Shown: in pieces, positions 1 through 54,262 of the stretch
Layout of the letters: every line of letters begins with the position of its first letter
Numbering within the stretch: position 1 is the first letter of the stretch
Virus record (IMG/VR): IMGVR_UViG_3300025010_001927
Span: 1-54,262 of that record
Source: a virus
Taxonomy: Duplodnaviria > Caudoviricetes
Length of the DNA stretch: 54,262 nt
Strand: one strand, 5' to 3'
Notes under the pieces: generated by a model
Seen by the model: the letters and a program-made list of their open reading frames with translations, nothing else
What the model was told of the DNA's origin: nothing
The model's database searches: none
Made by a program: the position numbers and the translations under genes

Positions 1-50
1 AAGGGAACGGGATTTTAAGTCCCGCGTGGCTACCATTTCACCACCCCGGC
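1..50 (-). tRNA. tRNA-Leu(TAA), 5' part, truncated by window edge (host)
   Basis: Reverse complement GCCGGGGTGGTGAAATGGTAGCCACGCGGGACTTAAAATCCCG: D-arm and anticodon stem CGGGA/TCCCG with loop CTTAAAA. Confidence 0.9.
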
Positions 51-70
51 GTACACGTATATTTTAACTC

Positions 71-97
71 AAAAATCCCCGGCTGACCCGAGGATTT
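71..97 (-). terminator. Hairpin originally downstream of tRNA-Gly (host side of attL)
   Basis: Minus strand AAATCCTCGG-GTCAG-CCGGGGATTT followed by TT. Confidence 0.55.
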
Positions 98-98
98 A

Positions 99-111
99 AT
101 GGAGCTGGTGA
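99..111 (+). repeat. attL (core ATGGAGC)
   Basis: ATGGAGCTGGTGA vs ATGGAGCGGGTGA at 54162-54174. Confidence 0.85.
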
Positions 112-407
112 CCGTAATTGGCTCGAACCACTTTAGCCTGGGCGACTATATCACACCAGATCTTTTCTTTCAGCTCCAATCTCTTAAAGAACATATGGGC
201 ATTGATTCATTTGCCAATTATCAGTAACCCCATCCTCAGTATTTTACTTCTTTTTCCCCTGTCTACACAAGGTTGTTTCTATTACTTTCTGTTGTTGCGC
301 TGGTCTCGAGTTAGATGTATTGTATAATACCTGTAACCTACATTAAAGATTATTCTTTATTGTAGGAGTATTTTTCCTTTTTAAGGAGCCTGCCTTTTCG
401 AATAACT

Positions 408-686
408 ATGAAAGATAAAAGCTCGAAGAAGCCACAATCTAAAATGACAGTCTTTGGGACCGCACCTGTAAGCTCGCGCGGTCAAATTGTCATACCTGCT
501 AAATTGCGTAAAGCACAAAACATTAATTCTGGTGATACCTTAATCTTTACCGGTAATCCTGATTCCGGCTACTTCCATGTGTTGAATGCCAACTCTTTCA
601 AAGGTTTTACTGATGATTTAAACAATCTCGTCTTCAACAATAAGCAGAAATCTGATCCTGCCAAAAAAGAGAAAAAAGACAAATAG
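408..686 (+). CDS. AbrB/MazE/SpoVT-family DNA-binding protein
   Basis: VSSRGQIVIPAKLRKAQNINSGDTL swapped-hairpin signature. Confidence 0.85.
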   Translation: MKDKSSKKPQSKMTVFGTAPVSSRGQIVIPAKLRKAQNINSGDTLIFTGNPDSGYFHVLNANSFKGFTDDLNNLVFNNKQKSDPAKKEKKDK

Positions 687-688
687 TT

Positions 689-937
689 TTATCGAAACAA
701 AAATCGAAAAACTAAGTCCACGATAATCATCGCAATTGAAGCTGTAACGCTAACTTTCACCGCTAAAGTACTCACTTTTATTTTCAAGTCAGTAACATCT
801 GTTTGTAATTGGTGTAAGTGGTTTTCTTTTATCTCCCTTAATTCTTTATTTACAAAACCAAATCCGCCATCTACTCGTTCTTCGAGTTTGGCAACACGTT
901 CGAGCATATTGATAGTATTGACTGGTTTATCACTCAT
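689..937 (-). CDS. Lysis-module membrane protein (coiled coil plus C-terminal TM, XhlA/holin-like)
   Basis: Last gene of lysis cassette; hydrophobic C-terminus. Confidence 0.6.
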   Translation of the reverse strand: MSDKPVNTINMLERVAKLEERVDGGFGFVNKELREIKENHLHQLQTDVTDLKIKVSTLAVKVSVTASIAMIIVDLVFRFLFR

Positions 938-943
938 AGGACA

Positions 944-1165
944 TTAGTTCTCAATATATTCACCTGTTGTTAACCATTTTCTAACTGTGTTGACGACGAC
1001 TGACCAGAAGGCAACAACAATCGGAGTCCATTGACCGAAGTCGATATTGGGAATTTGTTCTGTCAAATATGTTAGAGCTGCTCCGAGTAGTGCAATTCCT
1101 AAACCCGTACCAAGTTTCTTCAAGTCGTCAATTGTCAGCTGATATTTTGGGCTGGTAACTATCAT
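944..1165 (-). CDS. Putative holin
   Basis: 73 aa, two hydrophobic helices, basic C-terminus, overlaps endolysin stop. Confidence 0.7.
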   Translation of the reverse strand: MIVTSPKYQLTIDDLKKLGTGLGIALLGAALTYLTEQIPNIDFGQWTPIVVAFWSVVVNTVRKWLTTGEYIEN

Positions 1166-2229
1166 AATTTTTCACCTCCTTTTGGTAATTTATTACTGAA
1201 ATACTGAACCACGAGAGAAAAAATCAATTGAGGAGTCGGAATAAGAGTACCTTTTTGACAAGCCTCAAATTGACCTTTGTATTGCTGTGCATCGTTGAGG
1301 GCTCTGCCCTTGGCTTTATTAGCCTCATCTAGCGCGCCCTCCAATACCCCTATACGAGCCTGAGCCAAGGGGAGTGCATCTGAGCCGTTTTTGAGCTGCT
1401 TATTTAATGCGTCAATCAGGGCTTTGTAGTACTTTTCCTTCTCTAGCAAATCCTTTTCGAGTCTGCCAACTTGTTCTACGCGGTTGCTAATCTCCTGGTT
1501 GGCTTTGTCGAGCTCGGCAGACTTATCGTTTAGCTTGTTAGATAGGTCAGTTTCACGACTTTTATACCCTCCGACAACACTCTTAATTCTGTCGCTGGGG
1601 GTAGTATTGGGGTCGTCTGAGATCTCTAAAATCTTCAGTGTCTCGGCCCATTTTGTGGCAGAAGAAACGACTTGCTCGTATTTAGTGCGCCATTCTGGAG
1701 TGTTTGGGACCAAACAACCTTCTGGGGTAGAAGTCACCCCTTTTTCCTTTTTATATTTTCTTAACTCGTCAAAAAATTCTTGTGGATTAATTGCTCCAAA
1801 GTAGCCATTGCTATAGTTATCACTTGTGAATTTACCGTTTGAAAGTTGCCCTCGCTTCACTGTCAGGTGCAGGTGACTTCCGGTACTATTGCCTGTATTG
1901 TCACTAATAGCCATCGCATCGCCTTCGTTCTTATTCTCAAAACTCTCAATAGACTTACAGTGCGCATAAGTTAATTTGTAAGTGTTATATAGCTGGATGA
2001 TTACTTCAAAGTACAGACCAAAGCCATCATTCCCTTCGTTGCCTTGAGCATAAAATTTGGATGGCCAAGAAGACAAAATGTTTCTAAAACCCTGGGGTGT
2101 GTCTGGAAACTTCGTCTTTAAATCCCAACCGTTATGTCCTTTCAGTCCAAACCTAGCATAATCTGCAGGGTTCTCTCCAAAGCCTTGGTTTAATTCAAAT
2201 GGTTCGATTGGTCTTGTTATGTCTGACAT
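1162..2229 (-). CDS. Endolysin: M23 metallopeptidase plus long coiled-coil C-terminus
   Basis: HNGWD, YAH and NTGNSTGSHLH M23 motifs. Confidence 0.85.
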   Translation of the reverse strand: MSDITRPIEPFELNQGFGENPADYARFGLKGHNGWDLKTKFPDTPQGFRNILSSWPSKFYAQGNEGNDGFGLYFEVIIQLYNTYKLTYAHCKSIESFENKNEGDAMAISDNTGNSTGSHLHLTVKRGQLSNGKFTSDNYSNGYFGAINPQEFFDELRKYKKEKGVTSTPEGCLVPNTPEWRTKYEQVVSSATKWAETLKILEISDDPNTTPSDRIKSVVGGYKSRETDLSNKLNDKSAELDKANQEISNRVEQVGRLEKDLLEKEKYYKALIDALNKQLKNGSDALPLAQARIGVLEGALDEANKAKGRALNDAQQYKGQFEACQKGTLIPTPQLIFSLVVQYFSNKLPKGGEKL

Positions 2230-2235
2230 AGCTGT

Positions 2236-5200
2236 TTATCTATAAATAAGACTCTTGATACTTTGATTGTCTCCGGAACTAGCCCCTGGCTTCAATGGAA
2301 TAAGTGGTGATTTCTGTATATTGCCGTCAGTTTCTTGGGGAATGCCACCAGGCAGAGTTGTTTTTAGTAAGCGTTGCAAATCGCTTGCATTAAAAGTGAT
2401 GCTGCTTTGGAATAAGGCTGCTTCTTTTGGATCGTCTTTCATCAGTAGTGGCACAACCTGAGGTATCAGTTTCTCAGCCTCTGCATTCCAATTTAGAGCC
2501 ATTTGTTGTGCTTCTTGGAGGTTGCCTTCTTCTACCAGTTTTTTCATTTGTAAACGAGTTGTGTTGTACCCAACTTCAGCGTCGTATTTAATGTCCCAGG
2601 CAATGCGTTGCTTCTCACCACCGTGTGTTCTGTAAAAACGATCCATTGTTAGTCCAAGAACATCTGCAGGGCTCAACAGCTCGCGTGCTAGGCTCCCTGT
2701 AAGCCCGTAAACGGCGTGTGTGAGCTTCATAGGGCTTACACCGAGTGCTCGACCGATTGTGATGGCTAGATCGGGCGTTCTACTGTCATATTGCTCAGAT
2801 GGTGCTACTTTCTCTAACCTTCTAGGAACAACGGGAAAACCCGTAAAGAAGTTAGTATTAGTTGCGATTTCAACTGGCGTGCGTACTATCGGAGGCAGAG
2901 CACCCGAGAAGAAGGCTTGGGCGGAGAGTTCACCATCTCTGGTGAACGGAACAGGAGCCAATTGACTCATCCACTCCAGACCAAGTTTAAAGAGGTTTTG
3001 TGGTTCCTGTTTACGGACGTATTCGAAGGCATACATCAGGGGGTTGAAAAAGATCGCTCCGACATCGCCTTTAGGAATCTGAACCACTTTTGGTACTCGA
3101 TTGCCTTCGTCGTCTTTATCTTCGCCAACAATAACAATGAAGTAGGTGTCCTTTGCCCATTGTGGAATGTCATCCCACAATTCCTCATGGTTCATTACGT
3201 TGTAGAAATACGTGGCAATGCCAGGGAGAACAGTTAAGGCTATAGCCCTCGCAGTCGTCCGGATCGGATTATCTTTCATAACACGAGCTACGTTCAGCAG
3301 TCCTTGCCATCGAGCGTTAACAAACGGCACCCACATATTTATCAGCCGTGCTTCAACACCTGCTTTGGCAAAGTCGACTGTGACATTTCGGGCTTCAAAT
3401 GCTGCTTCGAGGGGAGTAGCTCCTTTACTAAGCGCCTTCTTATAAATTCCCAACCTTGGAGCAAGTTCGATAGCTTCGGAAAAGTTTCCTATCAACTCAA
3501 AGGGATTGAGAACTGCCTTTGTCCTTTCCATCCATCTGGGTCTGAATAATTGTTCAGAGGCAACTGCTAATCCTTTGGTTGACTCGATGTAGCTACCATA
3601 GCCACCTTGGTTTCTCATAAATTCGTCGTAGGCTTTTGACTCCCATTTAAACGCCGAGCGGAAACCATCTTTGAATCCTGACAGCCACACTGCAGGGTTA
3701 AAGCCATATTTGGAAACCATCGAGGCGGTTTGGTAATCACGGACTGCATTGGAGAGGGTGAAGGGGAAATAGAGAGTGGTTGTACCAGCTTTGAATGCTT
3801 TTGAAGACATCATGACTAACTTACCCATCAAGCCTGTCTCTGCTGGACTCATGGCGTGCATAGCTTCAGACAATTCTTTTGGCACAGCCCAGCGCGTCAC
3901 CTTACCACCGATAAATACACTAATTGACTCCCAATCCTGTGGGACATTTTCTTTATTGGGAAGAAACCTGATCAATCCTTTGGTCGCATCGGGGTGAGTC
4001 TTGCGTAGCTCCACGAGTTTCAGGGCTACTTTATTTCGCTCAACTAGGCTGACTGCTTTCGTGAGATTATCTATTACCGAGATAAATGGATCCCGAATGA
4101 CTTTATCCGTTCCTTCAAGGGCACTCACAACCCCTTGTTTACTCACTGAGAATGTTTCAGAGCCTACTGCCATCTTGTCTGCTTCTTCGAGCGTGGGTAT
4201 GTATTCCAAGACATGGAATGGTAGCCAATTTTTGTTTTTCTCTACAACAGCGTTGAAGGCTTTATTACTTAAGATACCCGAATCTCTCATAGGCTCCAAA
4301 ATTGCCTTAACCGCCCAATTCTGCATTCCGTTACCAACTTGCTGAAATGTTTGGAATGCTTTGTCACCAACCTTAGCCTTTAGTTCTTGAAGTGCTTTTT
4401 CTGCGGTATCTTGGGTGACTCCTAATGGATTTTCAACACCTCTGGCTGCTCTTTCAGCCGTTCTCTGGGCAAGCACATAACGGGTAAAGTCTGCGCGTAG
4501 TTTTCTAACCGGCTGAAGGGCGGTGTACAAGTCTCGGAAACTGCCTTCTACAATGCCGAAGCGTCCAGCGTACATTCGTGCACCAATATATGGACTGGAG
4601 TTAATGTCGATTAGCTTCCCTTGAAGTTTACTTACCTTGTTTTCAAATTCTCGGATAGGAGCAAAGCGATCAGTAAATAAACGAGGGAAAACTTGAATAG
4701 CTTTTTTAGCTTTATCCAAGAGATTTGCGGCTGGTGAGAGTTTCCCTACCATCGCATCTATCTGACTTAATGCACTTCCATCTGGAGGTGGCGGATCAGA
4801 TTCGATAGAGGACTCCTGCGGAGGTCTAGGAGGACTACCAGGTGGTGGATCTTTCACTTCATCAGCTCGAGGATGCTCTGAGGCAACTATCTGACCCTGA
4901 CGCCGTTTTTGAATCAATGTTGACTGCGATACATCCTTATTAGTGCTTTCAAGCTTTTCAAGCTCGGTTTCACCAGGAGCTCGATATTTGTCTCGTATTT
5001 CGGCAGCTTTGGCCGCTTTTTGATCTAAGACGGAGAATGATGTGCTTAGTGGAGTGGAGGGTTTGCCATCAACTAGGGGTACTACATTTTGTGGATCAAA
5101 AATAACCATCTGGTTTAAGCCTTTGACACCGTCATATCCTTTCTTTTGTAGAACTTCTCTAATTTTTTCGGGATCACCGTACTTAGTCGCTTCAGTGTAA

Positions 5201-6801
5201 AGCTCATCAATTTTGCCTGACCAATTGAAAAGTTTTAATCCTTTTTTAACCTTTGTATCTATTACTGTTCCATATAATTTTGCTCCTTCACCTCTTGGTG
5301 TAAGATCCAAGTAAACGCCCTTACCCATAACTCCTCCATAACCACTCGTTTTTCCAGAATCCGCCAAACTGAATCCTTCCTTTAAGATCTTTTCGGGAAC
5401 AGGAGTGCCATGTTTATATGTTTCTACACTTAGCTCAGTTGCTTCAGGTGCGCCTCCTTTTGAAGGAGTGACTGGTATCTTATTTTCCATAGCCACTGTC
5501 ACTAAATCAGCGTCAGTTAGTTCCGCAACTCGACCGAGTCTAGTTTTCGCTTCTTGTCCTCCAAGGGAGGTCACGATTTCGCTTCGTTGTGCATCGTTTA
5601 AGGTAGCTCGAATTGATAAACCTGCCGGCATATTACGAACAGCTCTGACAATAATGGCGCGTTTATCAGGGACATTTTTCCAGAGATCATAATAAAGGTC
5701 TTGAAATTCTTGCCTGAATGATTTTCCGGTGTAGCCAGTAGGATTGCTCACTTTTGCCAGGAATTCATAAGCTCTGTTGGCGGTGTTCCAAGCCTGGTTA
5801 AACTGTGTCATTTCCTGAGGTGTTTGATTAGCTTGAGCTGGGAATTGCTTAGTTATGCCGACTACTTTATTTTTCCAAGCTTGCTTAACCTGGTCTGCGG
5901 TTGCTTTTTCATTCACTCCTAAATATTCCAAGGCTTGGTTTTTGGTAATCTTCAACTGCTCACTAACCACTTTTTCGATTTGTTTCTCTATGGCTGGTTT
6001 GTTGGGAAGATACTTGGCTACTGCAAAATTGAGAGAGTGTAATCCCATCATAGCCGCCGTGTTTTTAAGAGCATCTTCGGTTGATTCACCCTTAATCAGA
6101 GATGTTACATATGTGGCCGGTCCAATGATCGCGGAGGATTTGAGAAAAGATGGTTTCATTCCGGCAATAGAGAAAGCTCCACCCAAGGCAAAATCACTAA
6201 CGAAGTCCTTTGTTCTTTGTTGTGCGTTTTTATATGATTCTTCTTTTTGAAGTTGTGTCAGTCCTGCAAAAGTAAGCCCATTTGATAACAGGCTAAATGT
6301 CTTTGGAGCTACTGTTGCGACTCTAGCAAGTAGAGGAACACCCTTGAGAGCTCCCTGGACCAGCCCGCCACCAACGACAAAGGTTCCAATAGTACCGAGG
6401 ACATTAAATTCAACCTCAGTCATATCTCCAGCCATTTTCTCAATATCGTTTGCATATTTGATTTCGGGATTCCACCAGCCAAAGGTAAGTGCTTGAGCCA
6501 AACCATCACCAGCACCCTTTAATGCTCCAACTGTTGCACTGGGGAGTCGTTCTAAAACATCTGTATCTCGGTCGCCTAAACCCAAGGTCTGTGCTGCTGC
6601 CTCAACATAGATACTTTTAAAGGGTTTGTACGAGCCACTGGTTGGACCTGGAATTGCAAATTCTGATTGCTCAGGAACCAATGGCTTAATCAAGTCGCCG
6701 AATTTTTGTTGAGCTTTCCCAAAAATACCACCGAGTGTTTGACTCGTATTCTGAATTGACGAGGTTATGTTTTTCTTGATTTGATTAAAAAAGTTATCCA
6801 T
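2236..6801 (-). CDS. Large internal virion/ejection polyvalent protein (J-like domain, ART-like domain, LPD38-like C-terminus)
   Basis: ~1520 aa; likely start MDNFF just after the upstream stop; HGT...GKGVY...GYDG...VIFDP segment; WDDIPQWAKDTYF; position between tail and lysis genes. Confidence 0.7.
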   Translation of the reverse strand: MDNFFNQIKKNITSSIQNTSQTLGGIFGKAQQKFGDLIKPLVPEQSEFAIPGPTSGSYKPFKSIYVEAAAQTLGLGDRDTDVLERLPSATVGALKGAGDGLAQALTFGWWNPEIKYANDIEKMAGDMTEVEFNVLGTIGTFVVGGGLVQGALKGVPLLARVATVAPKTFSLLSNGLTFAGLTQLQKEESYKNAQQRTKDFVSDFALGGAFSIAGMKPSFLKSSAIIGPATYVTSLIKGESTEDALKNTAAMMGLHSLNFAVAKYLPNKPAIEKQIEKVVSEQLKITKNQALEYLGVNEKATADQVKQAWKNKVVGITKQFPAQANQTPQEMTQFNQAWNTANRAYEFLAKVSNPTGYTGKSFRQEFQDLYYDLWKNVPDKRAIIVRAVRNMPAGLSIRATLNDAQRSEIVTSLGGQEAKTRLGRVAELTDADLVTVAMENKIPVTPSKGGAPEATELSVETYKHGTPVPEKILKEGFSLADSGKTSGYGGVMGKGVYLDLTPRGEGAKLYGTVIDTKVKKGLKLFNWSGKIDELYTEATKYGDPEKIREVLQKKGYDGVKGLNQMVIFDPQNVVPLVDGKPSTPLSTSFSVLDQKAAKAAEIRDKYRAPGETELEKLESTNKDVSQSTLIQKRRQGQIVASEHPRADEVKDPPPGSPPRPPQESSIESDPPPPDGSALSQIDAMVGKLSPAANLLDKAKKAIQVFPRLFTDRFAPIREFENKVSKLQGKLIDINSSPYIGARMYAGRFGIVEGSFRDLYTALQPVRKLRADFTRYVLAQRTAERAARGVENPLGVTQDTAEKALQELKAKVGDKAFQTFQQVGNGMQNWAVKAILEPMRDSGILSNKAFNAVVEKNKNWLPFHVLEYIPTLEEADKMAVGSETFSVSKQGVVSALEGTDKVIRDPFISVIDNLTKAVSLVERNKVALKLVELRKTHPDATKGLIRFLPNKENVPQDWESISVFIGGKVTRWAVPKELSEAMHAMSPAETGLMGKLVMMSSKAFKAGTTTLYFPFTLSNAVRDYQTASMVSKYGFNPAVWLSGFKDGFRSAFKWESKAYDEFMRNQGGYGSYIESTKGLAVASEQLFRPRWMERTKAVLNPFELIGNFSEAIELAPRLGIYKKALSKGATPLEAAFEARNVTVDFAKAGVEARLINMWVPFVNARWQGLLNVARVMKDNPIRTTARAIALTVLPGIATYFYNVMNHEELWDDIPQWAKDTYFIVIVGEDKDDEGNRVPKVVQIPKGDVGAIFFNPLMYAFEYVRKQEPQNLFKLGLEWMSQLAPVPFTRDGELSAQAFFSGALPPIVRTPVEIATNTNFFTGFPVVPRRLEKVAPSEQYDSRTPDLAITIGRALGVSPMKLTHAVYGLTGSLARELLSPADVLGLTMDRFYRTHGGEKQRIAWDIKYDAEVGYNTTRLQMKKLVEEGNLQEAQQMALNWNAEAEKLIPQVVPLLMKDDPKEAALFQSSITFNASDLQRLLKTTLPGGIPQETDGNIQKSPLIPLKPGASSGDNQSIKSLIYR

Positions 6802-6806
6802 ATGTT

Positions 6807-7874
6807 TTAAACCCCGGGTGTAAATAAGCGTCTTAAGAATCCCATTACTCCTGGCTGGTTTTTTAACTGCCACTCCTCATCAATAATTTGTGTGGCGTTT
6901 TTACCTTTATCTGTTGAGACTTCTGATAGGTTTGTTTTAAGCTGATCGGCCGTAAATCCCTGCTTCCACGCAGATCTGATTTCATTTCGCAGATCGCCTT
7001 CGTTTACGGTGGTTGTTTGTGACTTACTTGAAGGTTCCTCATAAAGGGTAGTTTTACCTGAGGTGGCATCGAAATATCCAACTACATTACCGAATGCATC
7101 TTTAACTTGTTGTTTGGCATAAGTTCCACCGCCATCACCAGTTCTCATTCTGCTGGTCTGGGAGTCATATAGTTTTAGCTCAAACTCTTTTTCCCAACGC
7201 TCATCTTCTTTGGCAGAGGATAATTCTGAAGATCGTATTTGATTGTAGGTATTAAGCAGTCCTCCTAAAAATTGCAGATCATATCGAAGATTATTGAGCT
7301 TGGCTTCTTTACCTTGCGTTTCAGATGTGACTTTTCGAGTGATTTCACCAAGACGAGCGTTGTAATCCTCGGCTTTTGCGTTTCGTTCTTCAATCAGATT
7401 GCCAATTTTAGCGTTAGCAAACCTTTGAACTTCTCCAGATTCTCCAGTTATCGTGGCCGCTGAATATCCTGGGTTTTTGCGAATCTTACTAACCGATTCA
7501 TCTCTGACATTTTTTTCTTGAGAGATGCTTGTATCCAGCGAGCTAATGGTATCTTTAAGCTTGCCAAGTTCCGCTTTACCATATTCTTCGTCATATCGCC
7601 GAGTCAGGTAGCCTTCAAGGTCTGAGGACAAGTCTTGAGTTTGTTTGTAGGTGTCCTGAAATTTAATATTGAGTGTCCCTGCATCAAAACCAAGAATGCT
7701 GTCAGAACCACCTATCTGGGAAAGACCCGCACTCAAGCTGGCAACAGACTGCTGTTTTCCTGGTTCATCGCCCTCAGTCCAGACATCCTTACCACCAGAA
7801 TCAGTACCCCACCAACGCAGGGCTTTGCTTTGATTAGGTTGCCAATACCATCCACCGTATTGTTTATCTGCCAT
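6807..7874 (-). CDS. Putative ejection/internal virion protein, coiled coil
   Basis: Helical composition; lies between tail genes and the large polyvalent protein. Confidence 0.5.
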   Translation of the reverse strand: MADKQYGGWYWQPNQSKALRWWGTDSGGKDVWTEGDEPGKQQSVASLSAGLSQIGGSDSILGFDAGTLNIKFQDTYKQTQDLSSDLEGYLTRRYDEEYGKAELGKLKDTISSLDTSISQEKNVRDESVSKIRKNPGYSAATITGESGEVQRFANAKIGNLIEERNAKAEDYNARLGEITRKVTSETQGKEAKLNNLRYDLQFLGGLLNTYNQIRSSELSSAKEDERWEKEFELKLYDSQTSRMRTGDGGGTYAKQQVKDAFGNVVGYFDATSGKTTLYEEPSSKSQTTTVNEGDLRNEIRSAWKQGFTADQLKTNLSEVSTDKGKNATQIIDEEWQLKNQPGVMGFLRRLFTPGV

Positions 7875-8107
7875 TAGGAGCCACCTCCTTTCTCTGGCTG
7901 TTTAACTTCAGTTATTTCTCCAGATATAACATCGAAGTTATATTCTTTTTGACTATCGAGACCGTATTTGAAAAACTTACCAAGAAGCCACACCACTAAC
8001 TGAGAATCAAGTGCTTGAATAGTCAGCTGATGCTGCTTAATCATTTGCTTTCTTAATTGCAGTTCTTTTAAATCGGACTTATCTAATTTAATTTGTTTTT
8101 TCGACAT
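7874..8107 (-). CDS. Small hypothetical protein (possible fibre-associated chaperone)
   Basis: AGAAAGGAGG RBS before ATG at 8107; tightly coupled to neighbours. Confidence 0.65.
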   Translation of the reverse strand: MSKKQIKLDKSDLKELQLRKQMIKQHQLTIQALDSQLVVWLLGKFFKYGLDSQKEYNFDVISGEITEVKQPEKGGGS

Positions 8108-9422
8108 AATCTGCGACCTCCTTTCTGCCAACTGTGGTGATAAATTCACGCCGTAGTTGGTCAACTTGCTCCTGGATTTTGGGACCGCCTTTTTTGGTGA
8201 TCTCGTTTATTCGATGTTCCAGGTAGCGCTCTTTGAAAGTCTCCTCGTCTTCATCATCACGTTTGATGGCAATTTCGCCTTCGGGTTCAAAATCAAAGTC
8301 AAAGAATTTATCGCGGACCGTCACTACCATGAAATCGAACTGAGCGGAAGATGTACCGCCTTGCAGTTCTTGCACGATAAGATGGTCGTTTGTTACTTCG
8401 ACAATGAAAAGTCCGTTGCAGTTTTGCTTGGAAGTCAGATATGCTGTGATGTTTCTGGGATCGCTGACCGCTTTGAAGTGGTCTGGGAAGTCAATTCGTG
8501 TCTGTCCGTTACTTAGGTTAGCTGTGCCTCTATGAATGAGGAGAACTTCTGCTGCCTCAATACCAGTATAGACCAATCTATGGCCCTTTTTCAATGGATG
8601 GGGAATGGAGAAGTTTGATGTGCCACTTTTATTAATATTGCCAGCCACATTAAGCGCTTCTAACCCTGACATCAAAATATTTATTTTTGTGAAGTATCCG
8701 GTCCCTCCATAGATTCGCTCGGCACTCATCTGCCCCGCAGAGATTTTTCCAGCATTCAAATCATTTACTTCTGCATCTGTAACTGCTAAGTCCTGAATTT
8801 TTGCAGTACTAATAGCGGCATTAGCAATGCGTGAGTTTCCGACCTCTAGTGCGCCGATCTTGGCATTGGAAATTGAAGCATCTGCAATTTCAGCGTTAGT
8901 TACGGCTGCATCCTGGATTTTAGCTGTGCTGATAGCTGCATTAGCAATTTTGGAATTGCCGACTTCTAAAGCACCAATCTTGGCGTTTGTGATAGCGGCA
9001 TCTGCAATCTCTGCATTTGTAATGGCGGCTGTTTGAATCTTTGCCGTTGAGATGGAAGCGTTTGCGATCTTGGCATTGGTGATTTGAGCCGTGCCAATGT
9101 GAGCAGTCAGAATAATGGCTTCGGCAATTTGAGCCGAGACGGTAATCACTGAGCCAGCTTTATAGACCTTGGCTGCTGTGATGGCATCGTCTTTAATTTT
9201 TTGAGTGGCCACTGCAGCATCAGCCAACTTTTGTTCGGTAACTGAGAAATCATCCAGCTCGGCATCGCCAACTGCTCCAGGTTTAATGTTGACGCTATCG
9301 ACAGTATTAGCACCTAGAGCCGGTGAATCAATACCATTATGCGTATGAGGCACCACTTCAGGAAACGGTTGATCTTCTATTTCCTTATTTTGTAGTATTT
9401 TTTTGACTTGTTTAGTTAGCAT
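8088..9422 (-). CDS. Tail fibre/spike with 10-aa beta repeats and C-terminal intramolecular-chaperone-like domain
   Basis: Repeats like AITNAKIAD; NFSIPHPL...IEAAEV...RG...IDFPDHF C-terminus. Confidence 0.7.
   Translation of the reverse strand: MLTKQVKKILQNKEIEDQPFPEVVPHTHNGIDSPALGANTVDSVNIKPGAVGDAELDDFSVTEQKLADAAVATQKIKDDAITAAKVYKAGSVITVSAQIAEAIILTAHIGTAQITNAKIANASISTAKIQTAAITNAEIADAAITNAKIGALEVGNSKIANAAISTAKIQDAAVTNAEIADASISNAKIGALEVGNSRIANAAISTAKIQDLAVTDAEVNDLNAGKISAGQMSAERIYGGTGYFTKINILMSGLEALNVAGNINKSGTSNFSIPHPLKKGHRLVYTGIEAAEVLLIHRGTANLSNGQTRIDFPDHFKAVSDPRNITAYLTSKQNCNGLFIVEVTNDHLIVQELQGGTSSAQFDFMVVTVRDKFFDFDFEPEGEIAIKRDDEDEETFKERYLEHRINEITKKGGPKIQEQVDQLRREFITTVGRKEVADYVEKTN
8791..9030. 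repeat. 120-bp tandem duplication within tail fibre
   Basis: Two 40-aa units AAITNAEIADAAITNAKIGALEVGNSKIANAAISTAKIQD / AAVTNAEIADASISNAKIGALEVGNSRIANAAISTAKIQD. Confidence 0.85.
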
Positions 9423-9426
9423 AAAT

Positions 9427-10872
9427 TTATAAGACTCCTAGTGGCTCAAAATAGGTTGTTGCCGAAATAATTTCAGGTGTATCGTTACCATTTGGATGCA
9501 AATTCATGGCCAATTCATATTCCTCTCCGGAACCAGGATCATCTTCATTACCACCAGTCTCGATTGAGAAAATAGCTTTAGATCTGCCTTCGTGATCAAA
9601 TAATTCGGAGCCATCTTGCATGGTTGCTTTCTGCCAATCAGTTTGTTGGTTAACTTTGAAGAAAACTTCAATACTGCAATCTCTAGGAAGGGGTTTCGTA
9701 ACCACCTTGATTTGACGAAAGCCTTTTTGGGTGAACGATTCACCACCGTCAAATACTAAACCTTCATAACGTGCTTCTGCTTTGTTGTCAGAATCAAGTA
9801 CATCCGTTCCAAATGTCGTACCGTCTTTCCAAGAGCAATAAATTCTGTCTTCGTACATTGTTAGGGCACCGATCAAAACGTTTTCGAATTTACCGTGAGA
9901 AGGGATGTATTCGAGATTGAGAGCATAAGGATCGTTTTTATTTAGTCGGCCGTAGGAATAGATTCCGCATTTATTGCTACCATTTACTCCTAATAAGGGG
10001 AGACCTCCCATGATGGTTACACCACCTGGATTGACCCAGGCAAATTCACCAGGGAGTTTTTTTATTCGTAAGAGGCTGGAAGTGTCCCAGAAGTACAGAC
10101 CGCCTCGTACTCCTGCCTGAATCATTAAGAACTCACCTTGCAGTAATGCGTTAATTCCGCGTTCAGCAACCATTCGCCTCTGGATCCAGGAGGGTTGGAT
10201 CTTATCCCAGGTCCAAAGCCAACCTTCTTCAACTTTGTCACCCTTAGTCGATCCAAAAACAACTAGTTGGTCTAAACCGAGTAAGCATTTATTTCGATGG
10301 CTTCTTGGTAAGTCAACAGCATCAAGGTTAAATCCACCCTCATAGTCCACCATTGCCAAGTCTTTGTTGTCACAAATAAGAAGCACTCCAAGTGCTTCAG
10401 ACATTGTGTGCCAAGACGGATCGCCATCGAGAGTTTGCCAGTTATGTTCAACATCAGTTGCCCAAGTACCGGAAAGTTTTATTCTGCTGACATTAGTTTC
10501 AGTTGCCCAATAAAGATAGGGTATGTAGTTATCACTGCCATCGTTGTTGGTATATTCAGCCGCTCCAGTTATTTTTCCGTTTGCATCGGCATAAACTAAT
10601 TCCCAAGCAGCGGCTCCACCTTGTTTCCGGTAAACATTTCCTGTGTCACCAAAGCCATATAGGTTTCCGTTTGAGGCTGGAATATAAAAAAGGATAAGAT
10701 CAGTTATGAAAGTGCTACTACCAAGATCTTCTTTTAAACGTTGATTGCACTTTAGCGTATTTTCTTCACCTCGAATGTTTAAGCCATAGCCAAAGCGAAA
10801 GGCTTCCCTTACACCTTGGTAGGGATCATCTGCTATTCCTCCTCTGTAACCTTGTATTCTGTATGCGTTCAT
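9427..10872 (-). CDS. Tail nozzle/stabilisation protein (beta-rich)
   Basis: Beta-propeller-like composition; follows adaptor; likely start MNAYR. Confidence 0.55.
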   Translation of the reverse strand: MNAYRIQGYRGGIADDPYQGVREAFRFGYGLNIRGEENTLKCNQRLKEDLGSSTFITDLILFYIPASNGNLYGFGDTGNVYRKQGGAAAWELVYADANGKITGAAEYTNNDGSDNYIPYLYWATETNVSRIKLSGTWATDVEHNWQTLDGDPSWHTMSEALGVLLICDNKDLAMVDYEGGFNLDAVDLPRSHRNKCLLGLDQLVVFGSTKGDKVEEGWLWTWDKIQPSWIQRRMVAERGINALLQGEFLMIQAGVRGGLYFWDTSSLLRIKKLPGEFAWVNPGGVTIMGGLPLLGVNGSNKCGIYSYGRLNKNDPYALNLEYIPSHGKFENVLIGALTMYEDRIYCSWKDGTTFGTDVLDSDNKAEARYEGLVFDGGESFTQKGFRQIKVVTKPLPRDCSIEVFFKVNQQTDWQKATMQDGSELFDHEGRSKAIFSIETGGNEDDPGSGEEYELAMNLHPNGNDTPEIISATTYFEPLGVL

Positions 10873-10876
10873 AGTT

Positions 10877-11581
10877 TTAACCCCATCGAGTACTTTTTGC
10901 TTGACCCACGAAGACACTCGATGGTTCTTCATCCTCGCGGTCTTTGGTTTGTTGTAATAGGGCGTGCGCTTCGATAACTTCCTTTTCTGCTTCGTTTTTC
11001 CTGCCTGGCTCTTTTGCTAGACATGTAGCCAGAGCTAATTTAAGAATGGGTTCGTCCATTTCCTCTGGAGTGATAGGTTCATCTGTTTCCTCAACTAGTC
11101 GGACAGGACGACGTTTATAAAAGAGGTCAATAATTTTGCCTGCAATTTCGACTACCGGATCTATAAAATATTGATCTCCAATAACGGCATACATTTTTTG
11201 CCATCGCCAATCGGTGTGAGCGGATGGGTGAACAATATCGAGAGAAGGTTGAAAGGTGGGAGCGATTTTGTTGTCAGACTTTCGACTCAAATATTGGTTT
11301 TCCATTGCTTTGTGGTACTCCTCACCATCTACAGAGAGAAAAACCATTCCACCAGGCTTAAAATCGAAAGGGAGGAAATAGGATTCTTTTCCCGAACCAT
11401 CAGGGTTTAGCTCAGTGAGTTGTGTGGCGTGCTTACTTAAGAATTTCCAGCGGGCGTAGTTACAAGCCCGCACAATTGCTTTATTAAGCCAGCGATCCTT
11501 ATCGGCATCCTTCCAAAAACCACTCACTTTGGAGGCTGTCATCCTTGCGTTTAAGTCTTGTCTAAATTCTTGTAATTGCAT
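10877..11581 (-). CDS. Head-tail adaptor protein
   Basis: DRWLNKA...WKFL...YFLPFDF...YKRRPVRL...P pattern typical of podoviral adaptors. Confidence 0.65.
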   Translation of the reverse strand: MQLQEFRQDLNARMTASKVSGFWKDADKDRWLNKAIVRACNYARWKFLSKHATQLTELNPDGSGKESYFLPFDFKPGGMVFLSVDGEEYHKAMENQYLSRKSDNKIAPTFQPSLDIVHPSAHTDWRWQKMYAVIGDQYFIDPVVEIAGKIIDLFYKRRPVRLVEETDEPITPEEMDEPILKLALATCLAKEPGRKNEAEKEVIEAHALLQQTKDREDEEPSSVFVGQAKSTRWG

Positions 11582-11583
11582 AA

Positions 11584-13248
11584 TTATTGGAGTTTTCCGG
11601 TTCTCCTGTACCGTTGGACGTAAGGTAATAACGCATTGCCTGGGCAGTCTGTTGCCGACTCAGGAACTTCTCCGTGTCCCAAAACTCGTTCCTTTGGAAT
11701 ACTTCTTTCAAGGCGTAAATCATCCAAAGCTTTTTGCAATGTTGTTAACTGAGCCGAAGTAGGAGTTTCACTGTTATGAAAGTTGCCACAGAGCACTACG
11801 CCCAAAGATCGATAGTTCATCTTGTTGCTGTCACAATGTGCTCCTATGACGTTGTCTTTTCTTCCCAGAATCAAGACCCCATCACCGTCAAGTTCACCAG
11901 CTATCCACTTGTGGTATCCGATATCGTCCCAACCAAAGCCTATGTGAGCTCTCTTAATTGTTTCAAAACGGGTATTATCTCGAGGGGTGGCGGAATGATG
12001 GACAATGATAAATTCGGGGTAGTTAGCCTTGTTATAGACTTCGGTATCCTTGTCTCGTGTGGTTACCCTTCGTTCTCGAGTCCATGCGATAACTAACCGA
12101 GGCGCGTATTTTCCTGAGTCTTGGTTATAGTCCCAAATCTTTTTTACACTTCCATGACCTGATTCATAGTTCTCTATAACAATGCCTATTTTGCTTGAGG
12201 TAAAACCTGGGCGATCCACAATTTCTTGAATGATCTCTTTTATTTCAGGGCTCTCATAGACACTTTCTGCACTCCAGTGGTCACCAATGAGGACACCAGC
12301 CTCTGCATGTCCCAAGTTCCACTGAATCTTGGCGTTGGTTTTGTTTCGTAGAGAGGGACGATTTGAACCATTGGAAGCAAAGACGGTTGCCTCATCTTCG
12401 GCAATACCTTTAATCAGGAGGTTTGGCATACCATTGTTTTGCTGAGAAGAGGTGACAAGTATTTTGGCTGAGATAATTTCTGCGCCAGGTGGAATGTTCA
12501 CCGGACTGAAGATGAGACCTAAATCATTTGCCGATTCATTTGGATCGTTACTGCCATCATCACCAAAGGTTGTGATGTTGTTTTGAAATCCACTAGGGTA
12601 CCAAGTCGCGTCATAATCTTCTTCACCATCACGGTCATTTCCTTGGATTAATCCAATAGTTATTTGTTCATGTAGCCCTTGCGGAAGGTAATAAATTTCG
12701 AGCTCTGCTTCGTAACCCTCACCTTTACTACTGTCGTAACAAGTTTTGGAGTTCTCAGCAGGACTTCCATCATCGGTGATAATAAAAACCATTGCGCTAC
12801 CTGGCTTCCAGCCGTTTTGAGCGAGGAGTTCTTCTACGACTAGATTCAAGTTTGGTGTTTGAACCCACTCATGGACTTCCCATTTTTTAATGATGTCCCA
12901 ATCAACAGCGTTTGTGGTTTTAGCTCGAGTCGATGGTCGATTTGAACCATCGGATTTAAATGGAGAGGGGTCTGGCTCTTTAACTCCTTGGATTTTTAAG
13001 TTTGTGGTGAAATCCGTATCATCAGTAAAAGCAGGTCTCAAGCGAAGTCTCGCTAGTAGGACCTTAGAAAATTTAGGGATATCAATCGCACGAAATCTAA
13101 AGGCTCCAGTTTGAACTCCTGAGAAGTTACCCAAAGTTATAACGCTCGAGACATTACCATCTTTATTCCAAGTAGTAGATCCAGCTTCTTTGCCGTCATC
13201 AGAGTTCTCTTGGATTGTTGCTTTGACTTTCAATACTTGGTTTGTCAT
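11584..13248 (-). CDS. Virion protein: two repeated beta domains plus C-terminal N-acetylmuramoyl-L-alanine amidase (Amidase_2)
   Basis: IIVHHSAT, DIGYH, GAH, LCGNF, GHGE...TDCPG zinc amidase motifs. Confidence 0.85.
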   Translation of the reverse strand: MTNQVLKVKATIQENSDDGKEAGSTTWNKDGNVSSVITLGNFSGVQTGAFRFRAIDIPKFSKVLLARLRLRPAFTDDTDFTTNLKIQGVKEPDPSPFKSDGSNRPSTRAKTTNAVDWDIIKKWEVHEWVQTPNLNLVVEELLAQNGWKPGSAMVFIITDDGSPAENSKTCYDSSKGEGYEAELEIYYLPQGLHEQITIGLIQGNDRDGEEDYDATWYPSGFQNNITTFGDDGSNDPNESANDLGLIFSPVNIPPGAEIISAKILVTSSQQNNGMPNLLIKGIAEDEATVFASNGSNRPSLRNKTNAKIQWNLGHAEAGVLIGDHWSAESVYESPEIKEIIQEIVDRPGFTSSKIGIVIENYESGHGSVKKIWDYNQDSGKYAPRLVIAWTRERRVTTRDKDTEVYNKANYPEFIIVHHSATPRDNTRFETIKRAHIGFGWDDIGYHKWIAGELDGDGVLILGRKDNVIGAHCDSNKMNYRSLGVVLCGNFHNSETPTSAQLTTLQKALDDLRLERSIPKERVLGHGEVPESATDCPGNALLPYVQRYRRTGKLQ

Positions 13249-13510
13249 AGGCGTTTTTGCTCCTGTGGGGAACATCTAGTTTGATGTTGATTCTGGCGTT
13301 CGCTCTTATTCCGACAAGTTTCATAATTCTTCGGACTGCAGCAATTGTTTCGCCACCTCTCCCTATTAGGGCTCCGGCATCTTTATCGTCCAATCGAACA
13401 GTTAACAAAACTCCCATTTCGTCAACCTTACGACTGATTACAACCTTTTCTGGTTTTTCAACTATGGCTTTAATAATTTGTTCTAGTAGTGCGACATCGC
13501 TTTCTTGCAT
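13199..13510 (-). CDS. khpA: KH-domain RNA-binding protein, KhpA/YlqC family
   Basis: IVEKPEKV...D.GALIGRGGETIAAVRRI with GxxG loop; AAGGAGGTG RBS before ATG at 13510. Confidence 0.85.
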   Translation of the reverse strand: MQESDVALLEQIIKAIVEKPEKVVISRKVDEMGVLLTVRLDDKDAGALIGRGGETIAAVRRIMKLVGIRANARINIKLDVPHRSKNAYDKPSIESQSNNPREL

Positions 13511-13534
13511 GGTTTTCACCTCCTTTTTCTTTAA

Positions 13535-14545
13535 TTAGGGAACATTTGGTTCTATGGTTAAGATCAGTTCGGCAGCGTTAGCTGCTCCACTGTTGAAATC
13601 CCAAATGTTTTCGTATTGATTTGCAGGACTACCATCGTCCTCAATGGTGAGAGCGAGTGCTTTACCTGTGAATTCCGCTTGTTGGATAAGCTCATTAATG
13701 ACTGAGGCTATATTTGGAGTCTGATACCAAGTGTTAAGCACCCAATCTTCTGCAATATCCCAATCAACTGCAGCTGTGGTTTTTGTCCTAGTTGATGGAC
13801 GGTCACTGCCGTCTCCCGCGAAGGTATTGGGACCGGCCTGTAAAATCCCTTTTACTTTTAGGGTTGGTCTTTTTGTTGAGTTAACAGCTGCTCTTACTCT
13901 GAGAACAGCATTAGTGATCTTTGCGTTATTGGGAATAAATGCTCGTAAGAAACGAAGCCCTACATCGCAACTTCCAGTGTTATCATTCCCAGCTGAAATT
14001 TGATTAGAGCCGAAGCCATTCGGATACCAACTGGTGTCGTAATCTTCTTCACCATCATCACTACCTCTTAAAACTTTAAGTTTTGTCATTATTGTTCGTT
14101 CAAGTTTTTGGTCCGAATAACCCTTCGTGGCGTAGGGATTCGCACCTGATGGGGCATCGGTGCCGGCAAGTGCATCTTTTTCATCGTTAGCAGGTAAGTT
14201 GGTATGGTCGTATGAACTTTCGTGAGATGCGATCGCTGCTGAAGCCGCGCCTGTAGGGTCGATGGCTATCCAGGCTGAACCATTAAAAGCGTAAATTTTG
14301 TTTTCATCTTCAATCCAACAAGCAAAGCCTTCGTTGGGTGTGGTGAATTTCCAAGTGGAACCGTTATATTCAGCAATCTTGCCTTCCTGACTTGCCCATG
14401 CATCACTTGCTGAAGCAGCGACAATATACCGATCACCTTCAGCAGGACTTCCTAGCGGTGTATTCAAATCCTTATCAAAGACAGAATCCTGCCAGTCGAG
14501 CATTTTTAGTTTTGTTGATGATGTTGCACCTCTGTATTTAGCCAT
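13535..14545 (-). CDS. Virion protein: DUF2793-like N-terminus plus one copy of the repeated beta domain
   Basis: PAEGDRYIVA...W...GKIA...W.F.P.EG...W motif. Confidence 0.75.
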   Translation of the reverse strand: MAKYRGATSSTKLKMLDWQDSVFDKDLNTPLGSPAEGDRYIVAASASDAWASQEGKIAEYNGSTWKFTTPNEGFACWIEDENKIYAFNGSAWIAIDPTGAASAAIASHESSYDHTNLPANDEKDALAGTDAPSGANPYATKGYSDQKLERTIMTKLKVLRGSDDGEEDYDTSWYPNGFGSNQISAGNDNTGSCDVGLRFLRAFIPNNAKITNAVLRVRAAVNSTKRPTLKVKGILQAGPNTFAGDGSDRPSTRTKTTAAVDWDIAEDWVLNTWYQTPNIASVINELIQQAEFTGKALALTIEDDGSPANQYENIWDFNSGAANAAELILTIEPNVP

Positions 14546-14549
14546 AGAT

Positions 14550-14846
14550 TTACTTTTCAGTTATAAGTTCGACAACTTGTCCAGCTACGCCTGAGCTAAC
14601 CACAATTTGTTCAGTTCCTTTAATGCGCAGTGAGATACTGTCTCCTGCGTTATCCAAAATAAAAGGAGTAGCCTTGCTGTCATCGTCGTTATGAGCCACG
14701 TTTACAGGCGCAGTGTTGTCTGAGCTGCTTTTAATAACGACTTCACAGCCCTCACCAACTTTGATATTTGGTAACGGATACCAGGTATCAGCATCGGTCA
14801 GAGTTACCTGAGCCGTAGTAAATGTCGGTCGACTATCTGTTGACAT
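14550..14846 (-). CDS. Small beta-rich structural protein
   Basis: Intact ORF in late operon. Confidence 0.6.
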   Translation of the reverse strand: MSTDSRPTFTTAQVTLTDADTWYPLPNIKVGEGCEVVIKSSSDNTAPVNVAHNDDDSKATPFILDNAGDSISLRIKGTEQIVVSSGVAGQVVELITEK

Positions 14847-14856
14847 ATTTTTCTGT

Positions 14857-15465
14857 TTAAAACTTCGGCTGCTCAGCCGTACTTCTAACTCCAGTTACTG
14901 CTTTTGGTTGACTAGCTCCTTCTTCTGAGCCATTCAGCTCCACTTCTTTTTTTCGAAGTGCAGCTTCTCTAGTTGCTAGTTCTTTCTCGCGTTCCTCAAG
15001 AGTTTTAAACTTATCTTGATATATCTGATCCACGCTTTTTCCACCTCTCACATCGGCTGTTTCAACTTTTCTAAACACACTACCGAAGTTGGGATGAGCA
15101 TCGAGATACTCGATCTCATCAGGTTTACTGGTTTTATAAATACCCTCGTGGAATTGGATGTAGGTTCCTCGAATAATCAGGACCTTGCCTCCGATCTCTT
15201 TTAAGTAAGAGGGTGACATTACCAACCTGAGTTCGTAATAGCGGGAGATATACACCACTTCTTTAGTTGCCGTTGATTTGGTTGTTTTGGGCTGTTGTGC
15301 TTGTGTTAGAGTTGATCCATCACTACCTTCTTGATCCTGAGCTTGCTTGATACGAGCAACTAACTCATCTCTTTTGCCGTCTTTTGAGACACCCAATAAC
15401 TTGGCAACGCTCCAAAGCTCTGCCATCGACATTTCATCTAATGATTTTGCTGTTCTTTCAGTCAT
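14857..15465 (-). CDS. Hypothetical protein with Rho-N/SAP-like helix-extension-helix N-terminus
   Basis: LDEMSMAELWSVAKLLGVSKDGKRDELVARI; GAGGTG RBS. Confidence 0.65.
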   Translation of the reverse strand: MTERTAKSLDEMSMAELWSVAKLLGVSKDGKRDELVARIKQAQDQEGSDGSTLTQAQQPKTTKSTATKEVVYISRYYELRLVMSPSYLKEIGGKVLIIRGTYIQFHEGIYKTSKPDEIEYLDAHPNFGSVFRKVETADVRGGKSVDQIYQDKFKTLEEREKELATREAALRKKEVELNGSEEGASQPKAVTGVRSTAEQPKF

Positions 15466-15633
15466 ATTTTTCACCTCGCTTTCTTTTGTTTCTGATTTAA
15501 TTAATAACCTCAGATTGGGTTGAAGGGGTGATAACGCTCACCCCTTCTTAGGCGACTACACTGAGTAAGAAAGTGTGTAGTGACTTTCGTTGTTCGTCGT
15601 TTGTATTCATAGATTTCAGTAATGTGCTTAGGG

Positions 15634-16803
15634 TTAGAGAGCGCCGATGCTCATAATGGCGTGGCGTTTTTCTTGTTCCATTTGCAATCCACATTCGGTC
15701 AAATACTCGTCGACCTGACTGTCTTCACCTGGGTTTTGACGATTAGTCAAAAGTTTAGTGTCACGATTTGTGAGATGGCGGTACGTTAGGGCTTCCATAT
15801 CAAGTCCTACGGCATAGTTTCCGTAAGTGGACCCGATCAAGAGTGGATGCTTAATGATGTGCAGTGTGCCGTGTGGTGAATCGTACGTTACGATTCTCAA
15901 GCCATATGCTTTAGTCGGATTGACTACTTGCAGCTTCCCTTTAGCCCAACCGTTGATCATCGAAACGACTGCGGCTGAAGCAAAGAGATACTTTTCGGTA
16001 TTACCGTGTGCAAAGAGACTTTCAAGCCATGCGTCGAATTCTGATTCTGTGTCAACGTTAGCTGTAGCGTATGTAGCAATTCTTCCTAGAATTCCATTCG
16101 TAAACCGCTTTGGGTGAGTACCCGACGTGATAAGACCTTTTTTACCAAAGATAAACGTGCGTTCGATATCAAGATAATGTTCAATACCTTTTTTGCGCCT
16201 TTGATAATCAAAGTCATTTTCCTTGACCCATCCTTGAGTGTTCTTAGCAGTTTCAGTGATACCTACCGGAGTTCTGAAGATTTGACAGTAGTTTGATACT
16301 TCGGCAATGGTTGTAGATTTGATGTCTCGTAAACCTGCGCCTTCCTCATTGGCATTACCAATGAGCCAGACGTCTCCGACTGCTGATGCAGCCGAGCCTG
16401 TTGCTCCACCAAGTTCTGGACCAACTGTCACCGTATCTCCGTCGACAATAGCTGTTACTTGGAATATCCACTTTTGAGCGGACACCAAAATAATATCGCC
16501 TACCTGAAGATACTGAGCTTGTCCTGTGATGGTTAAGTTACCACCGTCCGGATCAACCGTGTTAGAACCTGTAAGCTGTCTTTTCCCAAACTCGTCTTCA
16601 AACCACTTAAACTCTGGGTCTGTGCTTTCTTTCTTCTTTAAAGCTTCACCCTCGCCGGTCGCTGGATCCTTACCAGCGTTAGTTAATATCGCCATTAATG
16701 GATATCGGTTGACATCCAATAGCGATACAACGTCCGACACGTCATACTTACGGGTTGCCCCTAAGTTACCTGAACCTCTGATTCCTGTTGCTGATGCTGG
16801 CAT
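15634..16803 (-). CDS. Major capsid protein (SU10/DUF5309-like)
   Basis: FKWFED, NYCQIFRTPV.IT.T, IE..FIFG, YDSPHG motifs; strong RBS. Confidence 0.88.
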   Translation of the reverse strand: MPASATGIRGSGNLGATRKYDVSDVVSLLDVNRYPLMAILTNAGKDPATGEGEALKKKESTDPEFKWFEDEFGKRQLTGSNTVDPDGGNLTITGQAQYLQVGDIILVSAQKWIFQVTAIVDGDTVTVGPELGGATGSAASAVGDVWLIGNANEEGAGLRDIKSTTIAEVSNYCQIFRTPVGITETAKNTQGWVKENDFDYQRRKKGIEHYLDIERTFIFGKKGLITSGTHPKRFTNGILGRIATYATANVDTESEFDAWLESLFAHGNTEKYLFASAAVVSMINGWAKGKLQVVNPTKAYGLRIVTYDSPHGTLHIIKHPLLIGSTYGNYAVGLDMEALTYRHLTNRDTKLLTNRQNPGEDSQVDEYLTECGLQMEQEKRHAIMSIGAL

Positions 16804-16843
16804 AATATTTTTTCACCTCCCTTCTTTTTAATAACGCAGGAGG

Positions 16844-17722
16844 TTAGATTCCTAACCCTCCTAAGGGGCTTTTTGACCCGCTTCCGGCGAGGGCTTTCTG
16901 GATGCGTTTTGTCTCGGCATCCGAGCCATCGGGCTGAGTCGGAGCGCCCGCTCCACTCTCAACTTGAGCCTTTGCTTTTTTAAGTCGGCTCTTTTCTTCA
17001 TCTGATAATTCTTCAGACTCATCTTTAGTGTCGGCATCATCTTTTGCTTTATGCTTGCCGAGAAAAGCATCTACCTGTACACATGCTTCTTTTAAGGAGA
17101 CTGTCGTGCCTTTGGCACTGGCAGCATCCATAATGGTTTGCACCATCTTGCGGTAGTCAGGATCCTGAAGCGGATGTTCTTTCTTGGCTTCAGCGATTTC
17201 TTTTCTGACCGACTCACGAATTTTCTCTTGAACATCAATCGTCTTTTTGACACCTTCATCGATACGGGATATAACCCATTTAGCAAAATCAGAGGGGGTC
17301 ATCTTCTGAAGTTCTTCTGCTGTTGGAAGATCGAGTTTTTCTCCATCGTCTTTTGGCTTTCCACTTTCAGCATCGTCCTTTTTGTCAGGATCTTTGTTCT
17401 CTAGAGCGGCAACACGACTTTCTAAAGTTTCGTATTCTTTAATTACTTCTTCTCGGCTTTTTCCGTTCCAGCGATCTTTGTTCTCTTTATCTTTGCCCTT
17501 ATCTTTCGAATCTTTATTGGCGTTGTCTTCCGAGCCTTCTTCATTTGGCTTTTCTTCTTTATCGGCTTCCGGTTTTGTTTCCTTACCATCAGGCTTATCA
17601 GCAGGTGCGGCACCATTTTTATTCTTTTGATCTTCACCAGAGGAATCCTCCCCGTCATCTAGTGCATCGAGTAGGGCTCGTAGTTCTTCTTGTTCTTTTT
17701 GTTTTAGCTGTTCTTCGTCCAT
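16844..17722 (-). CDS. Scaffolding protein
   Basis: Highly charged, low complexity, immediately upstream of capsid. Confidence 0.75.
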   Translation of the reverse strand: MDEEQLKQKEQEELRALLDALDDGEDSSGEDQKNKNGAAPADKPDGKETKPEADKEEKPNEEGSEDNANKDSKDKGKDKENKDRWNGKSREEVIKEYETLESRVAALENKDPDKKDDAESGKPKDDGEKLDLPTAEELQKMTPSDFAKWVISRIDEGVKKTIDVQEKIRESVRKEIAEAKKEHPLQDPDYRKMVQTIMDAASAKGTTVSLKEACVQVDAFLGKHKAKDDADTKDESEELSDEEKSRLKKAKAQVESGAGAPTQPDGSDAETKRIQKALAGSGSKSPLGGLGI

Positions 17723-17726
17723 ATGT

Positions 17727-17981
17727 TTATTCCTTCCTCAGGTTTTGAGCTGTCTCATCTCGTTCTTTAATAACGCTGTCGACCATGCTCAAAACTTTCC
17801 TGTATGCCTTGATCATTTGTTTATGCTCAAGGTCTTCTTCTATCGGACAGTCTAATAAATCCTTACTTTCAATCTCTAGCTCCTGATCGATCAGGCTTTT
17901 GATAATGTTCCAGCCTTCGGTTTGGGTCATTTCCCAAACTGCTCGGCCTCGATCAAGTTTTTCGTCAATATTGTCTGTCAT
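17727..17981 (-). CDS. Small head-module protein
   Basis: 84 aa helical, TEGW motif, typical position before scaffold. Confidence 0.6.
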   Translation of the reverse strand: MTDNIDEKLDRGRAVWEMTQTEGWNIIKSLIDQELEIESKDLLDCPIEEDLEHKQMIKAYRKVLSMVDSVIKERDETAQNLRKE

Positions 17982-17985
17982 AGTT

Positions 17986-18312
17986 TTATAAATTCGGATT
18001 GGTCGGAGTTTCTTCTTCCGGTTTGTCCTGGTCCTCTAACTTCATGTTTTTCTTTTGTGCACCCAATCCACCAAGAGGACGAACTTCGTTTTCCTTCATG
18101 TCCTGCAATGTAGCGATTAAGCTATCGAGTACTTCCACAAACGTGGAGTTGCCTTGAAAAAATGTGTTGCGTGCGACAGTAAATAACGAATCAACCTTGT
18201 CCCACATTTGAGCCTCATTTGGTTGAGCTGATGTGCCAGCTTCCGGTGCTTTGCCTACAGGTTTTTGATCCTGTGTTTGCGCGTTTGGTTGTTTGTTTTG
18301 ATTTGGTTCCAT
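17986..18312 (-). CDS. Hypothetical protein
   Basis: Likely start MEPNQ; shares PLGGLG with scaffold C-terminus. Confidence 0.55.
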   Translation of the reverse strand: MEPNQNKQPNAQTQDQKPVGKAPEAGTSAQPNEAQMWDKVDSLFTVARNTFFQGNSTFVEVLDSLIATLQDMKENEVRPLGGLGAQKKNMKLEDQDKPEEETPTNPNL

Positions 18313-18320
18313 AGCTTTCC

Positions 18321-18719
18321 TTAGGTAATTGGGAACGGCCTTTGTGCGTCCCACAATAATGTTCCGACATATGCCTCTGCTGAAGGTGCTGATCCAGCAG
18401 TAATGGTTACCACTGCTCGTAGATATCGTTTCTTGCGTTCAATTTGCACCTTGTAGCCTGTATCTTCAGCAACAGTGATTTCCTCTCCACCTTTGGCTAC
18501 AGTCACTCCAGAGGCAAAGGTTGAAGAGTCTGATTCTTCGATCTTCACTTTGGTGGAGGTTTGGTCGCCAAGATCTCCGATGGCAATGTCAATAAGACCG
18601 GAGTCGTAGGCTGGTCGGCCGGAGAGAAATGTATCGACTGCCGCACCTGCTGTAGTTTCAGTGATCACTCCGATAGGGAGAAGAGTAGCTGGATGTATGT
18701 TCTGATTAAGTGTTTTCAT
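18321..18719 (-). CDS. Putative capsid decoration/cement protein
   Basis: Beta-rich, KIEESD...KRYLRAVVT pattern. Confidence 0.55.
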   Translation of the reverse strand: MKTLNQNIHPATLLPIGVITETTAGAAVDTFLSGRPAYDSGLIDIAIGDLGDQTSTKVKIEESDSSTFASGVTVAKGGEEITVAEDTGYKVQIERKKRYLRAVVTITAGSAPSAEAYVGTLLWDAQRPFPIT

Positions 18720-18754
18720 TTTTATTTCAGGTTTGGTTATTTAAGAAACCAACT

Positions 18755-18831
18755 AAAAAGGGCTGCAACTTCTAAACACACGCATAGTTGGCGTATATTC
18801 AAAAGTCACAGCCCCGATTGTTTCGTTAGGC
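18755..18831 (-). promoter_or_regulatory. Leader attenuator 1: conserved motif plus 24-bp terminator hairpin
   Basis: GCCTAACGAAACAATCG then GGGCTG...CAGCCC stem (six G.U pairs) and TTTTT. Confidence 0.8.
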
Positions 18832-18850
18832 TTTACTTCCTAATAGCTAC

Positions 18851-18914
18851 AGTCTAGTAAAGGGAAGAATGGTTCGCAATAAACTTTGTGGTTATTTGTG
18901 TTTACTTATGTTAC
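18851..18914 (-). promoter_or_regulatory. Promoter for head operon with upstream tandem repeats
   Basis: TTGCGA-17-TAGACT preceded by ACATAAGT/ACACAAAT/CACAAAGT repeats. Confidence 0.65.
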
Positions 18915-18955
18915 TGGTATTGACTTCAGATAACGAATTCCGATATCATGAATGT

Positions 18956-19255
18956 ATGCTTACTCAGGACTTCTTTCGCGGATTTATCAAACTGCATATT
19001 CTTCACCATGCTTCTAAGGAAGCTATATATGGTATTTGGATTATTGAAGAACTGGGCAGACATGGCTACAAGCTAAGTCCTGGGACTCTCTATCCGATCC
19101 TGCACTCCTTAGAAAAAGATCGCTTACTTAAATCTGAAGATAAAACTGTAGAAGGGAAGGTTCGCAAGTATTACAAACTTACTTCAGAGGGAAAAAGAAG
19201 GCTTGAAGAATCGAAATTGAAAGTAAGAGAGTTAGTCGATGAGCTGTATGAATAA
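18956..19255 (+). CDS. PadR-family transcriptional regulator (probably leaderless)
   Basis: YGIWII...SPGTLYPILHSLE...RKYYKLT; TTGACT...TATCAT ends 6 nt before ATG. Confidence 0.9.
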   Translation: MLTQDFFRGFIKLHILHHASKEAIYGIWIIEELGRHGYKLSPGTLYPILHSLEKDRLLKSEDKTVEGKVRKYYKLTSEGKRRLEESKLKVRELVDELYE

Positions 19256-19274
19256 TCTTTTAACCAGAAGCAAT

Positions 19275-19709
19275 ATGAAAAAAATCTTATTCCTTTGTAC
19301 CCACAACTCAGCTCGCTCTCAAATGGCTGAAGGTTTATTGCGTGAATTGGGAAAAGATAAATATCAAGTCTTCTCAGCTGGAACAGAGGCGGCCATTGTT
19401 CGTCCGCAAGCTATTGCGGTGATGAAAGAATTAGGGATTGATATCTCTCACCAAAGGTCCAAAACTTTTCATCGATTTTTTCATGAGAATTTTGATGAGG
19501 TGATCACAGTCTGCGACCAAGCAAATGAGAGTTGCCCCGTCTTCCCAAATGCCCAGAAGAGAACTCATTGGAGCTTTCCTGATCCATCGAAGGCAGAGGG
19601 AACAGATGAAGAAATTATGTCTGTTTATCGAAAAGTAAGAGACTCAATAAAACAGAAAATTAAGTCGGAACTACTTACCAAAAAACTAGTAGAAAGTAAA
19701 ATACTATGA
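19275..19709 (+). CDS. arsC: Arsenate reductase, LMW-PTP fold
   Basis: CTHNSARSQMAE, SAGT, TVCD...CPVFP, HWSFPDP. Confidence 0.85.
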   Translation: MKKILFLCTHNSARSQMAEGLLRELGKDKYQVFSAGTEAAIVRPQAIAVMKELGIDISHQRSKTFHRFFHENFDEVITVCDQANESCPVFPNAQKRTHWSFPDPSKAEGTDEEIMSVYRKVRDSIKQKIKSELLTKKLVESKIL

Positions 19710-22231
19710 AAATCTTAATTAACTGGTGGTCTCAACCACTCAACAAATTAATAAAGACGCTGGATATTAACAAAGATGGAGGGCTTACTAGTAGCCAGGT
19801 AAAGGAAAATAAAGTTTCCTACGGTGCTAATACCCTGACTGAAATTAAACCTGCTGGCGTAGCAGAGTTGATTCTTGAGGGTGTAAAAGAACCGATGATG
19901 ATTGTGCTTCTTTCTATCGGAGGCATATCACTTTTATTCGGCAAGCCGGTTGAAGCACTGGTTATGGCGTTTGTAGTTGCAGCATATATCGGGGTTGAAT
20001 TTATCAATAAGTTTAGAACCGATAGAACCATGGCGAGTTTGCGAGAACTGACCGAGCCGACCACGAAAGTTCTACGCGATGGCAAGCATCAGGAAATTCC
20101 AACAGGCGAAGTAGTCGTGGGAGATGTTGTTATTCTCACAGAAGGTGTTAGGGTACCGGCCGACATAAGGCTCATTGAGTCGTTTGGTTTGATCGTAAAT
20201 GAAGCCTCGTTAACCGGTGAGTCGCTTCCTGTCAAGAAAGACACAAGAGCTGCAGTAAAAGAAGTTACTCCGTTGGCCGAACGGTTGAACTCTGTATTTT
20301 CAGGAACAACCATACTTTCTGGTGAAGGTACGGGGATTGTGATGGCTGTAGGAGAAAAAAGCCAGTTAGGAACTATCGCCACGGAAGTTCAAGCGCAACG
20401 AAAAGAAAAAACCTATATCCAAAATGCCATGACCAAACTGGCTAAAACCCTGGCAGTGTTGGCCATTGTCGTCAGTATTATCATTCCCACGGTTGGTTTT
20501 CTTCGGGGACAGAGCTTTGAGGAAATGGTACTAACTTGGCTGGCTCTAACTTTTCTAATGATCCCTGGTCAGCCTCCGGTCATTATTACGATGTCACTAG
20601 CCTTGGCTTCCTTCGCCTTGGCGAAGAGTAAGTTAGTTGTCAAACGTTTGCGTGGGGTTGAAATCCTTGGGCAAGTCACTGTCATCGTGACTGATAAAAC
20701 GGGGACCATTACCGAAAATAAAATGCAGGCAGATACCTTTATTTTAGAAGATGGAAAACAAGTTAAACCACAGCAGTTGTCAAAAGAAGTGTCCGGTAAG
20801 ATTGCACTCTGCCTCCCTCAATATTCTAACGACCCCACCGATAAAGCGGTTTTGGAAATAGTAACGGGAATCGAAAGAGAGGCTGAATATGTCTCTTTAG
20901 AAGGTTTTGCAGAAAACAAACCCTGGCGAACGATGATATATAAACAGAAAGGGTTAAAAATCTTTGCTTTTGCTGGTGAGCCGGAAGCGATTATCCGCTC
21001 GACCAATCTGTCTGAAACCAGAAAAACCCAGCTACTGGATACTCTCAAATCAGAAACCAATAAGGGCAACAGGGTTGTTGCGTACGCGTACAAAGAAAAT
21101 GGCGATCAATCTTTACAAAAAACCCAGTTTTTAGTATTGGCAGTTTTATCTGATCCAATTCGTCCAGGAGTAAAAGAAGCACTGGCTAAACTTGGGAGAG
21201 CAGGAATTGATACCTATATCGTCACCGGAGACCATCCCACAACCGCACGCACTATCGCGCAAACAATTGGTTTACAAAGTGATGTATTGCAGGGATCGGA
21301 GATTGAGACATTGAGCGACAATGATTTGACAGAAAAGCTGTTAACAACACGAGTATTCGCCCGTATCTCTCCCTCTCAAAAAAAACGTTTGGTTACTCTT
21401 CTGAAAAAACATGGTGAAACCGTTGCCGTCATAGGTGACGGAGTCAACGATGCCCCAGCACTTAAAGCAGGAAGTGTGGGGATTGCCATGGGTGAAATTG
21501 GCACAGATTTGGCCAAGGAAACGGCAGACTTAGTCTTAACAGACGATAACTATGTGCATTTACCAGAAGCAATTAGGCTGGGTCGCAAGGCGTTGGATAA
21601 CTTCAGAAAAGGATTAACCTATTATCTTTCTGCCAAGGCTATTCTGTTATCAATTTTTATTGTTCCTCTTGCTCTCGGGATTCCCTTTCCCTTTGCTCCA
21701 ATTATGATTATCCTCACCGAGCTATTAATGGATCTGGCCTCATCGACTATTTTTGTCACTGAGTCTGTTGAACCCGATGTTTTGCATAGAGAGCCACAAA
21801 AGATTACCAACTTCCTAAGCAAAACTGTAGCTCTACGAATTCTCAGAAATGGTGCTTTATTGGCCGTAGGAATATTGATTATCTATCTCTGGCTGTATTA
21901 TCAAACCAATGATGTTGTGCTGGCACAAACAGCAGCATTCGTCACTTGGTTATTGGGACATATTATGTTAGCGCTCAATCTTAAACAGGAGAAACTCTCT
22001 TTACTCAAGCAAGGCATTTTCTCAAATCGCTTCGGTTCTTTCTGGCTTGTTGGAATGATTCTACTGTCACTTTCCATCACATTTCTCAAACCGCTTTATC
22101 CCTTTGTGCACACGACATCCATTCCTGTACATGTCTGGGTTGGAATTCTTGCTGTTGTTATAGCTTCAACCTGGTGGATCGAAGTAGTTAAATTAGTACA
22201 AAGCAAAAATTTGATATCTGAAAGGAGATAA
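19706..22231 (+). CDS. Cation-transporting P-type ATPase (P2-like)
   Basis: TGES, DKTGT, TGD, GDGVND motifs. Confidence 0.92.
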   Translation: MKILINWWSQPLNKLIKTLDINKDGGLTSSQVKENKVSYGANTLTEIKPAGVAELILEGVKEPMMIVLLSIGGISLLFGKPVEALVMAFVVAAYIGVEFINKFRTDRTMASLRELTEPTTKVLRDGKHQEIPTGEVVVGDVVILTEGVRVPADIRLIESFGLIVNEASLTGESLPVKKDTRAAVKEVTPLAERLNSVFSGTTILSGEGTGIVMAVGEKSQLGTIATEVQAQRKEKTYIQNAMTKLAKTLAVLAIVVSIIIPTVGFLRGQSFEEMVLTWLALTFLMIPGQPPVIITMSLALASFALAKSKLVVKRLRGVEILGQVTVIVTDKTGTITENKMQADTFILEDGKQVKPQQLSKEVSGKIALCLPQYSNDPTDKAVLEIVTGIEREAEYVSLEGFAENKPWRTMIYKQKGLKIFAFAGEPEAIIRSTNLSETRKTQLLDTLKSETNKGNRVVAYAYKENGDQSLQKTQFLVLAVLSDPIRPGVKEALAKLGRAGIDTYIVTGDHPTTARTIAQTIGLQSDVLQGSEIETLSDNDLTEKLLTTRVFARISPSQKKRLVTLLKKHGETVAVIGDGVNDAPALKAGSVGIAMGEIGTDLAKETADLVLTDDNYVHLPEAIRLGRKALDNFRKGLTYYLSAKAILLSIFIVPLALGIPFPFAPIMIILTELLMDLASSTIFVTESVEPDVLHREPQKITNFLSKTVALRILRNGALLAVGILIIYLWLYYQTNDVVLAQTAAFVTWLLGHIMLALNLKQEKLSLLKQGIFSNRFGSFWLVGMILLSLSITFLKPLYPFVHTTSIPVHVWVGILAVVIASTWWIEVVKLVQSKNLISERR

Positions 22232-22238
22232 AATTAAA

Positions 22239-22562
22239 ATGAAATTGTCGATTATTCTCACTACCAACAAAGCAGAAACAAACTGGAATGCACTAAGATT
22301 AGCAAATCTAGCCATAAAAAAGGGTGATGACGTAAGTATATTTTTATTGGGAGAAGGAGTGGAATACGAAAAGACCGGGACCGATAAATTCAATATTAAA
22401 GAACAAATCGAGGCATTTCTTAAAACAGACAAATCTAAAATTATTGCCTGTGGAACTTGTATGAAATTAAGAGAGCAAGGCAGCACAGAGACTTGTCCGA
22501 TCGGAGGGCTTGAGGACTTGTATTCTTTAGTGGCAGAGGGTGACAAGGTTTTAGTTTTTTAG
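22239..22562 (+). CDS. DsrE-family protein
   Basis: FLLGEGV, ACGTC...R motifs. Confidence 0.85.
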   Translation: MKLSIILTTNKAETNWNALRLANLAIKKGDDVSIFLLGEGVEYEKTGTDKFNIKEQIEAFLKTDKSKIIACGTCMKLREQGSTETCPIGGLEDLYSLVAEGDKVLVF

Positions 22563-22576
22563 ATTGGAAATAAATT

Positions 22577-23128
22577 GTGTTTGATACAACCATTTTTAAC
22601 CAGATTATTATTTTCTTTGCACAGCATTTATTTTGGGTTAGCCTTATTGCCTATTTTGGTTTTACCCTCTATCTAGGGAAGAAGAAAAGTGTGTTAATTC
22701 CGTTTCTACTTCTGAGTAGTTTGGTGTTCTCAGGAACTTTTTTACTATCTAGGCTATTAAGCTTCTTTATTAAGATCCCTCGTCCGTTTGTGGCTGATAG
22801 CATTAATCCGCTTTTCCCCCATGTCATAGACAATGGGTTTCCTTCAGATCACACCCTCCTAACAGCCACAATTGCTGCTAGCGTGTTCGTTTTCAACAAG
22901 AAACTGGGAAGTCTATTGTTCGTTTTAACAGCCTTTGTGGGTTTGGCCAGAGTGATTGCCGGTGTCCATCATATATCTGACATAGTTGGCGCAATTATAA
23001 TTTCAATATTGATTGCGAACTTAGTTTACTCTGCTATAAAAAATATAAACCAAACCAAATTTAAAACTCTTAATCAATTAATTTTGTCATCTCGCAAGAT
23101 TATCAATAGACCCACTAGCTCTCCATAA
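22577..23128 (+). CDS. PAP2-family phosphatase (BcrC-like undecaprenyl-PP phosphatase)
   Basis: PRP, FPSDH, ARV.AGVH...D motifs. Confidence 0.85.
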   Translation: MFDTTIFNQIIIFFAQHLFWVSLIAYFGFTLYLGKKKSVLIPFLLLSSLVFSGTFLLSRLLSFFIKIPRPFVADSINPLFPHVIDNGFPSDHTLLTATIAASVFVFNKKLGSLLFVLTAFVGLARVIAGVHHISDIVGAIIISILIANLVYSAIKNINQTKFKTLNQLILSSRKIINRPTSSP

Positions 23129-23190
23129 TATGAGCAGCTTTTGTTTCACAGGATGTACTTAGATTTCATAAAGAAGATTTCGAAAAAGTC

Positions 23191-24774
23191 TTACAGAAAC
23201 TGAGAAGTATCTACAGGCATATCCAATATTAACTTTCCATTCGCTTTCTTTTTCTTTTCTTCCTCAGTATTTACAAAATTAATCAGGTAAATAATTGCTG
23301 CCTTGGTTAGTCGCGTCAGACCTACTGTTTCCTGAAGAAGAGTATCGGAGTCAATGTTGAGCTTATCTGTATTATCGTTAACACTCGTAATTAGCGAGTC
23401 AAAAACGATTAACCTCCTGTGTGTGAGGGCATTCCTGATATCTTGAATTCTTCTATATCGATTTTGTTTAAAATCACGATAAACGTCATAAAGAGCATAC
23501 AGGCTTTGGTTTTCTGAGTTGAGAATTTCTTTTCTAATAACACCTTTCTCTTCCCAGATTGAAGCTGTTCCTCCAGTCCGCCTTAATGAATCGAAATATA
23601 TATCATTTTCATTGAACCCAAGTTTGTAGTAGTCATTAATAAACACTGCGATTTTATCTAATATGTTGAATGCGTCTTTAAATGCTGATTTCAACAAACC
23701 GGTGTAGAGATTAAATTGTGAGTAGTCCAAAGCATATACATAGCTGGTTCTTTTGCTAATGTTATCGAAGGCTTTTTGTTTGTATTGTGATTGAACCAGA
23801 TTTAACCTGGCTACGGCATAGTCTTCTTTAATCTGATTGAGCTGCTTTGCAAAGTAATAAAACGTATCGTTATCATCCAACTTTGTAATTAATCTGATAA
23901 AGACAGGATCCTCTATAGCAGCTTCGCAGTGATCATCATGAATATGGAAGTTTAGAAACAACCCTTCCTGACTGCAAAAGTCTAAATAGTATTTTTCAAA
24001 CTTGGTAAGCCCTTTGGTTTCATAACGGGGGTGTTTAATATTTCTTTTGAGTAATGATTTGTCCTGAAAACGAGATTCAATATAGGTGAGTTCACGTTCG
24101 AAAGCTTTCTTTGCTTCAAGCCCACCAACCTGTACTAGTTTTGGATCATCCAGAACCGATTTAATATCCTGGTAAGCCGTAACATATATCGAAGCTCGAT
24201 ACTTGTCGGAAATATCGGCAAATGTCCGAAGAGCTTTGGCTCTATTTGCCACTGCCATAGGGAAATTTTTACTCAAACGAAGAGCCTCGTTATAAGCGTG
24301 AATTGCCTCAATTCCTCTACCAAACGTGTCTAGACTGTTACCCAAGTTAACTAGTAATTGTACTTTCAGGCTTGGGTCATCAATTTCAATATCAGTAGCC
24401 AGAAGTAAGTGATATTTTGTTTGTAAAAGGTTTTCGCTTTGAGGTATGGTCCGGTCTACAACACCACCCATTCTCTCTGTAAGTTGATACAAACATGTGT
24501 GTCCATTTGCCAGGCAGTAGCGGAGGTAGGCCTGCGTCTTGTTGTTCTTTGTTTTTGATAGTGTCATTTCACCAAGATCAATACCTTCTCTGATGATTTT
24601 TTCGTCTCTGAGATCATTACCTATATCAACCAGAAAACCAGGTTTATAAAATATTAGGTTTTTGTCGTCAGAGTTTTCCCTTTCGAATTCTATTAGTCTC
24701 TCAAGTGCTTTTTTTGATTCGCCAGAATTGATAAGTAGGGAGATTGTTTGGAGTGAAAGTGTTACTTTATCCAT
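23191..24774 (-). CDS. TPR plus LA2681-like HEPN domain protein (putative abortive infection)
   Basis: TPR NLGNSL...AYNEAL; LFLN, NQIKEDY..AR, LDKIA..IN.Y, RNALTH (RxxxxH). Confidence 0.8.
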   Translation of the reverse strand: MDKVTLSLQTISLLINSGESKKALERLIEFERENSDDKNLIFYKPGFLVDIGNDLRDEKIIREGIDLGEMTLSKTKNNKTQAYLRYCLANGHTCLYQLTERMGGVVDRTIPQSENLLQTKYHLLLATDIEIDDPSLKVQLLVNLGNSLDTFGRGIEAIHAYNEALRLSKNFPMAVANRAKALRTFADISDKYRASIYVTAYQDIKSVLDDPKLVQVGGLEAKKAFERELTYIESRFQDKSLLKRNIKHPRYETKGLTKFEKYYLDFCSQEGLFLNFHIHDDHCEAAIEDPVFIRLITKLDDNDTFYYFAKQLNQIKEDYAVARLNLVQSQYKQKAFDNISKRTSYVYALDYSQFNLYTGLLKSAFKDAFNILDKIAVFINDYYKLGFNENDIYFDSLRRTGGTASIWEEKGVIRKEILNSENQSLYALYDVYRDFKQNRYRRIQDIRNALTHRRLIVFDSLITSVNDNTDKLNIDSDTLLQETVGLTRLTKAAIIYLINFVNTEEEKKKKANGKLILDMPVDTSQFL

Positions 24775-24775
24775 G

Positions 24776-25027
24776 TTATTTATTAATGCTTTTGTAACAG
24801 TCATTTGTAAACTTTGTTTCGTCATCAATTAGCCTTTTCCATTCGTCTGATCCGAAGTCAGTTATTCCCAGGTCTTTTTTTTCTATCTCTAGATAAGTTG
24901 CTCCAAGTTCTGCACAATTCTTAGGACCCGGATTACTGGCAAGTAGATACCCAACGAACGCTCCAACTAAAATCATTATGGCGGAGATCAAGAAAACCAT
25001 TGGAAATCCTACATTTCTTACTTTCAT
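24776..25027 (-). CDS. Small membrane-anchored protein
   Basis: N-terminal TM helix, two Cys. Confidence 0.6.
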   Translation of the reverse strand: MKVRNVGFPMVFLISAIMILVGAFVGYLLASNPGPKNCAELGATYLEIEKKDLGITDFGSDEWKRLIDDETKFTNDCYKSINK

Positions 25028-25072
25028 GAGTTTAATTATATTGGGTTAGAGCTGAAAATCAAAACGAAGTGC

Positions 25073-26962
25073 TTATGCTTGGAGCATTTTTCCTAAACCT
25101 GGAATTTTGCCAATAAGCTCACGTATTTTGTTTTTATTGGCAACTGGTGATGAACTACCCGCTTCGGGCGGTAAACTGTCGTCAGAAGGCGCTACAGGGG
25201 CTACGGGCTCCCCATTTGATGGGGTTATGATTGTTTCTTCTTGCTTTTGCATTAATTCAGGACCAAGTAGGATATCGACATACTGATCAAGGTCTAGCTC
25301 CTCTAAAATCATTTTCTGGAGGGCTCGCTTGCGAATCAACCAGTGTTTTACATCTGCTGGGTTGTTTTGATCAGGCTTGTCTTGGGCGATGAGTTTATCA
25401 TACAAGAGTAGTATTTGATTAAGTCTGGCTTGTTTATCCGGTGGGATTACGGGTTCTACTTCGACAATAGCATCAACCTGAATCTTCTTGTCTTCAGACT
25501 TAAATTCTTTGAAGTCGACAATGTTGCCAACAATGCGGTACAGCTTGTCTTCACCGATAAACTCTCTGTTTAACTGAATTAGGATATTAGCAACCGTAGT
25601 AAGGGCATTGGATATGTTCTGGGCGTTCATGCTTAATCTAAGGTTGCTCTGACCCAAAAGCATTGCCACTTTCCCAAGAGGTTCGCTTGAGGATTGTGGT
25701 AACCCTTGCAAATACTCACCGAGGGCAAGCGTTCTGGAAATTTCATCACGCAGAAGTCTGTCCTCATTAACACCCATAAGGCTAATATCCGGCGGTCGCT
25801 CAATCACCACATCATCCATTTTTCTGAGTTCCCAAACTGCTCCAGGGGAGAAAATGATATCGTTTTTGGTAATGCCAGTATCCTTACGAATCTTAACCAC
25901 GGGATCGAGCATTAAGATCACGTCGTCCATACGTTGGTTGCGAAGATCAGCAATTTCCATGATGGTACTCTCAACTGGTTCAACATGACCGGTAGCCCAA
26001 AACTCCCACAGCAATGACATGTCAGGAAGGTCTACAAAAATATGGCCGTTATTAACATCAAGATAAGGATTCTCGTCATCCCTGATGACCACCTCACCAT
26101 TGGCAATAACTATCAGTTGATCTTCTTCATAGTCCCAACATTCCCAAAGTTCAAGCTGCTTTTCCTGGTCGTTTTTGACTGGGAGTACTTTTTGTTCGCC
26201 AGTCTCGGCTTTTCTGATATCACCATCAATTTGAGACATCTTTTTGGTATTGATTTCGTAGCGTTCTTTCTTCCAGTCTTCAACTATCTTCGGCTCGCAA
26301 AACTCAAGATTTTTATAAATTTTGTTGTCGCCTCGATTTTCTTCCTCTTTGGAGATTTTTTCTTTTGCCTTGACGATTCTATGAATAAGCCAAGGGCAGC
26401 CATCCTGCAAGTCCTCTGTCTCAGGAGCTGGGAGAAAGTCCCACAAATCACAAAGGATCATGGTGGGGTCGTCATAAATAGTCTTAACTGTTCCATCAGA
26501 TCTTTTTCGGTTTATTACCTTCCAGGCTAGTTTTGCAATTCCATTGCCATACAAAACTGAAGATTCAATCCAATTGGGCAGTTTTCTGGCTAGTTCTATG
26601 ATGTCAAAGTCATAATTAACCAGGTCGCTCCAGGATCCCAGAGCAGTTGACTCAATATCTGTTTTATCCCTCGGGATGACACGAGTCTTTCGTTTAGCTG
26701 TGGCAAGGCGGGAAACTACAGTCTTAACGATCTCGAATGCAATAGGAGGCATTAAGCGAGTGTTGTACGCATAGTTTTGTTTGTGTTGGTACGCTCGGTA
26801 GAGACGATACATCCGTAGCCACTTAGCTTGATAAGGCTCACGAAACTCTTTTGCACGCTTAAAACGAGCTTTCCACTTGGTTAGGAGCTCCGTATCACGC
26901 TCTGAAGGTTGATACCTAACTGTTGATGTGATTTTTACTTCTTTTACTTCTGGTTTTGGCAT
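25073..26962 (-). CDS. Portal protein (P22/SU10-like)
   Basis: Size, YGNGIAKLAW, ENPY, RNQRMD, PGAVW motifs. Confidence 0.85.
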   Translation of the reverse strand: MPKPEVKEVKITSTVRYQPSERDTELLTKWKARFKRAKEFREPYQAKWLRMYRLYRAYQHKQNYAYNTRLMPPIAFEIVKTVVSRLATAKRKTRVIPRDKTDIESTALGSWSDLVNYDFDIIELARKLPNWIESSVLYGNGIAKLAWKVINRKRSDGTVKTIYDDPTMILCDLWDFLPAPETEDLQDGCPWLIHRIVKAKEKISKEEENRGDNKIYKNLEFCEPKIVEDWKKERYEINTKKMSQIDGDIRKAETGEQKVLPVKNDQEKQLELWECWDYEEDQLIVIANGEVVIRDDENPYLDVNNGHIFVDLPDMSLLWEFWATGHVEPVESTIMEIADLRNQRMDDVILMLDPVVKIRKDTGITKNDIIFSPGAVWELRKMDDVVIERPPDISLMGVNEDRLLRDEISRTLALGEYLQGLPQSSSEPLGKVAMLLGQSNLRLSMNAQNISNALTTVANILIQLNREFIGEDKLYRIVGNIVDFKEFKSEDKKIQVDAIVEVEPVIPPDKQARLNQILLLYDKLIAQDKPDQNNPADVKHWLIRKRALQKMILEELDLDQYVDILLGPELMQKQEETIITPSNGEPVAPVAPSDDSLPPEAGSSSPVANKNKIRELIGKIPGLGKMLQA

Positions 26963-26978
26963 ACTGGTTTTAGGCAAC

Positions 26979-27047
26979 AAAAATGGGGCTTAGGTTCGTC
27001 TACTTCTGGAAAATAGAGAAACCTAAGCCCCGATAGATTCGTTAGGC
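26979..27047 (-). promoter_or_regulatory. Leader attenuator 2: same motif plus terminator hairpin upstream of portal
   Basis: GCCTAACGAATCTATCG then GGGGCTTAGGTT...AACCTAAGCCCC and ATTTTTG. Confidence 0.8.
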
Positions 27048-27134
27048 GGTTAATTTATACTTTTAGGCTATAAAATTAAGGGGAGAAATGCTAGTTCGTT
27101 ACTATCAGAAGCTGTAAGTTTGATGGGTAATTCA

Positions 27135-29546
27135 TTAAAACATTCGTCTGCTTTGGGTTTCGATTTTTACATGCCAGACTTCCATAATAAATTTGTTTGC
27201 GTCTTCTTCACTGATAAGAGGTAGTAAGTCATCATCAGCTCGGTCCATGATAGGCACATGCCCATAGCGGCTTCGCTTCTTTTCTACAAGCCCATGTACT
27301 TCCATAAGTAGCTGATCGTAACTTGGTGAAATCAATTTTCCTTTTTCAGGCGGACCCTCGGGATACCATTTTTTCCGATATGCTTCCTCAAAGGTTTTTA
27401 TATATTCCTTAAGACCATCGACAACTTCTTTCTTACCCAGCTTCAGAGCTAGTACACCAACATAGCAGGCTCTCTCCATTATTCTTGGTTCTGTAAAACC
27501 ATAACTGTCACCTTCACCTAAGGTCAGCATTTTAATCGCAAAGTTGTAAAGAATTTTAATTGCATCCTTGGCAGTTTGATCTAACTCTTGTTGGATGGCT
27601 CTTATGCCTATTTTTGATGCTGCTTCAATTAAAGAGTCAAACGAATTGTTATCTTTGATCTTTTTAAGGTCATGGGTAAACCATTCTGTCTGGAAGATAT
27701 ACCAACCAATTTGTTTTGTTAGTTCCTCTTTGTCACCTGCCCATTTTTCGTTTTTGGTTAGGTCGACTAATAAACAACCTACATCAGAAATGATCTCACC
27801 AAAGGTGCTGACTAAAATGTGGTTAGCTGTTTTCATCTTTTCTGAAAGGTATCGGAGAGTGGATCTTAACTCCTCTGTAGTAGTAAAGAATGCTTCTTTC
27901 CAGTCATTCCTTTCTTCTTCAGTTTTAGCGTTTGTAGCTGCTCTAGCTGTTTGGAAAATCATTGAGGACATCGCCGTGAATGGACTGGCTAAGTTTGTTT
28001 GGATTGAGAAACTGTTATCTAGAGAGCCGGTCACCATAGAAACATAGGCATAAAAAATAATGTTTCTAAGATGCTCCCATAGAGAACCTAGCTCCATTTC
28101 CAAGTTAAAATATTTTGTTGCTATCAGTTGAGACAAAATCGAAGTGTAAGTATTGATTACCTGACCCAAAACTACGTTATATTTGTTTGTTAGGGCACTC
28201 ATTGCGATCTTGTCGAGCATGTCATAAATCGATATGAACTCGTGGTGGAGGTTTTGCTTTATTACGATTGGAATTATTTCTTCGTATGCTAATATGCCTT
28301 GGAACAAAGCCTCTTGGTTGTTGAATTTAATAGCGCTTTCAAGCAACTGGTTTAAGTAGCCTCTGCATTGCTCCATTATTGGGCTTTCTACTTTATGCTT
28401 GGTCAAATAGTTTATTTCACTGGCAGACTTACATAACTGCACAAAAATAGAAATTACTCTAGTAATCCCTTCGTTATCATTCTCCCTCATGTAATTTTCA
28501 CCAACCGCTACTAATCTTTCGAGTGGAGGAGTTAGGAAAGCACGAGAATCGCTAGTGGTGGCTAAAATGAATCCGGCAGGTAGTACGAATGAGGAATCTT
28601 TTCTGGTCTGAAAATACTTTTGAAGAATATTGGTTACCACCTGCAGAACACCAAGAGCAGAGCTTCTCTCATTGGCGGCTACCAATTTTCCATGATAATC
28701 AAAAAGATAGTTCAGTCTGCTATTGATATAAGCAAACTCTGGTTTCAAATATTGGAATGAGGTTGCCAAAGCCTCCTCTTTGGTAACCTTTTTATCGAGT
28801 TTTGGCTGTCGAATCAAAACATCGGCAATTTCTTGAGCTCGTTTATGAGTAAAGTCTAACTTGGCAAACGCTTGCTTAGAAGCAATTTTTAAGACATTAT
28901 TCGGATCAAGTCTGTCTCGAACCCTTTGGTAAAAGACAAAGGTTAGGTAAAAAACAAAGCCAATTAAGAATAACGCCAGTTGGAAAGAAAATACTGTCAG
29001 CCCCAAGTTGAGCTTCCCAAATAGAAGTGCCAAAGAGAAAACCACCAAGGAACAAATGCTAATGAGAAAAAATATTACATCGTGCAGCCAGTCTCTTGCG
29101 GCTGTCTCATAAAAACCCACCGGAATACGCTCTGCTGCGTTACCCATTAGAAGAATGCTAAGTGAAAAGATAATCGCCAAGATTCCACCAATCATGGCCG
29201 CCACTGCTGTGAAGAAGGTAATGGCATCACTCCTAGCAAATACCGGATCAATAAATTGTCCAAATAAAAAAATCGAGCCAAGGAGAAGTGAGAAATAGAC
29301 CACTGAACCAATAAGCATTCTCTTCGCGTTGAGAAAGTGGAGGATTCTGAATCTAAAGTACGTTTTTACTGTTAGTCTACTTATATAAAAATAGAAGATA
29401 ACAGTTTTTTTAAGTAAAGAAGCCTTTTCAGTTACTTTTTTAAGCCATGAGAGCAAGGTTTTTTTTACGGTCTGAAGAGACTCTAGGCTGAGGTATTCTT
29501 TCAGCTCCCTTTTTCGTTTTTTAGTCTTTTTATTATTTGCACCCAT
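27135..29546 (-). CDS. Membrane protein, 4 N-terminal TMs (DUF2254-like) plus large helical domain
   Basis: Hydrophobic segments at about aa 75-205; last gene of RM operon. Confidence 0.6.
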   Translation of the reverse strand: MGANNKKTKKRKRELKEYLSLESLQTVKKTLLSWLKKVTEKASLLKKTVIFYFYISRLTVKTYFRFRILHFLNAKRMLIGSVVYFSLLLGSIFLFGQFIDPVFARSDAITFFTAVAAMIGGILAIIFSLSILLMGNAAERIPVGFYETAARDWLHDVIFFLISICSLVVFSLALLFGKLNLGLTVFSFQLALFLIGFVFYLTFVFYQRVRDRLDPNNVLKIASKQAFAKLDFTHKRAQEIADVLIRQPKLDKKVTKEEALATSFQYLKPEFAYINSRLNYLFDYHGKLVAANERSSALGVLQVVTNILQKYFQTRKDSSFVLPAGFILATTSDSRAFLTPPLERLVAVGENYMRENDNEGITRVISIFVQLCKSASEINYLTKHKVESPIMEQCRGYLNQLLESAIKFNNQEALFQGILAYEEIIPIVIKQNLHHEFISIYDMLDKIAMSALTNKYNVVLGQVINTYTSILSQLIATKYFNLEMELGSLWEHLRNIIFYAYVSMVTGSLDNSFSIQTNLASPFTAMSSMIFQTARAATNAKTEEERNDWKEAFFTTTEELRSTLRYLSEKMKTANHILVSTFGEIISDVGCLLVDLTKNEKWAGDKEELTKQIGWYIFQTEWFTHDLKKIKDNNSFDSLIEAASKIGIRAIQQELDQTAKDAIKILYNFAIKMLTLGEGDSYGFTEPRIMERACYVGVLALKLGKKEVVDGLKEYIKTFEEAYRKKWYPEGPPEKGKLISPSYDQLLMEVHGLVEKKRSRYGHVPIMDRADDDLLPLISEEDANKFIMEVWHVKIETQSRRMF

Positions 29547-29563
29547 ATCTGCCTATTTAGCAG

Positions 29564-31891
29564 TTAATCGATCTTTGATGCGCTGCTAATGATCGCATCA
29601 AAACTGTTAATCTTATTAACAGCCGTATGGGGCAGGAGTTTATAAATCCATTTTCCTCCGGTGGCTTCTGAGGCGATTTTACACCATTCCTCAGCTTGTT
29701 TAGCCTTGGCAAAAACCTCAGGATCTTTTTTGTCAATCTTGGTTTTGTCTTTTACCTCTACAAGGTAGCTCCCATCTTTGCGCTCCACAATGAAATCAGG
29801 ATTGTAGTTACTACCATAGACATACTTGATTGGAAGCTGTCCATTACGTAATCTCACCCAAGTTATAACAGTTGAGTCTTTCTCGAGTGAATCTGCCAGT
29901 AGCTTCTCTTGAGCAGAATCAAAGACGTAAGCTGAATAAACACTCTTGTTATAGCCTTCGATAATATTTCCACGCGACTCTTTTTCAGTAACAGCATTCT
30001 TATCTAAGAGGGTGTCTGTAACTTTTATTGATTTTATATACGGCTCAAATCCAAGTTCTTGATCCAGTGCTTTGAATTTAATCTGTGTTTTTTCTTCAAG
30101 ACGCGCTCGAATTTGTGGCAAGAGATCATCTAAAATCGTTTGTTCATGTAACCGCACTAGTTTTGACAGCACATCTTTTTCTGCCTTTACCTGAGATAAA
30201 TAGTGTTTGACTATCTTCTGTAAAACCTCTTTAAAGGCAATGTCTAGCTCTGTCATTTCTCGAATAATTAAGCGCACAATCCTGTTAACCGGATCGATTT
30301 CATTCTTGCTTTCAGTTAAATCAACTTCGACTTCTTCTGTTTCTCTTGAAACAATATCTACCTTAATAAGTTTAGGCGCAATCTTTTTAAGTTCCTCCAG
30401 ACGCATCTCTGGGTCAAAATATTCTAGTTTGTTACTTGAGAAGACTTTGGTTTCAACAATAGGTATTTTTACCCAGAGTTTTTTGTTCTCTGTTGGTTTA
30501 ATCTCAATAGATTTCAATTCTTCTCGATCTCTAGTTTCTTTAACTCCAATCAATCCCTCTGCTACTTCGTGAGCCACAGCAATCACTCTGGCAAAGTTAT
30601 CGTGAGAAATAATATCTAGGGAATCAATTGCTTCGACACCAGTCAGCTGACCAAAGGGTAAACGAAGACCACGGCCAATGGTTTGCTCAATAAGAGTCTT
30701 ACTGATAGCTGCTCTGAAGGGAATGATTGTATAAACATTGCGAACGTCCCAACCTTCCTTTAGTTTGTCAACATGGATGACAATTTCATTTTTATTAAGA
30801 GGGAATGGTTCCTCAAGTCGAAGGAGTTGGTTGATAGAGTCAATTTCACTTTCACTGGTAACTACTAAGGTTTTGTCCTTGTAGTATCCATCAAAGAACT
30901 CCTTACTGGTAATCAAAGCCTTTACATCATCAGAATGTTGGATAGATTTCGTGGTGATGAGCGTTATTGGCAATATAAAGGGTAGCTTGTTGTTTTTACT
31001 ATATTCCTCTACAAGGGCTTTCTTTTCTCGGTGGAGTCTAATACCGTCTTCTAATTTAACAAGCTCCTGGTCGCCTTTATATGTGTAGTTATCACTTCGA
31101 GCAATAACGTAAGGAATTTTAATGTAGCCACCTTTAGCACTTTCGCCAGCTTCAAGTTGTTCTAGGGCTTTCCTGGAGTCTTTAATTGCATCAGCAAGAG
31201 AGTAGGTGTAAACGACATTTGGACTGCTTGGAGTAGCTGTAAACTCTAAGCCTAGCTCTGGTTTTAGATTATTAACTGCTCTAATTGACTTCTCGCCTCG
31301 ATACCGGTGACTTTCATCCATCAAAATGACGAGGTCTTTTCTCTGAAGTAACTCGGCAAAGCTAGAACCCAATGTCTCTTGGTATTTGTGGAACTTAAAC
31401 TCTACGTCTTTTCTCTCATTGAAAATTTTTTGGATATTGAAGACGTAAATGTTTACTGCATCAAATAATTGGTTTCCAAAGTCTGCATATTCATAATTCT
31501 CGCCTGTTACAAGATTAAAGAAGGGGAAGCCTACTAATCCATCAAAGACGTATTTTTTGCTTCCAGGAGTGAAGTTGTCGATAGTCTTGGTATAAATAGT
31601 TTCACTAGGGGTAAGAATAAAGAAGTCTTTAAGTCCTTTAGTGTAGTAGAGCTGGGCAATCATTGCTGCCATCAATCTGGTCTTACCAACTCCAGTAGCT
31701 AGAGCAAAAGTGAACGATGGAAACTCTGTATCAAATTTAATATTGCCAACTAATTTTGCTTCGATTTCTTCAGGAGTATCTTTTCCAATACGCACATCAG
31801 CAAGAATTGCATTCAATTTTTGCAATGATAATTCTTGAGGTTTTCTCAAGCTTAGTTCTTTGGTTATTTTTTCTACAACAGTTTTACTCAT
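29564..31891 (-). CDS. res: Type III restriction enzyme Res subunit
   Basis: ATGVGKT, DESH, FTATP, LKEGWDV, QTIGRGLR, YNPDF...EVK. Confidence 0.9.
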   Translation of the reverse strand: MSKTVVEKITKELSLRKPQELSLQKLNAILADVRIGKDTPEEIEAKLVGNIKFDTEFPSFTFALATGVGKTRLMAAMIAQLYYTKGLKDFFILTPSETIYTKTIDNFTPGSKKYVFDGLVGFPFFNLVTGENYEYADFGNQLFDAVNIYVFNIQKIFNERKDVEFKFHKYQETLGSSFAELLQRKDLVILMDESHRYRGEKSIRAVNNLKPELGLEFTATPSSPNVVYTYSLADAIKDSRKALEQLEAGESAKGGYIKIPYVIARSDNYTYKGDQELVKLEDGIRLHREKKALVEEYSKNNKLPFILPITLITTKSIQHSDDVKALITSKEFFDGYYKDKTLVVTSESEIDSINQLLRLEEPFPLNKNEIVIHVDKLKEGWDVRNVYTIIPFRAAISKTLIEQTIGRGLRLPFGQLTGVEAIDSLDIISHDNFARVIAVAHEVAEGLIGVKETRDREELKSIEIKPTENKKLWVKIPIVETKVFSSNKLEYFDPEMRLEELKKIAPKLIKVDIVSRETEEVEVDLTESKNEIDPVNRIVRLIIREMTELDIAFKEVLQKIVKHYLSQVKAEKDVLSKLVRLHEQTILDDLLPQIRARLEEKTQIKFKALDQELGFEPYIKSIKVTDTLLDKNAVTEKESRGNIIEGYNKSVYSAYVFDSAQEKLLADSLEKDSTVITWVRLRNGQLPIKYVYGSNYNPDFIVERKDGSYLVEVKDKTKIDKKDPEVFAKAKQAEEWCKIASEATGGKWIYKLLPHTAVNKINSFDAIISSASKID

Positions 31892-33540
31892 ACGTTAAAT
31901 TTCTTAAGTAATACATCAGGCATTCTTTTTACTTCTACATTATCCGGCAATTTCAAACTACTTGAGATAGTTTTTGCATAGATTACTAAATAATCGGCTT
32001 TATCGCCAATTTCGTTTAGTAAAACATTAATGTAATCTTGGGTTAGGTATTGTTCTGTTACGTGAGCTGCTGTACTTCCAGAGAGTCCATGCAAGCCATT
32101 GTCTGGATTATATGGTTTAAATCCTTCAACTTTAAGGACTGCCCTAATTAGTTTACCGTTATACATTTTAGGATTAATGATTGTGTAGCGTAAATCATCA
32201 TCTTGAATAAATAAACTCTCTCCAAGTTCAAAATATTTAAATCCGCTTCCACCTTTCCAAGCAATCTCTTTACTTATTCCTGTTTGATCTTCTCCAGATA
32301 CAACTCGTTGAAGTCTTGGAGCAATGTGAGTATTGGCTTGTTCGCCGAACTCAACCATGATCCAATTTCTACCCATCTTATGCGCTACAGCTCCAGATGT
32401 TCCTGATCCAGCAAAAGAATCTAAGACAAAATCTCCTGGTTTAGAAAAATGCCTTATTATAATCTCGAGCAATTTCTCTGGCTTTTTACCGCTTCTAAAT
32501 TCTACTCCTCCCTCAAGCCGACAATTTCCAAAACTCGCAGCTAAATCATAAAAGTTTTCTATCGGGGAGCGTTTCATCTTGTCTTTGTCTGAAAGACTAC
32601 TCATTGGTACACCTTGATAATACTTACCTTTTGTAGCTCCTTCCCGTTGTGGTCCAGTAAAGTAGCGGTAATCAAATTTGTCATCACCAATTCCGAAGAC
32701 TTTATATAAAACACCATACCCATCAGATTCATATCTTCCGGTAAGAAAATCTCTAAAAAATCTTCCAGATGAATTACCGTCTAGGATCGTACCGGATGCC
32801 CAGATTTCCTTTAACCCATTATCCCCAGCTTCACCTTTTCTTATTTTGTATTGTCCTTTTTCAAACATAATGGCTTTTTTATTGCCTAAGGTAATCTCTT
32901 TACCCTCTGTCAGTTCATCAACATAATATTGGAACTTTTCAAAAGACGTTACTGTTTCTGTGAGGTTTGGTTTTGCGCTATAAGACTTGCGATAGATATA
33001 AATTCTCTCAATTTCTTTGTGATAATCCATATCACTTTTGAGAGTTTTCTCTGGATATCGAACTCTCACATAAAATGTAGCTTGGTGATTATCACGTCCG
33101 AAGGTTTCATCAAGCAAAACTTTTAGGTAGTCACCCTCAGTATCATCTATATGACAGCAAATAAATCCGTCACGGCGAAGCAGCTGTTTGAGCAACTCTA
33201 ATCTATCTCTCATCATTGTTAGCCAAATAGATTGCTCTAGTCCGTCTTCGTAGTGTTCAAAAGCGTTTCCAGTATTGTAAGGAGGATCAATGTAAATTAA
33301 ATTAATTTTATTTCTGTAATCTTGAAGTAATGATTTCAACCCAAGCAGGTTGTCACCCTTTATAAGAATATTGTCGGAATCTTTTTCCCCATAATCTTCT
33401 TTTTCAATTAAAATGCGCGGCTCAGATACTCTTGGGTCTTTTTTGTGAACCCATACATATTGTTTAGTCTCAGCATCGTAATAAAGACTTTTCTCTTTAT
33501 TTGTCCAAGTGAGTTCTAGTTTTTTATCGTTTTTAATCAT
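31888..33540 (-). CDS. mod: Type III RM Mod adenine methyltransferase
   Basis: IKGDNL, IYIDPPYNTG, KKPEKL, LDSFAGSGT. Confidence 0.9.
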   Translation of the reverse strand: MIKNDKKLELTWTNKEKSLYYDAETKQYVWVHKKDPRVSEPRILIEKEDYGEKDSDNILIKGDNLLGLKSLLQDYRNKINLIYIDPPYNTGNAFEHYEDGLEQSIWLTMMRDRLELLKQLLRRDGFICCHIDDTEGDYLKVLLDETFGRDNHQATFYVRVRYPEKTLKSDMDYHKEIERIYIYRKSYSAKPNLTETVTSFEKFQYYVDELTEGKEITLGNKKAIMFEKGQYKIRKGEAGDNGLKEIWASGTILDGNSSGRFFRDFLTGRYESDGYGVLYKVFGIGDDKFDYRYFTGPQREGATKGKYYQGVPMSSLSDKDKMKRSPIENFYDLAASFGNCRLEGGVEFRSGKKPEKLLEIIIRHFSKPGDFVLDSFAGSGTSGAVAHKMGRNWIMVEFGEQANTHIAPRLQRVVSGEDQTGISKEIAWKGGSGFKYFELGESLFIQDDDLRYTIINPKMYNGKLIRAVLKVEGFKPYNPDNGLHGLSGSTAAHVTEQYLTQDYINVLLNEIGDKADYLVIYAKTISSSLKLPDNVEVKRMPDVLLKKFNV

Positions 33541-33545
33541 ATTTA

Positions 33546-34826
33546 TTATCTTTTATTATAAATGCTGAACTCATGAGTACCTAACACAAGTATCTTATTG
33601 ACTCTCATCTTCTTTGCGGTCTTGTCTGATAGGTTAAAGGCATGACCATTACCAATGGTATTAGTAGCAAGAGAGAAGGGGCTTTTGCCTAGATTAATCT
33701 GGTATGCAATTGTATCCATAAAAGCTACTTTTCCTATTAAAAATCCGTTCACAACTTCAAATGCCACAAAGTAGTGATTATTTCCTTGTTTAATTCTTTC
33801 AGAAACGAAGTTGTTATTTATTACGCTAACAAAGTTTTTAGCATCCCCGGTTCCTTCTTTTATGAAGTCACATACAGGCTTTAATTCTTCTGAATAAATG
33901 GTTGAAAGAAAGCCACTTGCATTGGCACAATATACGAAATACTCGAAAACTACTTTTGCGACAAAGCGAGCAGTTTTAATATCTACGTTTTGCTGTGCAA
34001 TAAAGCTTGATTTAATTTGTTTTGATTCTTCGTTGACTGTTTCGTCACTAAAATTCGCCTTTAAAGCTAATGCTGTCATTGCTGCTTCAACAATCTTTAC
34101 AGAATCATCTCTGTCACCAACCCATTCTGCAGTTTCAGCTCCTTCTCTAAAAGGCTTGATTTTGTATTTCAACTTATTAATTTCATTTTTGGATGTTATA
34201 GAAGCTACTTCTTCAGCGAAGACAAAGGCATAAAGATCGCCCTTCTTTAATAATAGGAGTGGGTCTTTAGTTGACCCAATTTTTTCAAGTACGCTTTTTA
34301 CTAGCAAAAATAATGGATCGAACGTAATTGTTTCATCGGAAGAAAAATGGAATTTTAAGAGACTAGAGTCGTATAAAATAACAGAGCTTTGCTTATCTTT
34401 CTTTCTTCTTAGATGGAGTCTTGCAATTAAGCCCTCAAAGCTTTTCTCTGCAAAGTGTTTTTCAATTGATTTGCCCAGGATCTCATTGCAGTTATCACAC
34501 ACTACATCACCCAGAAAGTAGATGTCTGGCTGAAAATTGCCCATGAATTGACTCAGCACATGAGCTTTTCTCTTAAAAGAGTCAGGCTCCTGATTATTAC
34601 AGTAAATACATCTCGGACTTTGCTTTGTCATAATCGTTTTTTTGCTGTCCAAAATAGCTCTAATGGCCTCAGGGTCGTAACGCCTATCACCACGATCACT
34701 TACCCTAATTGCTTTTAATTTTCCACTTGTATCCCAACGCCTTAATGTCTCGACATGGACATTTAATATTTCCGCCGCTTGGCGAATAGTTAAAAGTTTT
34801 GGTAGGCTATCTTTCTTGTTTGGCAT
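33546..34826 (-). CDS. Excisionase/MerR-like HTH fused to HNH endonuclease
   Basis: LTIRQAAEILNVHVETLRRWD; CIYC...AHV...VVCDNCN. Confidence 0.75.
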   Translation of the reverse strand: MPNKKDSLPKLLTIRQAAEILNVHVETLRRWDTSGKLKAIRVSDRGDRRYDPEAIRAILDSKKTIMTKQSPRCIYCNNQEPDSFKRKAHVLSQFMGNFQPDIYFLGDVVCDNCNEILGKSIEKHFAEKSFEGLIARLHLRRKKDKQSSVILYDSSLLKFHFSSDETITFDPLFLLVKSVLEKIGSTKDPLLLLKKGDLYAFVFAEEVASITSKNEINKLKYKIKPFREGAETAEWVGDRDDSVKIVEAAMTALALKANFSDETVNEESKQIKSSFIAQQNVDIKTARFVAKVVFEYFVYCANASGFLSTIYSEELKPVCDFIKEGTGDAKNFVSVINNNFVSERIKQGNNHYFVAFEVVNGFLIGKVAFMDTIAYQINLGKSPFSLATNTIGNGHAFNLSDKTAKKMRVNKILVLGTHEFSIYNKR

Positions 34827-34883
34827 ACCTCAACTTAATTATACAAAAATAAAGCCTAAATTGGTATACTAGCAATGTAGTTT

Positions 34884-36551
34884 ATGAAACAAATCCCATC
34901 ACATAGCCAAAATGACTTTACTGACAAAGAATCAGTTAGTTTGATAGAAAACACCTTAGCTCACCACAAAAGGGTGATGTCAAAACTATATTCAAGTGAT
35001 AAGTGGCCTAATATTGATGGGCATATTGAAGTTCAAGATGTTAATAACATCCTAGTGGGGCGTTCATATGTACAGGTGAAGACACTTCCTGTTAATCACA
35101 ACTTAAAGTTTGCATGTCCGGTATCTTTTTTTTCAAGCTGCGAGTTAGAACCATGTTTTTTGTTTGGTGTCGATAATCAAAATGGGAGAGTCTATTGGCT
35201 TTATTTCGATGCTCACGTTATAAAAGAAATTGACTTTGAAGATAATACATCTACAAAAACGATTGAGTTTAACGAATCACAATACTTTGACAAGAATAAA
35301 ACAGATTATGTTGAGGCTTGGGAAAAAATCATCAAGGACAATCAACAAAAATTCAAACACTACAACGAGCTCAAGACTTCATATGAGCTGATTCTCAGCA
35401 GTTCTAATAGAGCTATAGGGAAAACTGATAAGAACTTTTCTAAGATTCATCTATTTCTTGATGAACTCAATAACAAATTAGACCACCAATTTCAAATAGT
35501 AAAAGACATCTTTTATCCAAGAACCTGGAAAATAGGACTTGCTTACTACGATTATGAAGGCACCACGGTTAGTTATACTCCATTTCCCATTCCCATCGAT
35601 CAAAATGACGTTCAAATAAAAGAAGTTGACAACACTTTGCGAGATAAATTGAAGCAACAAGGCCTTGGGTTTACTGGACACTTTGCTGAAAACCCTATTG
35701 AGGTTAGGCCAAGAGAATATGCGAAAGAAATTATAGGTTCAAAAATGACATCTATCTTGGAGAGGCAACTTCTAAACCACAAAGGGCACGAGTTGTTGGC
35801 TCAAGAAACTGTGTTTAACTTCATTAATAGTTACCACGACTACTTAGATTTACCTAAAAAAGACTCTTACTCTGTCGAAGAAGTAAAAAGTAGCAATGAA
35901 TTAATGCGGATGAAAAACACTTCCTTGTTATCTATAAATGCAAGGCACATCAATCTAAGTATTTTTTGGGAACTCTTAAATTTCTTGGAATCAAAACAAC
36001 TGCCAATCAGTAGAGTGTATAGGGCAAAAGATTTTTCAAGGATTCCCAATGGTGGCTGGGTTTGGGATGTTTTCTCAAAACCAGATACGGAACATAACTT
36101 AAATATTGTTTTTGATAATCTTCCTTCGGCTTATGAACAGCTCATCTTTAATAACTTCCCTTTGCTTAAAGAAGAGTTTTCACTCTTTCAAGAAGCAGAC
36201 AAAATCCTCGTTCGCTACAAGCTTAAAGAAAGGTACACGGATTACGGCTCAGGACCTACTTATGAAATGTTTTACCTCAAGGCAGATAGTGGTGCTTCAC
36301 AAAAATCAATTGAAGTAATAGGAGATAGTGAGGCAGATGTACTTAACAAGTTATTTTATAGTGGTGGACCTTACAAATTTGAATATAAGGGTATCCAATA
36401 CACCTTACTTTCAGTACATCACAGCGTCCTAGATTTTATTTACGACGATACGCCATTATTCAAGTTAGTGTACGAAATACTCCTTCAAAGAGTTAAACAG
36501 TATTTTGAAAAAAGTAAGCAAGAACAGTCTATGGAGATTGCTAAACCTTAG
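34884..36551 (+). CDS. DUF4365-like PD-(D/E)XK nuclease domain protein
   Basis: DKWPNIDGHIE...YVQVK N-terminal motif. Confidence 0.7.
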   Translation: MKQIPSHSQNDFTDKESVSLIENTLAHHKRVMSKLYSSDKWPNIDGHIEVQDVNNILVGRSYVQVKTLPVNHNLKFACPVSFFSSCELEPCFLFGVDNQNGRVYWLYFDAHVIKEIDFEDNTSTKTIEFNESQYFDKNKTDYVEAWEKIIKDNQQKFKHYNELKTSYELILSSSNRAIGKTDKNFSKIHLFLDELNNKLDHQFQIVKDIFYPRTWKIGLAYYDYEGTTVSYTPFPIPIDQNDVQIKEVDNTLRDKLKQQGLGFTGHFAENPIEVRPREYAKEIIGSKMTSILERQLLNHKGHELLAQETVFNFINSYHDYLDLPKKDSYSVEEVKSSNELMRMKNTSLLSINARHINLSIFWELLNFLESKQLPISRVYRAKDFSRIPNGGWVWDVFSKPDTEHNLNIVFDNLPSAYEQLIFNNFPLLKEEFSLFQEADKILVRYKLKERYTDYGSGPTYEMFYLKADSGASQKSIEVIGDSEADVLNKLFYSGGPYKFEYKGIQYTLLSVHHSVLDFIYDDTPLFKLVYEILLQRVKQYFEKSKQEQSMEIAKP

Positions 36552-36558
36552 GTTGTTT

Positions 36559-37119
36559 TTACTCAAAGCTTATTGTGGACAGTATCTGCTCAGTAATCAC
36601 TTTGTTTTCTTCAGTAGGTGGCCATGTCGAGAAAGAGAGGGGTTTACCGTCTTTAATGACAAGAACTTGGTATCTAGTCTTAGGACCAATAACAAGCCCT
36701 TCAAAGCCCACGTAATCGCCTACGGTGGCTTCTTTGATGGTGCCTGGGTCTGTATCTTTCTTTACTTGTTCTAATCCTTGTTCTGTCATTTCGTTGTCGG
36801 CTTGATAAAGGCTATAAAGTTGGTAAGTCGGTTCATCCTCAGGCCCTGATTCTATATAAAAATTGATAAACCGATCATTTGCTATGTCTTGCCTAAATCT
36901 CATTCCTTCAGGCACAGTCACATAAAGTCCGACAGGTGCTATAAACTTCTCGTTTTGTTTAAGTGATCTGCCTGGAGTTGCCTCTGGTGTTGGAGTAGTC
37001 TGAACTTGTTCTGGTATAGGCGCCGCCGATTTAATGGCCGCTTGCCTTTGGGAATATATCCATATACCTGATATGACGATCACGGCGAGAGCAATAAGTG
37101 TTATTGGTTTTAGTTTCAT
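36559..37119 (-). CDS. Membrane-anchored exported protein
   Basis: N-terminal TM, TPTP linker; start MKLKP. Confidence 0.65.
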   Translation of the reverse strand: MKLKPITLIALAVIVISGIWIYSQRQAAIKSAAPIPEQVQTTPTPEATPGRSLKQNEKFIAPVGLYVTVPEGMRFRQDIANDRFINFYIESGPEDEPTYQLYSLYQADNEMTEQGLEQVKKDTDPGTIKEATVGDYVGFEGLVIGPKTRYQVLVIKDGKPLSFSTWPPTEENKVITEQILSTISFE

Positions 37120-37123
37120 ATTC

Positions 37124-37639
37124 TTATTTTTCAGGTCTTTGACTTGGTCCACCGCGTCCACTTGGCATAAATAGGTAGTTATAAGCGGTGAAATCGTTGG
37201 CGAATTTAGCTTTGTTGAGCAAGGTATCCGCAATTTCTTCATCAGTCATTTGGTAGTTCAAGTAGTAATGACTGTTTATGTCGATAGTATTGTTACCAAC
37301 TTTGATTGAATCTTCTTGGCCAGATGTAGTGTCTTTAGTTGTCTCCAAGAGTTTGTTGAGCTTTGCTTCGCTATCTATAAATCCATAGTAGTAAAGGTTA
37401 CCCACTATGCCTTGGACTGTTGTTGTCTTGCTTACTCGTAAGTCAACGCCGTTTACAGCCATTTCCTCGGCTTCAGCGGGGCTTACACGCATATGTTCTA
37501 TAAAGTAAGCCTCTACGGTCTTACGTTGTTCTGGTGGAAGATAATTTTCAGGGTAGGGGTTGCGATTCTTTAGGTAAAAATAACTTCCGGCGAGCAGTAG
37601 GAGGATGGTTATTGTGATTACTATCATTGTTCTTCTCAT
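37124..37639 (-). CDS. Membrane-anchored protein resembling MltG N-terminal domain
   Basis: TM; IVGNLYYYGFIDS...YYLNYQMTDEEIADTL. Confidence 0.55.
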   Translation of the reverse strand: MRRTMIVITITILLLLAGSYFYLKNRNPYPENYLPPEQRKTVEAYFIEHMRVSPAEAEEMAVNGVDLRVSKTTTVQGIVGNLYYYGFIDSEAKLNKLLETTKDTTSGQEDSIKVGNNTIDINSHYYLNYQMTDEEIADTLLNKAKFANDFTAYNYLFMPSGRGGPSQRPEK

Positions 37640-37731
37640 GGCTGTATGAGCTAAATATATCAAATTTGAGTGCTATAGTCTAGTTTTTTCCTACTTATCT
37701 TATTTGTCTTACAAAACCTTTCAAGAACGAA

Positions 37732-37758
37732 CCTAGCCCCTTGATCAGGGGGGCTAGG
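37732..37758 (-). terminator. Intrinsic terminator
   Basis: CCTAGCCCC...GGGGCTAGG followed by TTCGTTCTT. Confidence 0.7.
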
Positions 37759-37786
37759 CAGGAACAGATATAAAACGAAGACTTAC

Positions 37787-38305
37787 CTAGTCGGCTATCT
37801 TCATTTCATCAAAGCCAATCTTGGATGTGCCATTGCATGGATTGTCATCCAACCAGACATTTCCAATGTTGTACCACCACGGATCGCTTGGATCTGTTCT
37901 TACCCAGGCATCATAGTATGAATTCTGGTTTATAGAAAAGTGATACTGGCTTGCTGTATTGTAGCTGAGCAAGTACGGAGCTGCCGTGTTAACCGCATTA
38001 GTCCCTGGAATATAGGTATCATGCGTAGCCCAACCATTTGGACCAGCACCGTTATTCCATTTGGCATAATTACTTAGCGAACATCCAGAGTAGGTATACT
38101 TCATGTGTGTTGGACTACAACTTCCACTGTCATAACAGTAACCTTCATTGTTCACCTGGTACCAGTACTGACCTGGACCATATGCCGTATAGTAGCCTCC
38201 ATCGTTTGCGTAGATAGTGACTGCAGCGTGGGCAGCTTGTGCTCCTGTTGTCATCATGAAGACTCCAACAAGTAACCCGAATAGCATTTTTGATAGTTTT
38301 TTCAT
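37787..38305 (-). CDS. Secreted aromatic/Cys-rich beta protein (golvesin-like)
   Basis: Signal peptide ending AHA; YIPG, INQ, GFDEMKI. Confidence 0.6.
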   Translation of the reverse strand: MKKLSKMLFGLLVGVFMMTTGAQAAHAAVTIYANDGGYYTAYGPGQYWYQVNNEGYCYDSGSCSPTHMKYTYSGCSLSNYAKWNNGAGPNGWATHDTYIPGTNAVNTAAPYLLSYNTASQYHFSINQNSYYDAWVRTDPSDPWWYNIGNVWLDDNPCNGTSKIGFDEMKIAD

Positions 38306-38342
38306 TTTTTTCACCTCCTTTCTTTTTTATTTTTGCCCTCGC

Positions 38343-39083
38343 TTACAATCCCAGCGTATTTGTATAGCTGAGAAGATCGCCTCCGACAGTAAATCCTACC
38401 TGTACGAATGGCTTGGTACTATCTACTTCTCTTGATCCATCTACGAATCTGAAGAAATAGTTTGTTCCGCCTTTTTCACCAGTACTTGCAGTTAATTTGC
38501 TGAGATCAGCATTTGGTGCATTCTTGGCGATGAACTCTCTGGCTTTTGCTTCCAATTGCTCAGGAGTAAACTTTGCTTCGGTGTTATACACCTTGGCAGC
38601 TTCTCCGATTGCCAATGGAGCTGGTCCGAATTGAACGATTTCATTCGTTCGCATATCAACCTCGAAGTAGTCTTTGCCTACCATGTAGAATTCAGCATTA
38701 ACTTGGTTGTTATAGCTTGATCTAGAAGTAGAGACGTACTCAGGATTGAGACCGTCATTACCAGTAAAAGCTCGGATTTTTGCGACTGCAGCTGATCTCT
38801 CTGATGCTGGACGAGCCAGAGATTCTTCCTTCGCGTTGGAAGCCTGTCTGTGTAAGTCCACTAATTGCTTAGCGGAATCACCAGTAAAGACTTTTTCACC
38901 GTCGTGAACTCCGTCACTGACGTTGCCAGCGTTAATGGCAGCTTCTGTCTTGGTCTTCAAGCTCTCGGTAAGGGCATCGAGACTTGGGCCAGACTGTGCA
39001 GAAACAGCAGTTACTAATCCTGCTAATGCTACGACTGCAGCGAATGCAGGTAGCACGATTTTGGCTTGATTTTTGATTTTCAT
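38343..39083 (-). CDS. Secreted protein, paralog of anti-sigma extracellular domain
   Basis: Signal peptide VSA; strong RBS; alignable to 40337-41266. Confidence 0.7.
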   Translation of the reverse strand: MKIKNQAKIVLPAFAAVVALAGLVTAVSAQSGPSLDALTESLKTKTEAAINAGNVSDGVHDGEKVFTGDSAKQLVDLHRQASNAKEESLARPASERSAAVAKIRAFTGNDGLNPEYVSTSRSSYNNQVNAEFYMVGKDYFEVDMRTNEIVQFGPAPLAIGEAAKVYNTEAKFTPEQLEAKAREFIAKNAPNADLSKLTASTGEKGGTNYFFRFVDGSREVDSTKPFVQVGFTVGGDLLSYTNTLGL

Positions 39084-39313
39084 TTTTTTCACCTCCTTTC
39101 TATTGTGTTTTAATTAATAAATAACCCAGCGATAATTATTAATAAGCTGGGTTTTCAGGGAAAATAAATGAGATAGATTGAAGCGAGTTGGTGGGTATTG
39201 AGTAAGAGTTATCTTATTATTCTTACTTCTCATACATCAATGATTGCAGAACATTTTGAGAATGTCAAGTCCTGTTTATTAGTGGTGATTACTGGGCTTA
39301 TTACTCGAGGAGA

Positions 39314-40282
39314 TTAGCGAAGATACTGGTCAATATTTAGTTCGTGTTCTGCAAAGGATTCACTACAGTGGATGATTCCTTCTGAGTCGTGGAGATAGTA
39401 GATACAATCTGTCGCTTCTGGGTTCAAGACCGCCTCAATAGCGTCCATACCTGGGTTAGAGATTGGGTGAGGAGGCAATCCTTTGTTGAGATATGTATTA
39501 AAGGGTGACTCTATGCTCCTAGTGTCGCTTCCTTTAATAGGTGACCACCAGTCGTTTTCAGTTTTTCCTCTTGCGTATTGCACCGTGGCATCAATTTCCA
39601 GTTGTTTGTTTTGATCAAGTCTATTCCATAGTATTCCAGCAATTAGTGGCATATCATGGGGTCCTGCTGCCTCACGTTGGATAATTGAGGCAAGAGTGAG
39701 TGCGGTGGTCCATTTAATGTTCTTTGCGGTGAATTCCTCTGGGTAGCCGGCGAACCGTTCGTTGAAACGATTTATCATTCGCTTAGCCGTATCTAGTCCG
39801 TTTTCGTCAGTTGGTATTAGGTATGTGTCTGGAAAATATACTCCTTCTCTGTAGTCGTATTGCATCGCTGTGTAGGTGGTGTTCCACTTTTCGAGTTCCT
39901 CATTACTCCAGTGAAGTTCTTTTGCCAAACGCTCGCCAATTTCTTCTTTTCTGAGTCCTTCTGGGATAGTGATCCATTTGAGCTGTGGCTCAGAGGTTAG
40001 GACGATTACGAGTTCCCGGGCATTCATGCTCTGGGAGATTCTATATCCGCCTGGTTCAATTGAGCCGAAGCGGAGGGTCATTATGCGTGCTAAGGGTAAG
40101 GCCCAGGGGAATCGAAGATACTTGCTGTCGCTAAGCCGTTTGGTTGTTTGCTCCTGGTTTGTTCGACTAATGGTAAAAATTGCTGGACCTGCTTCATTTT
40201 TCGGTGCACTTGTGATGAAAAGTGCCGAAGCAAGAAGTATCGTTGCTACGGCTATTGTTGCAAAAATCTTTATGTTTTTCAT
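39314..40282 (-). CDS. mltG: Endolytic transglycosylase MltG (YceG family)
   Basis: TIPEG, EG.YFPDTY, LASIIQRE, DATVQY, SPFNTY...GLPP.PISNPG. Confidence 0.9.
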   Translation of the reverse strand: MKNIKIFATIAVATILLASALFITSAPKNEAGPAIFTISRTNQEQTTKRLSDSKYLRFPWALPLARIMTLRFGSIEPGGYRISQSMNARELVIVLTSEPQLKWITIPEGLRKEEIGERLAKELHWSNEELEKWNTTYTAMQYDYREGVYFPDTYLIPTDENGLDTAKRMINRFNERFAGYPEEFTAKNIKWTTALTLASIIQREAAGPHDMPLIAGILWNRLDQNKQLEIDATVQYARGKTENDWWSPIKGSDTRSIESPFNTYLNKGLPPHPISNPGMDAIEAVLNPEATDCIYYLHDSEGIIHCSESFAEHELNIDQYLR

Positions 40283-40336
40283 AATTCACCCCAAGTATAC
40301 CGGGACTTTTAAGAATATCCAGTTTTCGCTTTTCAC

Positions 40337-41266
40337 CTATCGTTTAAGATGGTTTGAAAAGTGAACTATTTGGCCTCCTTGTGTCATTGTGAGAGTTAGC
40401 TGAGGAGTAAATGTTTCGCCATTTTCTTTTCTTGGGTTACCTCTCCAGGTAAGGAAATAATTTACATGACCTGATTCATCGTCCTTCGCTTCACTAACTA
40501 GGGTGAGTTTTTCTACCTCTATTTTTCCTAGGGCTATTTGGTGATTTGCTATAAATTCACGCGCCCGCTTTTCAGCCTCTGGTTGTGAGTAGCGTGGAGT
40601 ATAGTCATATTCTTTCTTAGGACTGGACCACCTAGAACCATCTTTATTTTCTCCCCAAGCGCCCTCTATAGCCGCCATCTCAACGATCTGATTTGTTTTT
40701 ATCTCGATTATGAATCGATCAAAATCTAAGGTGTAGGTTTCTATAAGTGGTTCCTCGTCTTGATTGTTTGGATTTCTAACAACGCATTCGTACTCAACAT
40801 TTGCATCTGGCCTATCCATAAAATCTCTTATGGCTGCTACTGCTTTTTCCTGTTCCTCTGGAGGTCTTGCGCTGACAGAACACCATTCTTGCTGAGTTTG
40901 CTTATACTTCTGAGTATTCTTGTCTCTGTAGGTTGGATCGTTGCTGAGCAGTTGTGTAAGCTCCTGTTGTAGTTGGTTTTTTAAGTTGATAAGTGCATCA
41001 ATAATGGATCCCTTAGCAAAAACAGGTGAGTTGTTGGTAAGGACTCCGACAAAGAAAACAAGTAAAACTACTGTCGCAAAAGCAAGAGGGAATCTAAAGG
41101 TCCAGAACGGTCTTGGGGCAGGAGTGAACGTTTTATCCAATTCAACCTCTAGTTCTTTTTCTTCTCTCACTCTCGCCAAGATTTGTTTTTCCAACATACT
41201 TATATGTTTGAATTCTTTTTTACTTTCCTGAAGGAAAAATGATCGAATAATGTTTCGTAATTTCAT
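40337..41266 (-). CDS. Putative anti-sigma factor, single TM
   Basis: Overlaps ECF sigma stop; short cytoplasmic N-terminus, TM, large external domain. Confidence 0.7.
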   Translation of the reverse strand: MKLRNIIRSFFLQESKKEFKHISMLEKQILARVREEKELEVELDKTFTPAPRPFWTFRFPLAFATVVLLVFFVGVLTNNSPVFAKGSIIDALINLKNQLQQELTQLLSNDPTYRDKNTQKYKQTQQEWCSVSARPPEEQEKAVAAIRDFMDRPDANVEYECVVRNPNNQDEEPLIETYTLDFDRFIIEIKTNQIVEMAAIEGAWGENKDGSRWSSPKKEYDYTPRYSQPEAEKRAREFIANHQIALGKIEVEKLTLVSEAKDDESGHVNYFLTWRGNPRKENGETFTPQLTLTMTQGGQIVHFSNHLKR

Positions 41267-41766
41267 AGCAGTGATTCTTTAAGCTTAACTATCGCTCTGT
41301 AAAAGCGCATTTTAACGGCGGGCTCTTTTGAATCAAGAGCGGTTGCGATATCGTCAAAGGACATTTCTTCATTGACTCGCAGTCTGATAATTTCCTGCTC
41401 AGCCGGCTTAAGCTTTTTGAGTGCTGACGTTACTTTCTCAACATCTTCCTCATGGGTAATTTTTGCCTCCAACAATACTTCTACGTCGCTATCGTCAAAC
41501 AACTCAATATTATTTTGTTCGATCGAGAGAGTATTCTTATTGGATCTAAACATGTCTGTTATAACGTGTCTGCAGATAGTCAGGAGCCAACTTTTCAACT
41601 CGCCCTCACTGTTAAATTTGAAATTGTTGTATGCTTTCATAGCTTTTAAAAAGGTTTCTTGGACGGCATCATCGATGTCGTCTTGTTGGGACAAGGACTT
41701 TTTCGCAAAAAAATAAACTAGTCGGATGTAATCTCTGACTACATCTTCAAAAGGTGGTTTCATCAT
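41263..41766 (-). CDS. ECF RNA polymerase sigma factor
   Basis: DAVQETFLKA, KSWLLTIC, region 4 SFDDIA...VKMRFYRA. Confidence 0.92.
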   Translation of the reverse strand: MMKPPFEDVVRDYIRLVYFFAKKSLSQQDDIDDAVQETFLKAMKAYNNFKFNSEGELKSWLLTICRHVITDMFRSNKNTLSIEQNNIELFDDSDVEVLLEAKITHEEDVEKVTSALKKLKPAEQEIIRLRVNEEMSFDDIATALDSKEPAVKMRFYRAIVKLKESLL

Positions 41767-41802
41767 TTTTTATTTGTCCTGTCCCACCCCTCTATAAAAG
41801 AG

Positions 41803-41828
41803 AACGGATGAGTTTTGGAAAAGTAACA
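41803..41828 (-). promoter_or_regulatory. Putative autoregulatory ECF promoter
   Basis: TGTTAC-16-CGTT upstream of sigma gene. Confidence 0.55.
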
Positions 41829-41917
41829 TTTTCGCTTTCTTACACAATTATAGCGAACTTCTTAGGGAAGAGGTTGAATATACTATAGTTCTATCAATGA
41901 ATTACGATAATAATATA

Positions 41918-41946
41918 TTGACAAACGATAAGCCATAAACTATAAT
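41918..41946 (+). promoter_or_regulatory. Consensus sigma70 promoter with ACGATAA operator-like repeats
   Basis: TTGACA-17-TATAAT exactly. Confidence 0.85.
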
Positions 41947-41975
41947 TTTGTCGTTAAAGCAAACAAGGACTCATT

Positions 41976-42461
41976 ATGAAACGAAGTTCAACATTAATCT
42001 TAAAGGTCGTACTTTGCCTGATCGCGATCGGCACACTTGCCGGTATGCTTTGGTTTCCTCAGACGGAAGGAAGAGCTACTAACCTGGATCTGATCAGTAT
42101 CTATGCCGATCCGCTAATTATTTACACTTATATCGCTTCAATTCCATTTTTCATTGGCTTATACCAAGCATTCAAATTATTAAATCTCATTGATGCTAAT
42201 AAGGCCTTTTCCCAAGGTGCGGTGAACACGCTCAAGAATATGAAGTTTGCTTCCCTTAGCCTTATTGGTTTTATTGCATTAGCTTTGTTTTACATCCGTT
42301 TCTTTGCGCCGCTTGGTGTAGATGATGATCCGGCCGGTCCCACAATGCTTGGTCTTGTCGTGTCAATCGCATTCGGTGTGATTGCCACAGCCGCCGGTGT
42401 CTTTCAAAAGCTTCTCCAGAATGCTGTCGACATAAAATCAGAAAATGATCTAACGGTATGA
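41976..42461 (+). CDS. DUF2975 membrane protein
   Basis: 4 TMs, ends AVDIKSENDLTV. Confidence 0.9.
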   Translation: MKRSSTLILKVVLCLIAIGTLAGMLWFPQTEGRATNLDLISIYADPLIIYTYIASIPFFIGLYQAFKLLNLIDANKAFSQGAVNTLKNMKFASLSLIGFIALALFYIRFFAPLGVDDDPAGPTMLGLVVSIAFGVIATAAGVFQKLLQNAVDIKSENDLTV

Positions 42462-42470
42462 GGTATTTTT

Positions 42471-42677
42471 ATGGCAATAATAATAAACATCGATGTCATG
42501 CTGGCAAAGCGGAAAATGAGTGTAACTGAACTTTCACAGAGGGTTGGTATTACTATGGCTAATCTTTCTATTTTAAAAAATGGCAGAGCAAAAGCGATTC
42601 GTTTTTCAACATTGGAGGCAATCTGTAAAGCCTTAGACTGTCAGCCTGGAGATATTCTGGAATATAAGGCTCACTAA
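42471..42677 (+). CDS. Cro/C1-type HTH regulator (YozG-like)
   Basis: NLSILKNGRAKAIRFSTL...CQPGDILEY. Confidence 0.9.
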   Translation: MAIIINIDVMLAKRKMSVTELSQRVGITMANLSILKNGRAKAIRFSTLEAICKALDCQPGDILEYKAH

Positions 42678-42835
42678 ATATTATTTTGAGGTTGTTTCTC
42701 CTCAGTAGAAGGAATTAGATTAATTTTTTTCATCAGCTCTTTGATCTCGCTGACCAATGTTTGGGCTTTGTCGAGTTTCCTGTAGATCTGATATTTAATT
42801 TTTTGATCCTCATCACTGTCTGGTTTTTGCTTCAT
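42674..42835 (-). CDS. Small hypothetical protein, 53 aa (not in ORF track)
   Basis: MKQKPDSDED...; GGAGGTG RBS; ATGA overlap with upstream gene. Confidence 0.6.
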   Translation of the reverse strand: MKQKPDSDEDQKIKYQIYRKLDKAQTLVSEIKELMKKINLIPSTEEKQPQNNI

Positions 42836-43014
42836 GTTTTTTTCACCTCCCATCGTTTTTTGTACTTACGGTAGTTAGACATTATTTCCAAGATTTTTTC
42901 TCTGGAGAGACCGGATAGTACCACCACATTCCTCAAGTCAAACATGTTGGTCTTGCCTGAGTTTTGTACTTTTAGATATGCCTGAAAGTCCTCTTTTGTT
43001 ATCTTAGTAGCCAT
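42832..43014 (-). CDS. DUF5049-like small protein
   Basis: VQNSGKTNMFD motif; AAGGAG RBS. Confidence 0.65.
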   Translation of the reverse strand: MATKITKEDFQAYLKVQNSGKTNMFDLRNVVVLSGLSREKILEIMSNYRKYKKRWEVKKT

Positions 43015-43139
43015 AGGACTCCTTTAACTGCTAATAGGGCGATAACGATGACGTACATGACACCGAAGAAGTAAGCCAGCCGTTTTTCCAGTTTTGGGTC
43101 GGCATAGTTTTCAATCTTTTTTAGAGGTTTGTGGTTCAT
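42999..43139 (-). CDS. Small membrane protein, 46 aa (not in ORF track)
   Basis: MNHKPLKK...YFFGVMYVIVIALLAVKGVLWLLR; TTGACT...GATAAT just upstream. Confidence 0.55.
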   Translation of the reverse strand: MNHKPLKKIENYADPKLEKRLAYFFGVMYVIVIALLAVKGVLWLLR

Positions 43140-43187
43140 GCAACAAGCAATTATCATCAAACACCTCAAGAAGTCAAACTTTGTTTA

Positions 43188-43409
43188 TCAAAGCTCGACA
43201 TCACTTTGTTTCTTGGGTGTTTCTCCGGCACTACCGCCTTCTTTAGGATCGATTCTTTGCTGTTCGGTGATTTCTTTGCGATAAGGTTTACCGTTTTGTA
43301 TAAACACCTCAACCTTGCCAAATTTAACCACTCGGATATCTTCAATGATCTTGGCTTCTGCTGGTGTAACAGCTATTGTTGTGTCGGCTAGTTTATTTAT
43401 TTGGTTCAT
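43188..43409 (-). CDS. DUF2292/YezD-like small protein
   Basis: IRVVKFGKVEVFIQNGKP pattern (FG.V.I...G). Confidence 0.65.
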   Translation of the reverse strand: MNQINKLADTTIAVTPAEAKIIEDIRVVKFGKVEVFIQNGKPYRKEITEQQRIDPKEGGSAGETPKKQSDVEL

Positions 43410-44949
43410 ATTTCAGTCTTTTTCTCATGGCTATCTGCCAATAAATAAGTGATAGCCAGAAATCATTTGGTCCGGTGTTGGCCCACTCGCGCTTTGCCTG
43501 ACCGAACTTGTCGGTAACTGTTCTCGCATACATAGTCTGGGCATGGGTAATAAGGAGCTTAAAAGCTGGGTTGCTAGCTGGGACAGCAAACTTAATATCG
43601 CCCCTTCTTAGGGCTGATATTGTGTCATCCATGATTCGAGTGCGTGAGGAAAAAACCTTTACTTCGTCTTCGAAGGCCGTGTCTTTATTTTCTTTTTCAT
43701 CGAAGAAGCGGATAACCTCAAGCATTTTGGGGTCGTCTTTAAACCAGCTCAGATAAACTCTGTAAGGGAACTCTTTGGCTAAGTTAAATGCCTCCTCGGT
43801 ATAAGGTTGTCCGTCTATCACAATCGCCCTGACATCAAAAAACTTAATCAGGTCAGATGCTTGTTGCCATCGATCTTGTCCTTCGTGATCCTGGAGAATG
43901 CCAATCCAGAAGATCCCTTTCTTATTACCGATCATCACATGATTGCCTTTACCGGTTCCCATTCCGGTATCGATGCCCATTACGTTATATTCACCAGTGG
44001 TGTCGGCTTTTGTCTCGGTCACATTTCGAATAAAGAGGCTCGCTGGAATCTTCTGATCTGCAGCAAGGTATGGCAACCCCAGTACAAAGTTGAAAAAGTA
44101 GGTATCGTCATCTGCATCTTTTCGCTCCTGGATTAAATTGGCGGCAGTCTTCCATGGACAGTGCATTTGACTAATCCAGTATCCGGAGACGGGTCTGCCT
44201 GGGAAGCGAGCTTCCCAACTGCCATAGTCGTTTATGTGGTGGGGAGAGATTTCCTTTTTACATTGCTGGCAGACGTAAATACCTCGTTCTTCATCAACGC
44301 TTTTTCCCCATTCCATGTGTTGCCGAAAGCTGCAATGAAGACAGTTAAACCTCCAATGCTTCTGGTCGGATTGTTCAAATATTTTGTCTACACCGAAGTC
44401 AGGGGTAGTAGGGGTGGAGAAGAAATGCTGGCTTCTAATCTTGGAGTAACCCATACGCGAGGTGAAGTCTCTTACCACTTCTGGCTTTGATTTATCCAAC
44501 TCGTCATGAATGTTTCGATCAGAGGTCAACATGATGGCTTCTTTTTCAGTGTAGGTTCCCTTGAAAAAAAGAAAGGATTTACCGATTTGCTTTTGTTCTA
44601 TCGAATCAACATCTTTACCACTAACTCCTTCCAGGATACAGGGGTTTACCTTGATAAGACGGTTCACTTTGCTTTTAACAAATTCTGAAACGTCGTCTAC
44701 AGTCGGCAGAGTATAAATCTGATTAATGCCCCAAAACCTTGCTGCGTGTAAAGCTCGCAAGATTTCCATTGTGCTGGCTCCAATCTGCGATCCTTTGCGG
44801 ATTACCTGCACTAGAGACCAGTCGGAATAAATATCCAACATAAAGCGGTGATCTTTAAATTCGATTGGATCACCGTTTTCATTTTTAATCTTATTCTCTG
44901 TAATCCAGAACAAGATGCTATTTTTTTGTTGTATTTCGTTGTCTATCAT
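43393..44949 (-). CDS. terL: Terminase large subunit
   Basis: KGSQIGAST Walker A, HDELD Walker B, STPT, CxxC...CxxC, MGIDTG nuclease. Confidence 0.85.
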   Translation of the reverse strand: MIDNEIQQKNSILFWITENKIKNENGDPIEFKDHRFMLDIYSDWSLVQVIRKGSQIGASTMEILRALHAARFWGINQIYTLPTVDDVSEFVKSKVNRLIKVNPCILEGVSGKDVDSIEQKQIGKSFLFFKGTYTEKEAIMLTSDRNIHDELDKSKPEVVRDFTSRMGYSKIRSQHFFSTPTTPDFGVDKIFEQSDQKHWRFNCLHCSFRQHMEWGKSVDEERGIYVCQQCKKEISPHHINDYGSWEARFPGRPVSGYWISQMHCPWKTAANLIQERKDADDDTYFFNFVLGLPYLAADQKIPASLFIRNVTETKADTTGEYNVMGIDTGMGTGKGNHVMIGNKKGIFWIGILQDHEGQDRWQQASDLIKFFDVRAIVIDGQPYTEEAFNLAKEFPYRVYLSWFKDDPKMLEVIRFFDEKENKDTAFEDEVKVFSSRTRIMDDTISALRRGDIKFAVPASNPAFKLLITHAQTMYARTVTDKFGQAKREWANTGPNDFWLSLIYWQIAMRKRLKYEPNK

Positions 44950-45502
44950 AGAAGTTCTTAATTGCCTGATCAATTTCTTTGCCTAAAGCTTGCTCCTCTA
45001 GAGTTGGTGGTTTTTGGTCTTCTTCGTTAATGGTGTGAGCTACCTCTGTTTTTCCGGTGGAAAGTCCTGATTCAGTCCGAAACATTTCCCAAGCTTTTTT
45101 GAAGTCATCTACTGTAATTGGACGTGACCTATTAACCTGAAATAATAAGTAGGTTCCAATCTTTTCGTATAAGCGTGAAACTTTGATTGCCCTTTGCTTT
45201 TCAGATCTTTGAAACTCCAGTGTCATTAACTCTTTTTTTTCCTCATCCCAAAGCTTGGATCTTTGAACCCAATGAAAGTTACTTGACCACTGAAATAATG
45301 TTTTTAGTGCTGGCCTTTTTCCTAATCTGAATCTTGAGTTCTGTTCCTCCAATTCCCGCCCCATTTCTGCCCACCTTTTGCTCACCTCCCGAATACTTCT
45401 TTTCAGCATGGAACAATATGCCAAAAATGCCGAGAACTGAGCCTCTGTTTCTCCCGGCATTTGCTCTATTAGAATTTGTGGTTTAGCCTGTTTTTTCTTC
45501 AT
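44918..45502 (-). CDS. Putative terminase small subunit
   Basis: ET..F.AF..Y, WSS.F.W..R...WD; directly upstream of terL. Confidence 0.6.
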   Translation of the reverse strand: MKKKQAKPQILIEQMPGETEAQFSAFLAYCSMLKRSIREVSKRWAEMGRELEEQNSRFRLGKRPALKTLFQWSSNFHWVQRSKLWDEEKKELMTLEFQRSEKQRAIKVSRLYEKIGTYLLFQVNRSRPITVDDFKKAWEMFRTESGLSTGKTEVAHTINEEDQKPPTLEEQALGKEIDQAIKNFYDRQRNTTKK

Positions 45503-45508
45503 AAAACA

Positions 45509-46765
45509 TTACATTTTTAACCTTTTTGCTCGTTTACGAATTAGGTCACAGAACTTTTCATCTCGTTCCATGAGATACGCAATTCTGCCTGTCTTATGTA
45601 CTGCCATGAGGGTACTTCCGGATCCGCCAAAAAGGTCAAGAACAATATTGCCAAACCTGCTACCTCCTTTGAGTGCTTTCATGATCAACCACTCCGGTTT
45701 TTCAGTTGGGTGGACCATCTCGGTAACTGCTTTTCTGGGCATGTTCCAGACATCACTTTCGTTTGCTTCGCCAGTGAAGACATGCCTTTCACCTTGTTTC
45801 CAGCCATAAATGATTCCTTCTGCTTTGGTTTTCCCTTTGGACAATTTGCCCTTCATGATCTGCTCGTATTGTTTTTTATAATCACTCCAACCAATGGAGA
45901 AGGAAGGTTTAACCCAGACAATAGTGCTACTAAATACAAAACCAGAATTCAGCATCTGGTAATAAAACAGAGGGTAGGAGGTGTAGCCGGTGCAGACGTA
46001 AATAACACCTCCAGCTTTGAGTGCATCACGCATGGTGTTGAAAAAACCTTCAGTAAACTTTTTGAAGTCTTCCTGACTCTGGTCGTCACCTAGAATTATT
46101 CCTTTTTCCGTATGAAACTTCCCTTGCTTTTCCCTACTAGTGTGAGCAACATTGTATGGAGGATCTGTAAATATCATGTCTGCCAGTTTTTCTCCCATGA
46201 GTTTTTTAACGTCGTTTGCGTTAGTGGAGTCACCGCACATCAGCCGATGCGGACCGATCTGATAAACCTCGCCATATTTTGATATTGGTTCTGTGATGTT
46301 TTTAATTTCTTCTTCAGTGTCCCAGGGTTTTTCTTCTTCCTGCTCCAGAAGCATTGTTGTATCCAAAAGATTACTTACTTCCACTTCGTTAAAACCTGTA
46401 AGAGATATATCAAAGTCTGACTGAGTGAGGTCAGTTATTATTTGAGCGAGTTTTTCTTCATCCCATTGATCCTCAATCTTGTTGAGGGCGAGGTTTAGGG
46501 CTTTTTCCTTTTGTAGTGGAATATCTACGGAATTGTAGGGGATATCTGTCCAGCCCAGCTCCGTTGCCGCCCGTACTCTTTTTTCGCCACCTATGATGAC
46601 GTTTTCTCTACCTTTGTGAGTATTGACGACGATGGGAACAGGACAACCAAACTCTTGAAGTGAGCGCTTTAATTGGTCAATAACGCTCCTAGTTACTTTG
46701 CGGGGGTTGTATTCCGCAAATTTCAGCAGGCTTATTGCTATTGTTGGGTAGGTTTTGTTTTCCAT
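45509..46765 (-). CDS. ParB-N domain fused N6/N4 DNA methyltransferase
   Basis: YNPR, HRLMCGDST, TDPPYN, HPTEKP, DLFGGSGST. Confidence 0.9.
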   Translation of the reverse strand: MENKTYPTIAISLLKFAEYNPRKVTRSVIDQLKRSLQEFGCPVPIVVNTHKGRENVIIGGEKRVRAATELGWTDIPYNSVDIPLQKEKALNLALNKIEDQWDEEKLAQIITDLTQSDFDISLTGFNEVEVSNLLDTTMLLEQEEEKPWDTEEEIKNITEPISKYGEVYQIGPHRLMCGDSTNANDVKKLMGEKLADMIFTDPPYNVAHTSREKQGKFHTEKGIILGDDQSQEDFKKFTEGFFNTMRDALKAGGVIYVCTGYTSYPLFYYQMLNSGFVFSSTIVWVKPSFSIGWSDYKKQYEQIMKGKLSKGKTKAEGIIYGWKQGERHVFTGEANESDVWNMPRKAVTEMVHPTEKPEWLIMKALKGGSRFGNIVLDLFGGSGSTLMAVHKTGRIAYLMERDEKFCDLIRKRAKRLKM

Positions 46766-46876
46766 AGATTTAATAATTTTTTAATATTTACCTTCGCCTT
46801 CAGAATAAGAATTTCGTGCCATCGCAATTTATTCCCATCTTGAGGTAGAAGAGGAATAAACTTGTATTTTTCTTTC

Positions 46877-47137
46877 TCATTCATTTTTGTTTAACAATTT
46901 TTTAATAACTTTCAGCACTTTTTCTCGCTTCTCGATGTCTTTGGCGTACTTGGCAATAACATCTTTCTTTGTCAGATTTTCTTCTCTGGCTCCTAAAGGC
47001 GAACGCTTGACTACGGTTTCAATCACTGTGTCATCATCAATGTCTGCCAACGTTTCGATGGCGATTTCCATTCTGAGGATTTCCTCATGAACGCTGTTGT
47101 AAATCTCGTCTAGTAGTTCGGTTCTGGTTTTGATCAT
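46877..47137 (-). CDS. Hypothetical protein
   Basis: Intact helical ORF in early operon. Confidence 0.6.
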   Translation of the reverse strand: MIKTRTELLDEIYNSVHEEILRMEIAIETLADIDDDTVIETVVKRSPLGAREENLTKKDVIAKYAKDIEKREKVLKVIKKLLNKNE

Positions 47138-47141
47138 AGTT

Positions 47142-47315
47142 TTAATACTCAACTTGTACTTTGTTTTTATTGAATACTGCCTCAGTCCATTCGAGGAACT
47201 TGCCAGTCTTCAACTCCAAGACCATATAAATTGTCTTGCCAGCATCGTCCTGCTTCGTTCCTTCAAAGTGATACTTTGGATTTTTAGTGCTTATGTCTTT
47301 TAGTCCAGGTTTCAT
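47142..47315 (-). CDS. Small hypothetical protein, 57 aa (not in ORF track)
   Basis: MKPGLKDIST...; AAGGAGGTG RBS; ATGA overlap with dcm. Confidence 0.65.
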   Translation of the reverse strand: MKPGLKDISTKNPKYHFEGTKQDDAGKTIYMVLELKTGKFLEWTEAVFNKNKVQVEY

Positions 47316-48469
47316 ATTTGATTCACCTCCTTTGTTTGCATAAGTTTTTTACCTATTTCCGTGATGACCAATGTGGTTACTGCGTTTCCAAGACACTTAT
47401 ATCGCTGGGTGTCACTGATTCCTTCTGTCCAATTATCCGGAAAACCTTGTAATCGCTCGCACTCAACAGGAGTTAAGCGACGAATGTTTAAACCGTCATA
47501 TACCCCATGTTTGTCTTGGCTGGTTAAGGTGAAAGCGGGATCACCATCGTTTTTAAATCTTCGGCCGTTTTGGCGTTTTTCCATTCGATCGGGAGTTAAG
47601 ACTGGAATCGCGTACAAACCCGTCTTGCCACCTAGGCCACCAGCGTTTCCGGCTATGGTTGAAGCAATGCCATCAGATGAATAGACCCTCTGGCCTTGAC
47701 TAAAGTTTCGACTGTTTTGTTTGTTGTCTTTTAGCCACATATCTCTTTTTCCTCTGATACCTCCGATGTAGTGAAGGTAGGTTTCTCCGGCATTTCGGAG
47801 GGATCCATAACGGGCATCAATCGTGCTCGAAATCCTCGACCTTCCTGCTTGTTCTGTATACTTCGTCCGATGAGAAATTGAGTAGCTTTCGCCGATAGGA
47901 AATACTTCTGGTCGACTTGTTTCTCTAAGATGTCCGACAATGAACACTCTTTCCCTGTTCTGAGGGACTCCGAAATTCTTGCTATTAAGAACTTGCCATT
48001 GATACTCATACCCCAGATCGGAGAGAACCCCAAGTATTGTCTGGAAAGTTTTTCCTTCGTCATGACTAAGTAGCCCCTTAACATTTTCAAGGAGAAAATA
48101 TCTGGGTCTTTTGTCTCTGATAATCCGAGCGATTTCAAAAAACATCGTCCCTCTGGTGTCTTCAAATCCCAATCTTTTTCCTGCGATACTAAATGATTGA
48201 CAAGGAAAGCCAGCACAGAGGAGATCGTGGTCTGGGATGTCTTTTGTGTCGACAGTTCTGATGTCTCTGGAGTCGCATTCTCCGAAGTGCTTGGTGTAGA
48301 TTTGGTTGGCATATTTGTCCCATTCGTTGGACCAGACGCAATGAAATGCACGCTGGCCGTGTTGTGATGCTCCGCTCTCATGGTCGGAGCTACTTTCGGA
48401 TTCAATTTCCACTTTTTGTAGCCCATATCTAAAACCTCCAATGCCGGCAAATAAATCTATAAATTTCAT
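47312..48469 (-). CDS. dcm: C5 cytosine DNA methyltransferase
   Basis: DLFAGIGG, GFPCQ, LENV, PQNRER, RRLTP.ECERLQGF, LGNAV. Confidence 0.95.
   Translation of the reverse strand: MKFIDLFAGIGGFRYGLQKVEIESESSSDHESGASQHGQRAFHCVWSNEWDKYANQIYTKHFGECDSRDIRTVDTKDIPDHDLLCAGFPCQSFSIAGKRLGFEDTRGTMFFEIARIIRDKRPRYFLLENVKGLLSHDEGKTFQTILGVLSDLGYEYQWQVLNSKNFGVPQNRERVFIVGHLRETSRPEVFPIGESYSISHRTKYTEQAGRSRISSTIDARYGSLRNAGETYLHYIGGIRGKRDMWLKDNKQNSRNFSQGQRVYSSDGIASTIAGNAGGLGGKTGLYAIPVLTPDRMEKRQNGRRFKNDGDPAFTLTSQDKHGVYDGLNIRRLTPVECERLQGFPDNWTEGISDTQRYKCLGNAVTTLVITEIGKKLMQTKEVNQI
47731..48450 (-). CDS. Nested alternative-frame ORF, candidate MTase accessory polypeptide
   Basis: 239 aa open inside dcm; SLSDILE..VD.KYFLS.KA motif. 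Confidence 0.55.
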   Translation of the reverse strand: MPALEVLDMGYKKWKLNPKVAPTMRAEHHNTASVHFIASGPTNGTNMPTKSTPSTSENATPETSELSTQKTSQTTISSVLAFLVNHLVSQEKDWDLKTPEGRCFLKSLGLSETKDPDIFSLKMLRGYLVMTKEKLSRQYLGFSPIWGMSINGKFLIARISESLRTGKECSLSDILEKQVDQKYFLSAKATQFLIGRSIQNKQEGRGFRARLMPVMDPSEMPEKPTFTTSEVSEEKEICG

Positions 48470-49203
48470 GATTCATGTTGTGTTTTATACAGAGCCCTCT
48501 CGTTAGCTCTGATTAAAATTTCGATTATTTCGAGAGCTGTTCCAGTTGCTCTGGTCGAGTGGGATTTTAGTACCTGTTTGTTTACTTCCAGTTCCTTGAT
48601 AGATTTGTTTGTCGGCGTTAGCGTTGCAAGCTCTTCAAGAGACAGAACCAGCTCTTTTTCTTCAAGCTCTGTCACGACAGTGCTAACTGTGTTAGCCCAA
48701 TTGTCAGTATCACAACCTGATGAAGAGGGGCAGTATGTTTTCCCTAAATCTTGAATACGACCAGTGCTTCGGTACTGCTCGTAGTAAGATAGGGTTGCTA
48801 TTCCCTTGGCAACTGCCTGACAGGAAGAATCAAAAGTTTGAAAAGGCGTTTTACAACTGCTCCAACCAAAGGGGTTTCCTTCACAGGCATTTTTCCCGAA
48901 AGTACTTTCGACTTTGCTGATACCGACTAATAAATAAGGGTTAACATTATGTTCATCAGCACAACTAACGAAAACAGAGCTCTTGTCCTTTAAGGGGCTA
49001 CTAAATTCGCTAAGCAAATCTTTGATTGCTTGAACTCTGTAACTGGCAGCGGAATCTTCTTCCATACTAGGAGTTGGTGATGTTGTCTGTTCAGGAACAG
49101 GTGATATCAATTCAACATCCCGATTTTGGTTCCTGGCAAATAACACCAATGCAGTGAGAGAGAAACAAAGAAAAGCTAGTAGTATGAATATAAGTTTTCT
49201 CAT
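48466..49203 (-). CDS. Membrane-anchored lysozyme-fold (glucosaminidase-like) protein
   Basis: TM; LLVGISKVESTFGK...NPFGW; YCP...W. Confidence 0.65.
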   Translation of the reverse strand: MRKLIFILLAFLCFSLTALVLFARNQNRDVELISPVPEQTTSPTPSMEEDSAASYRVQAIKDLLSEFSSPLKDKSSVFVSCADEHNVNPYLLVGISKVESTFGKNACEGNPFGWSSCKTPFQTFDSSCQAVAKGIATLSYYEQYRSTGRIQDLGKTYCPSSSGCDTDNWANTVSTVVTELEEKELVLSLEELATLTPTNKSIKELEVNKQVLKSHSTRATGTALEIIEILIRANERALYKTQHES

Positions 49204-49205
49204 AT

Positions 49206-49931
49206 TTAATCGTTTGCACACCTCCAGTAGAACAGTTGTTCTTTGCTTCGAACTCCGACAGCATCCTTGCAGTACGACAGCGCTATCGCTAACCTGCTTT
49301 CTTCGTTATTAAGGAAAGCCTTCTTAATGTGACTGAAGAATTGTCGGCTCGGCTTTCCCATCAATCCAAGTTCGTCCCAAAGTCGTATGGCATCGACTTG
49401 CCATTCATACTTGATTCCATCGTTCTTGCTTTTGAGAGGTTCACGCTGCTCAACTATTTCTCCAATCGAAGCGAGTCCGTTTCTTAAATTTTTATGACTT
49501 CCAGTACTATTGTCATTTTCTTTGTCTATATCTTTGTTTGCTCTCAATTTGAGACGCGGAAAAGTCTCATTTTGATACGAATCGTATCTCGGTTTGATAC
49601 TGGCAGTCTCATTTTGAGACTCTGTTTTAATCATCACTTCATCGAACCAACTACTGGTTGCTTTTATGAGTGCTGGTTGATCAGGATGTTTTTCTAGGAG
49701 TCTGAGTGAAAGGCCTTTGTTTATAGCTCTAAAAACAGTTGCTCTACCTAAATCTAGATAGCCGGCCAGCGTTTCTTTTCTTGCATAACACCAACCCATC
49801 TGGGTATTCTTGGGGTTAGTGGCTAAGTTGTGAATTAAGTCAAACACACAATACTCGTTAATAGTTAAGCCAAGTCTCACCCTGGCATCGTGATTTATAG
49901 TTGTATAGTTGAGTCTTGTTACTTTGCTCAT
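49206..49931 (-). CDS. Phage replication initiator (winged HTH)
   Basis: GWCYARKETLA.YL...RATVFRAI; internal iterons. Confidence 0.75.
   Translation of the reverse strand: MSKVTRLNYTTINHDARVRLGLTINEYCVFDLIHNLATNPKNTQMGWCYARKETLAGYLDLGRATVFRAINKGLSLRLLEKHPDQPALIKATSSWFDEVMIKTESQNETASIKPRYDSYQNETFPRLKLRANKDIDKENDNSTGSHKNLRNGLASIGEIVEQREPLKSKNDGIKYEWQVDAIRLWDELGLMGKPSRQFFSHIKKAFLNNEESRLAIALSYCKDAVGVRSKEQLFYWRCAND
49541..49620. repeat. Four palindromic iterons, putative replication origin
   Basis: CTCTCAATTTGAGAC, GTCTCATTTTGATAC, ATCTCGGTTTGATAC, GTCTCATTTTGAGAC. Confidence 0.8.
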
Positions 49932-49974
49932 GTTTGGTTTTCGTGCAACTTTTCATAGGCATTACTGTTTTTTG

Positions 49975-50262
49975 CTAGACAGCATTCTTTTCAGGAATAT
50001 CAGTTGTATCCAGTGGCTCTCTCACGATGTACCACTTTTCAGCTGGAATACCTAAGTAATCGCCGACTTTTTTGACAGTCGAAGGTCGCGGGTCACCACC
50101 AATAACTAACACCCGCCTAACTGTTTGGGGGGAGAGCTCAACGTCTATGGCCAACTTAAATCTTGAAAGTCCTTTAGTAAGTCTAATTTCGTCAAAGAGC
50201 TCACTATGAACTCTCTTGTCTTTATTGATGTAGATTGTCTTTTTATGAGCAGTAGTTGTCAT
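49975..50262 (-). CDS. Cro-like HTH protein
   Basis: LSRFKLAIDVELSPQTVRRV...PRPSTVKKV; divergent from repressor. Confidence 0.75.
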   Translation of the reverse strand: MTTTAHKKTIYINKDKRVHSELFDEIRLTKGLSRFKLAIDVELSPQTVRRVLVIGGDPRPSTVKKVGDYLGIPAEKWYIVREPLDTTDIPEKNAV

Positions 50263-50272
50263 CTTTAATAAT

Positions 50273-50336
50273 AAAGTACAGATTATTGTAATTTACCTCA
50301 ATAAACTTTATGATGATTTATGTTCATTTGTGTAAA
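50273..50336 (-). promoter_or_regulatory. Early lytic promoter
   Basis: TTGAGG-17-TACTTT; near-copy of 52267-52330. Confidence 0.7.
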
Positions 50337-50359
50337 CAATTCTCATTATAGTATGATTA

Positions 50360-50375
50360 GTAAGAGTTTTCTTAC
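50360..50375. promoter_or_regulatory. Palindromic operator GTAAGA-N4-TCTTAC at repressor promoter
   Basis: Perfect palindrome upstream of TG-C-TACAAT; recurs at 52584. Confidence 0.65.
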
Positions 50376-50414
50376 ATTATTTGCTACAATAAATTAGCCG
50401 GTACTTTTTAAACT

Positions 50415-50873
50415 ATGAAAAATACATCTGTAACTAAAACAACACTCCAGGGGCCAGACGACTTTACTACCGTTTGGGAGTATCTCAGCTCTGTTAGAGA
50501 AGCTAAGGGGTATACCATTCGTGTTGTTATCGACTTAATAAACCAAGCTATCTCTGAGGAAAAGCTGGAGCCTCAAGCTGCTATCTCACGCGGTTATCTC
50601 TCTAACTTAGAGTCAGGTAAATATCTTCATCCTTCTCCTTTTAAGCTCAAAGGATTGGCTGAGGCGTACAACATTCCTTACGAATTGTTGCTAAACAAGG
50701 CTGGGTATTTGGATAAAACAAGCAAAAAAATAAAAGAGGACGCTGCATTCACCTTAATGTTAAAAGAAGTCCAGGATATGACTGTTCGTGAAAGACAAAC
50801 TGTTCTGGATTACATCGAGTATGTGAAGTCCAGAAGAAATAAAAAATATGATAAAAGCCCAAAAAAGGGCTAG
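50415..50873 (+). CDS. XRE-family prophage repressor (ImmR-like)
   Basis: ISRGYLSNLESG...PSP..L..LA..Y...LL..AGY. Confidence 0.85.
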   Translation: MKNTSVTKTTLQGPDDFTTVWEYLSSVREAKGYTIRVVIDLINQAISEEKLEPQAAISRGYLSNLESGKYLHPSPFKLKGLAEAYNIPYELLLNKAGYLDKTSKKIKEDAAFTLMLKEVQDMTVRERQTVLDYIEYVKSRRNKKYDKSPKKG

Positions 50874-51300
50874 GCAGGTTTTACGAAAGTATAACCTGAC
50901 TACTGCCCCAATTAATTTACAGACAATTATTGATGGTGAGGGGTTGATCCTTGACGAGTGGTCATTTCATGGAAGAGTAAAGGAAGTCTATTTAGGAGAC
51001 AGTATCGGAATAAATAAAAATGAGGATCCCCAAAAACGGCGCGAGTTAATTGCACATGCTTTAGGACACCATTTTTTACATCAGGGGAATCATCTTTACT
51101 TTGAACGTCGGGACCAATTTACAGCCTTTAAGCAAGAGCACGAAGCTCAATGTTTTGCAGCAGAACTTCTCATGCTAAACAAGGAACTCAAAAAAGTTAA
51201 GCATCTTACGATTGCAGAGATCGCCGACTTCTTTTCTGTTCCAGAGGATTTTACTCAGTATGGAATGAGTGTTGTTTTAAAGGGGGGCTTATGCCACTAG
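50848..51300 (+). CDS. ImmA/IrrE-family protein with HALGH in place of HExxH
   Basis: RRELIAHALGHHFLH, E.EAQCFAAELLM. Confidence 0.85.
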   Translation: MIKAQKRARQVLRKYNLTTAPINLQTIIDGEGLILDEWSFHGRVKEVYLGDSIGINKNEDPQKRRELIAHALGHHFLHQGNHLYFERRDQFTAFKQEHEAQCFAAELLMLNKELKKVKHLTIAEIADFFSVPEDFTQYGMSVVLKGGLCH

Positions 51301-51926
51301 CAATGCTCATCTTTATGGACGAGTCCGGTGATACTGGATTTAAGCTGAAAACTGCCTCCAGTAGGTACTTTGTATTAACGATTGTTATTTTTGATAATCT
51401 TGAAAGCGCAGCGAAAGCCAATGATGCTATCAATGAACTGCACAAGGAACTTAAATTTCCCGAGAGCAAAGAGTTTAAATTTAGCACAGGCACATCGAAT
51501 AAGTATAAAACGGTGTTTCTTAATAAGCTGTCTAAGTTTGACTTTCGGTATCGAACGATAGTCATTGACAAAGAAAGATTGGTACAGCGTGAACCAAGTA
51601 ATCCGGAAGAGAGTTTATATATGTTGGTAACTGACCAGTTATTCCTCAGAGCTCAGAGCCGAGTTAAGAACGCTTCGCTTTTCGTTGATAGAACGGCTCA
51701 GTCAAAAGCATTCATTCAGAAGTTCAATCGGTACTTAAAGAAAAAACTAAACACGGATATGAATAAACTCATTGGTGAAATTCGACACAAGGACTCCAAA
51801 AGCAACAACCTTTTGCAGCTGGCCGATATGGTATGTGGTGCAATTTACAGAAAATACAACAAAAAGGATGACTCGTTTTATAAGATGATCAGAAAGAGAG
51901 AGGAAGATTTGTGGAAGCCCTATTAA
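51291..51926 (+). CDS. DUF3800 domain protein (RNase H-like acidic motifs)
   Basis: FMDESGD, EFKF, FVD, DSK...LQLADMV. Confidence 0.85.
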   Translation: MPLAMLIFMDESGDTGFKLKTASSRYFVLTIVIFDNLESAAKANDAINELHKELKFPESKEFKFSTGTSNKYKTVFLNKLSKFDFRYRTIVIDKERLVQREPSNPEESLYMLVTDQLFLRAQSRVKNASLFVDRTAQSKAFIQKFNRYLKKKLNTDMNKLIGEIRHKDSKSNNLLQLADMVCGAIYRKYNKKDDSFYKMIRKREEDLWKPY

Positions 51927-52020
51927 ACAAAGCGACCTCTGTGGCTAAGTTGAATCACTATTGCTAGTGTCAACAGTTCCCTAAAAGTAAGGTACCTTCA
52001 CCACAAAGGTCATTCGGTAC
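51923..52020 (-). ncRNA. Structured ~95-nt ncRNA convergent with DUF3800 gene
   Basis: GACCUUUGUGG/CCACAGAGGUC outer stem, inner hairpin with GCAA tetraloop, U-rich tail, own promoter. Confidence 0.7.
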
Positions 52021-52024
52021 TGTA

Positions 52025-52053
52025 AATATACCAAACATGCCCTCCAGAGTCAA
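52025..52053 (-). promoter_or_regulatory. sigma70 promoter for the ncRNA
   Basis: TTGACT-17-TATATT with extended TG. Confidence 0.7.
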
Positions 52054-52058
52054 TGCCA

Positions 52059-52208
52059 CTAGGTAAAAATTAGGTATACCCCGAGTAATAAACTTACAAG
52101 TAAAACGCCTCCGATAATCCACCCAGAGTAGCTCGGCTTACTTCTATGAGCCACAATCGTTGAGTACATAAATGGTTGTTCTTTCTTTTGACGAAAAAAG
52201 TTTGACAT
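52059..52208 (-). CDS. Leaderless small membrane protein, 49 aa (not in ORF track)
   Basis: MSNFFRQ...GWIIGGVLLVSLLLGVYLIFT; TG-C-TATGAT ends 6 nt before ATG. Confidence 0.6.
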   Translation of the reverse strand: MSNFFRQKKEQPFMYSTIVAHRSKPSYSGWIIGGVLLVSLLLGVYLIFT

Positions 52209-52266
52209 ATTTCTATCATAGCAAATCCAGCGTAATTGATCGCAATGTACACAAGCTTCCTACATA

Positions 52267-52330
52267 TTTACATAAGTGGACAAAATTACTCACAAAGTTT
52301 ATTGAGGTAAATCAACAGTTTCTGTACCTT
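52267..52330 (+). promoter_or_regulatory. Promoter of putative directionality-factor gene
   Basis: TTGAGG-17-TACCTT; twin of 50273-50336. Confidence 0.7.
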
Positions 52331-52341
52331 TAGTTATAAAG

Positions 52342-52587
52342 ATGACAGAAATTGCTGCTCAAAAACCAACAAATGACGATAACAACCTGATACTTGCAAA
52401 CTCTTTAATTACAAGGGAAGAATTGGACGAGTTTAAGGCAATTGCTTTAAAAGAGCATGGTGTTGAGCTAACTGACGAAGAAGCATTTGAACAAGCAACC
52501 GCTCTTCTGCGGCTTTTCGATGTCTTACTAGAAAAAAGACTTGCAACCAGGCGAAACAGAGTTAACATCAACACAACCCAGAAGTAA
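52342..52587 (+). CDS. Small protein upstream of integrase, candidate recombination directionality factor
   Basis: EELDEFKAI..KEHGVELTDEEA; position and lytic-type promoter. Confidence 0.55.
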   Translation: MTEIAAQKPTNDDNNLILANSLITREELDEFKAIALKEHGVELTDEEAFEQATALLRLFDVLLEKRLATRRNRVNINTTQK

Positions 52588-52601
52588 GAATAATCTTACT
52601 T
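52582..52601. promoter_or_regulatory. Palindromic operator upstream of integrase
   Basis: AAGTAAGA-ATAA-TCTTACTT. Confidence 0.7.
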
Positions 52602-52616
52602 GGTAGTTAAAATAAC

Positions 52617-54248
52617 ATGAATACATGCTTTATATACTGTAGAAAATCTTCCGAGGATAAGGAACGGCAAATTCTCTCCCTTGATGATCAGGAACGTACC
52701 TGTAAGGAATTGGCGAAGGATAAGGGGTTTGCAGTGCTAGGTGTCTACAAAGAGAGCAAATCAGCTAAGCGCCCGGATCATCGTCCTGAATTTTCAGCCA
52801 TGGTTGAAAGAGTCTCCAAGGGTGAGGTAAAGCACATTCTCTGCTGGAAAGCGGATCGACTCTGTCGGAATGCTAAAGAAGGTGGCACCCTGATAGATCA
52901 CGTCGACTATAACGGCATGTTGATCGTCACCCCCACCATGGATTACGATCGCAATAACTCCACCTTCCTTTTTATCGAATTTGGCATGGCAACTAAATTT
53001 AGCAAAGACCTTTCCGATAATGTAAAAAGAGGAATGAATACAAAGGTTCAAAATGGTTGGCGACCAGGATCCGCTCCGTTGGGGTATATGAACGATTTCT
53101 TCAAACCCAAAGGTCAAAAGGAAGTCCTACCTGATCCTGAGCGTTTTGATCTATGTCGTAAGTGGTGGGAGATAATGATGACTGGCGAAGAAACCGTAGT
53201 CAGCTCACTAAAGAAGATTACTGCGATGGGCCTGCGCGGTAAGAGAAAAAGCGGTAAGCCTGTTAGTACCACTGAAGCATTTCGCTTTTTTCGCAATATT
53301 TTTTATACCGGCATGTTTGATTACAATGGCGAGCGACATATTGGTAAGCACAAATCGATGATCACTCTTGATGAATACCAGCGTGTACAGGATATTATTG
53401 ATGGTCGCAAACGAGTATTCAAACAACGCAATAACTTTTACTTCATGAAGCTTCTCAAATGTGGTGAGTGTGGTGCAGCTATTACTGCAGACAGAAAAAC
53501 CAAACACTACAAACGTTCTGGTACCTCTCAAATTTTTATATATGCTCGATGTACTAAGAAGTTGGGACCCTGTCACCAACAGTATCTAAATGCTGATGAG
53601 GTAGAAAAGCAGGTCAGGGAATTTATTGCTAGTTTGGAAATTAAACCAGCATTTGTGGAATGGATTAAGAAGAGCTTAAAACGAAGGAATGAAAGAGAGT
53701 TTGATTTCGAACGAGCTCAAAAAGGCAAACTCAGTAAGCGCCTAGATACAATCTTGGTTGAAAAGAAAACCCTCTATGGAATGAAAATCGATGGCATGAT
53801 TGGCGAAGAAGAGTATCAAAAGGAGAAGGCTCGGTTGCTAACTGAGGAGAAACAAACCAAAGAAGGAATCGAGGTGGATGGTGTAGCCTCATGGACAAAG
53901 ACAATGGAAGAAACATTACACTTCGCTGCCAATGTAACTAGAATCTTTAATATTGACGACATTGAAGTCAAAAGAGCTGTCCTGCGGATTCTCGGCTCGA
54001 ACCTGTTTCTAAAAGACAGATTAGTGCGAATTAACGGGAAAAAAGCGTTTGTCTTTCTAAAAACGGCTGAAAAAGCGTTCAATGAGAAAAAAGGTCGGCT
54101 CGAACCTGAAAATAGCTTGATAACTCGGGATAATACCACTCTTTCGAAAAACGATTCCGATATGGAGCGGGTGAGGGGAGTCGGACCCCTTTTATCAGGT
54201 TGGAAACCTGGAGTAATAACCGTTATACGACACCCGCATAACCACTAA
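52617..54248 (+). CDS. Large serine recombinase (integrase)
   Basis: YCRKSS, DRLCRN, recombinase domain N.FY.G, zinc ribbon CGECG, coiled coil. Confidence 0.95.
   Translation: MNTCFIYCRKSSEDKERQILSLDDQERTCKELAKDKGFAVLGVYKESKSAKRPDHRPEFSAMVERVSKGEVKHILCWKADRLCRNAKEGGTLIDHVDYNGMLIVTPTMDYDRNNSTFLFIEFGMATKFSKDLSDNVKRGMNTKVQNGWRPGSAPLGYMNDFFKPKGQKEVLPDPERFDLCRKWWEIMMTGEETVVSSLKKITAMGLRGKRKSGKPVSTTEAFRFFRNIFYTGMFDYNGERHIGKHKSMITLDEYQRVQDIIDGRKRVFKQRNNFYFMKLLKCGECGAAITADRKTKHYKRSGTSQIFIYARCTKKLGPCHQQYLNADEVEKQVREFIASLEIKPAFVEWIKKSLKRRNEREFDFERAQKGKLSKRLDTILVEKKTLYGMKIDGMIGEEEYQKEKARLLTEEKQTKEGIEVDGVASWTKTMEETLHFAANVTRIFNIDDIEVKRAVLRILGSNLFLKDRLVRINGKKAFVFLKTAEKAFNEKKGRLEPENSLITRDNTTLSKNDSDMERVRGVGPLLSGWKPGVITVIRHPHNH
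54162..54174 (+). repeat. attR (core ATGGAGC)
   Basis: Matches 99-111; equals tRNA-Gly 3' end on minus strand. Confidence 0.85.
54163..54237 (-). tRNA. tRNA-Gly(TCC) with encoded CCA, integration target
   Basis: GCGGGTG/CACCCGC acceptor stem, anticodon loop TTTCCAA, T-arm AGGGG/CCCCT. Confidence 0.93.
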
Positions 54249-54262
54249 ATTATATCAAACTT

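Follow-up and report, generated by a model that had tools for sequence, protein, structure and literature searches.

The integrases of SSV1-type fuselloviruses carry attP inside int and use tRNA genes as targets, as does the integrase described here, but these archaeal-virus enzymes are tyrosine recombinases, and integration cuts their gene into two sizeable pieces instead of swapping a short tail. The integrase of Myxococcus phage Mx8 is reportedly directed to tRNA-Asp genes. Its attP also lies inside int, and integration confers a new 3′ end that converts intP to intX and yields an altered enzyme, an arrangement that the excerpted text of PMC6070905 presents as a switch for excision. As far as that text goes, the locus analysed here resembles Mx8 in having attP within the integrase coding sequence, and in acquiring a new 3′ end after integration; it differs in that Mx8 employs a tyrosine recombinase and a complex attP, whereas here there is a large serine recombinase (LSR), a simple site and a short predicted docking helix. 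By analogy, the IntP/IntX pair of Mx8 is the closest precedent, appearing to work alike without the present system being a member of the same kind. In the mycobacteriophages BPs and Brujita, a crossover inside a phage gene changes the C-terminus of the encoded protein, and hence its stability or activity, and some attB sites of phages with this integration-dependent immunity overlap tRNA genes at their 3′ ends (available portion of PMC8092301). On the same partial account, it is the repressor that is altered in these phages, not the integrase, and their integrases are tyrosine recombinases. The first-pass annotation of this locus had cited SSV1 and the mycobacteriophage repressors as precedents; both stand as looser analogues, but Mx8, the nearest, had been left out.

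Among serine integrases, those of LI/A118, SPbeta (SprA), Bxb1 and PhiC31 share with the present enzyme (Int) their domain order, fold, coiled coil in DBD2 and a 5-bp shift of a DNA motif between attP and attB. They differ in that a single protein serves both states while a separate RDF sets direction, and the available portions of their literature report no attP within int. RDFs of the SPbeta integrase, according to an excerpted account, act at the base of the coiled coil, with direction set at the hinge between DBD2 and the coiled coil. SprA is also said to have an "extreme C-terminal element", another LSR C-terminal extension thought to affect RDF use. For the Ccr recombinases of SCCmec, the proposal is that a C-terminal addition to DBD2 obstructs or modulates the RDF site (available text of PMC12286644). 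Both extensions are permanent as there described, unlike that of Int, which depends on the state of integration. The ~540-aa serine recombinase DsiB of Dehalococcoides inserts at ssrA, within the T-loop of a tRNA-like 3′ end, and its gene adjoins the att site (excerpt of PMC3146451). DsiB nevertheless uses a 20-bp direct repeat and needs the small recombinase DsiA, and the same excerpt reports no overlap of gene and attP (PMC3146451).

The first-pass annotation knew of no characterised serine integrase of the present type. Literature searches, with supplements and most subscription journals outside their reach, likewise returned no paper on a serine integrase with attP in its own gene; the supplementary att tables of PMC10083194, in the main text of which the term "tRNA" does not occur, may hold cases. 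The principle of an att site inside int is known from the tyrosine recombinase of Mx8; a serine-integrase case was not found in the literature searched. To our knowledge, no mechanism by which the product of recombination reprograms its own enzyme has been described for serine integrases.

An integrase gene that runs antisense through a host tRNA gene

The window, meaning the whole 54,262-bp stretch of DNA analysed, is the entire virus record, and is a temperate tailed phage of a tiny groundwater host among the Patescibacteria (CPR; Microgenomates-type). It encodes a large terminase, a major head protein, a tail fibre, an endolysin and DNA methyltransferases. No close relative was found among sequenced phages, the integrase matching at 27% identity or less in a tblastn search of 50,697 phage records.

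The integrase gene occupies positions 52617-54248 of the + strand, and in this prophage (attR) form encodes 543 aa, of which 515 codons are phage DNA and the last 28 are read antisense from a host tRNA-Gly gene. The Resolvase domain PF00239 spans residues 5-147 (E 1.3e-22), with R9 and S11 unchanged across 27 homologues, and the zinc-ribbon domain PF13408 (Zn_ribbon_recom, DBD2) scores 33 bits against a cut-off of 25.3; the Recombinase domain PF07508 (DBD1) is weak, at 19.6 bits, under the cut-off of 21.1. A long coiled coil within DBD2 is predicted as helices at 344-391 and 397-419, corresponding to 342-389 and 395-417 in the homologue P0034, the whole-chain model of which resembles the SPbeta, Bxb1, PhiC31 and LI integrase chains (E 5e-21 to 4e-12). 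The catalytic domain, DBD1 and DBD2, the coiled coil and the short site all place Int among the LSRs. Its chemistry is that of a serine recombinase, not of the tyrosine recombinases in Mx8-kind systems, with which it shares an attP within int and the gain of a new 3′ end on integration.

The tRNA-Gly(TCC) gene lies on the − strand at 54163-54237, as called by ARAGORN and by Rfam (52.7 bits), and, its last few 3′ nucleotides apart, belongs to the host; it contains the B′ half-site. It is convergent with int, overlapping it by 75 nt, such that the int ORF passes antisense through the entire tRNA. These placements agree with the antisense run proposed at first pass, as do the coordinates then given: the ATG at 54162 is codon 516, and the ORF ends 28 codons later. 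The same ATG opens the attR core, ATGGAGC at 54162-54168 on the + strand, which is the complement of tRNA nucleotides 71-76 plus one further base, and which is identical to the attL core at 99-105 (+). The two cores are part of an end repeat, ATGGAGC(T/G)GGTGA, at 99-111 and 54162-54174. From the attL core, a tail ORF of 42 codons and a stop extends along the + strand at 99-227, preceded by a TAA at 96-98, and encodes exactly the peptide quoted at first pass; it would form the C-terminus of Int in the excised (attP) form.

Directly upstream of int, an 81-aa ORF at 52342-52587 (+) is a candidate partner or RDF, by its position. It has 76 tblastn matches in the collected loci, lying just before int wherever coordinates were compared; searches of Pfam and PHROGs returned a family match for neither this ORF nor the tail. 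An HTH repressor-like gene at 50415-50873 is intact, as is its IrrE-like neighbour, and both are 1.7 kb from the att junction. Hence the arrangement is not that of integration-dependent immunity, in which attP lies inside the repressor.

The left end of the window, up to the attL core, is host DNA. Positions 1-50 (−) hold a tRNA gene that the end of the record truncates at the 3′ side, leaving the 5′ part (Rfam tRNA 21.4 bits, E 0.034), and we read its letters as tRNA-Leu with anticodon TAA. A hairpin followed by a U run lies at 73-97 (−), with a folding energy of -14.4 kcal/mol (z -3.4), and forms the B arm of attB and attL. In the empty site this hairpin lies 3 nt downstream of tRNA-Gly, contiguous with the sequence from 54162 onwards; a scan for consensus terminators did not call it.

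The empty site and the position of the crossover

Logan contigs from four public runs, in which rare variants are dropped, were compared with positions 53000-54262 of the window. In two runs (X1 and X2), a loose contig end placed before 54162 the 30 letters of window positions 69-98, which is the unoccupied attB. One such contig (X2 record 11; 1211 nt, depth 37.9) comprised 185 nt of left flank, the tRNA gene and 925 nt beyond it. These contigs, in joining the sequence up to 98 to that from 54162, place the crossover within the shared ATGGAGC. The comparison yielded a second junction, behind 54171, which led into another tRNA-Gly gene.

The empty-site contigs are evidence of unoccupied hosts only, and do not prove excision. 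The first-pass annotation had proposed looking for sequence that spans attP, and none was present among the loose ends listed in the Logan contigs of the four runs: int contigs were unbranched past 54168 in 4/4 runs (to 54171, 54171, 54190 and 54172), with no branch at 54168/54169. Hence we infer the excised form of this phage from its relatives. A junction mapping elsewhere would have overturned the first-pass proposal, and this was not the outcome. DNA homology of three related prophages to the left end of the window starts at nucleotide 100/101 and continues from there.

Relatives of this integrase are abundant. Of 8000 candidates scored in a search of 5.8 billion proteins, at least 1595 matched at E <= 1e-30, and matches in genomes were nearly all to metagenome-assembled Patescibacteria (Collier-, Gottesman-, Woese-, Davies- and Shapirobacteria, Paceibacterota and others), the best being 98% identical. 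A − strand tRNA lay at the end of the int ORF in 22/26 genome loci, a count that leaves out two partial matches (L018 and L034); three of the others were cut by contig ends and one was a read-through. Metagenomic loci had such a tRNA in 24/36 cases, with a further seven cut by contig ends; others included L116, which is on the same contig as L026, L139, where ARAGORN called no tRNA, and L108, where only the 3′ half of the tRNA follows the junction. For IMG/VR the count was 4/6, the remaining two being cut by contig ends, and a repeat scan using an alignment recovered the same six contigs. An apparent fusion of the L026/L116 integrase into an 829-aa ORF was rejected, being merely read-through of the antisense tRNA.

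In total, 35 distinct attR junctions were found, all in one reading frame, at 15 Gly-TCC, 11 Gly-CCC, 8 Gly-GCC and 1 Thr-TGT tRNA genes. From the junction, 33/35 read TGGAGCG and two GAGC, and the GAGC core is common to these 35 attR junctions and 10/10 attL junctions; the att core is thus 7 nt as shared within the window, and 4 nt across all junctions. The tRNA-derived ends of the integrases vary greatly in both sequence and length. Integrases 97-99% identical to that of the window were found in TCC, CCC and GCC tRNA-Gly genes, which is indicative of recent, repeated integration, while distant relatives (<50% identity) target tRNA genes for Thr, Val, Leu, Arg, Glu and Phe.

The geometry of the half-sites suggests a precise centre. 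The P half-site of attP and attR spans 54137-54166 (+), equivalent to int codons ~507-517, and contains TTCGA at 54143-54147, which mirrors a T-loop-like TCGAA at 123-127 in the P′ half-site of attP (104-129, +), 20-24 bp from the centre. In the joined attP, these motifs are 19 bp on each side of the point between A103 and G104 (16 nt plus GGA on one side, GC plus 17 nt on the other). Since the centre of symmetry falls there, the crossover dinucleotide is most likely A103-G104 (equivalent to 54166-54167), within the GGAGC that corresponds to tRNA nucleotides 71-75. A crossover in GGAGC in turn puts attP inside the int gene.

The motif recurs in the tRNA arms at a different spacing. In all P′ arms (10/10) the first base of TCG(A/G)A is bp 20, and in all B′ arms (35/35) that of T(C/T)G(A/G)A is bp 15; in the window, the B′ motif is the TCGGA at 54181-54185, 15-19 bp from the centre, which is the T-loop. 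By our own mapping onto tRNA numbering, the attB motif is T-loop nucleotides 54-58, and the crossover falls at 72/73. For LI integrase, the motif of the zinc-ribbon domain (DBD2) is 5 bp nearer the centre in attB than in attP (excerpt of PMC3783163), and this 5-bp shift is restated in the available account of the SPbeta integrase. The 5-bp shift of the T-loop motif here fits this LI integrase site model. The zinc-ribbon domain probably reads the T-loop-like TCGAA motif, which would explain how near-identical integrases can use all three tRNA-Gly isoacceptor genes. Among the attL junctions, no conserved motif was seen in the B arms, formed by host DNA after the tRNA, which is unusual for an LSR site.

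Conservation of the displaced tail

Whether the tail frame is conserved was a second check proposed at first pass, and in-frame tails were found at the far end of nine other related prophages. A profile of the tail was searched in integrase-bearing genomes and IMG/VR records. It gave one strong match (E 1e-11 to 1e-18) in each of the 5/5 further integrase-bearing genomes, and matched 1/5 IMG/VR records, the other four being fragments 31-68% complete. In one genome with a single contig (G009), int (~57.3-58.9 kb) shares its strand with the tail (211-327), an arrangement also seen in the window, and the coordinates in three others (G011, G012 and G015) suggest a window-like layout, with tail and int 32-69 kb apart on what their numbering indicates is a shared contig.

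All ten tails (10/10) start at GAGC, stop after 37-41 codons and are intact next to the junction. They have in common the motif E[LR]VT[VI]..SN...L.LQ[LF]..LKEH..I.SF, and residues S8, L21, Q24, L28 and K29 are invariant (n=11 sequences). The first ~10 tail codons overlap the P′ half-site, and hence conservation of the SN may reflect DNA rather than protein. From codon 11 to the end, dN/dS ranged over 0.18-0.95, being below 1 in 13/13 pairs and below 0.7 in 12/13, although the pairs are non-independent and these are weak estimates from ~30 codons per pair. Over the 60 nt after the tail stop, ungapped identity was only 14-22/60 in 11/13 pairs, the exceptions being two close pairs at 48 and 49. 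This suggests that the tail is under purifying selection outside the att half-site.

Fused forms of the two parts were found in longer proteins. The tail profile had 16 such matches, of which seven were recombinases, or C-terminal fragments of them, with the tail at the end; the remaining 9/16 were short ORFs at attL-like places. Three of the seven (P0033, P0034 and P0123) belong to this integrase family and have the tail fused directly after the junction, as in the unintegrated form; P0123 has the junction in one piece, with SHME immediately followed by RVTIRCSNLFSLDGYIKPDL. The other four (P0125, P0126, P0121 and P0122) are of another LSR lineage, 26-29% identical to P0034, and in P0125 and P0126 the tail again comes directly after the junction. 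The unintegrated form was also found as DNA, without a tRNA, in a branch of 44% identity (L142 and L143).

Two loci (L185 and L186) have degraded copies of the tail 0.6-3.4 kb from intact ones, and in another (L098) a 55-64-nt fossil of the 3′ end of a different int abuts a tail. The idea that the tail arose by duplication of the ILGSNL region of int gained no support, as hhalign aligned the tail profile only to the tail columns of the int alignment, at 52% probability.

Predicted structure of the tail

The AF2 model of P0034, an enzyme with its tail, had a mean pLDDT of 86.9, with a linker at 492-522 below 50, followed by a tail helix at 530-550 with values of 64-82. In the model of the prophage form from the window, residues 492-543 had pLDDT of 28-37 and no secondary structure; the two are not strictly comparable, as the alignments held 65 rows (P0034) and 27 rows (window Int). 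The tRNA-encoded substitute for the tail is thus predicted to be disordered.

When residues 1-513 of the window Int were modelled in complex with the 41-aa tail, ipSAE reached 0.72 while none of three controls exceeded 0.00, with runs agreeing in at least 57% of contacts and partner pLDDT of at least 60. The mark applied is reached by 58/80 solved complexes and 2/110 mismatched pairs, a rough calibration, as our own alignments were used. The predicted interface comprises Int 426-458 and 475-481, which are the helices and strand of DBD2 that follow the coiled coil, and, on the tail, residues 12-41, among them the invariant L21, Q24, L28 and K29. From this model, we infer that the tail helix may dock in cis on DBD2 just after the coiled coil. 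A complex test of this kind tends to be passed by the halves of a split gene, and the docking score is therefore support rather than proof.

Possible consequences of the exchange

The best explanation of the locus overall, at a probability of about 85%, is an LSR prophage at the 3′ end of tRNA-Gly(TCC), with attP in int and a tail that is toggled. Its structural component, that attP is inside int and that integration swaps the C-terminal tail, is highly probable: the empty attB, the distal tails, the fused proteins and the 35 attR junctions, as four independent lines, all agree with what had been proposed from the sequence at first pass. The LSR would insert the phage at the 3′ end of the tRNA gene. 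In the free or excised genome, int would encode 557 aa (515 + 42); the prophage would have 28 aa of antisense tRNA in place of the final 42, leaving the tail, the first ~10 codons of which would be the P′ half-site, stranded at 99-227. An infecting phage would integrate with the tailed enzyme, and a prophage would excise with the tail-less one. If infection is limited to the former and the prophage to the latter, then the two forms are assigned by necessity to integration and excision, and recombination itself would toggle the enzyme between them.

What the toggle would do is less clear-cut. That the tail biases the direction of recombination, for example by occupying or shaping the RDF surface, is a tentative suggestion that gains only indirect support, from the selection on the tail, its predicted docking beside the base of the coiled coil and the disorder predicted for its replacement. 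A more detailed version, which is possible but rather doubtful, would make the tail a built-in, cis-acting directionality element: in the free phage its helix would block the hinge surface and restrict the enzyme to integration, and integration, by deleting the helix, would open that surface either to an RDF, for which the 81-aa neighbour is a candidate, or to a coiled-coil trajectory competent for excision.

It is somewhat more doubtful that the swap instead sets the amount or stability of the enzyme, not its direction, whether because loss of the helix destabilises Int or because convergent transcription of the tRNA gene lowers int expression, such that lysogens stay stable, as is reported for Mx8. 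The disorder predicted for both the tRNA-encoded end and the linker would suit this, as would the convergence of int and the tRNA gene over 75 nt, and the recombinant int of Mx8, which according to the excerpt of PMC6070905 is active with altered properties, an effect described there as governing how fast excision proceeds. The great variability of the tRNA-derived tails counts against it, and also implies that any effect stems from loss of the native tail rather than from gain of the new one. This explanation overlaps with an effect on direction, and both may hold.

It is unlikely that the swap has no consequence, with attP having drifted into the 3′ end of int and conservation of the tail being that of P′ DNA alone. 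The first ~10 tail codons are indeed the P′ arm, and the TCGAAC encoding SN is a DNA motif conserved synonymously elsewhere in int. However, the half-site is only ~25 bp, and protein conservation (Y/L-I-x-P-x-L..Q[LI]..LKEH..I.SF) extends to 25-40 codons beyond the centre, with dN/dS below 1 outside the arm and DNA after the stop that is mostly unalignable without gaps. Furthermore, integrases of no more than 60% identity retain this conservation, as does a second LSR lineage, and the conserved residues of the tail are those predicted to contact the body of Int.

Very improbably, the ORF at 99-227 could be the decayed remnant of the integrase of an older tandem element; such remnants exist, as the degraded tails of L185 and L186 and the int 3′-end fossil of L098 attest, but the tail at the junction is intact in 10/10 elements, with its first codon exactly at the core, full-length integrases carry this tail as an in-frame fusion, and an older element could not be accommodated at the locus given the empty-site contig. 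That the tRNA-Gly gene is the phage's own, the 13-nt repeat a chance one and the true att site elsewhere, as might be supposed given that phages often carry tRNA genes and that tRNA sequence is present at both ends of the record, is refuted by the two runs that join the sequence up to 98 to that from 54162, followed through the tRNA into a non-phage flank of 925 nt, and by the related integrases that abut different tRNA-Gly genes with host flanks in named Patescibacteria genomes.

Serine integrases are prized in genome engineering because a separate factor, acting at the hinge of the coiled coil, determines their direction. A reaction that exchanges a tail docked at that hinge would, if true, be a new solution to the directionality of serine integrases. 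This integrase family appears to read the near-universal T-loop and acceptor end of tRNA genes, which bears on how target choice has evolved among LSRs, and T-loop targeting is relevant to the design of integrases with conserved landing sites. For the largely uncultured Patescibacteria, this is a widespread and recently mobile group of temperate phages, the exact att sites of which could underpin genetic tools.

Internal copies of the T-loop-like motif

The sequence GGCTCGAACC occurs three times in the window, always on the + strand (at 120, 53994 and 54097), against an expectation of 0.06. Two of these copies are internal to int. The first, at 53994-54003 (+), covers codons G460, S461 and N462 and is conserved at the DNA level; the second, at 54097-54106 (+), is in another frame (R-L495-E496-P497), within the linker predicted to be disordered.

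These internal copies look like DNA elements that mimic the complement of the T-loop. They could be accessory binding sites for the integrase, giving an arm-like, complex attP, of which we know no example among LSRs. Neither varies at its synonymous positions among 49-61 distinct relatives. The Ser codon within the motif is TCG in 49/49 sequences, compared with 9% of Ser codons in 12 phage ORFs, and invariant Leu residues nearby are encoded by 5-6 different codons.

Possible tail exchange and probable traces of earlier insertions

The 42-codon tail (99-227) that forms the C-terminus of the integrase in the excised phage is not confined to one kind of recombinase. The same tail is carried by a second lineage of large serine integrases (P0125, P0126, P0121 and P0122), which has 26-29% identity to P0034, a homologue in which tail and body are fused in the unintegrated form, and in which the tail begins after LLEL, in the context LLEL/VTVLCSNL. 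Because the tail recurs in this second lineage, the tail and the P' arm, the phage half-site within the tail start, behave together as a single module common to different integrase families. Extended variants of the tail also occur as ORFs of 87-106 aa (P0128-P0134), in which an insert of approximately 45 aa separates the SN motif from the YITP..LKEH helix, and antisense tRNA remnants upstream of the P0128 tail form part of its reading frame.

At one related locus, L098 (G003:C41), the 55-64 nt that precede the attL junction share 81-86% identity with the integrase 3' end of another lineage, of the type found at loci L001 and L022. This segment, located approximately 60 nt upstream of the L098 tail, makes a fossil attP-like junction, which suggests either insertions in tandem, or exchange of tails between phages at a common core. 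Degraded second copies of the tail are found 0.6-3.4 kb past the intact ones at L185 (G012) and L186 (G015), one of them containing a TGA stop; these are probably leftovers of older elements at the same tRNA. In G013, the tail match L180 opens contig C3; the integrase gene of L029 is located at about 275 kb in a 283-kb contig, possibly the same one.

Repeated motif and neighbouring genes

The motif GGCTCGAACC is present three times in the window (120-129, 53994-54003 and 54097-54106), always on the + strand, against an expectation of 0.06. The two copies internal to the integrase gene are read in different frames, as GSN (53994-54003) and LEP (54097-54106), and the synonymous sites of both are invariant across the 49-61 distinct relatives compared. 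Such invariance implies that they function at the DNA level; they might be additional integrase-binding sites, or fossils of former attP positions.

Directly upstream of the integrase gene, an 81-aa ORF with no family match (52342-52587) adjoins it in essentially all relatives (76 tblastn matches, 100-31% identity), and is a candidate RDF or regulator. An AbrB/MazE-like gene adjoining attL (408-686), and genes near the integrase for an HTH repressor-like protein, an IrrE/ImmA-like peptidase and a DUF3800 protein (50415-51926), look like a typical lysogeny module.

The tRNA-Gly site

By our own reading, the T-loop of the window's tRNA-Gly (54163-54237) is TCCGACT, with C in place of the near-universal T55, where related hosts have TTCGA or TTCAA. 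In G004, the base adjoining GGAGC is C from the host but T from the phage side (L094 attL versus L016 attR); the host tRNA gene there probably lacks an encoded terminal A, the CCA end being supplied by the inserted phage.

In the public sequencing run X8, a 255-nt loose end joins at 54161 with a left flank differing from that of the window, probably the tRNA-Gly site of another strain, either empty or otherwise occupied. One X8 contig (depth 9) passes over 234 nt of the integrase 3' region (53914-54149), an in-frame gap of 78 codons; with only 22 letters on its shorter side, this may be a repeat artefact or derive from another organism.

Follow-up and report, generated by a model that had tools for sequence, protein, structure and literature searches.

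Bulged RNA hairpins fused to terminators upstream of the portal and head genes of a viral genome, with a DUF2292-like protein as candidate antiterminator

The 54,262-nt stretch of DNA analyzed here (the window) is a whole virus record, described as a temperate phage of ultra-small bacteria, in which a bulged RNA hairpin (the core) shares its 3' strand with an intrinsic terminator both before the head/tail/lysis genes and before the portal gene. We propose, with a probability of about 0.68, that the late genes are timed by local antitermination, similar to that of LicT at its RAT targets, and that the factor is a 73-aa DUF2292-like protein encoded directly behind terL. From features of the sequence we infer promoter activity, termination, protein binding, the direction of the effect and its timing. 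Attenuation of the protein-dependent type is already known; what is new here is the core variant, its joint loss with the candidate gene, and the swap of the regulator in relatives.

The right end of the window carries a serine recombinase gene and a tRNA-Gly gene, followed inward by the predicted immunity region (Table 1), whose HTH repressor and M78 peptidase we take to be an ImmR/ImmA-like pair. From there, a leftward run closes with terS, terL and the 73-aa gene, after which come cargo, the portal gene, further cargo and the head/tail/lysis genes; from gene spacing and strand we infer that the last of these form a single operon. A prophage in a 0.82-Mb single-contig genome, from the phylum of a Saccharibacteria bin, holds a portal protein 71% identical to that of the window, which supports a Patescibacteria host for the phage; among deposited phages, the portal matches at only about 20%.

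Several other genes were recognized along the window. The tRNA-Gly(TCC) gene (54163-54237, minus strand) overlaps the 3' end of the recombinase gene and is a possible attachment site, and a DUF3800 gene (51291-51926) adjoins the repressor pair; an Rfam scan of the window found no DUF3800 RNA motif. The cargo behind the DUF2292-like gene (39314-41766) contains genes for an ECF sigma factor, for a probable anti-sigma factor and for a YceG/MltG-like protein, and YceG-like genes turn up repeatedly in the same slot of relatives. A type III restriction-modification-like pair and an HTH-HNH gene lie in the terminase-portal cargo (29564-36551). The portal-to-head interval contains plus-strand cargo (18869-23128 and 23191-24828) with genes for a PadR regulator, an LMW phosphatase/arsenate-reductase-like protein, a P-type ATPase, DsrE, PAP2 and a HEPN domain; the PadR call at 18869 shares sequence with the -35 hexamer predicted for leader 1.

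Table 1. Features of the window discussed in the text.
Feature	Position	Strand	Remarks
Head/tail/lysis gene run behind leader 1	689..18719	-	First gene 132 aa
M23 peptidase	1162-2229	-	Inside head/tail/lysis run
Amidase	11584-13275	-	Inside head/tail/lysis run
KhpA-like KH-domain gene	13199-13519	-	Inside head/tail/lysis run
SU10-type major capsid	15634-16803	-	Inside head/tail/lysis run
Intrinsic terminator 1	18755..18815	-	Stem 18814-18791/18783-18760: 24 unbroken pairs, six G.U; 7-nt loop; then UUUUU
Core hairpin, copy 1	18810..18831	-	4-bp lower stem, 2-nt AA bulge, 3-bp upper stem, 5-nt loop; 3' strand common to terminator
Predicted sigma-70-type promoter, leader 1	18851..18879	-	-35 TTGCGA 18879-18874, 17 nt, -10 TAGACT 18856-18851; start near 18844
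Portal gene behind leader 2	25073..26962	-	PF23899, E 3.5e-6, under cut-off
Intrinsic terminator 2	26979..27031	-	Stem 27031-26985: 21 pairs with one mismatch; then AUUUUUG (A + U5)
Core hairpin, copy 2	27026..27047	-	Same core, before portal
Predicted promoter, leader 2	27065..27094	-	-10 TAGCCT 27070-27065, weak -35; 6/12 matches
73-aa DUF2292-like protein, candidate antiterminator	43188..43409	-	Start overlaps terL stop
Terminase large and small subunit genes	43393..45502	-	Directly upstream of candidate factor gene
Immunity region	49975..51300	.	Predicted role
HTH gene, head of terminase/DUF2292 run	49975-50262	leftward	
HTH repressor	50415-50873	rightward	Within immunity region
M78 peptidase	50848-51300	rightward	Within immunity region

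An earlier, sequence-only reading had reported a motif present in two copies on the minus strand, and this was borne out: the copies are identical at 20 of 22 positions, and none of 100 shuffles gave a single match at three or fewer mismatches. A search model, which works largely as a profile of the sequence, found no third copy in the window. If only the 5' portion of leader 1 is folded, the result is the bulged hairpin GCCU[AA]CGA-loop-UCG-GGGC, and GGGGC is both the 3' strand of the core and the base of the terminator. The motif had been described as CUAA plus a mini-hairpin, which is present, but this description was incomplete, since GCCU also pairs with the GGGC that starts the terminator; likewise, CUAA as a conserved element holds true in the window but gives way to CUGA in 29 of the 43 distinct cores of relatives. 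The reported make-up of terminator 1 agreed with our counts, and its restriction to the minus strand with fold z-scores of -5.9 on the minus strand as compared to -2.2 on the plus strand. The position of the copies before the head/tail operon and the portal was also confirmed (first gene at 18719, portal ATG at 26962), and the two sites are the most stable pair among the 13 hairpin-plus-U sites listed on the minus strand.

Each core lies about 20 nt downstream of a predicted sigma-70-like promoter. That of leader 1 has 8 of 12 consensus matches and relatives have one at the same position, while relatives carry TTGACA or TTGCAT at the place of the -35 of leader 2. A TAnnnT hexamer ends 18-30 nt (mostly 19-22) upstream of the core and a TTGACA-like hexamer is found 16-18 nt further up, with a mean promoter score of 8.7 out of 12 as compared to 2.1 in shuffles (n = 76), where shuffles without any TAnnnT count as -1; 44 of the 76 score at least 9. 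Since the promoter is located just upstream of the core, the terminator at each site does not sit midway along a transcript but closes a short leader that begins at its own promoter. L028, a compact relative in which the portal adjoins the head genes, still has both leaders. On the minus strand from 50867 to 31693, no hairpin-plus-U site of -14 kcal/mol or below was found among those listed, which fits a single transcript that starts in the immunity region and runs past terL and the DUF2292-like gene.

The core and terminator folds are mutually exclusive via the common GGGGC(U). In fold computations, the terminator is favored over the core by 10.6 kcal/mol at site 1 and 8.9 kcal/mol at site 2, and over 74 distinct leaders its computed advantage has a median of 9.55 kcal/mol (range 5.9-18.3). 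If the core pairs are enforced, the rest of the terminator still forms and stops 5-6 nt short of the U-tract. An extended basal stem reaching the transcript start was rejected as a general feature, as it beats 95% of shuffles in only 17 of the 74 leaders.

Relatives were collected by the portal protein and not by the motif. After removal of 8 loci without an upstream region and 22 duplicates, 113 portal loci were reduced to 83 non-redundant ones. The core precedes the portal in 72 of the 75 loci with a portal identity of at least 55%, and in none of the 8 below 55%. The three misses are L247, which has a core variant with U-A in place of U.G, L212, in which the promoter, the core and the 5' arm are deleted, and L248, which is described below. 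In total, 97 candidates with the pattern and a hairpin were obtained, of which 77 were retained on the basis of their terminator strength, their U-tract and the gene that follows; these represent 43 distinct cores, all with six paired positions and one 2-nt bulge (GA in 29, AA in 14). Four of the six pairs are partly fixed by the search pattern; the outer two are free on the 5' side and form in 43 of 43 cores. At the apex, the cores have anything between a 5-nt loop and a covarying hairpin branch of 25 nt, with neither the sequence nor the length of the loop conserved. The two half-sites are separated by 7 to 30 nt.

An alignment of 53 rows, chosen from 69, was used to assess covariation, with counts that are inflated by related rows. 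The lower helix is paired in 100% of the rows, with G-C changed to A-U in three rows and C-G to U-A in one; it thus has two doubly changed pairs, and its being mostly invariant accounts for the few compensatory changes. The extra hairpin is 93.8% paired, with five doubly changed pairs. The covariation score was reached by none of 500 shuffles, and no slid register came close. A larger form of the core, with conserved GGCG and CUAA junction strands, is present in 24 of the 53 rows.

Wider pattern scans were less specific. An exact-pattern scan of viral sequences gave 20 loci among the matches listed, of which L014 and L017 have no terminator context. Two further scans were discarded as mostly chance: a loose scan of genome contigs (at least 120 rows) and a long-form viral scan, in which only 2 of 80 loci were true sites, both from the known set. 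No Rfam family matched the motif in the window and the relatives scanned, the best cis-regulatory hit being L20_leader on L036 (22.2 bits, as compared to a gathering threshold of 58.7). Other RNA elements were seen near the portal of some relatives. In the cargo slot, next to the portal promoter on its upstream side, LOOT RNA (RF03000) is present at L223:2551-2675 (79 bits) and L211:308-437 (76 bits). A second structured element with a second terminator occupies the interval between the gated terminator and the portal in many distant relatives, namely L200:130-295, L248, L203-L206, L226 and L228-L243; it had no Rfam match in the relatives scanned, and in L200 and L203 it has two overlapping long pairings, suggesting a pseudoknot or alternative folds.

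The product of 43188-43409, which the sequence-only reading had named as the candidate factor, travels with the motif, and its family adjoins a related hairpin-terminator in Bacillota, as detailed below. It matches PF10055 with 20.5 bits (E 3.6e-4), under the Pfam cut-off of 22, and 9 of 12 proteins of the motif clade match this family, 3 of them above the cut-off. A profile of the candidate family retrieves 157 proteins at E <=0.001; among the best 60 of these, 55 match PF10055, including 31 above the cut-off. The Atlas neighbors of the candidate are also DUF2292 (scores 0.83-0.85), which we regard as a lead only. By these matches, the protein is a distant DUF2292 member. In all motif-bearing loci that reach the end of terL, the next gene overlaps the terL stop and encodes 57-82 aa, and the window protein and 14 distinct relatives share a helix, a G-[RK]-hydrophobic strand and a beta hairpin. 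A single-chain fold model of weak confidence (pLDDT 63.5) also contains a helix and a beta hairpin; it matches no RNA-binding fold (best VIA Z 2.5), and the search by sequence gave no convincing solved relative. Natural tandem DUF2292 fusions with a G-x-x-G-x-G-I tail (L283-L287; P0038, P0039, P0042 and others) hint at a dimer as the working unit of DUF2292.

We compared the distribution of the gene and the motif in 35 whole viral records. The DUF2292-like gene is present in 18 and the RNA model matches 22, and the co-occurrence that had been suggested as a check was found, in that all 18 gene-bearing records are among the 22. The four motif-positive records without the gene are fragments ending at most 3 kb upstream of the portal. 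Among the eight records that are at least 90% complete, five have both the gene and the motif and three have neither. This linkage test is partly circular, as both profiles were built largely from the records tested, and in a quick portal tree with 29 rows the linkage comes down to about two events, namely a single origin and a single joint loss. A weak RNA model hit in G253 (E 0.0024) was dismissed, as it lies at a gene end without the core. In L248 (G006; portal at 9644), which nests inside the motif clade in the quick tree, the gene behind terL is cut to 16 codons and the 5' strand of the core is now an A-rich stretch, with an intact promoter, terminator, terS, terL and portal. The terminator can thus persist without the switch; either another factor reads through it in L248, or it leaks, or the phage is dying.

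The prophage G299, the regulator swap in the sister group and the loci in Bacillota are lines of evidence more independent than the linkage in the 35 records. G299, the prophage in the 0.82-Mb genome, was held out from all models and has terL, an overlapping DUF2292-like gene (E 4.5e-24) and both leaders; in the fragmentary assembly G386, a motif copy was found with no protein match. In the sister loci L254-L257, a zinc ribbon occupies the slot behind terL, and a promoter, hairpins with YACG loops and a terminator precede the portal. The hairpins are in tandem in three of the four by script, with one found in L255. A fifth locus, L326, which was retrieved by the zinc ribbon alone, has the same YACG-hairpin leader. 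The zinc ribbon of L254 has a Com-like label (PHROG 13819, E 3.5e-4). The zinc ribbon with twin YACG hairpins overlapping a terminator is apparently a second, undescribed attenuator system in the same slot. The gene and leader are at L254:2003-2330 and L326:4001-4314, and downstream lies either the portal gene or one encoding 583 aa. In L252, L258, L259, L261 and G239, where terL and the portal are direct neighbors, neither a gene in this slot nor a leader was seen. Outside the clade, L260:3409-3822 and G336 C168:883-1160 (portals 41% and 46%) have a DUF2292-like gene followed by a promoter, a leader and a terminator; their leaders have an overlapping pairing unlike the core, and neither model scores them.

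DUF2292/YezD was identified in 31 of the 201 Bacillota genomes sampled, and we examined 31 loci, namely L263 and one best match each from 30 of these 31 genomes. In these loci, GCUGAC-stem-GAGGC is fused to a terminator soon after the DUF2292 gene, and the genes downstream are presumably mostly for sulfur assimilation; in L289, a core of this type precedes a phage-like regulator gene. A related core with a terminator lies within 200 nt after DUF2292 in 14 of the 31 loci; among 747 control windows, 22 matched, and three of these matches look like additional genuine copies. The descriptor used was written after seeing the cores, and in the window it produces 23 chance rows. At E <=10, phage model R2 detects no Bacillota core, and the Bacillota cores have an extra A opposite the bulge, so that homology of the phage and Bacillota cores rests on an after-the-fact descriptor. 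SAM or cobalamin riboswitches lie directly upstream of DUF2292 and its hairpin-terminator at L262:1713-1821, L268:1235-1351 and L292:1170-1341, a two-tier control. In Pseudomonas, oscA precedes cysP (PMC3596284).

Among known systems, the BglG/SacY/LicT family is the closest in layout. RAT is described in PMC3575810 as a 29-nt antiterminator hairpin with two asymmetric internal loops, which overlaps the terminator by 5-9 nt in the targets of LicT and SacY. The window shares with LicT/RAT a weak hairpin in the 5' leader that overlaps an intrinsic terminator (by 5-6 nt here), a variable apical loop, a conserved interrupted stem and a default OFF state; unlike RAT, it has one 2-nt bulge, in 43 of 43 cores. 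The 73-aa candidate has no CAT or PRD domains, and no Pfam match to either was found among the 57 window proteins. Also unlike BglG/LicT, it would be switched by synthesis after induction and not by PTS phosphorylation, and its targets are virion genes. The system of the window is therefore not a member of this family. Local antitermination by an RNA-binding protein also recalls ANTAR, and the zinc-ribbon leaders of the sister group resemble ANTAR sites in having two small hairpins with conserved loops (PMC3369931). The window motif differs in being a single bulged hairpin with a variable loop. With no ANTAR domain among the 57 window proteins, the system is not of the ANTAR type either.

In phage lambda, N/nut and Q delay long operons via promoter-proximal terminators and act processively, through RNA polymerase. 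The same is described for conAn of the mobile element pLS20 (PMC8191782). The phage leaders share the delay at promoter-proximal terminators, but each terminator has its own overlapping RNA site. A likeness in the protein is to the Bacillota DUF2292/YezD units, which belong to the same, distant family and have a similar Y-U-R-A-C strand over a U.G pair and a 3' strand common to the terminator. There, the core has an A opposite GA and lies in cis behind the gene, before sulfur genes, whereas the phage core has a plain bulge; the phage cores are 16 and 24 kb from the gene, so that the factor must act in trans. Com of phage Mu is a zinc-finger RNA-binding activator of translation. The Com-like zinc ribbon is an alternative occupant of the slot behind terL in relatives, not in the window, and the leaders of the sister group end in terminators, whereas Com activates translation. 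The literature covered, including passages of PMC5737381 and PMC11109978 and leaving their large supplements and most subscription papers outside its scope, contained no description of the motif, nor was it matched in one supplement file of PMC8632094.

Other readings of the two sites were weighed against antitermination by the DUF2292-like protein. That the same switch is worked by another binder, either from the host or the KhpA-like KH protein of the phage, is unlikely. KH domains bind short motifs such as CUAAC, a KhpA-like gene is present in 12 of the 35 records and lies upstream of the terminase in other relatives, and L248 has KhpA and no DUF2292; however, KhpA is also found in three motif-negative records (G006, G007 and G010) and so was rejected as the factor for want of tracking of the motif across the 35 records, CUGA and not CUAA is present in 29 of the 43 cores, and the khpA gene of the window itself sits behind terminator 1. 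The ECF sigma factor was also rejected, being absent from the covered terL-portal interval of L028, L191, L247, L036, L210, L032, L232 and L035, and the promoters are sigma-70-like. Its gene (41263-41766) qualifies the earlier statement that the core genome has no late sigma factor, which still stands insofar as the gene lies in the variable cargo region. The near-invariant core, with its larger form in 24 of 53 rows and conserved junction strands, could also suit a small ligand-sensing riboswitch that acts as an ON switch over the terminator, with DUF2292 as a mere passenger. We consider this very unlikely, as the minimal form is only a 22-nt bulged hairpin with no Rfam riboswitch match, related cores are found ahead of sulfur genes as well as phage genes, and the core is lost and swapped along with a protein gene.

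A promoter-proximal site, a long downstream operon and a small basic protein would also fit a loading site for processive antitermination of the lambda N/nut or conAn kind, with DUF2292 modifying RNA polymerase over the 18-kb late run. This is compatible with the preferred reading of a DUF2292-like antiterminator but is itself quite improbable: the loop is conserved neither in length nor in sequence, each terminator has its own overlapping core copy, no equally strong hairpin-plus-U site was found in the late run among those listed, and local competition suffices to explain read-through. N-, Q-, ArpU-, NusG- or conAn-like genes gave no match in the Pfam scan of the 57 window proteins or in NCBIfam and PHROG scans of 10 and 20 proteins, a result to be read in the light of the divergence of such small proteins. 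The mechanism looks local and RAT-like rather than processive like that of lambda N or Q. The fixed distance to the promoter, and the terminator kept without a core in L248, might instead mean that the motif acts as DNA, through a Q/AlpA-like or other DNA-binding regulator, or that the terminators are leaky insulators with a dispensable conserved flank. The compensatory and G.U-keeping changes, the variable spacing of the half-sites (7 to 30 nt) and the conservation of the core across portals that are only 55-60% identical make this a very improbable reading.

The earlier suggestion that a factor acting in trans blocks termination at the motif gains support from the layout, the mutually exclusive and covarying folds, and a candidate that tracks the motif. 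According to our proposal, each site would be a short attenuator, in which a housekeeping promoter of the sigma-70 type is followed by about 75-90 nt of leader and by an intrinsic terminator that would keep the portal and head/tail/lysis genes silent in the lysogen. Without the factor, the terminator would zip to its base and transcription would stop. Upon induction, the leftward run (HTH, replication, methylases, terS, terL) would be transcribed, and its last conserved gene would yield the DUF2292-like protein. By holding the bulged core, an antiterminator hairpin into which the lowest 5-6 nt of the terminator's 5' arm would be drawn, the protein would leave the remaining hairpin 5-6 nt short of the U-tract, and the polymerase would read on. 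Because the terminator is the default, and binding to the folded core can do no more than weaken it, we expect the factor to act as an activator. Loss of the repressor would thus be followed by the terminase run, DUF2292, and the portal and virion genes, an order set by local RNA switching and similar to the delay of the late genes by lambda Q. With separately gated promoters, cargo could be inserted between the genes for terminase, portal and head while late expression stays intact.

A broader reading, to which we give even odds, is that a small RNA-binding protein coupled to terL and its cognate attenuators form a plug-in timing module that is swapped as a unit, with DUF2292 and the bulged hairpin in one version and a Com-like zinc ribbon and twin YACG hairpins in the other. 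DUF2292/YezD proteins would then be widespread minimal antiterminators, with a core of about 40 aa, used in the sulfur regulons of bacteria and the late control of phages alike, and antitermination would extend to Com-like zinc ribbons. If the proposal is true, DUF2292/YezD gains a function, and the late genes of a phage would be timed without a processive antiterminator, a late sigma factor or an activator. The 73-aa protein and 87-nt leader are small enough for direct testing and might be put to use as an orthogonal ON switch of compact size. This would be among the first concrete mechanisms of gene control for phages of uncultured ultra-small bacteria.
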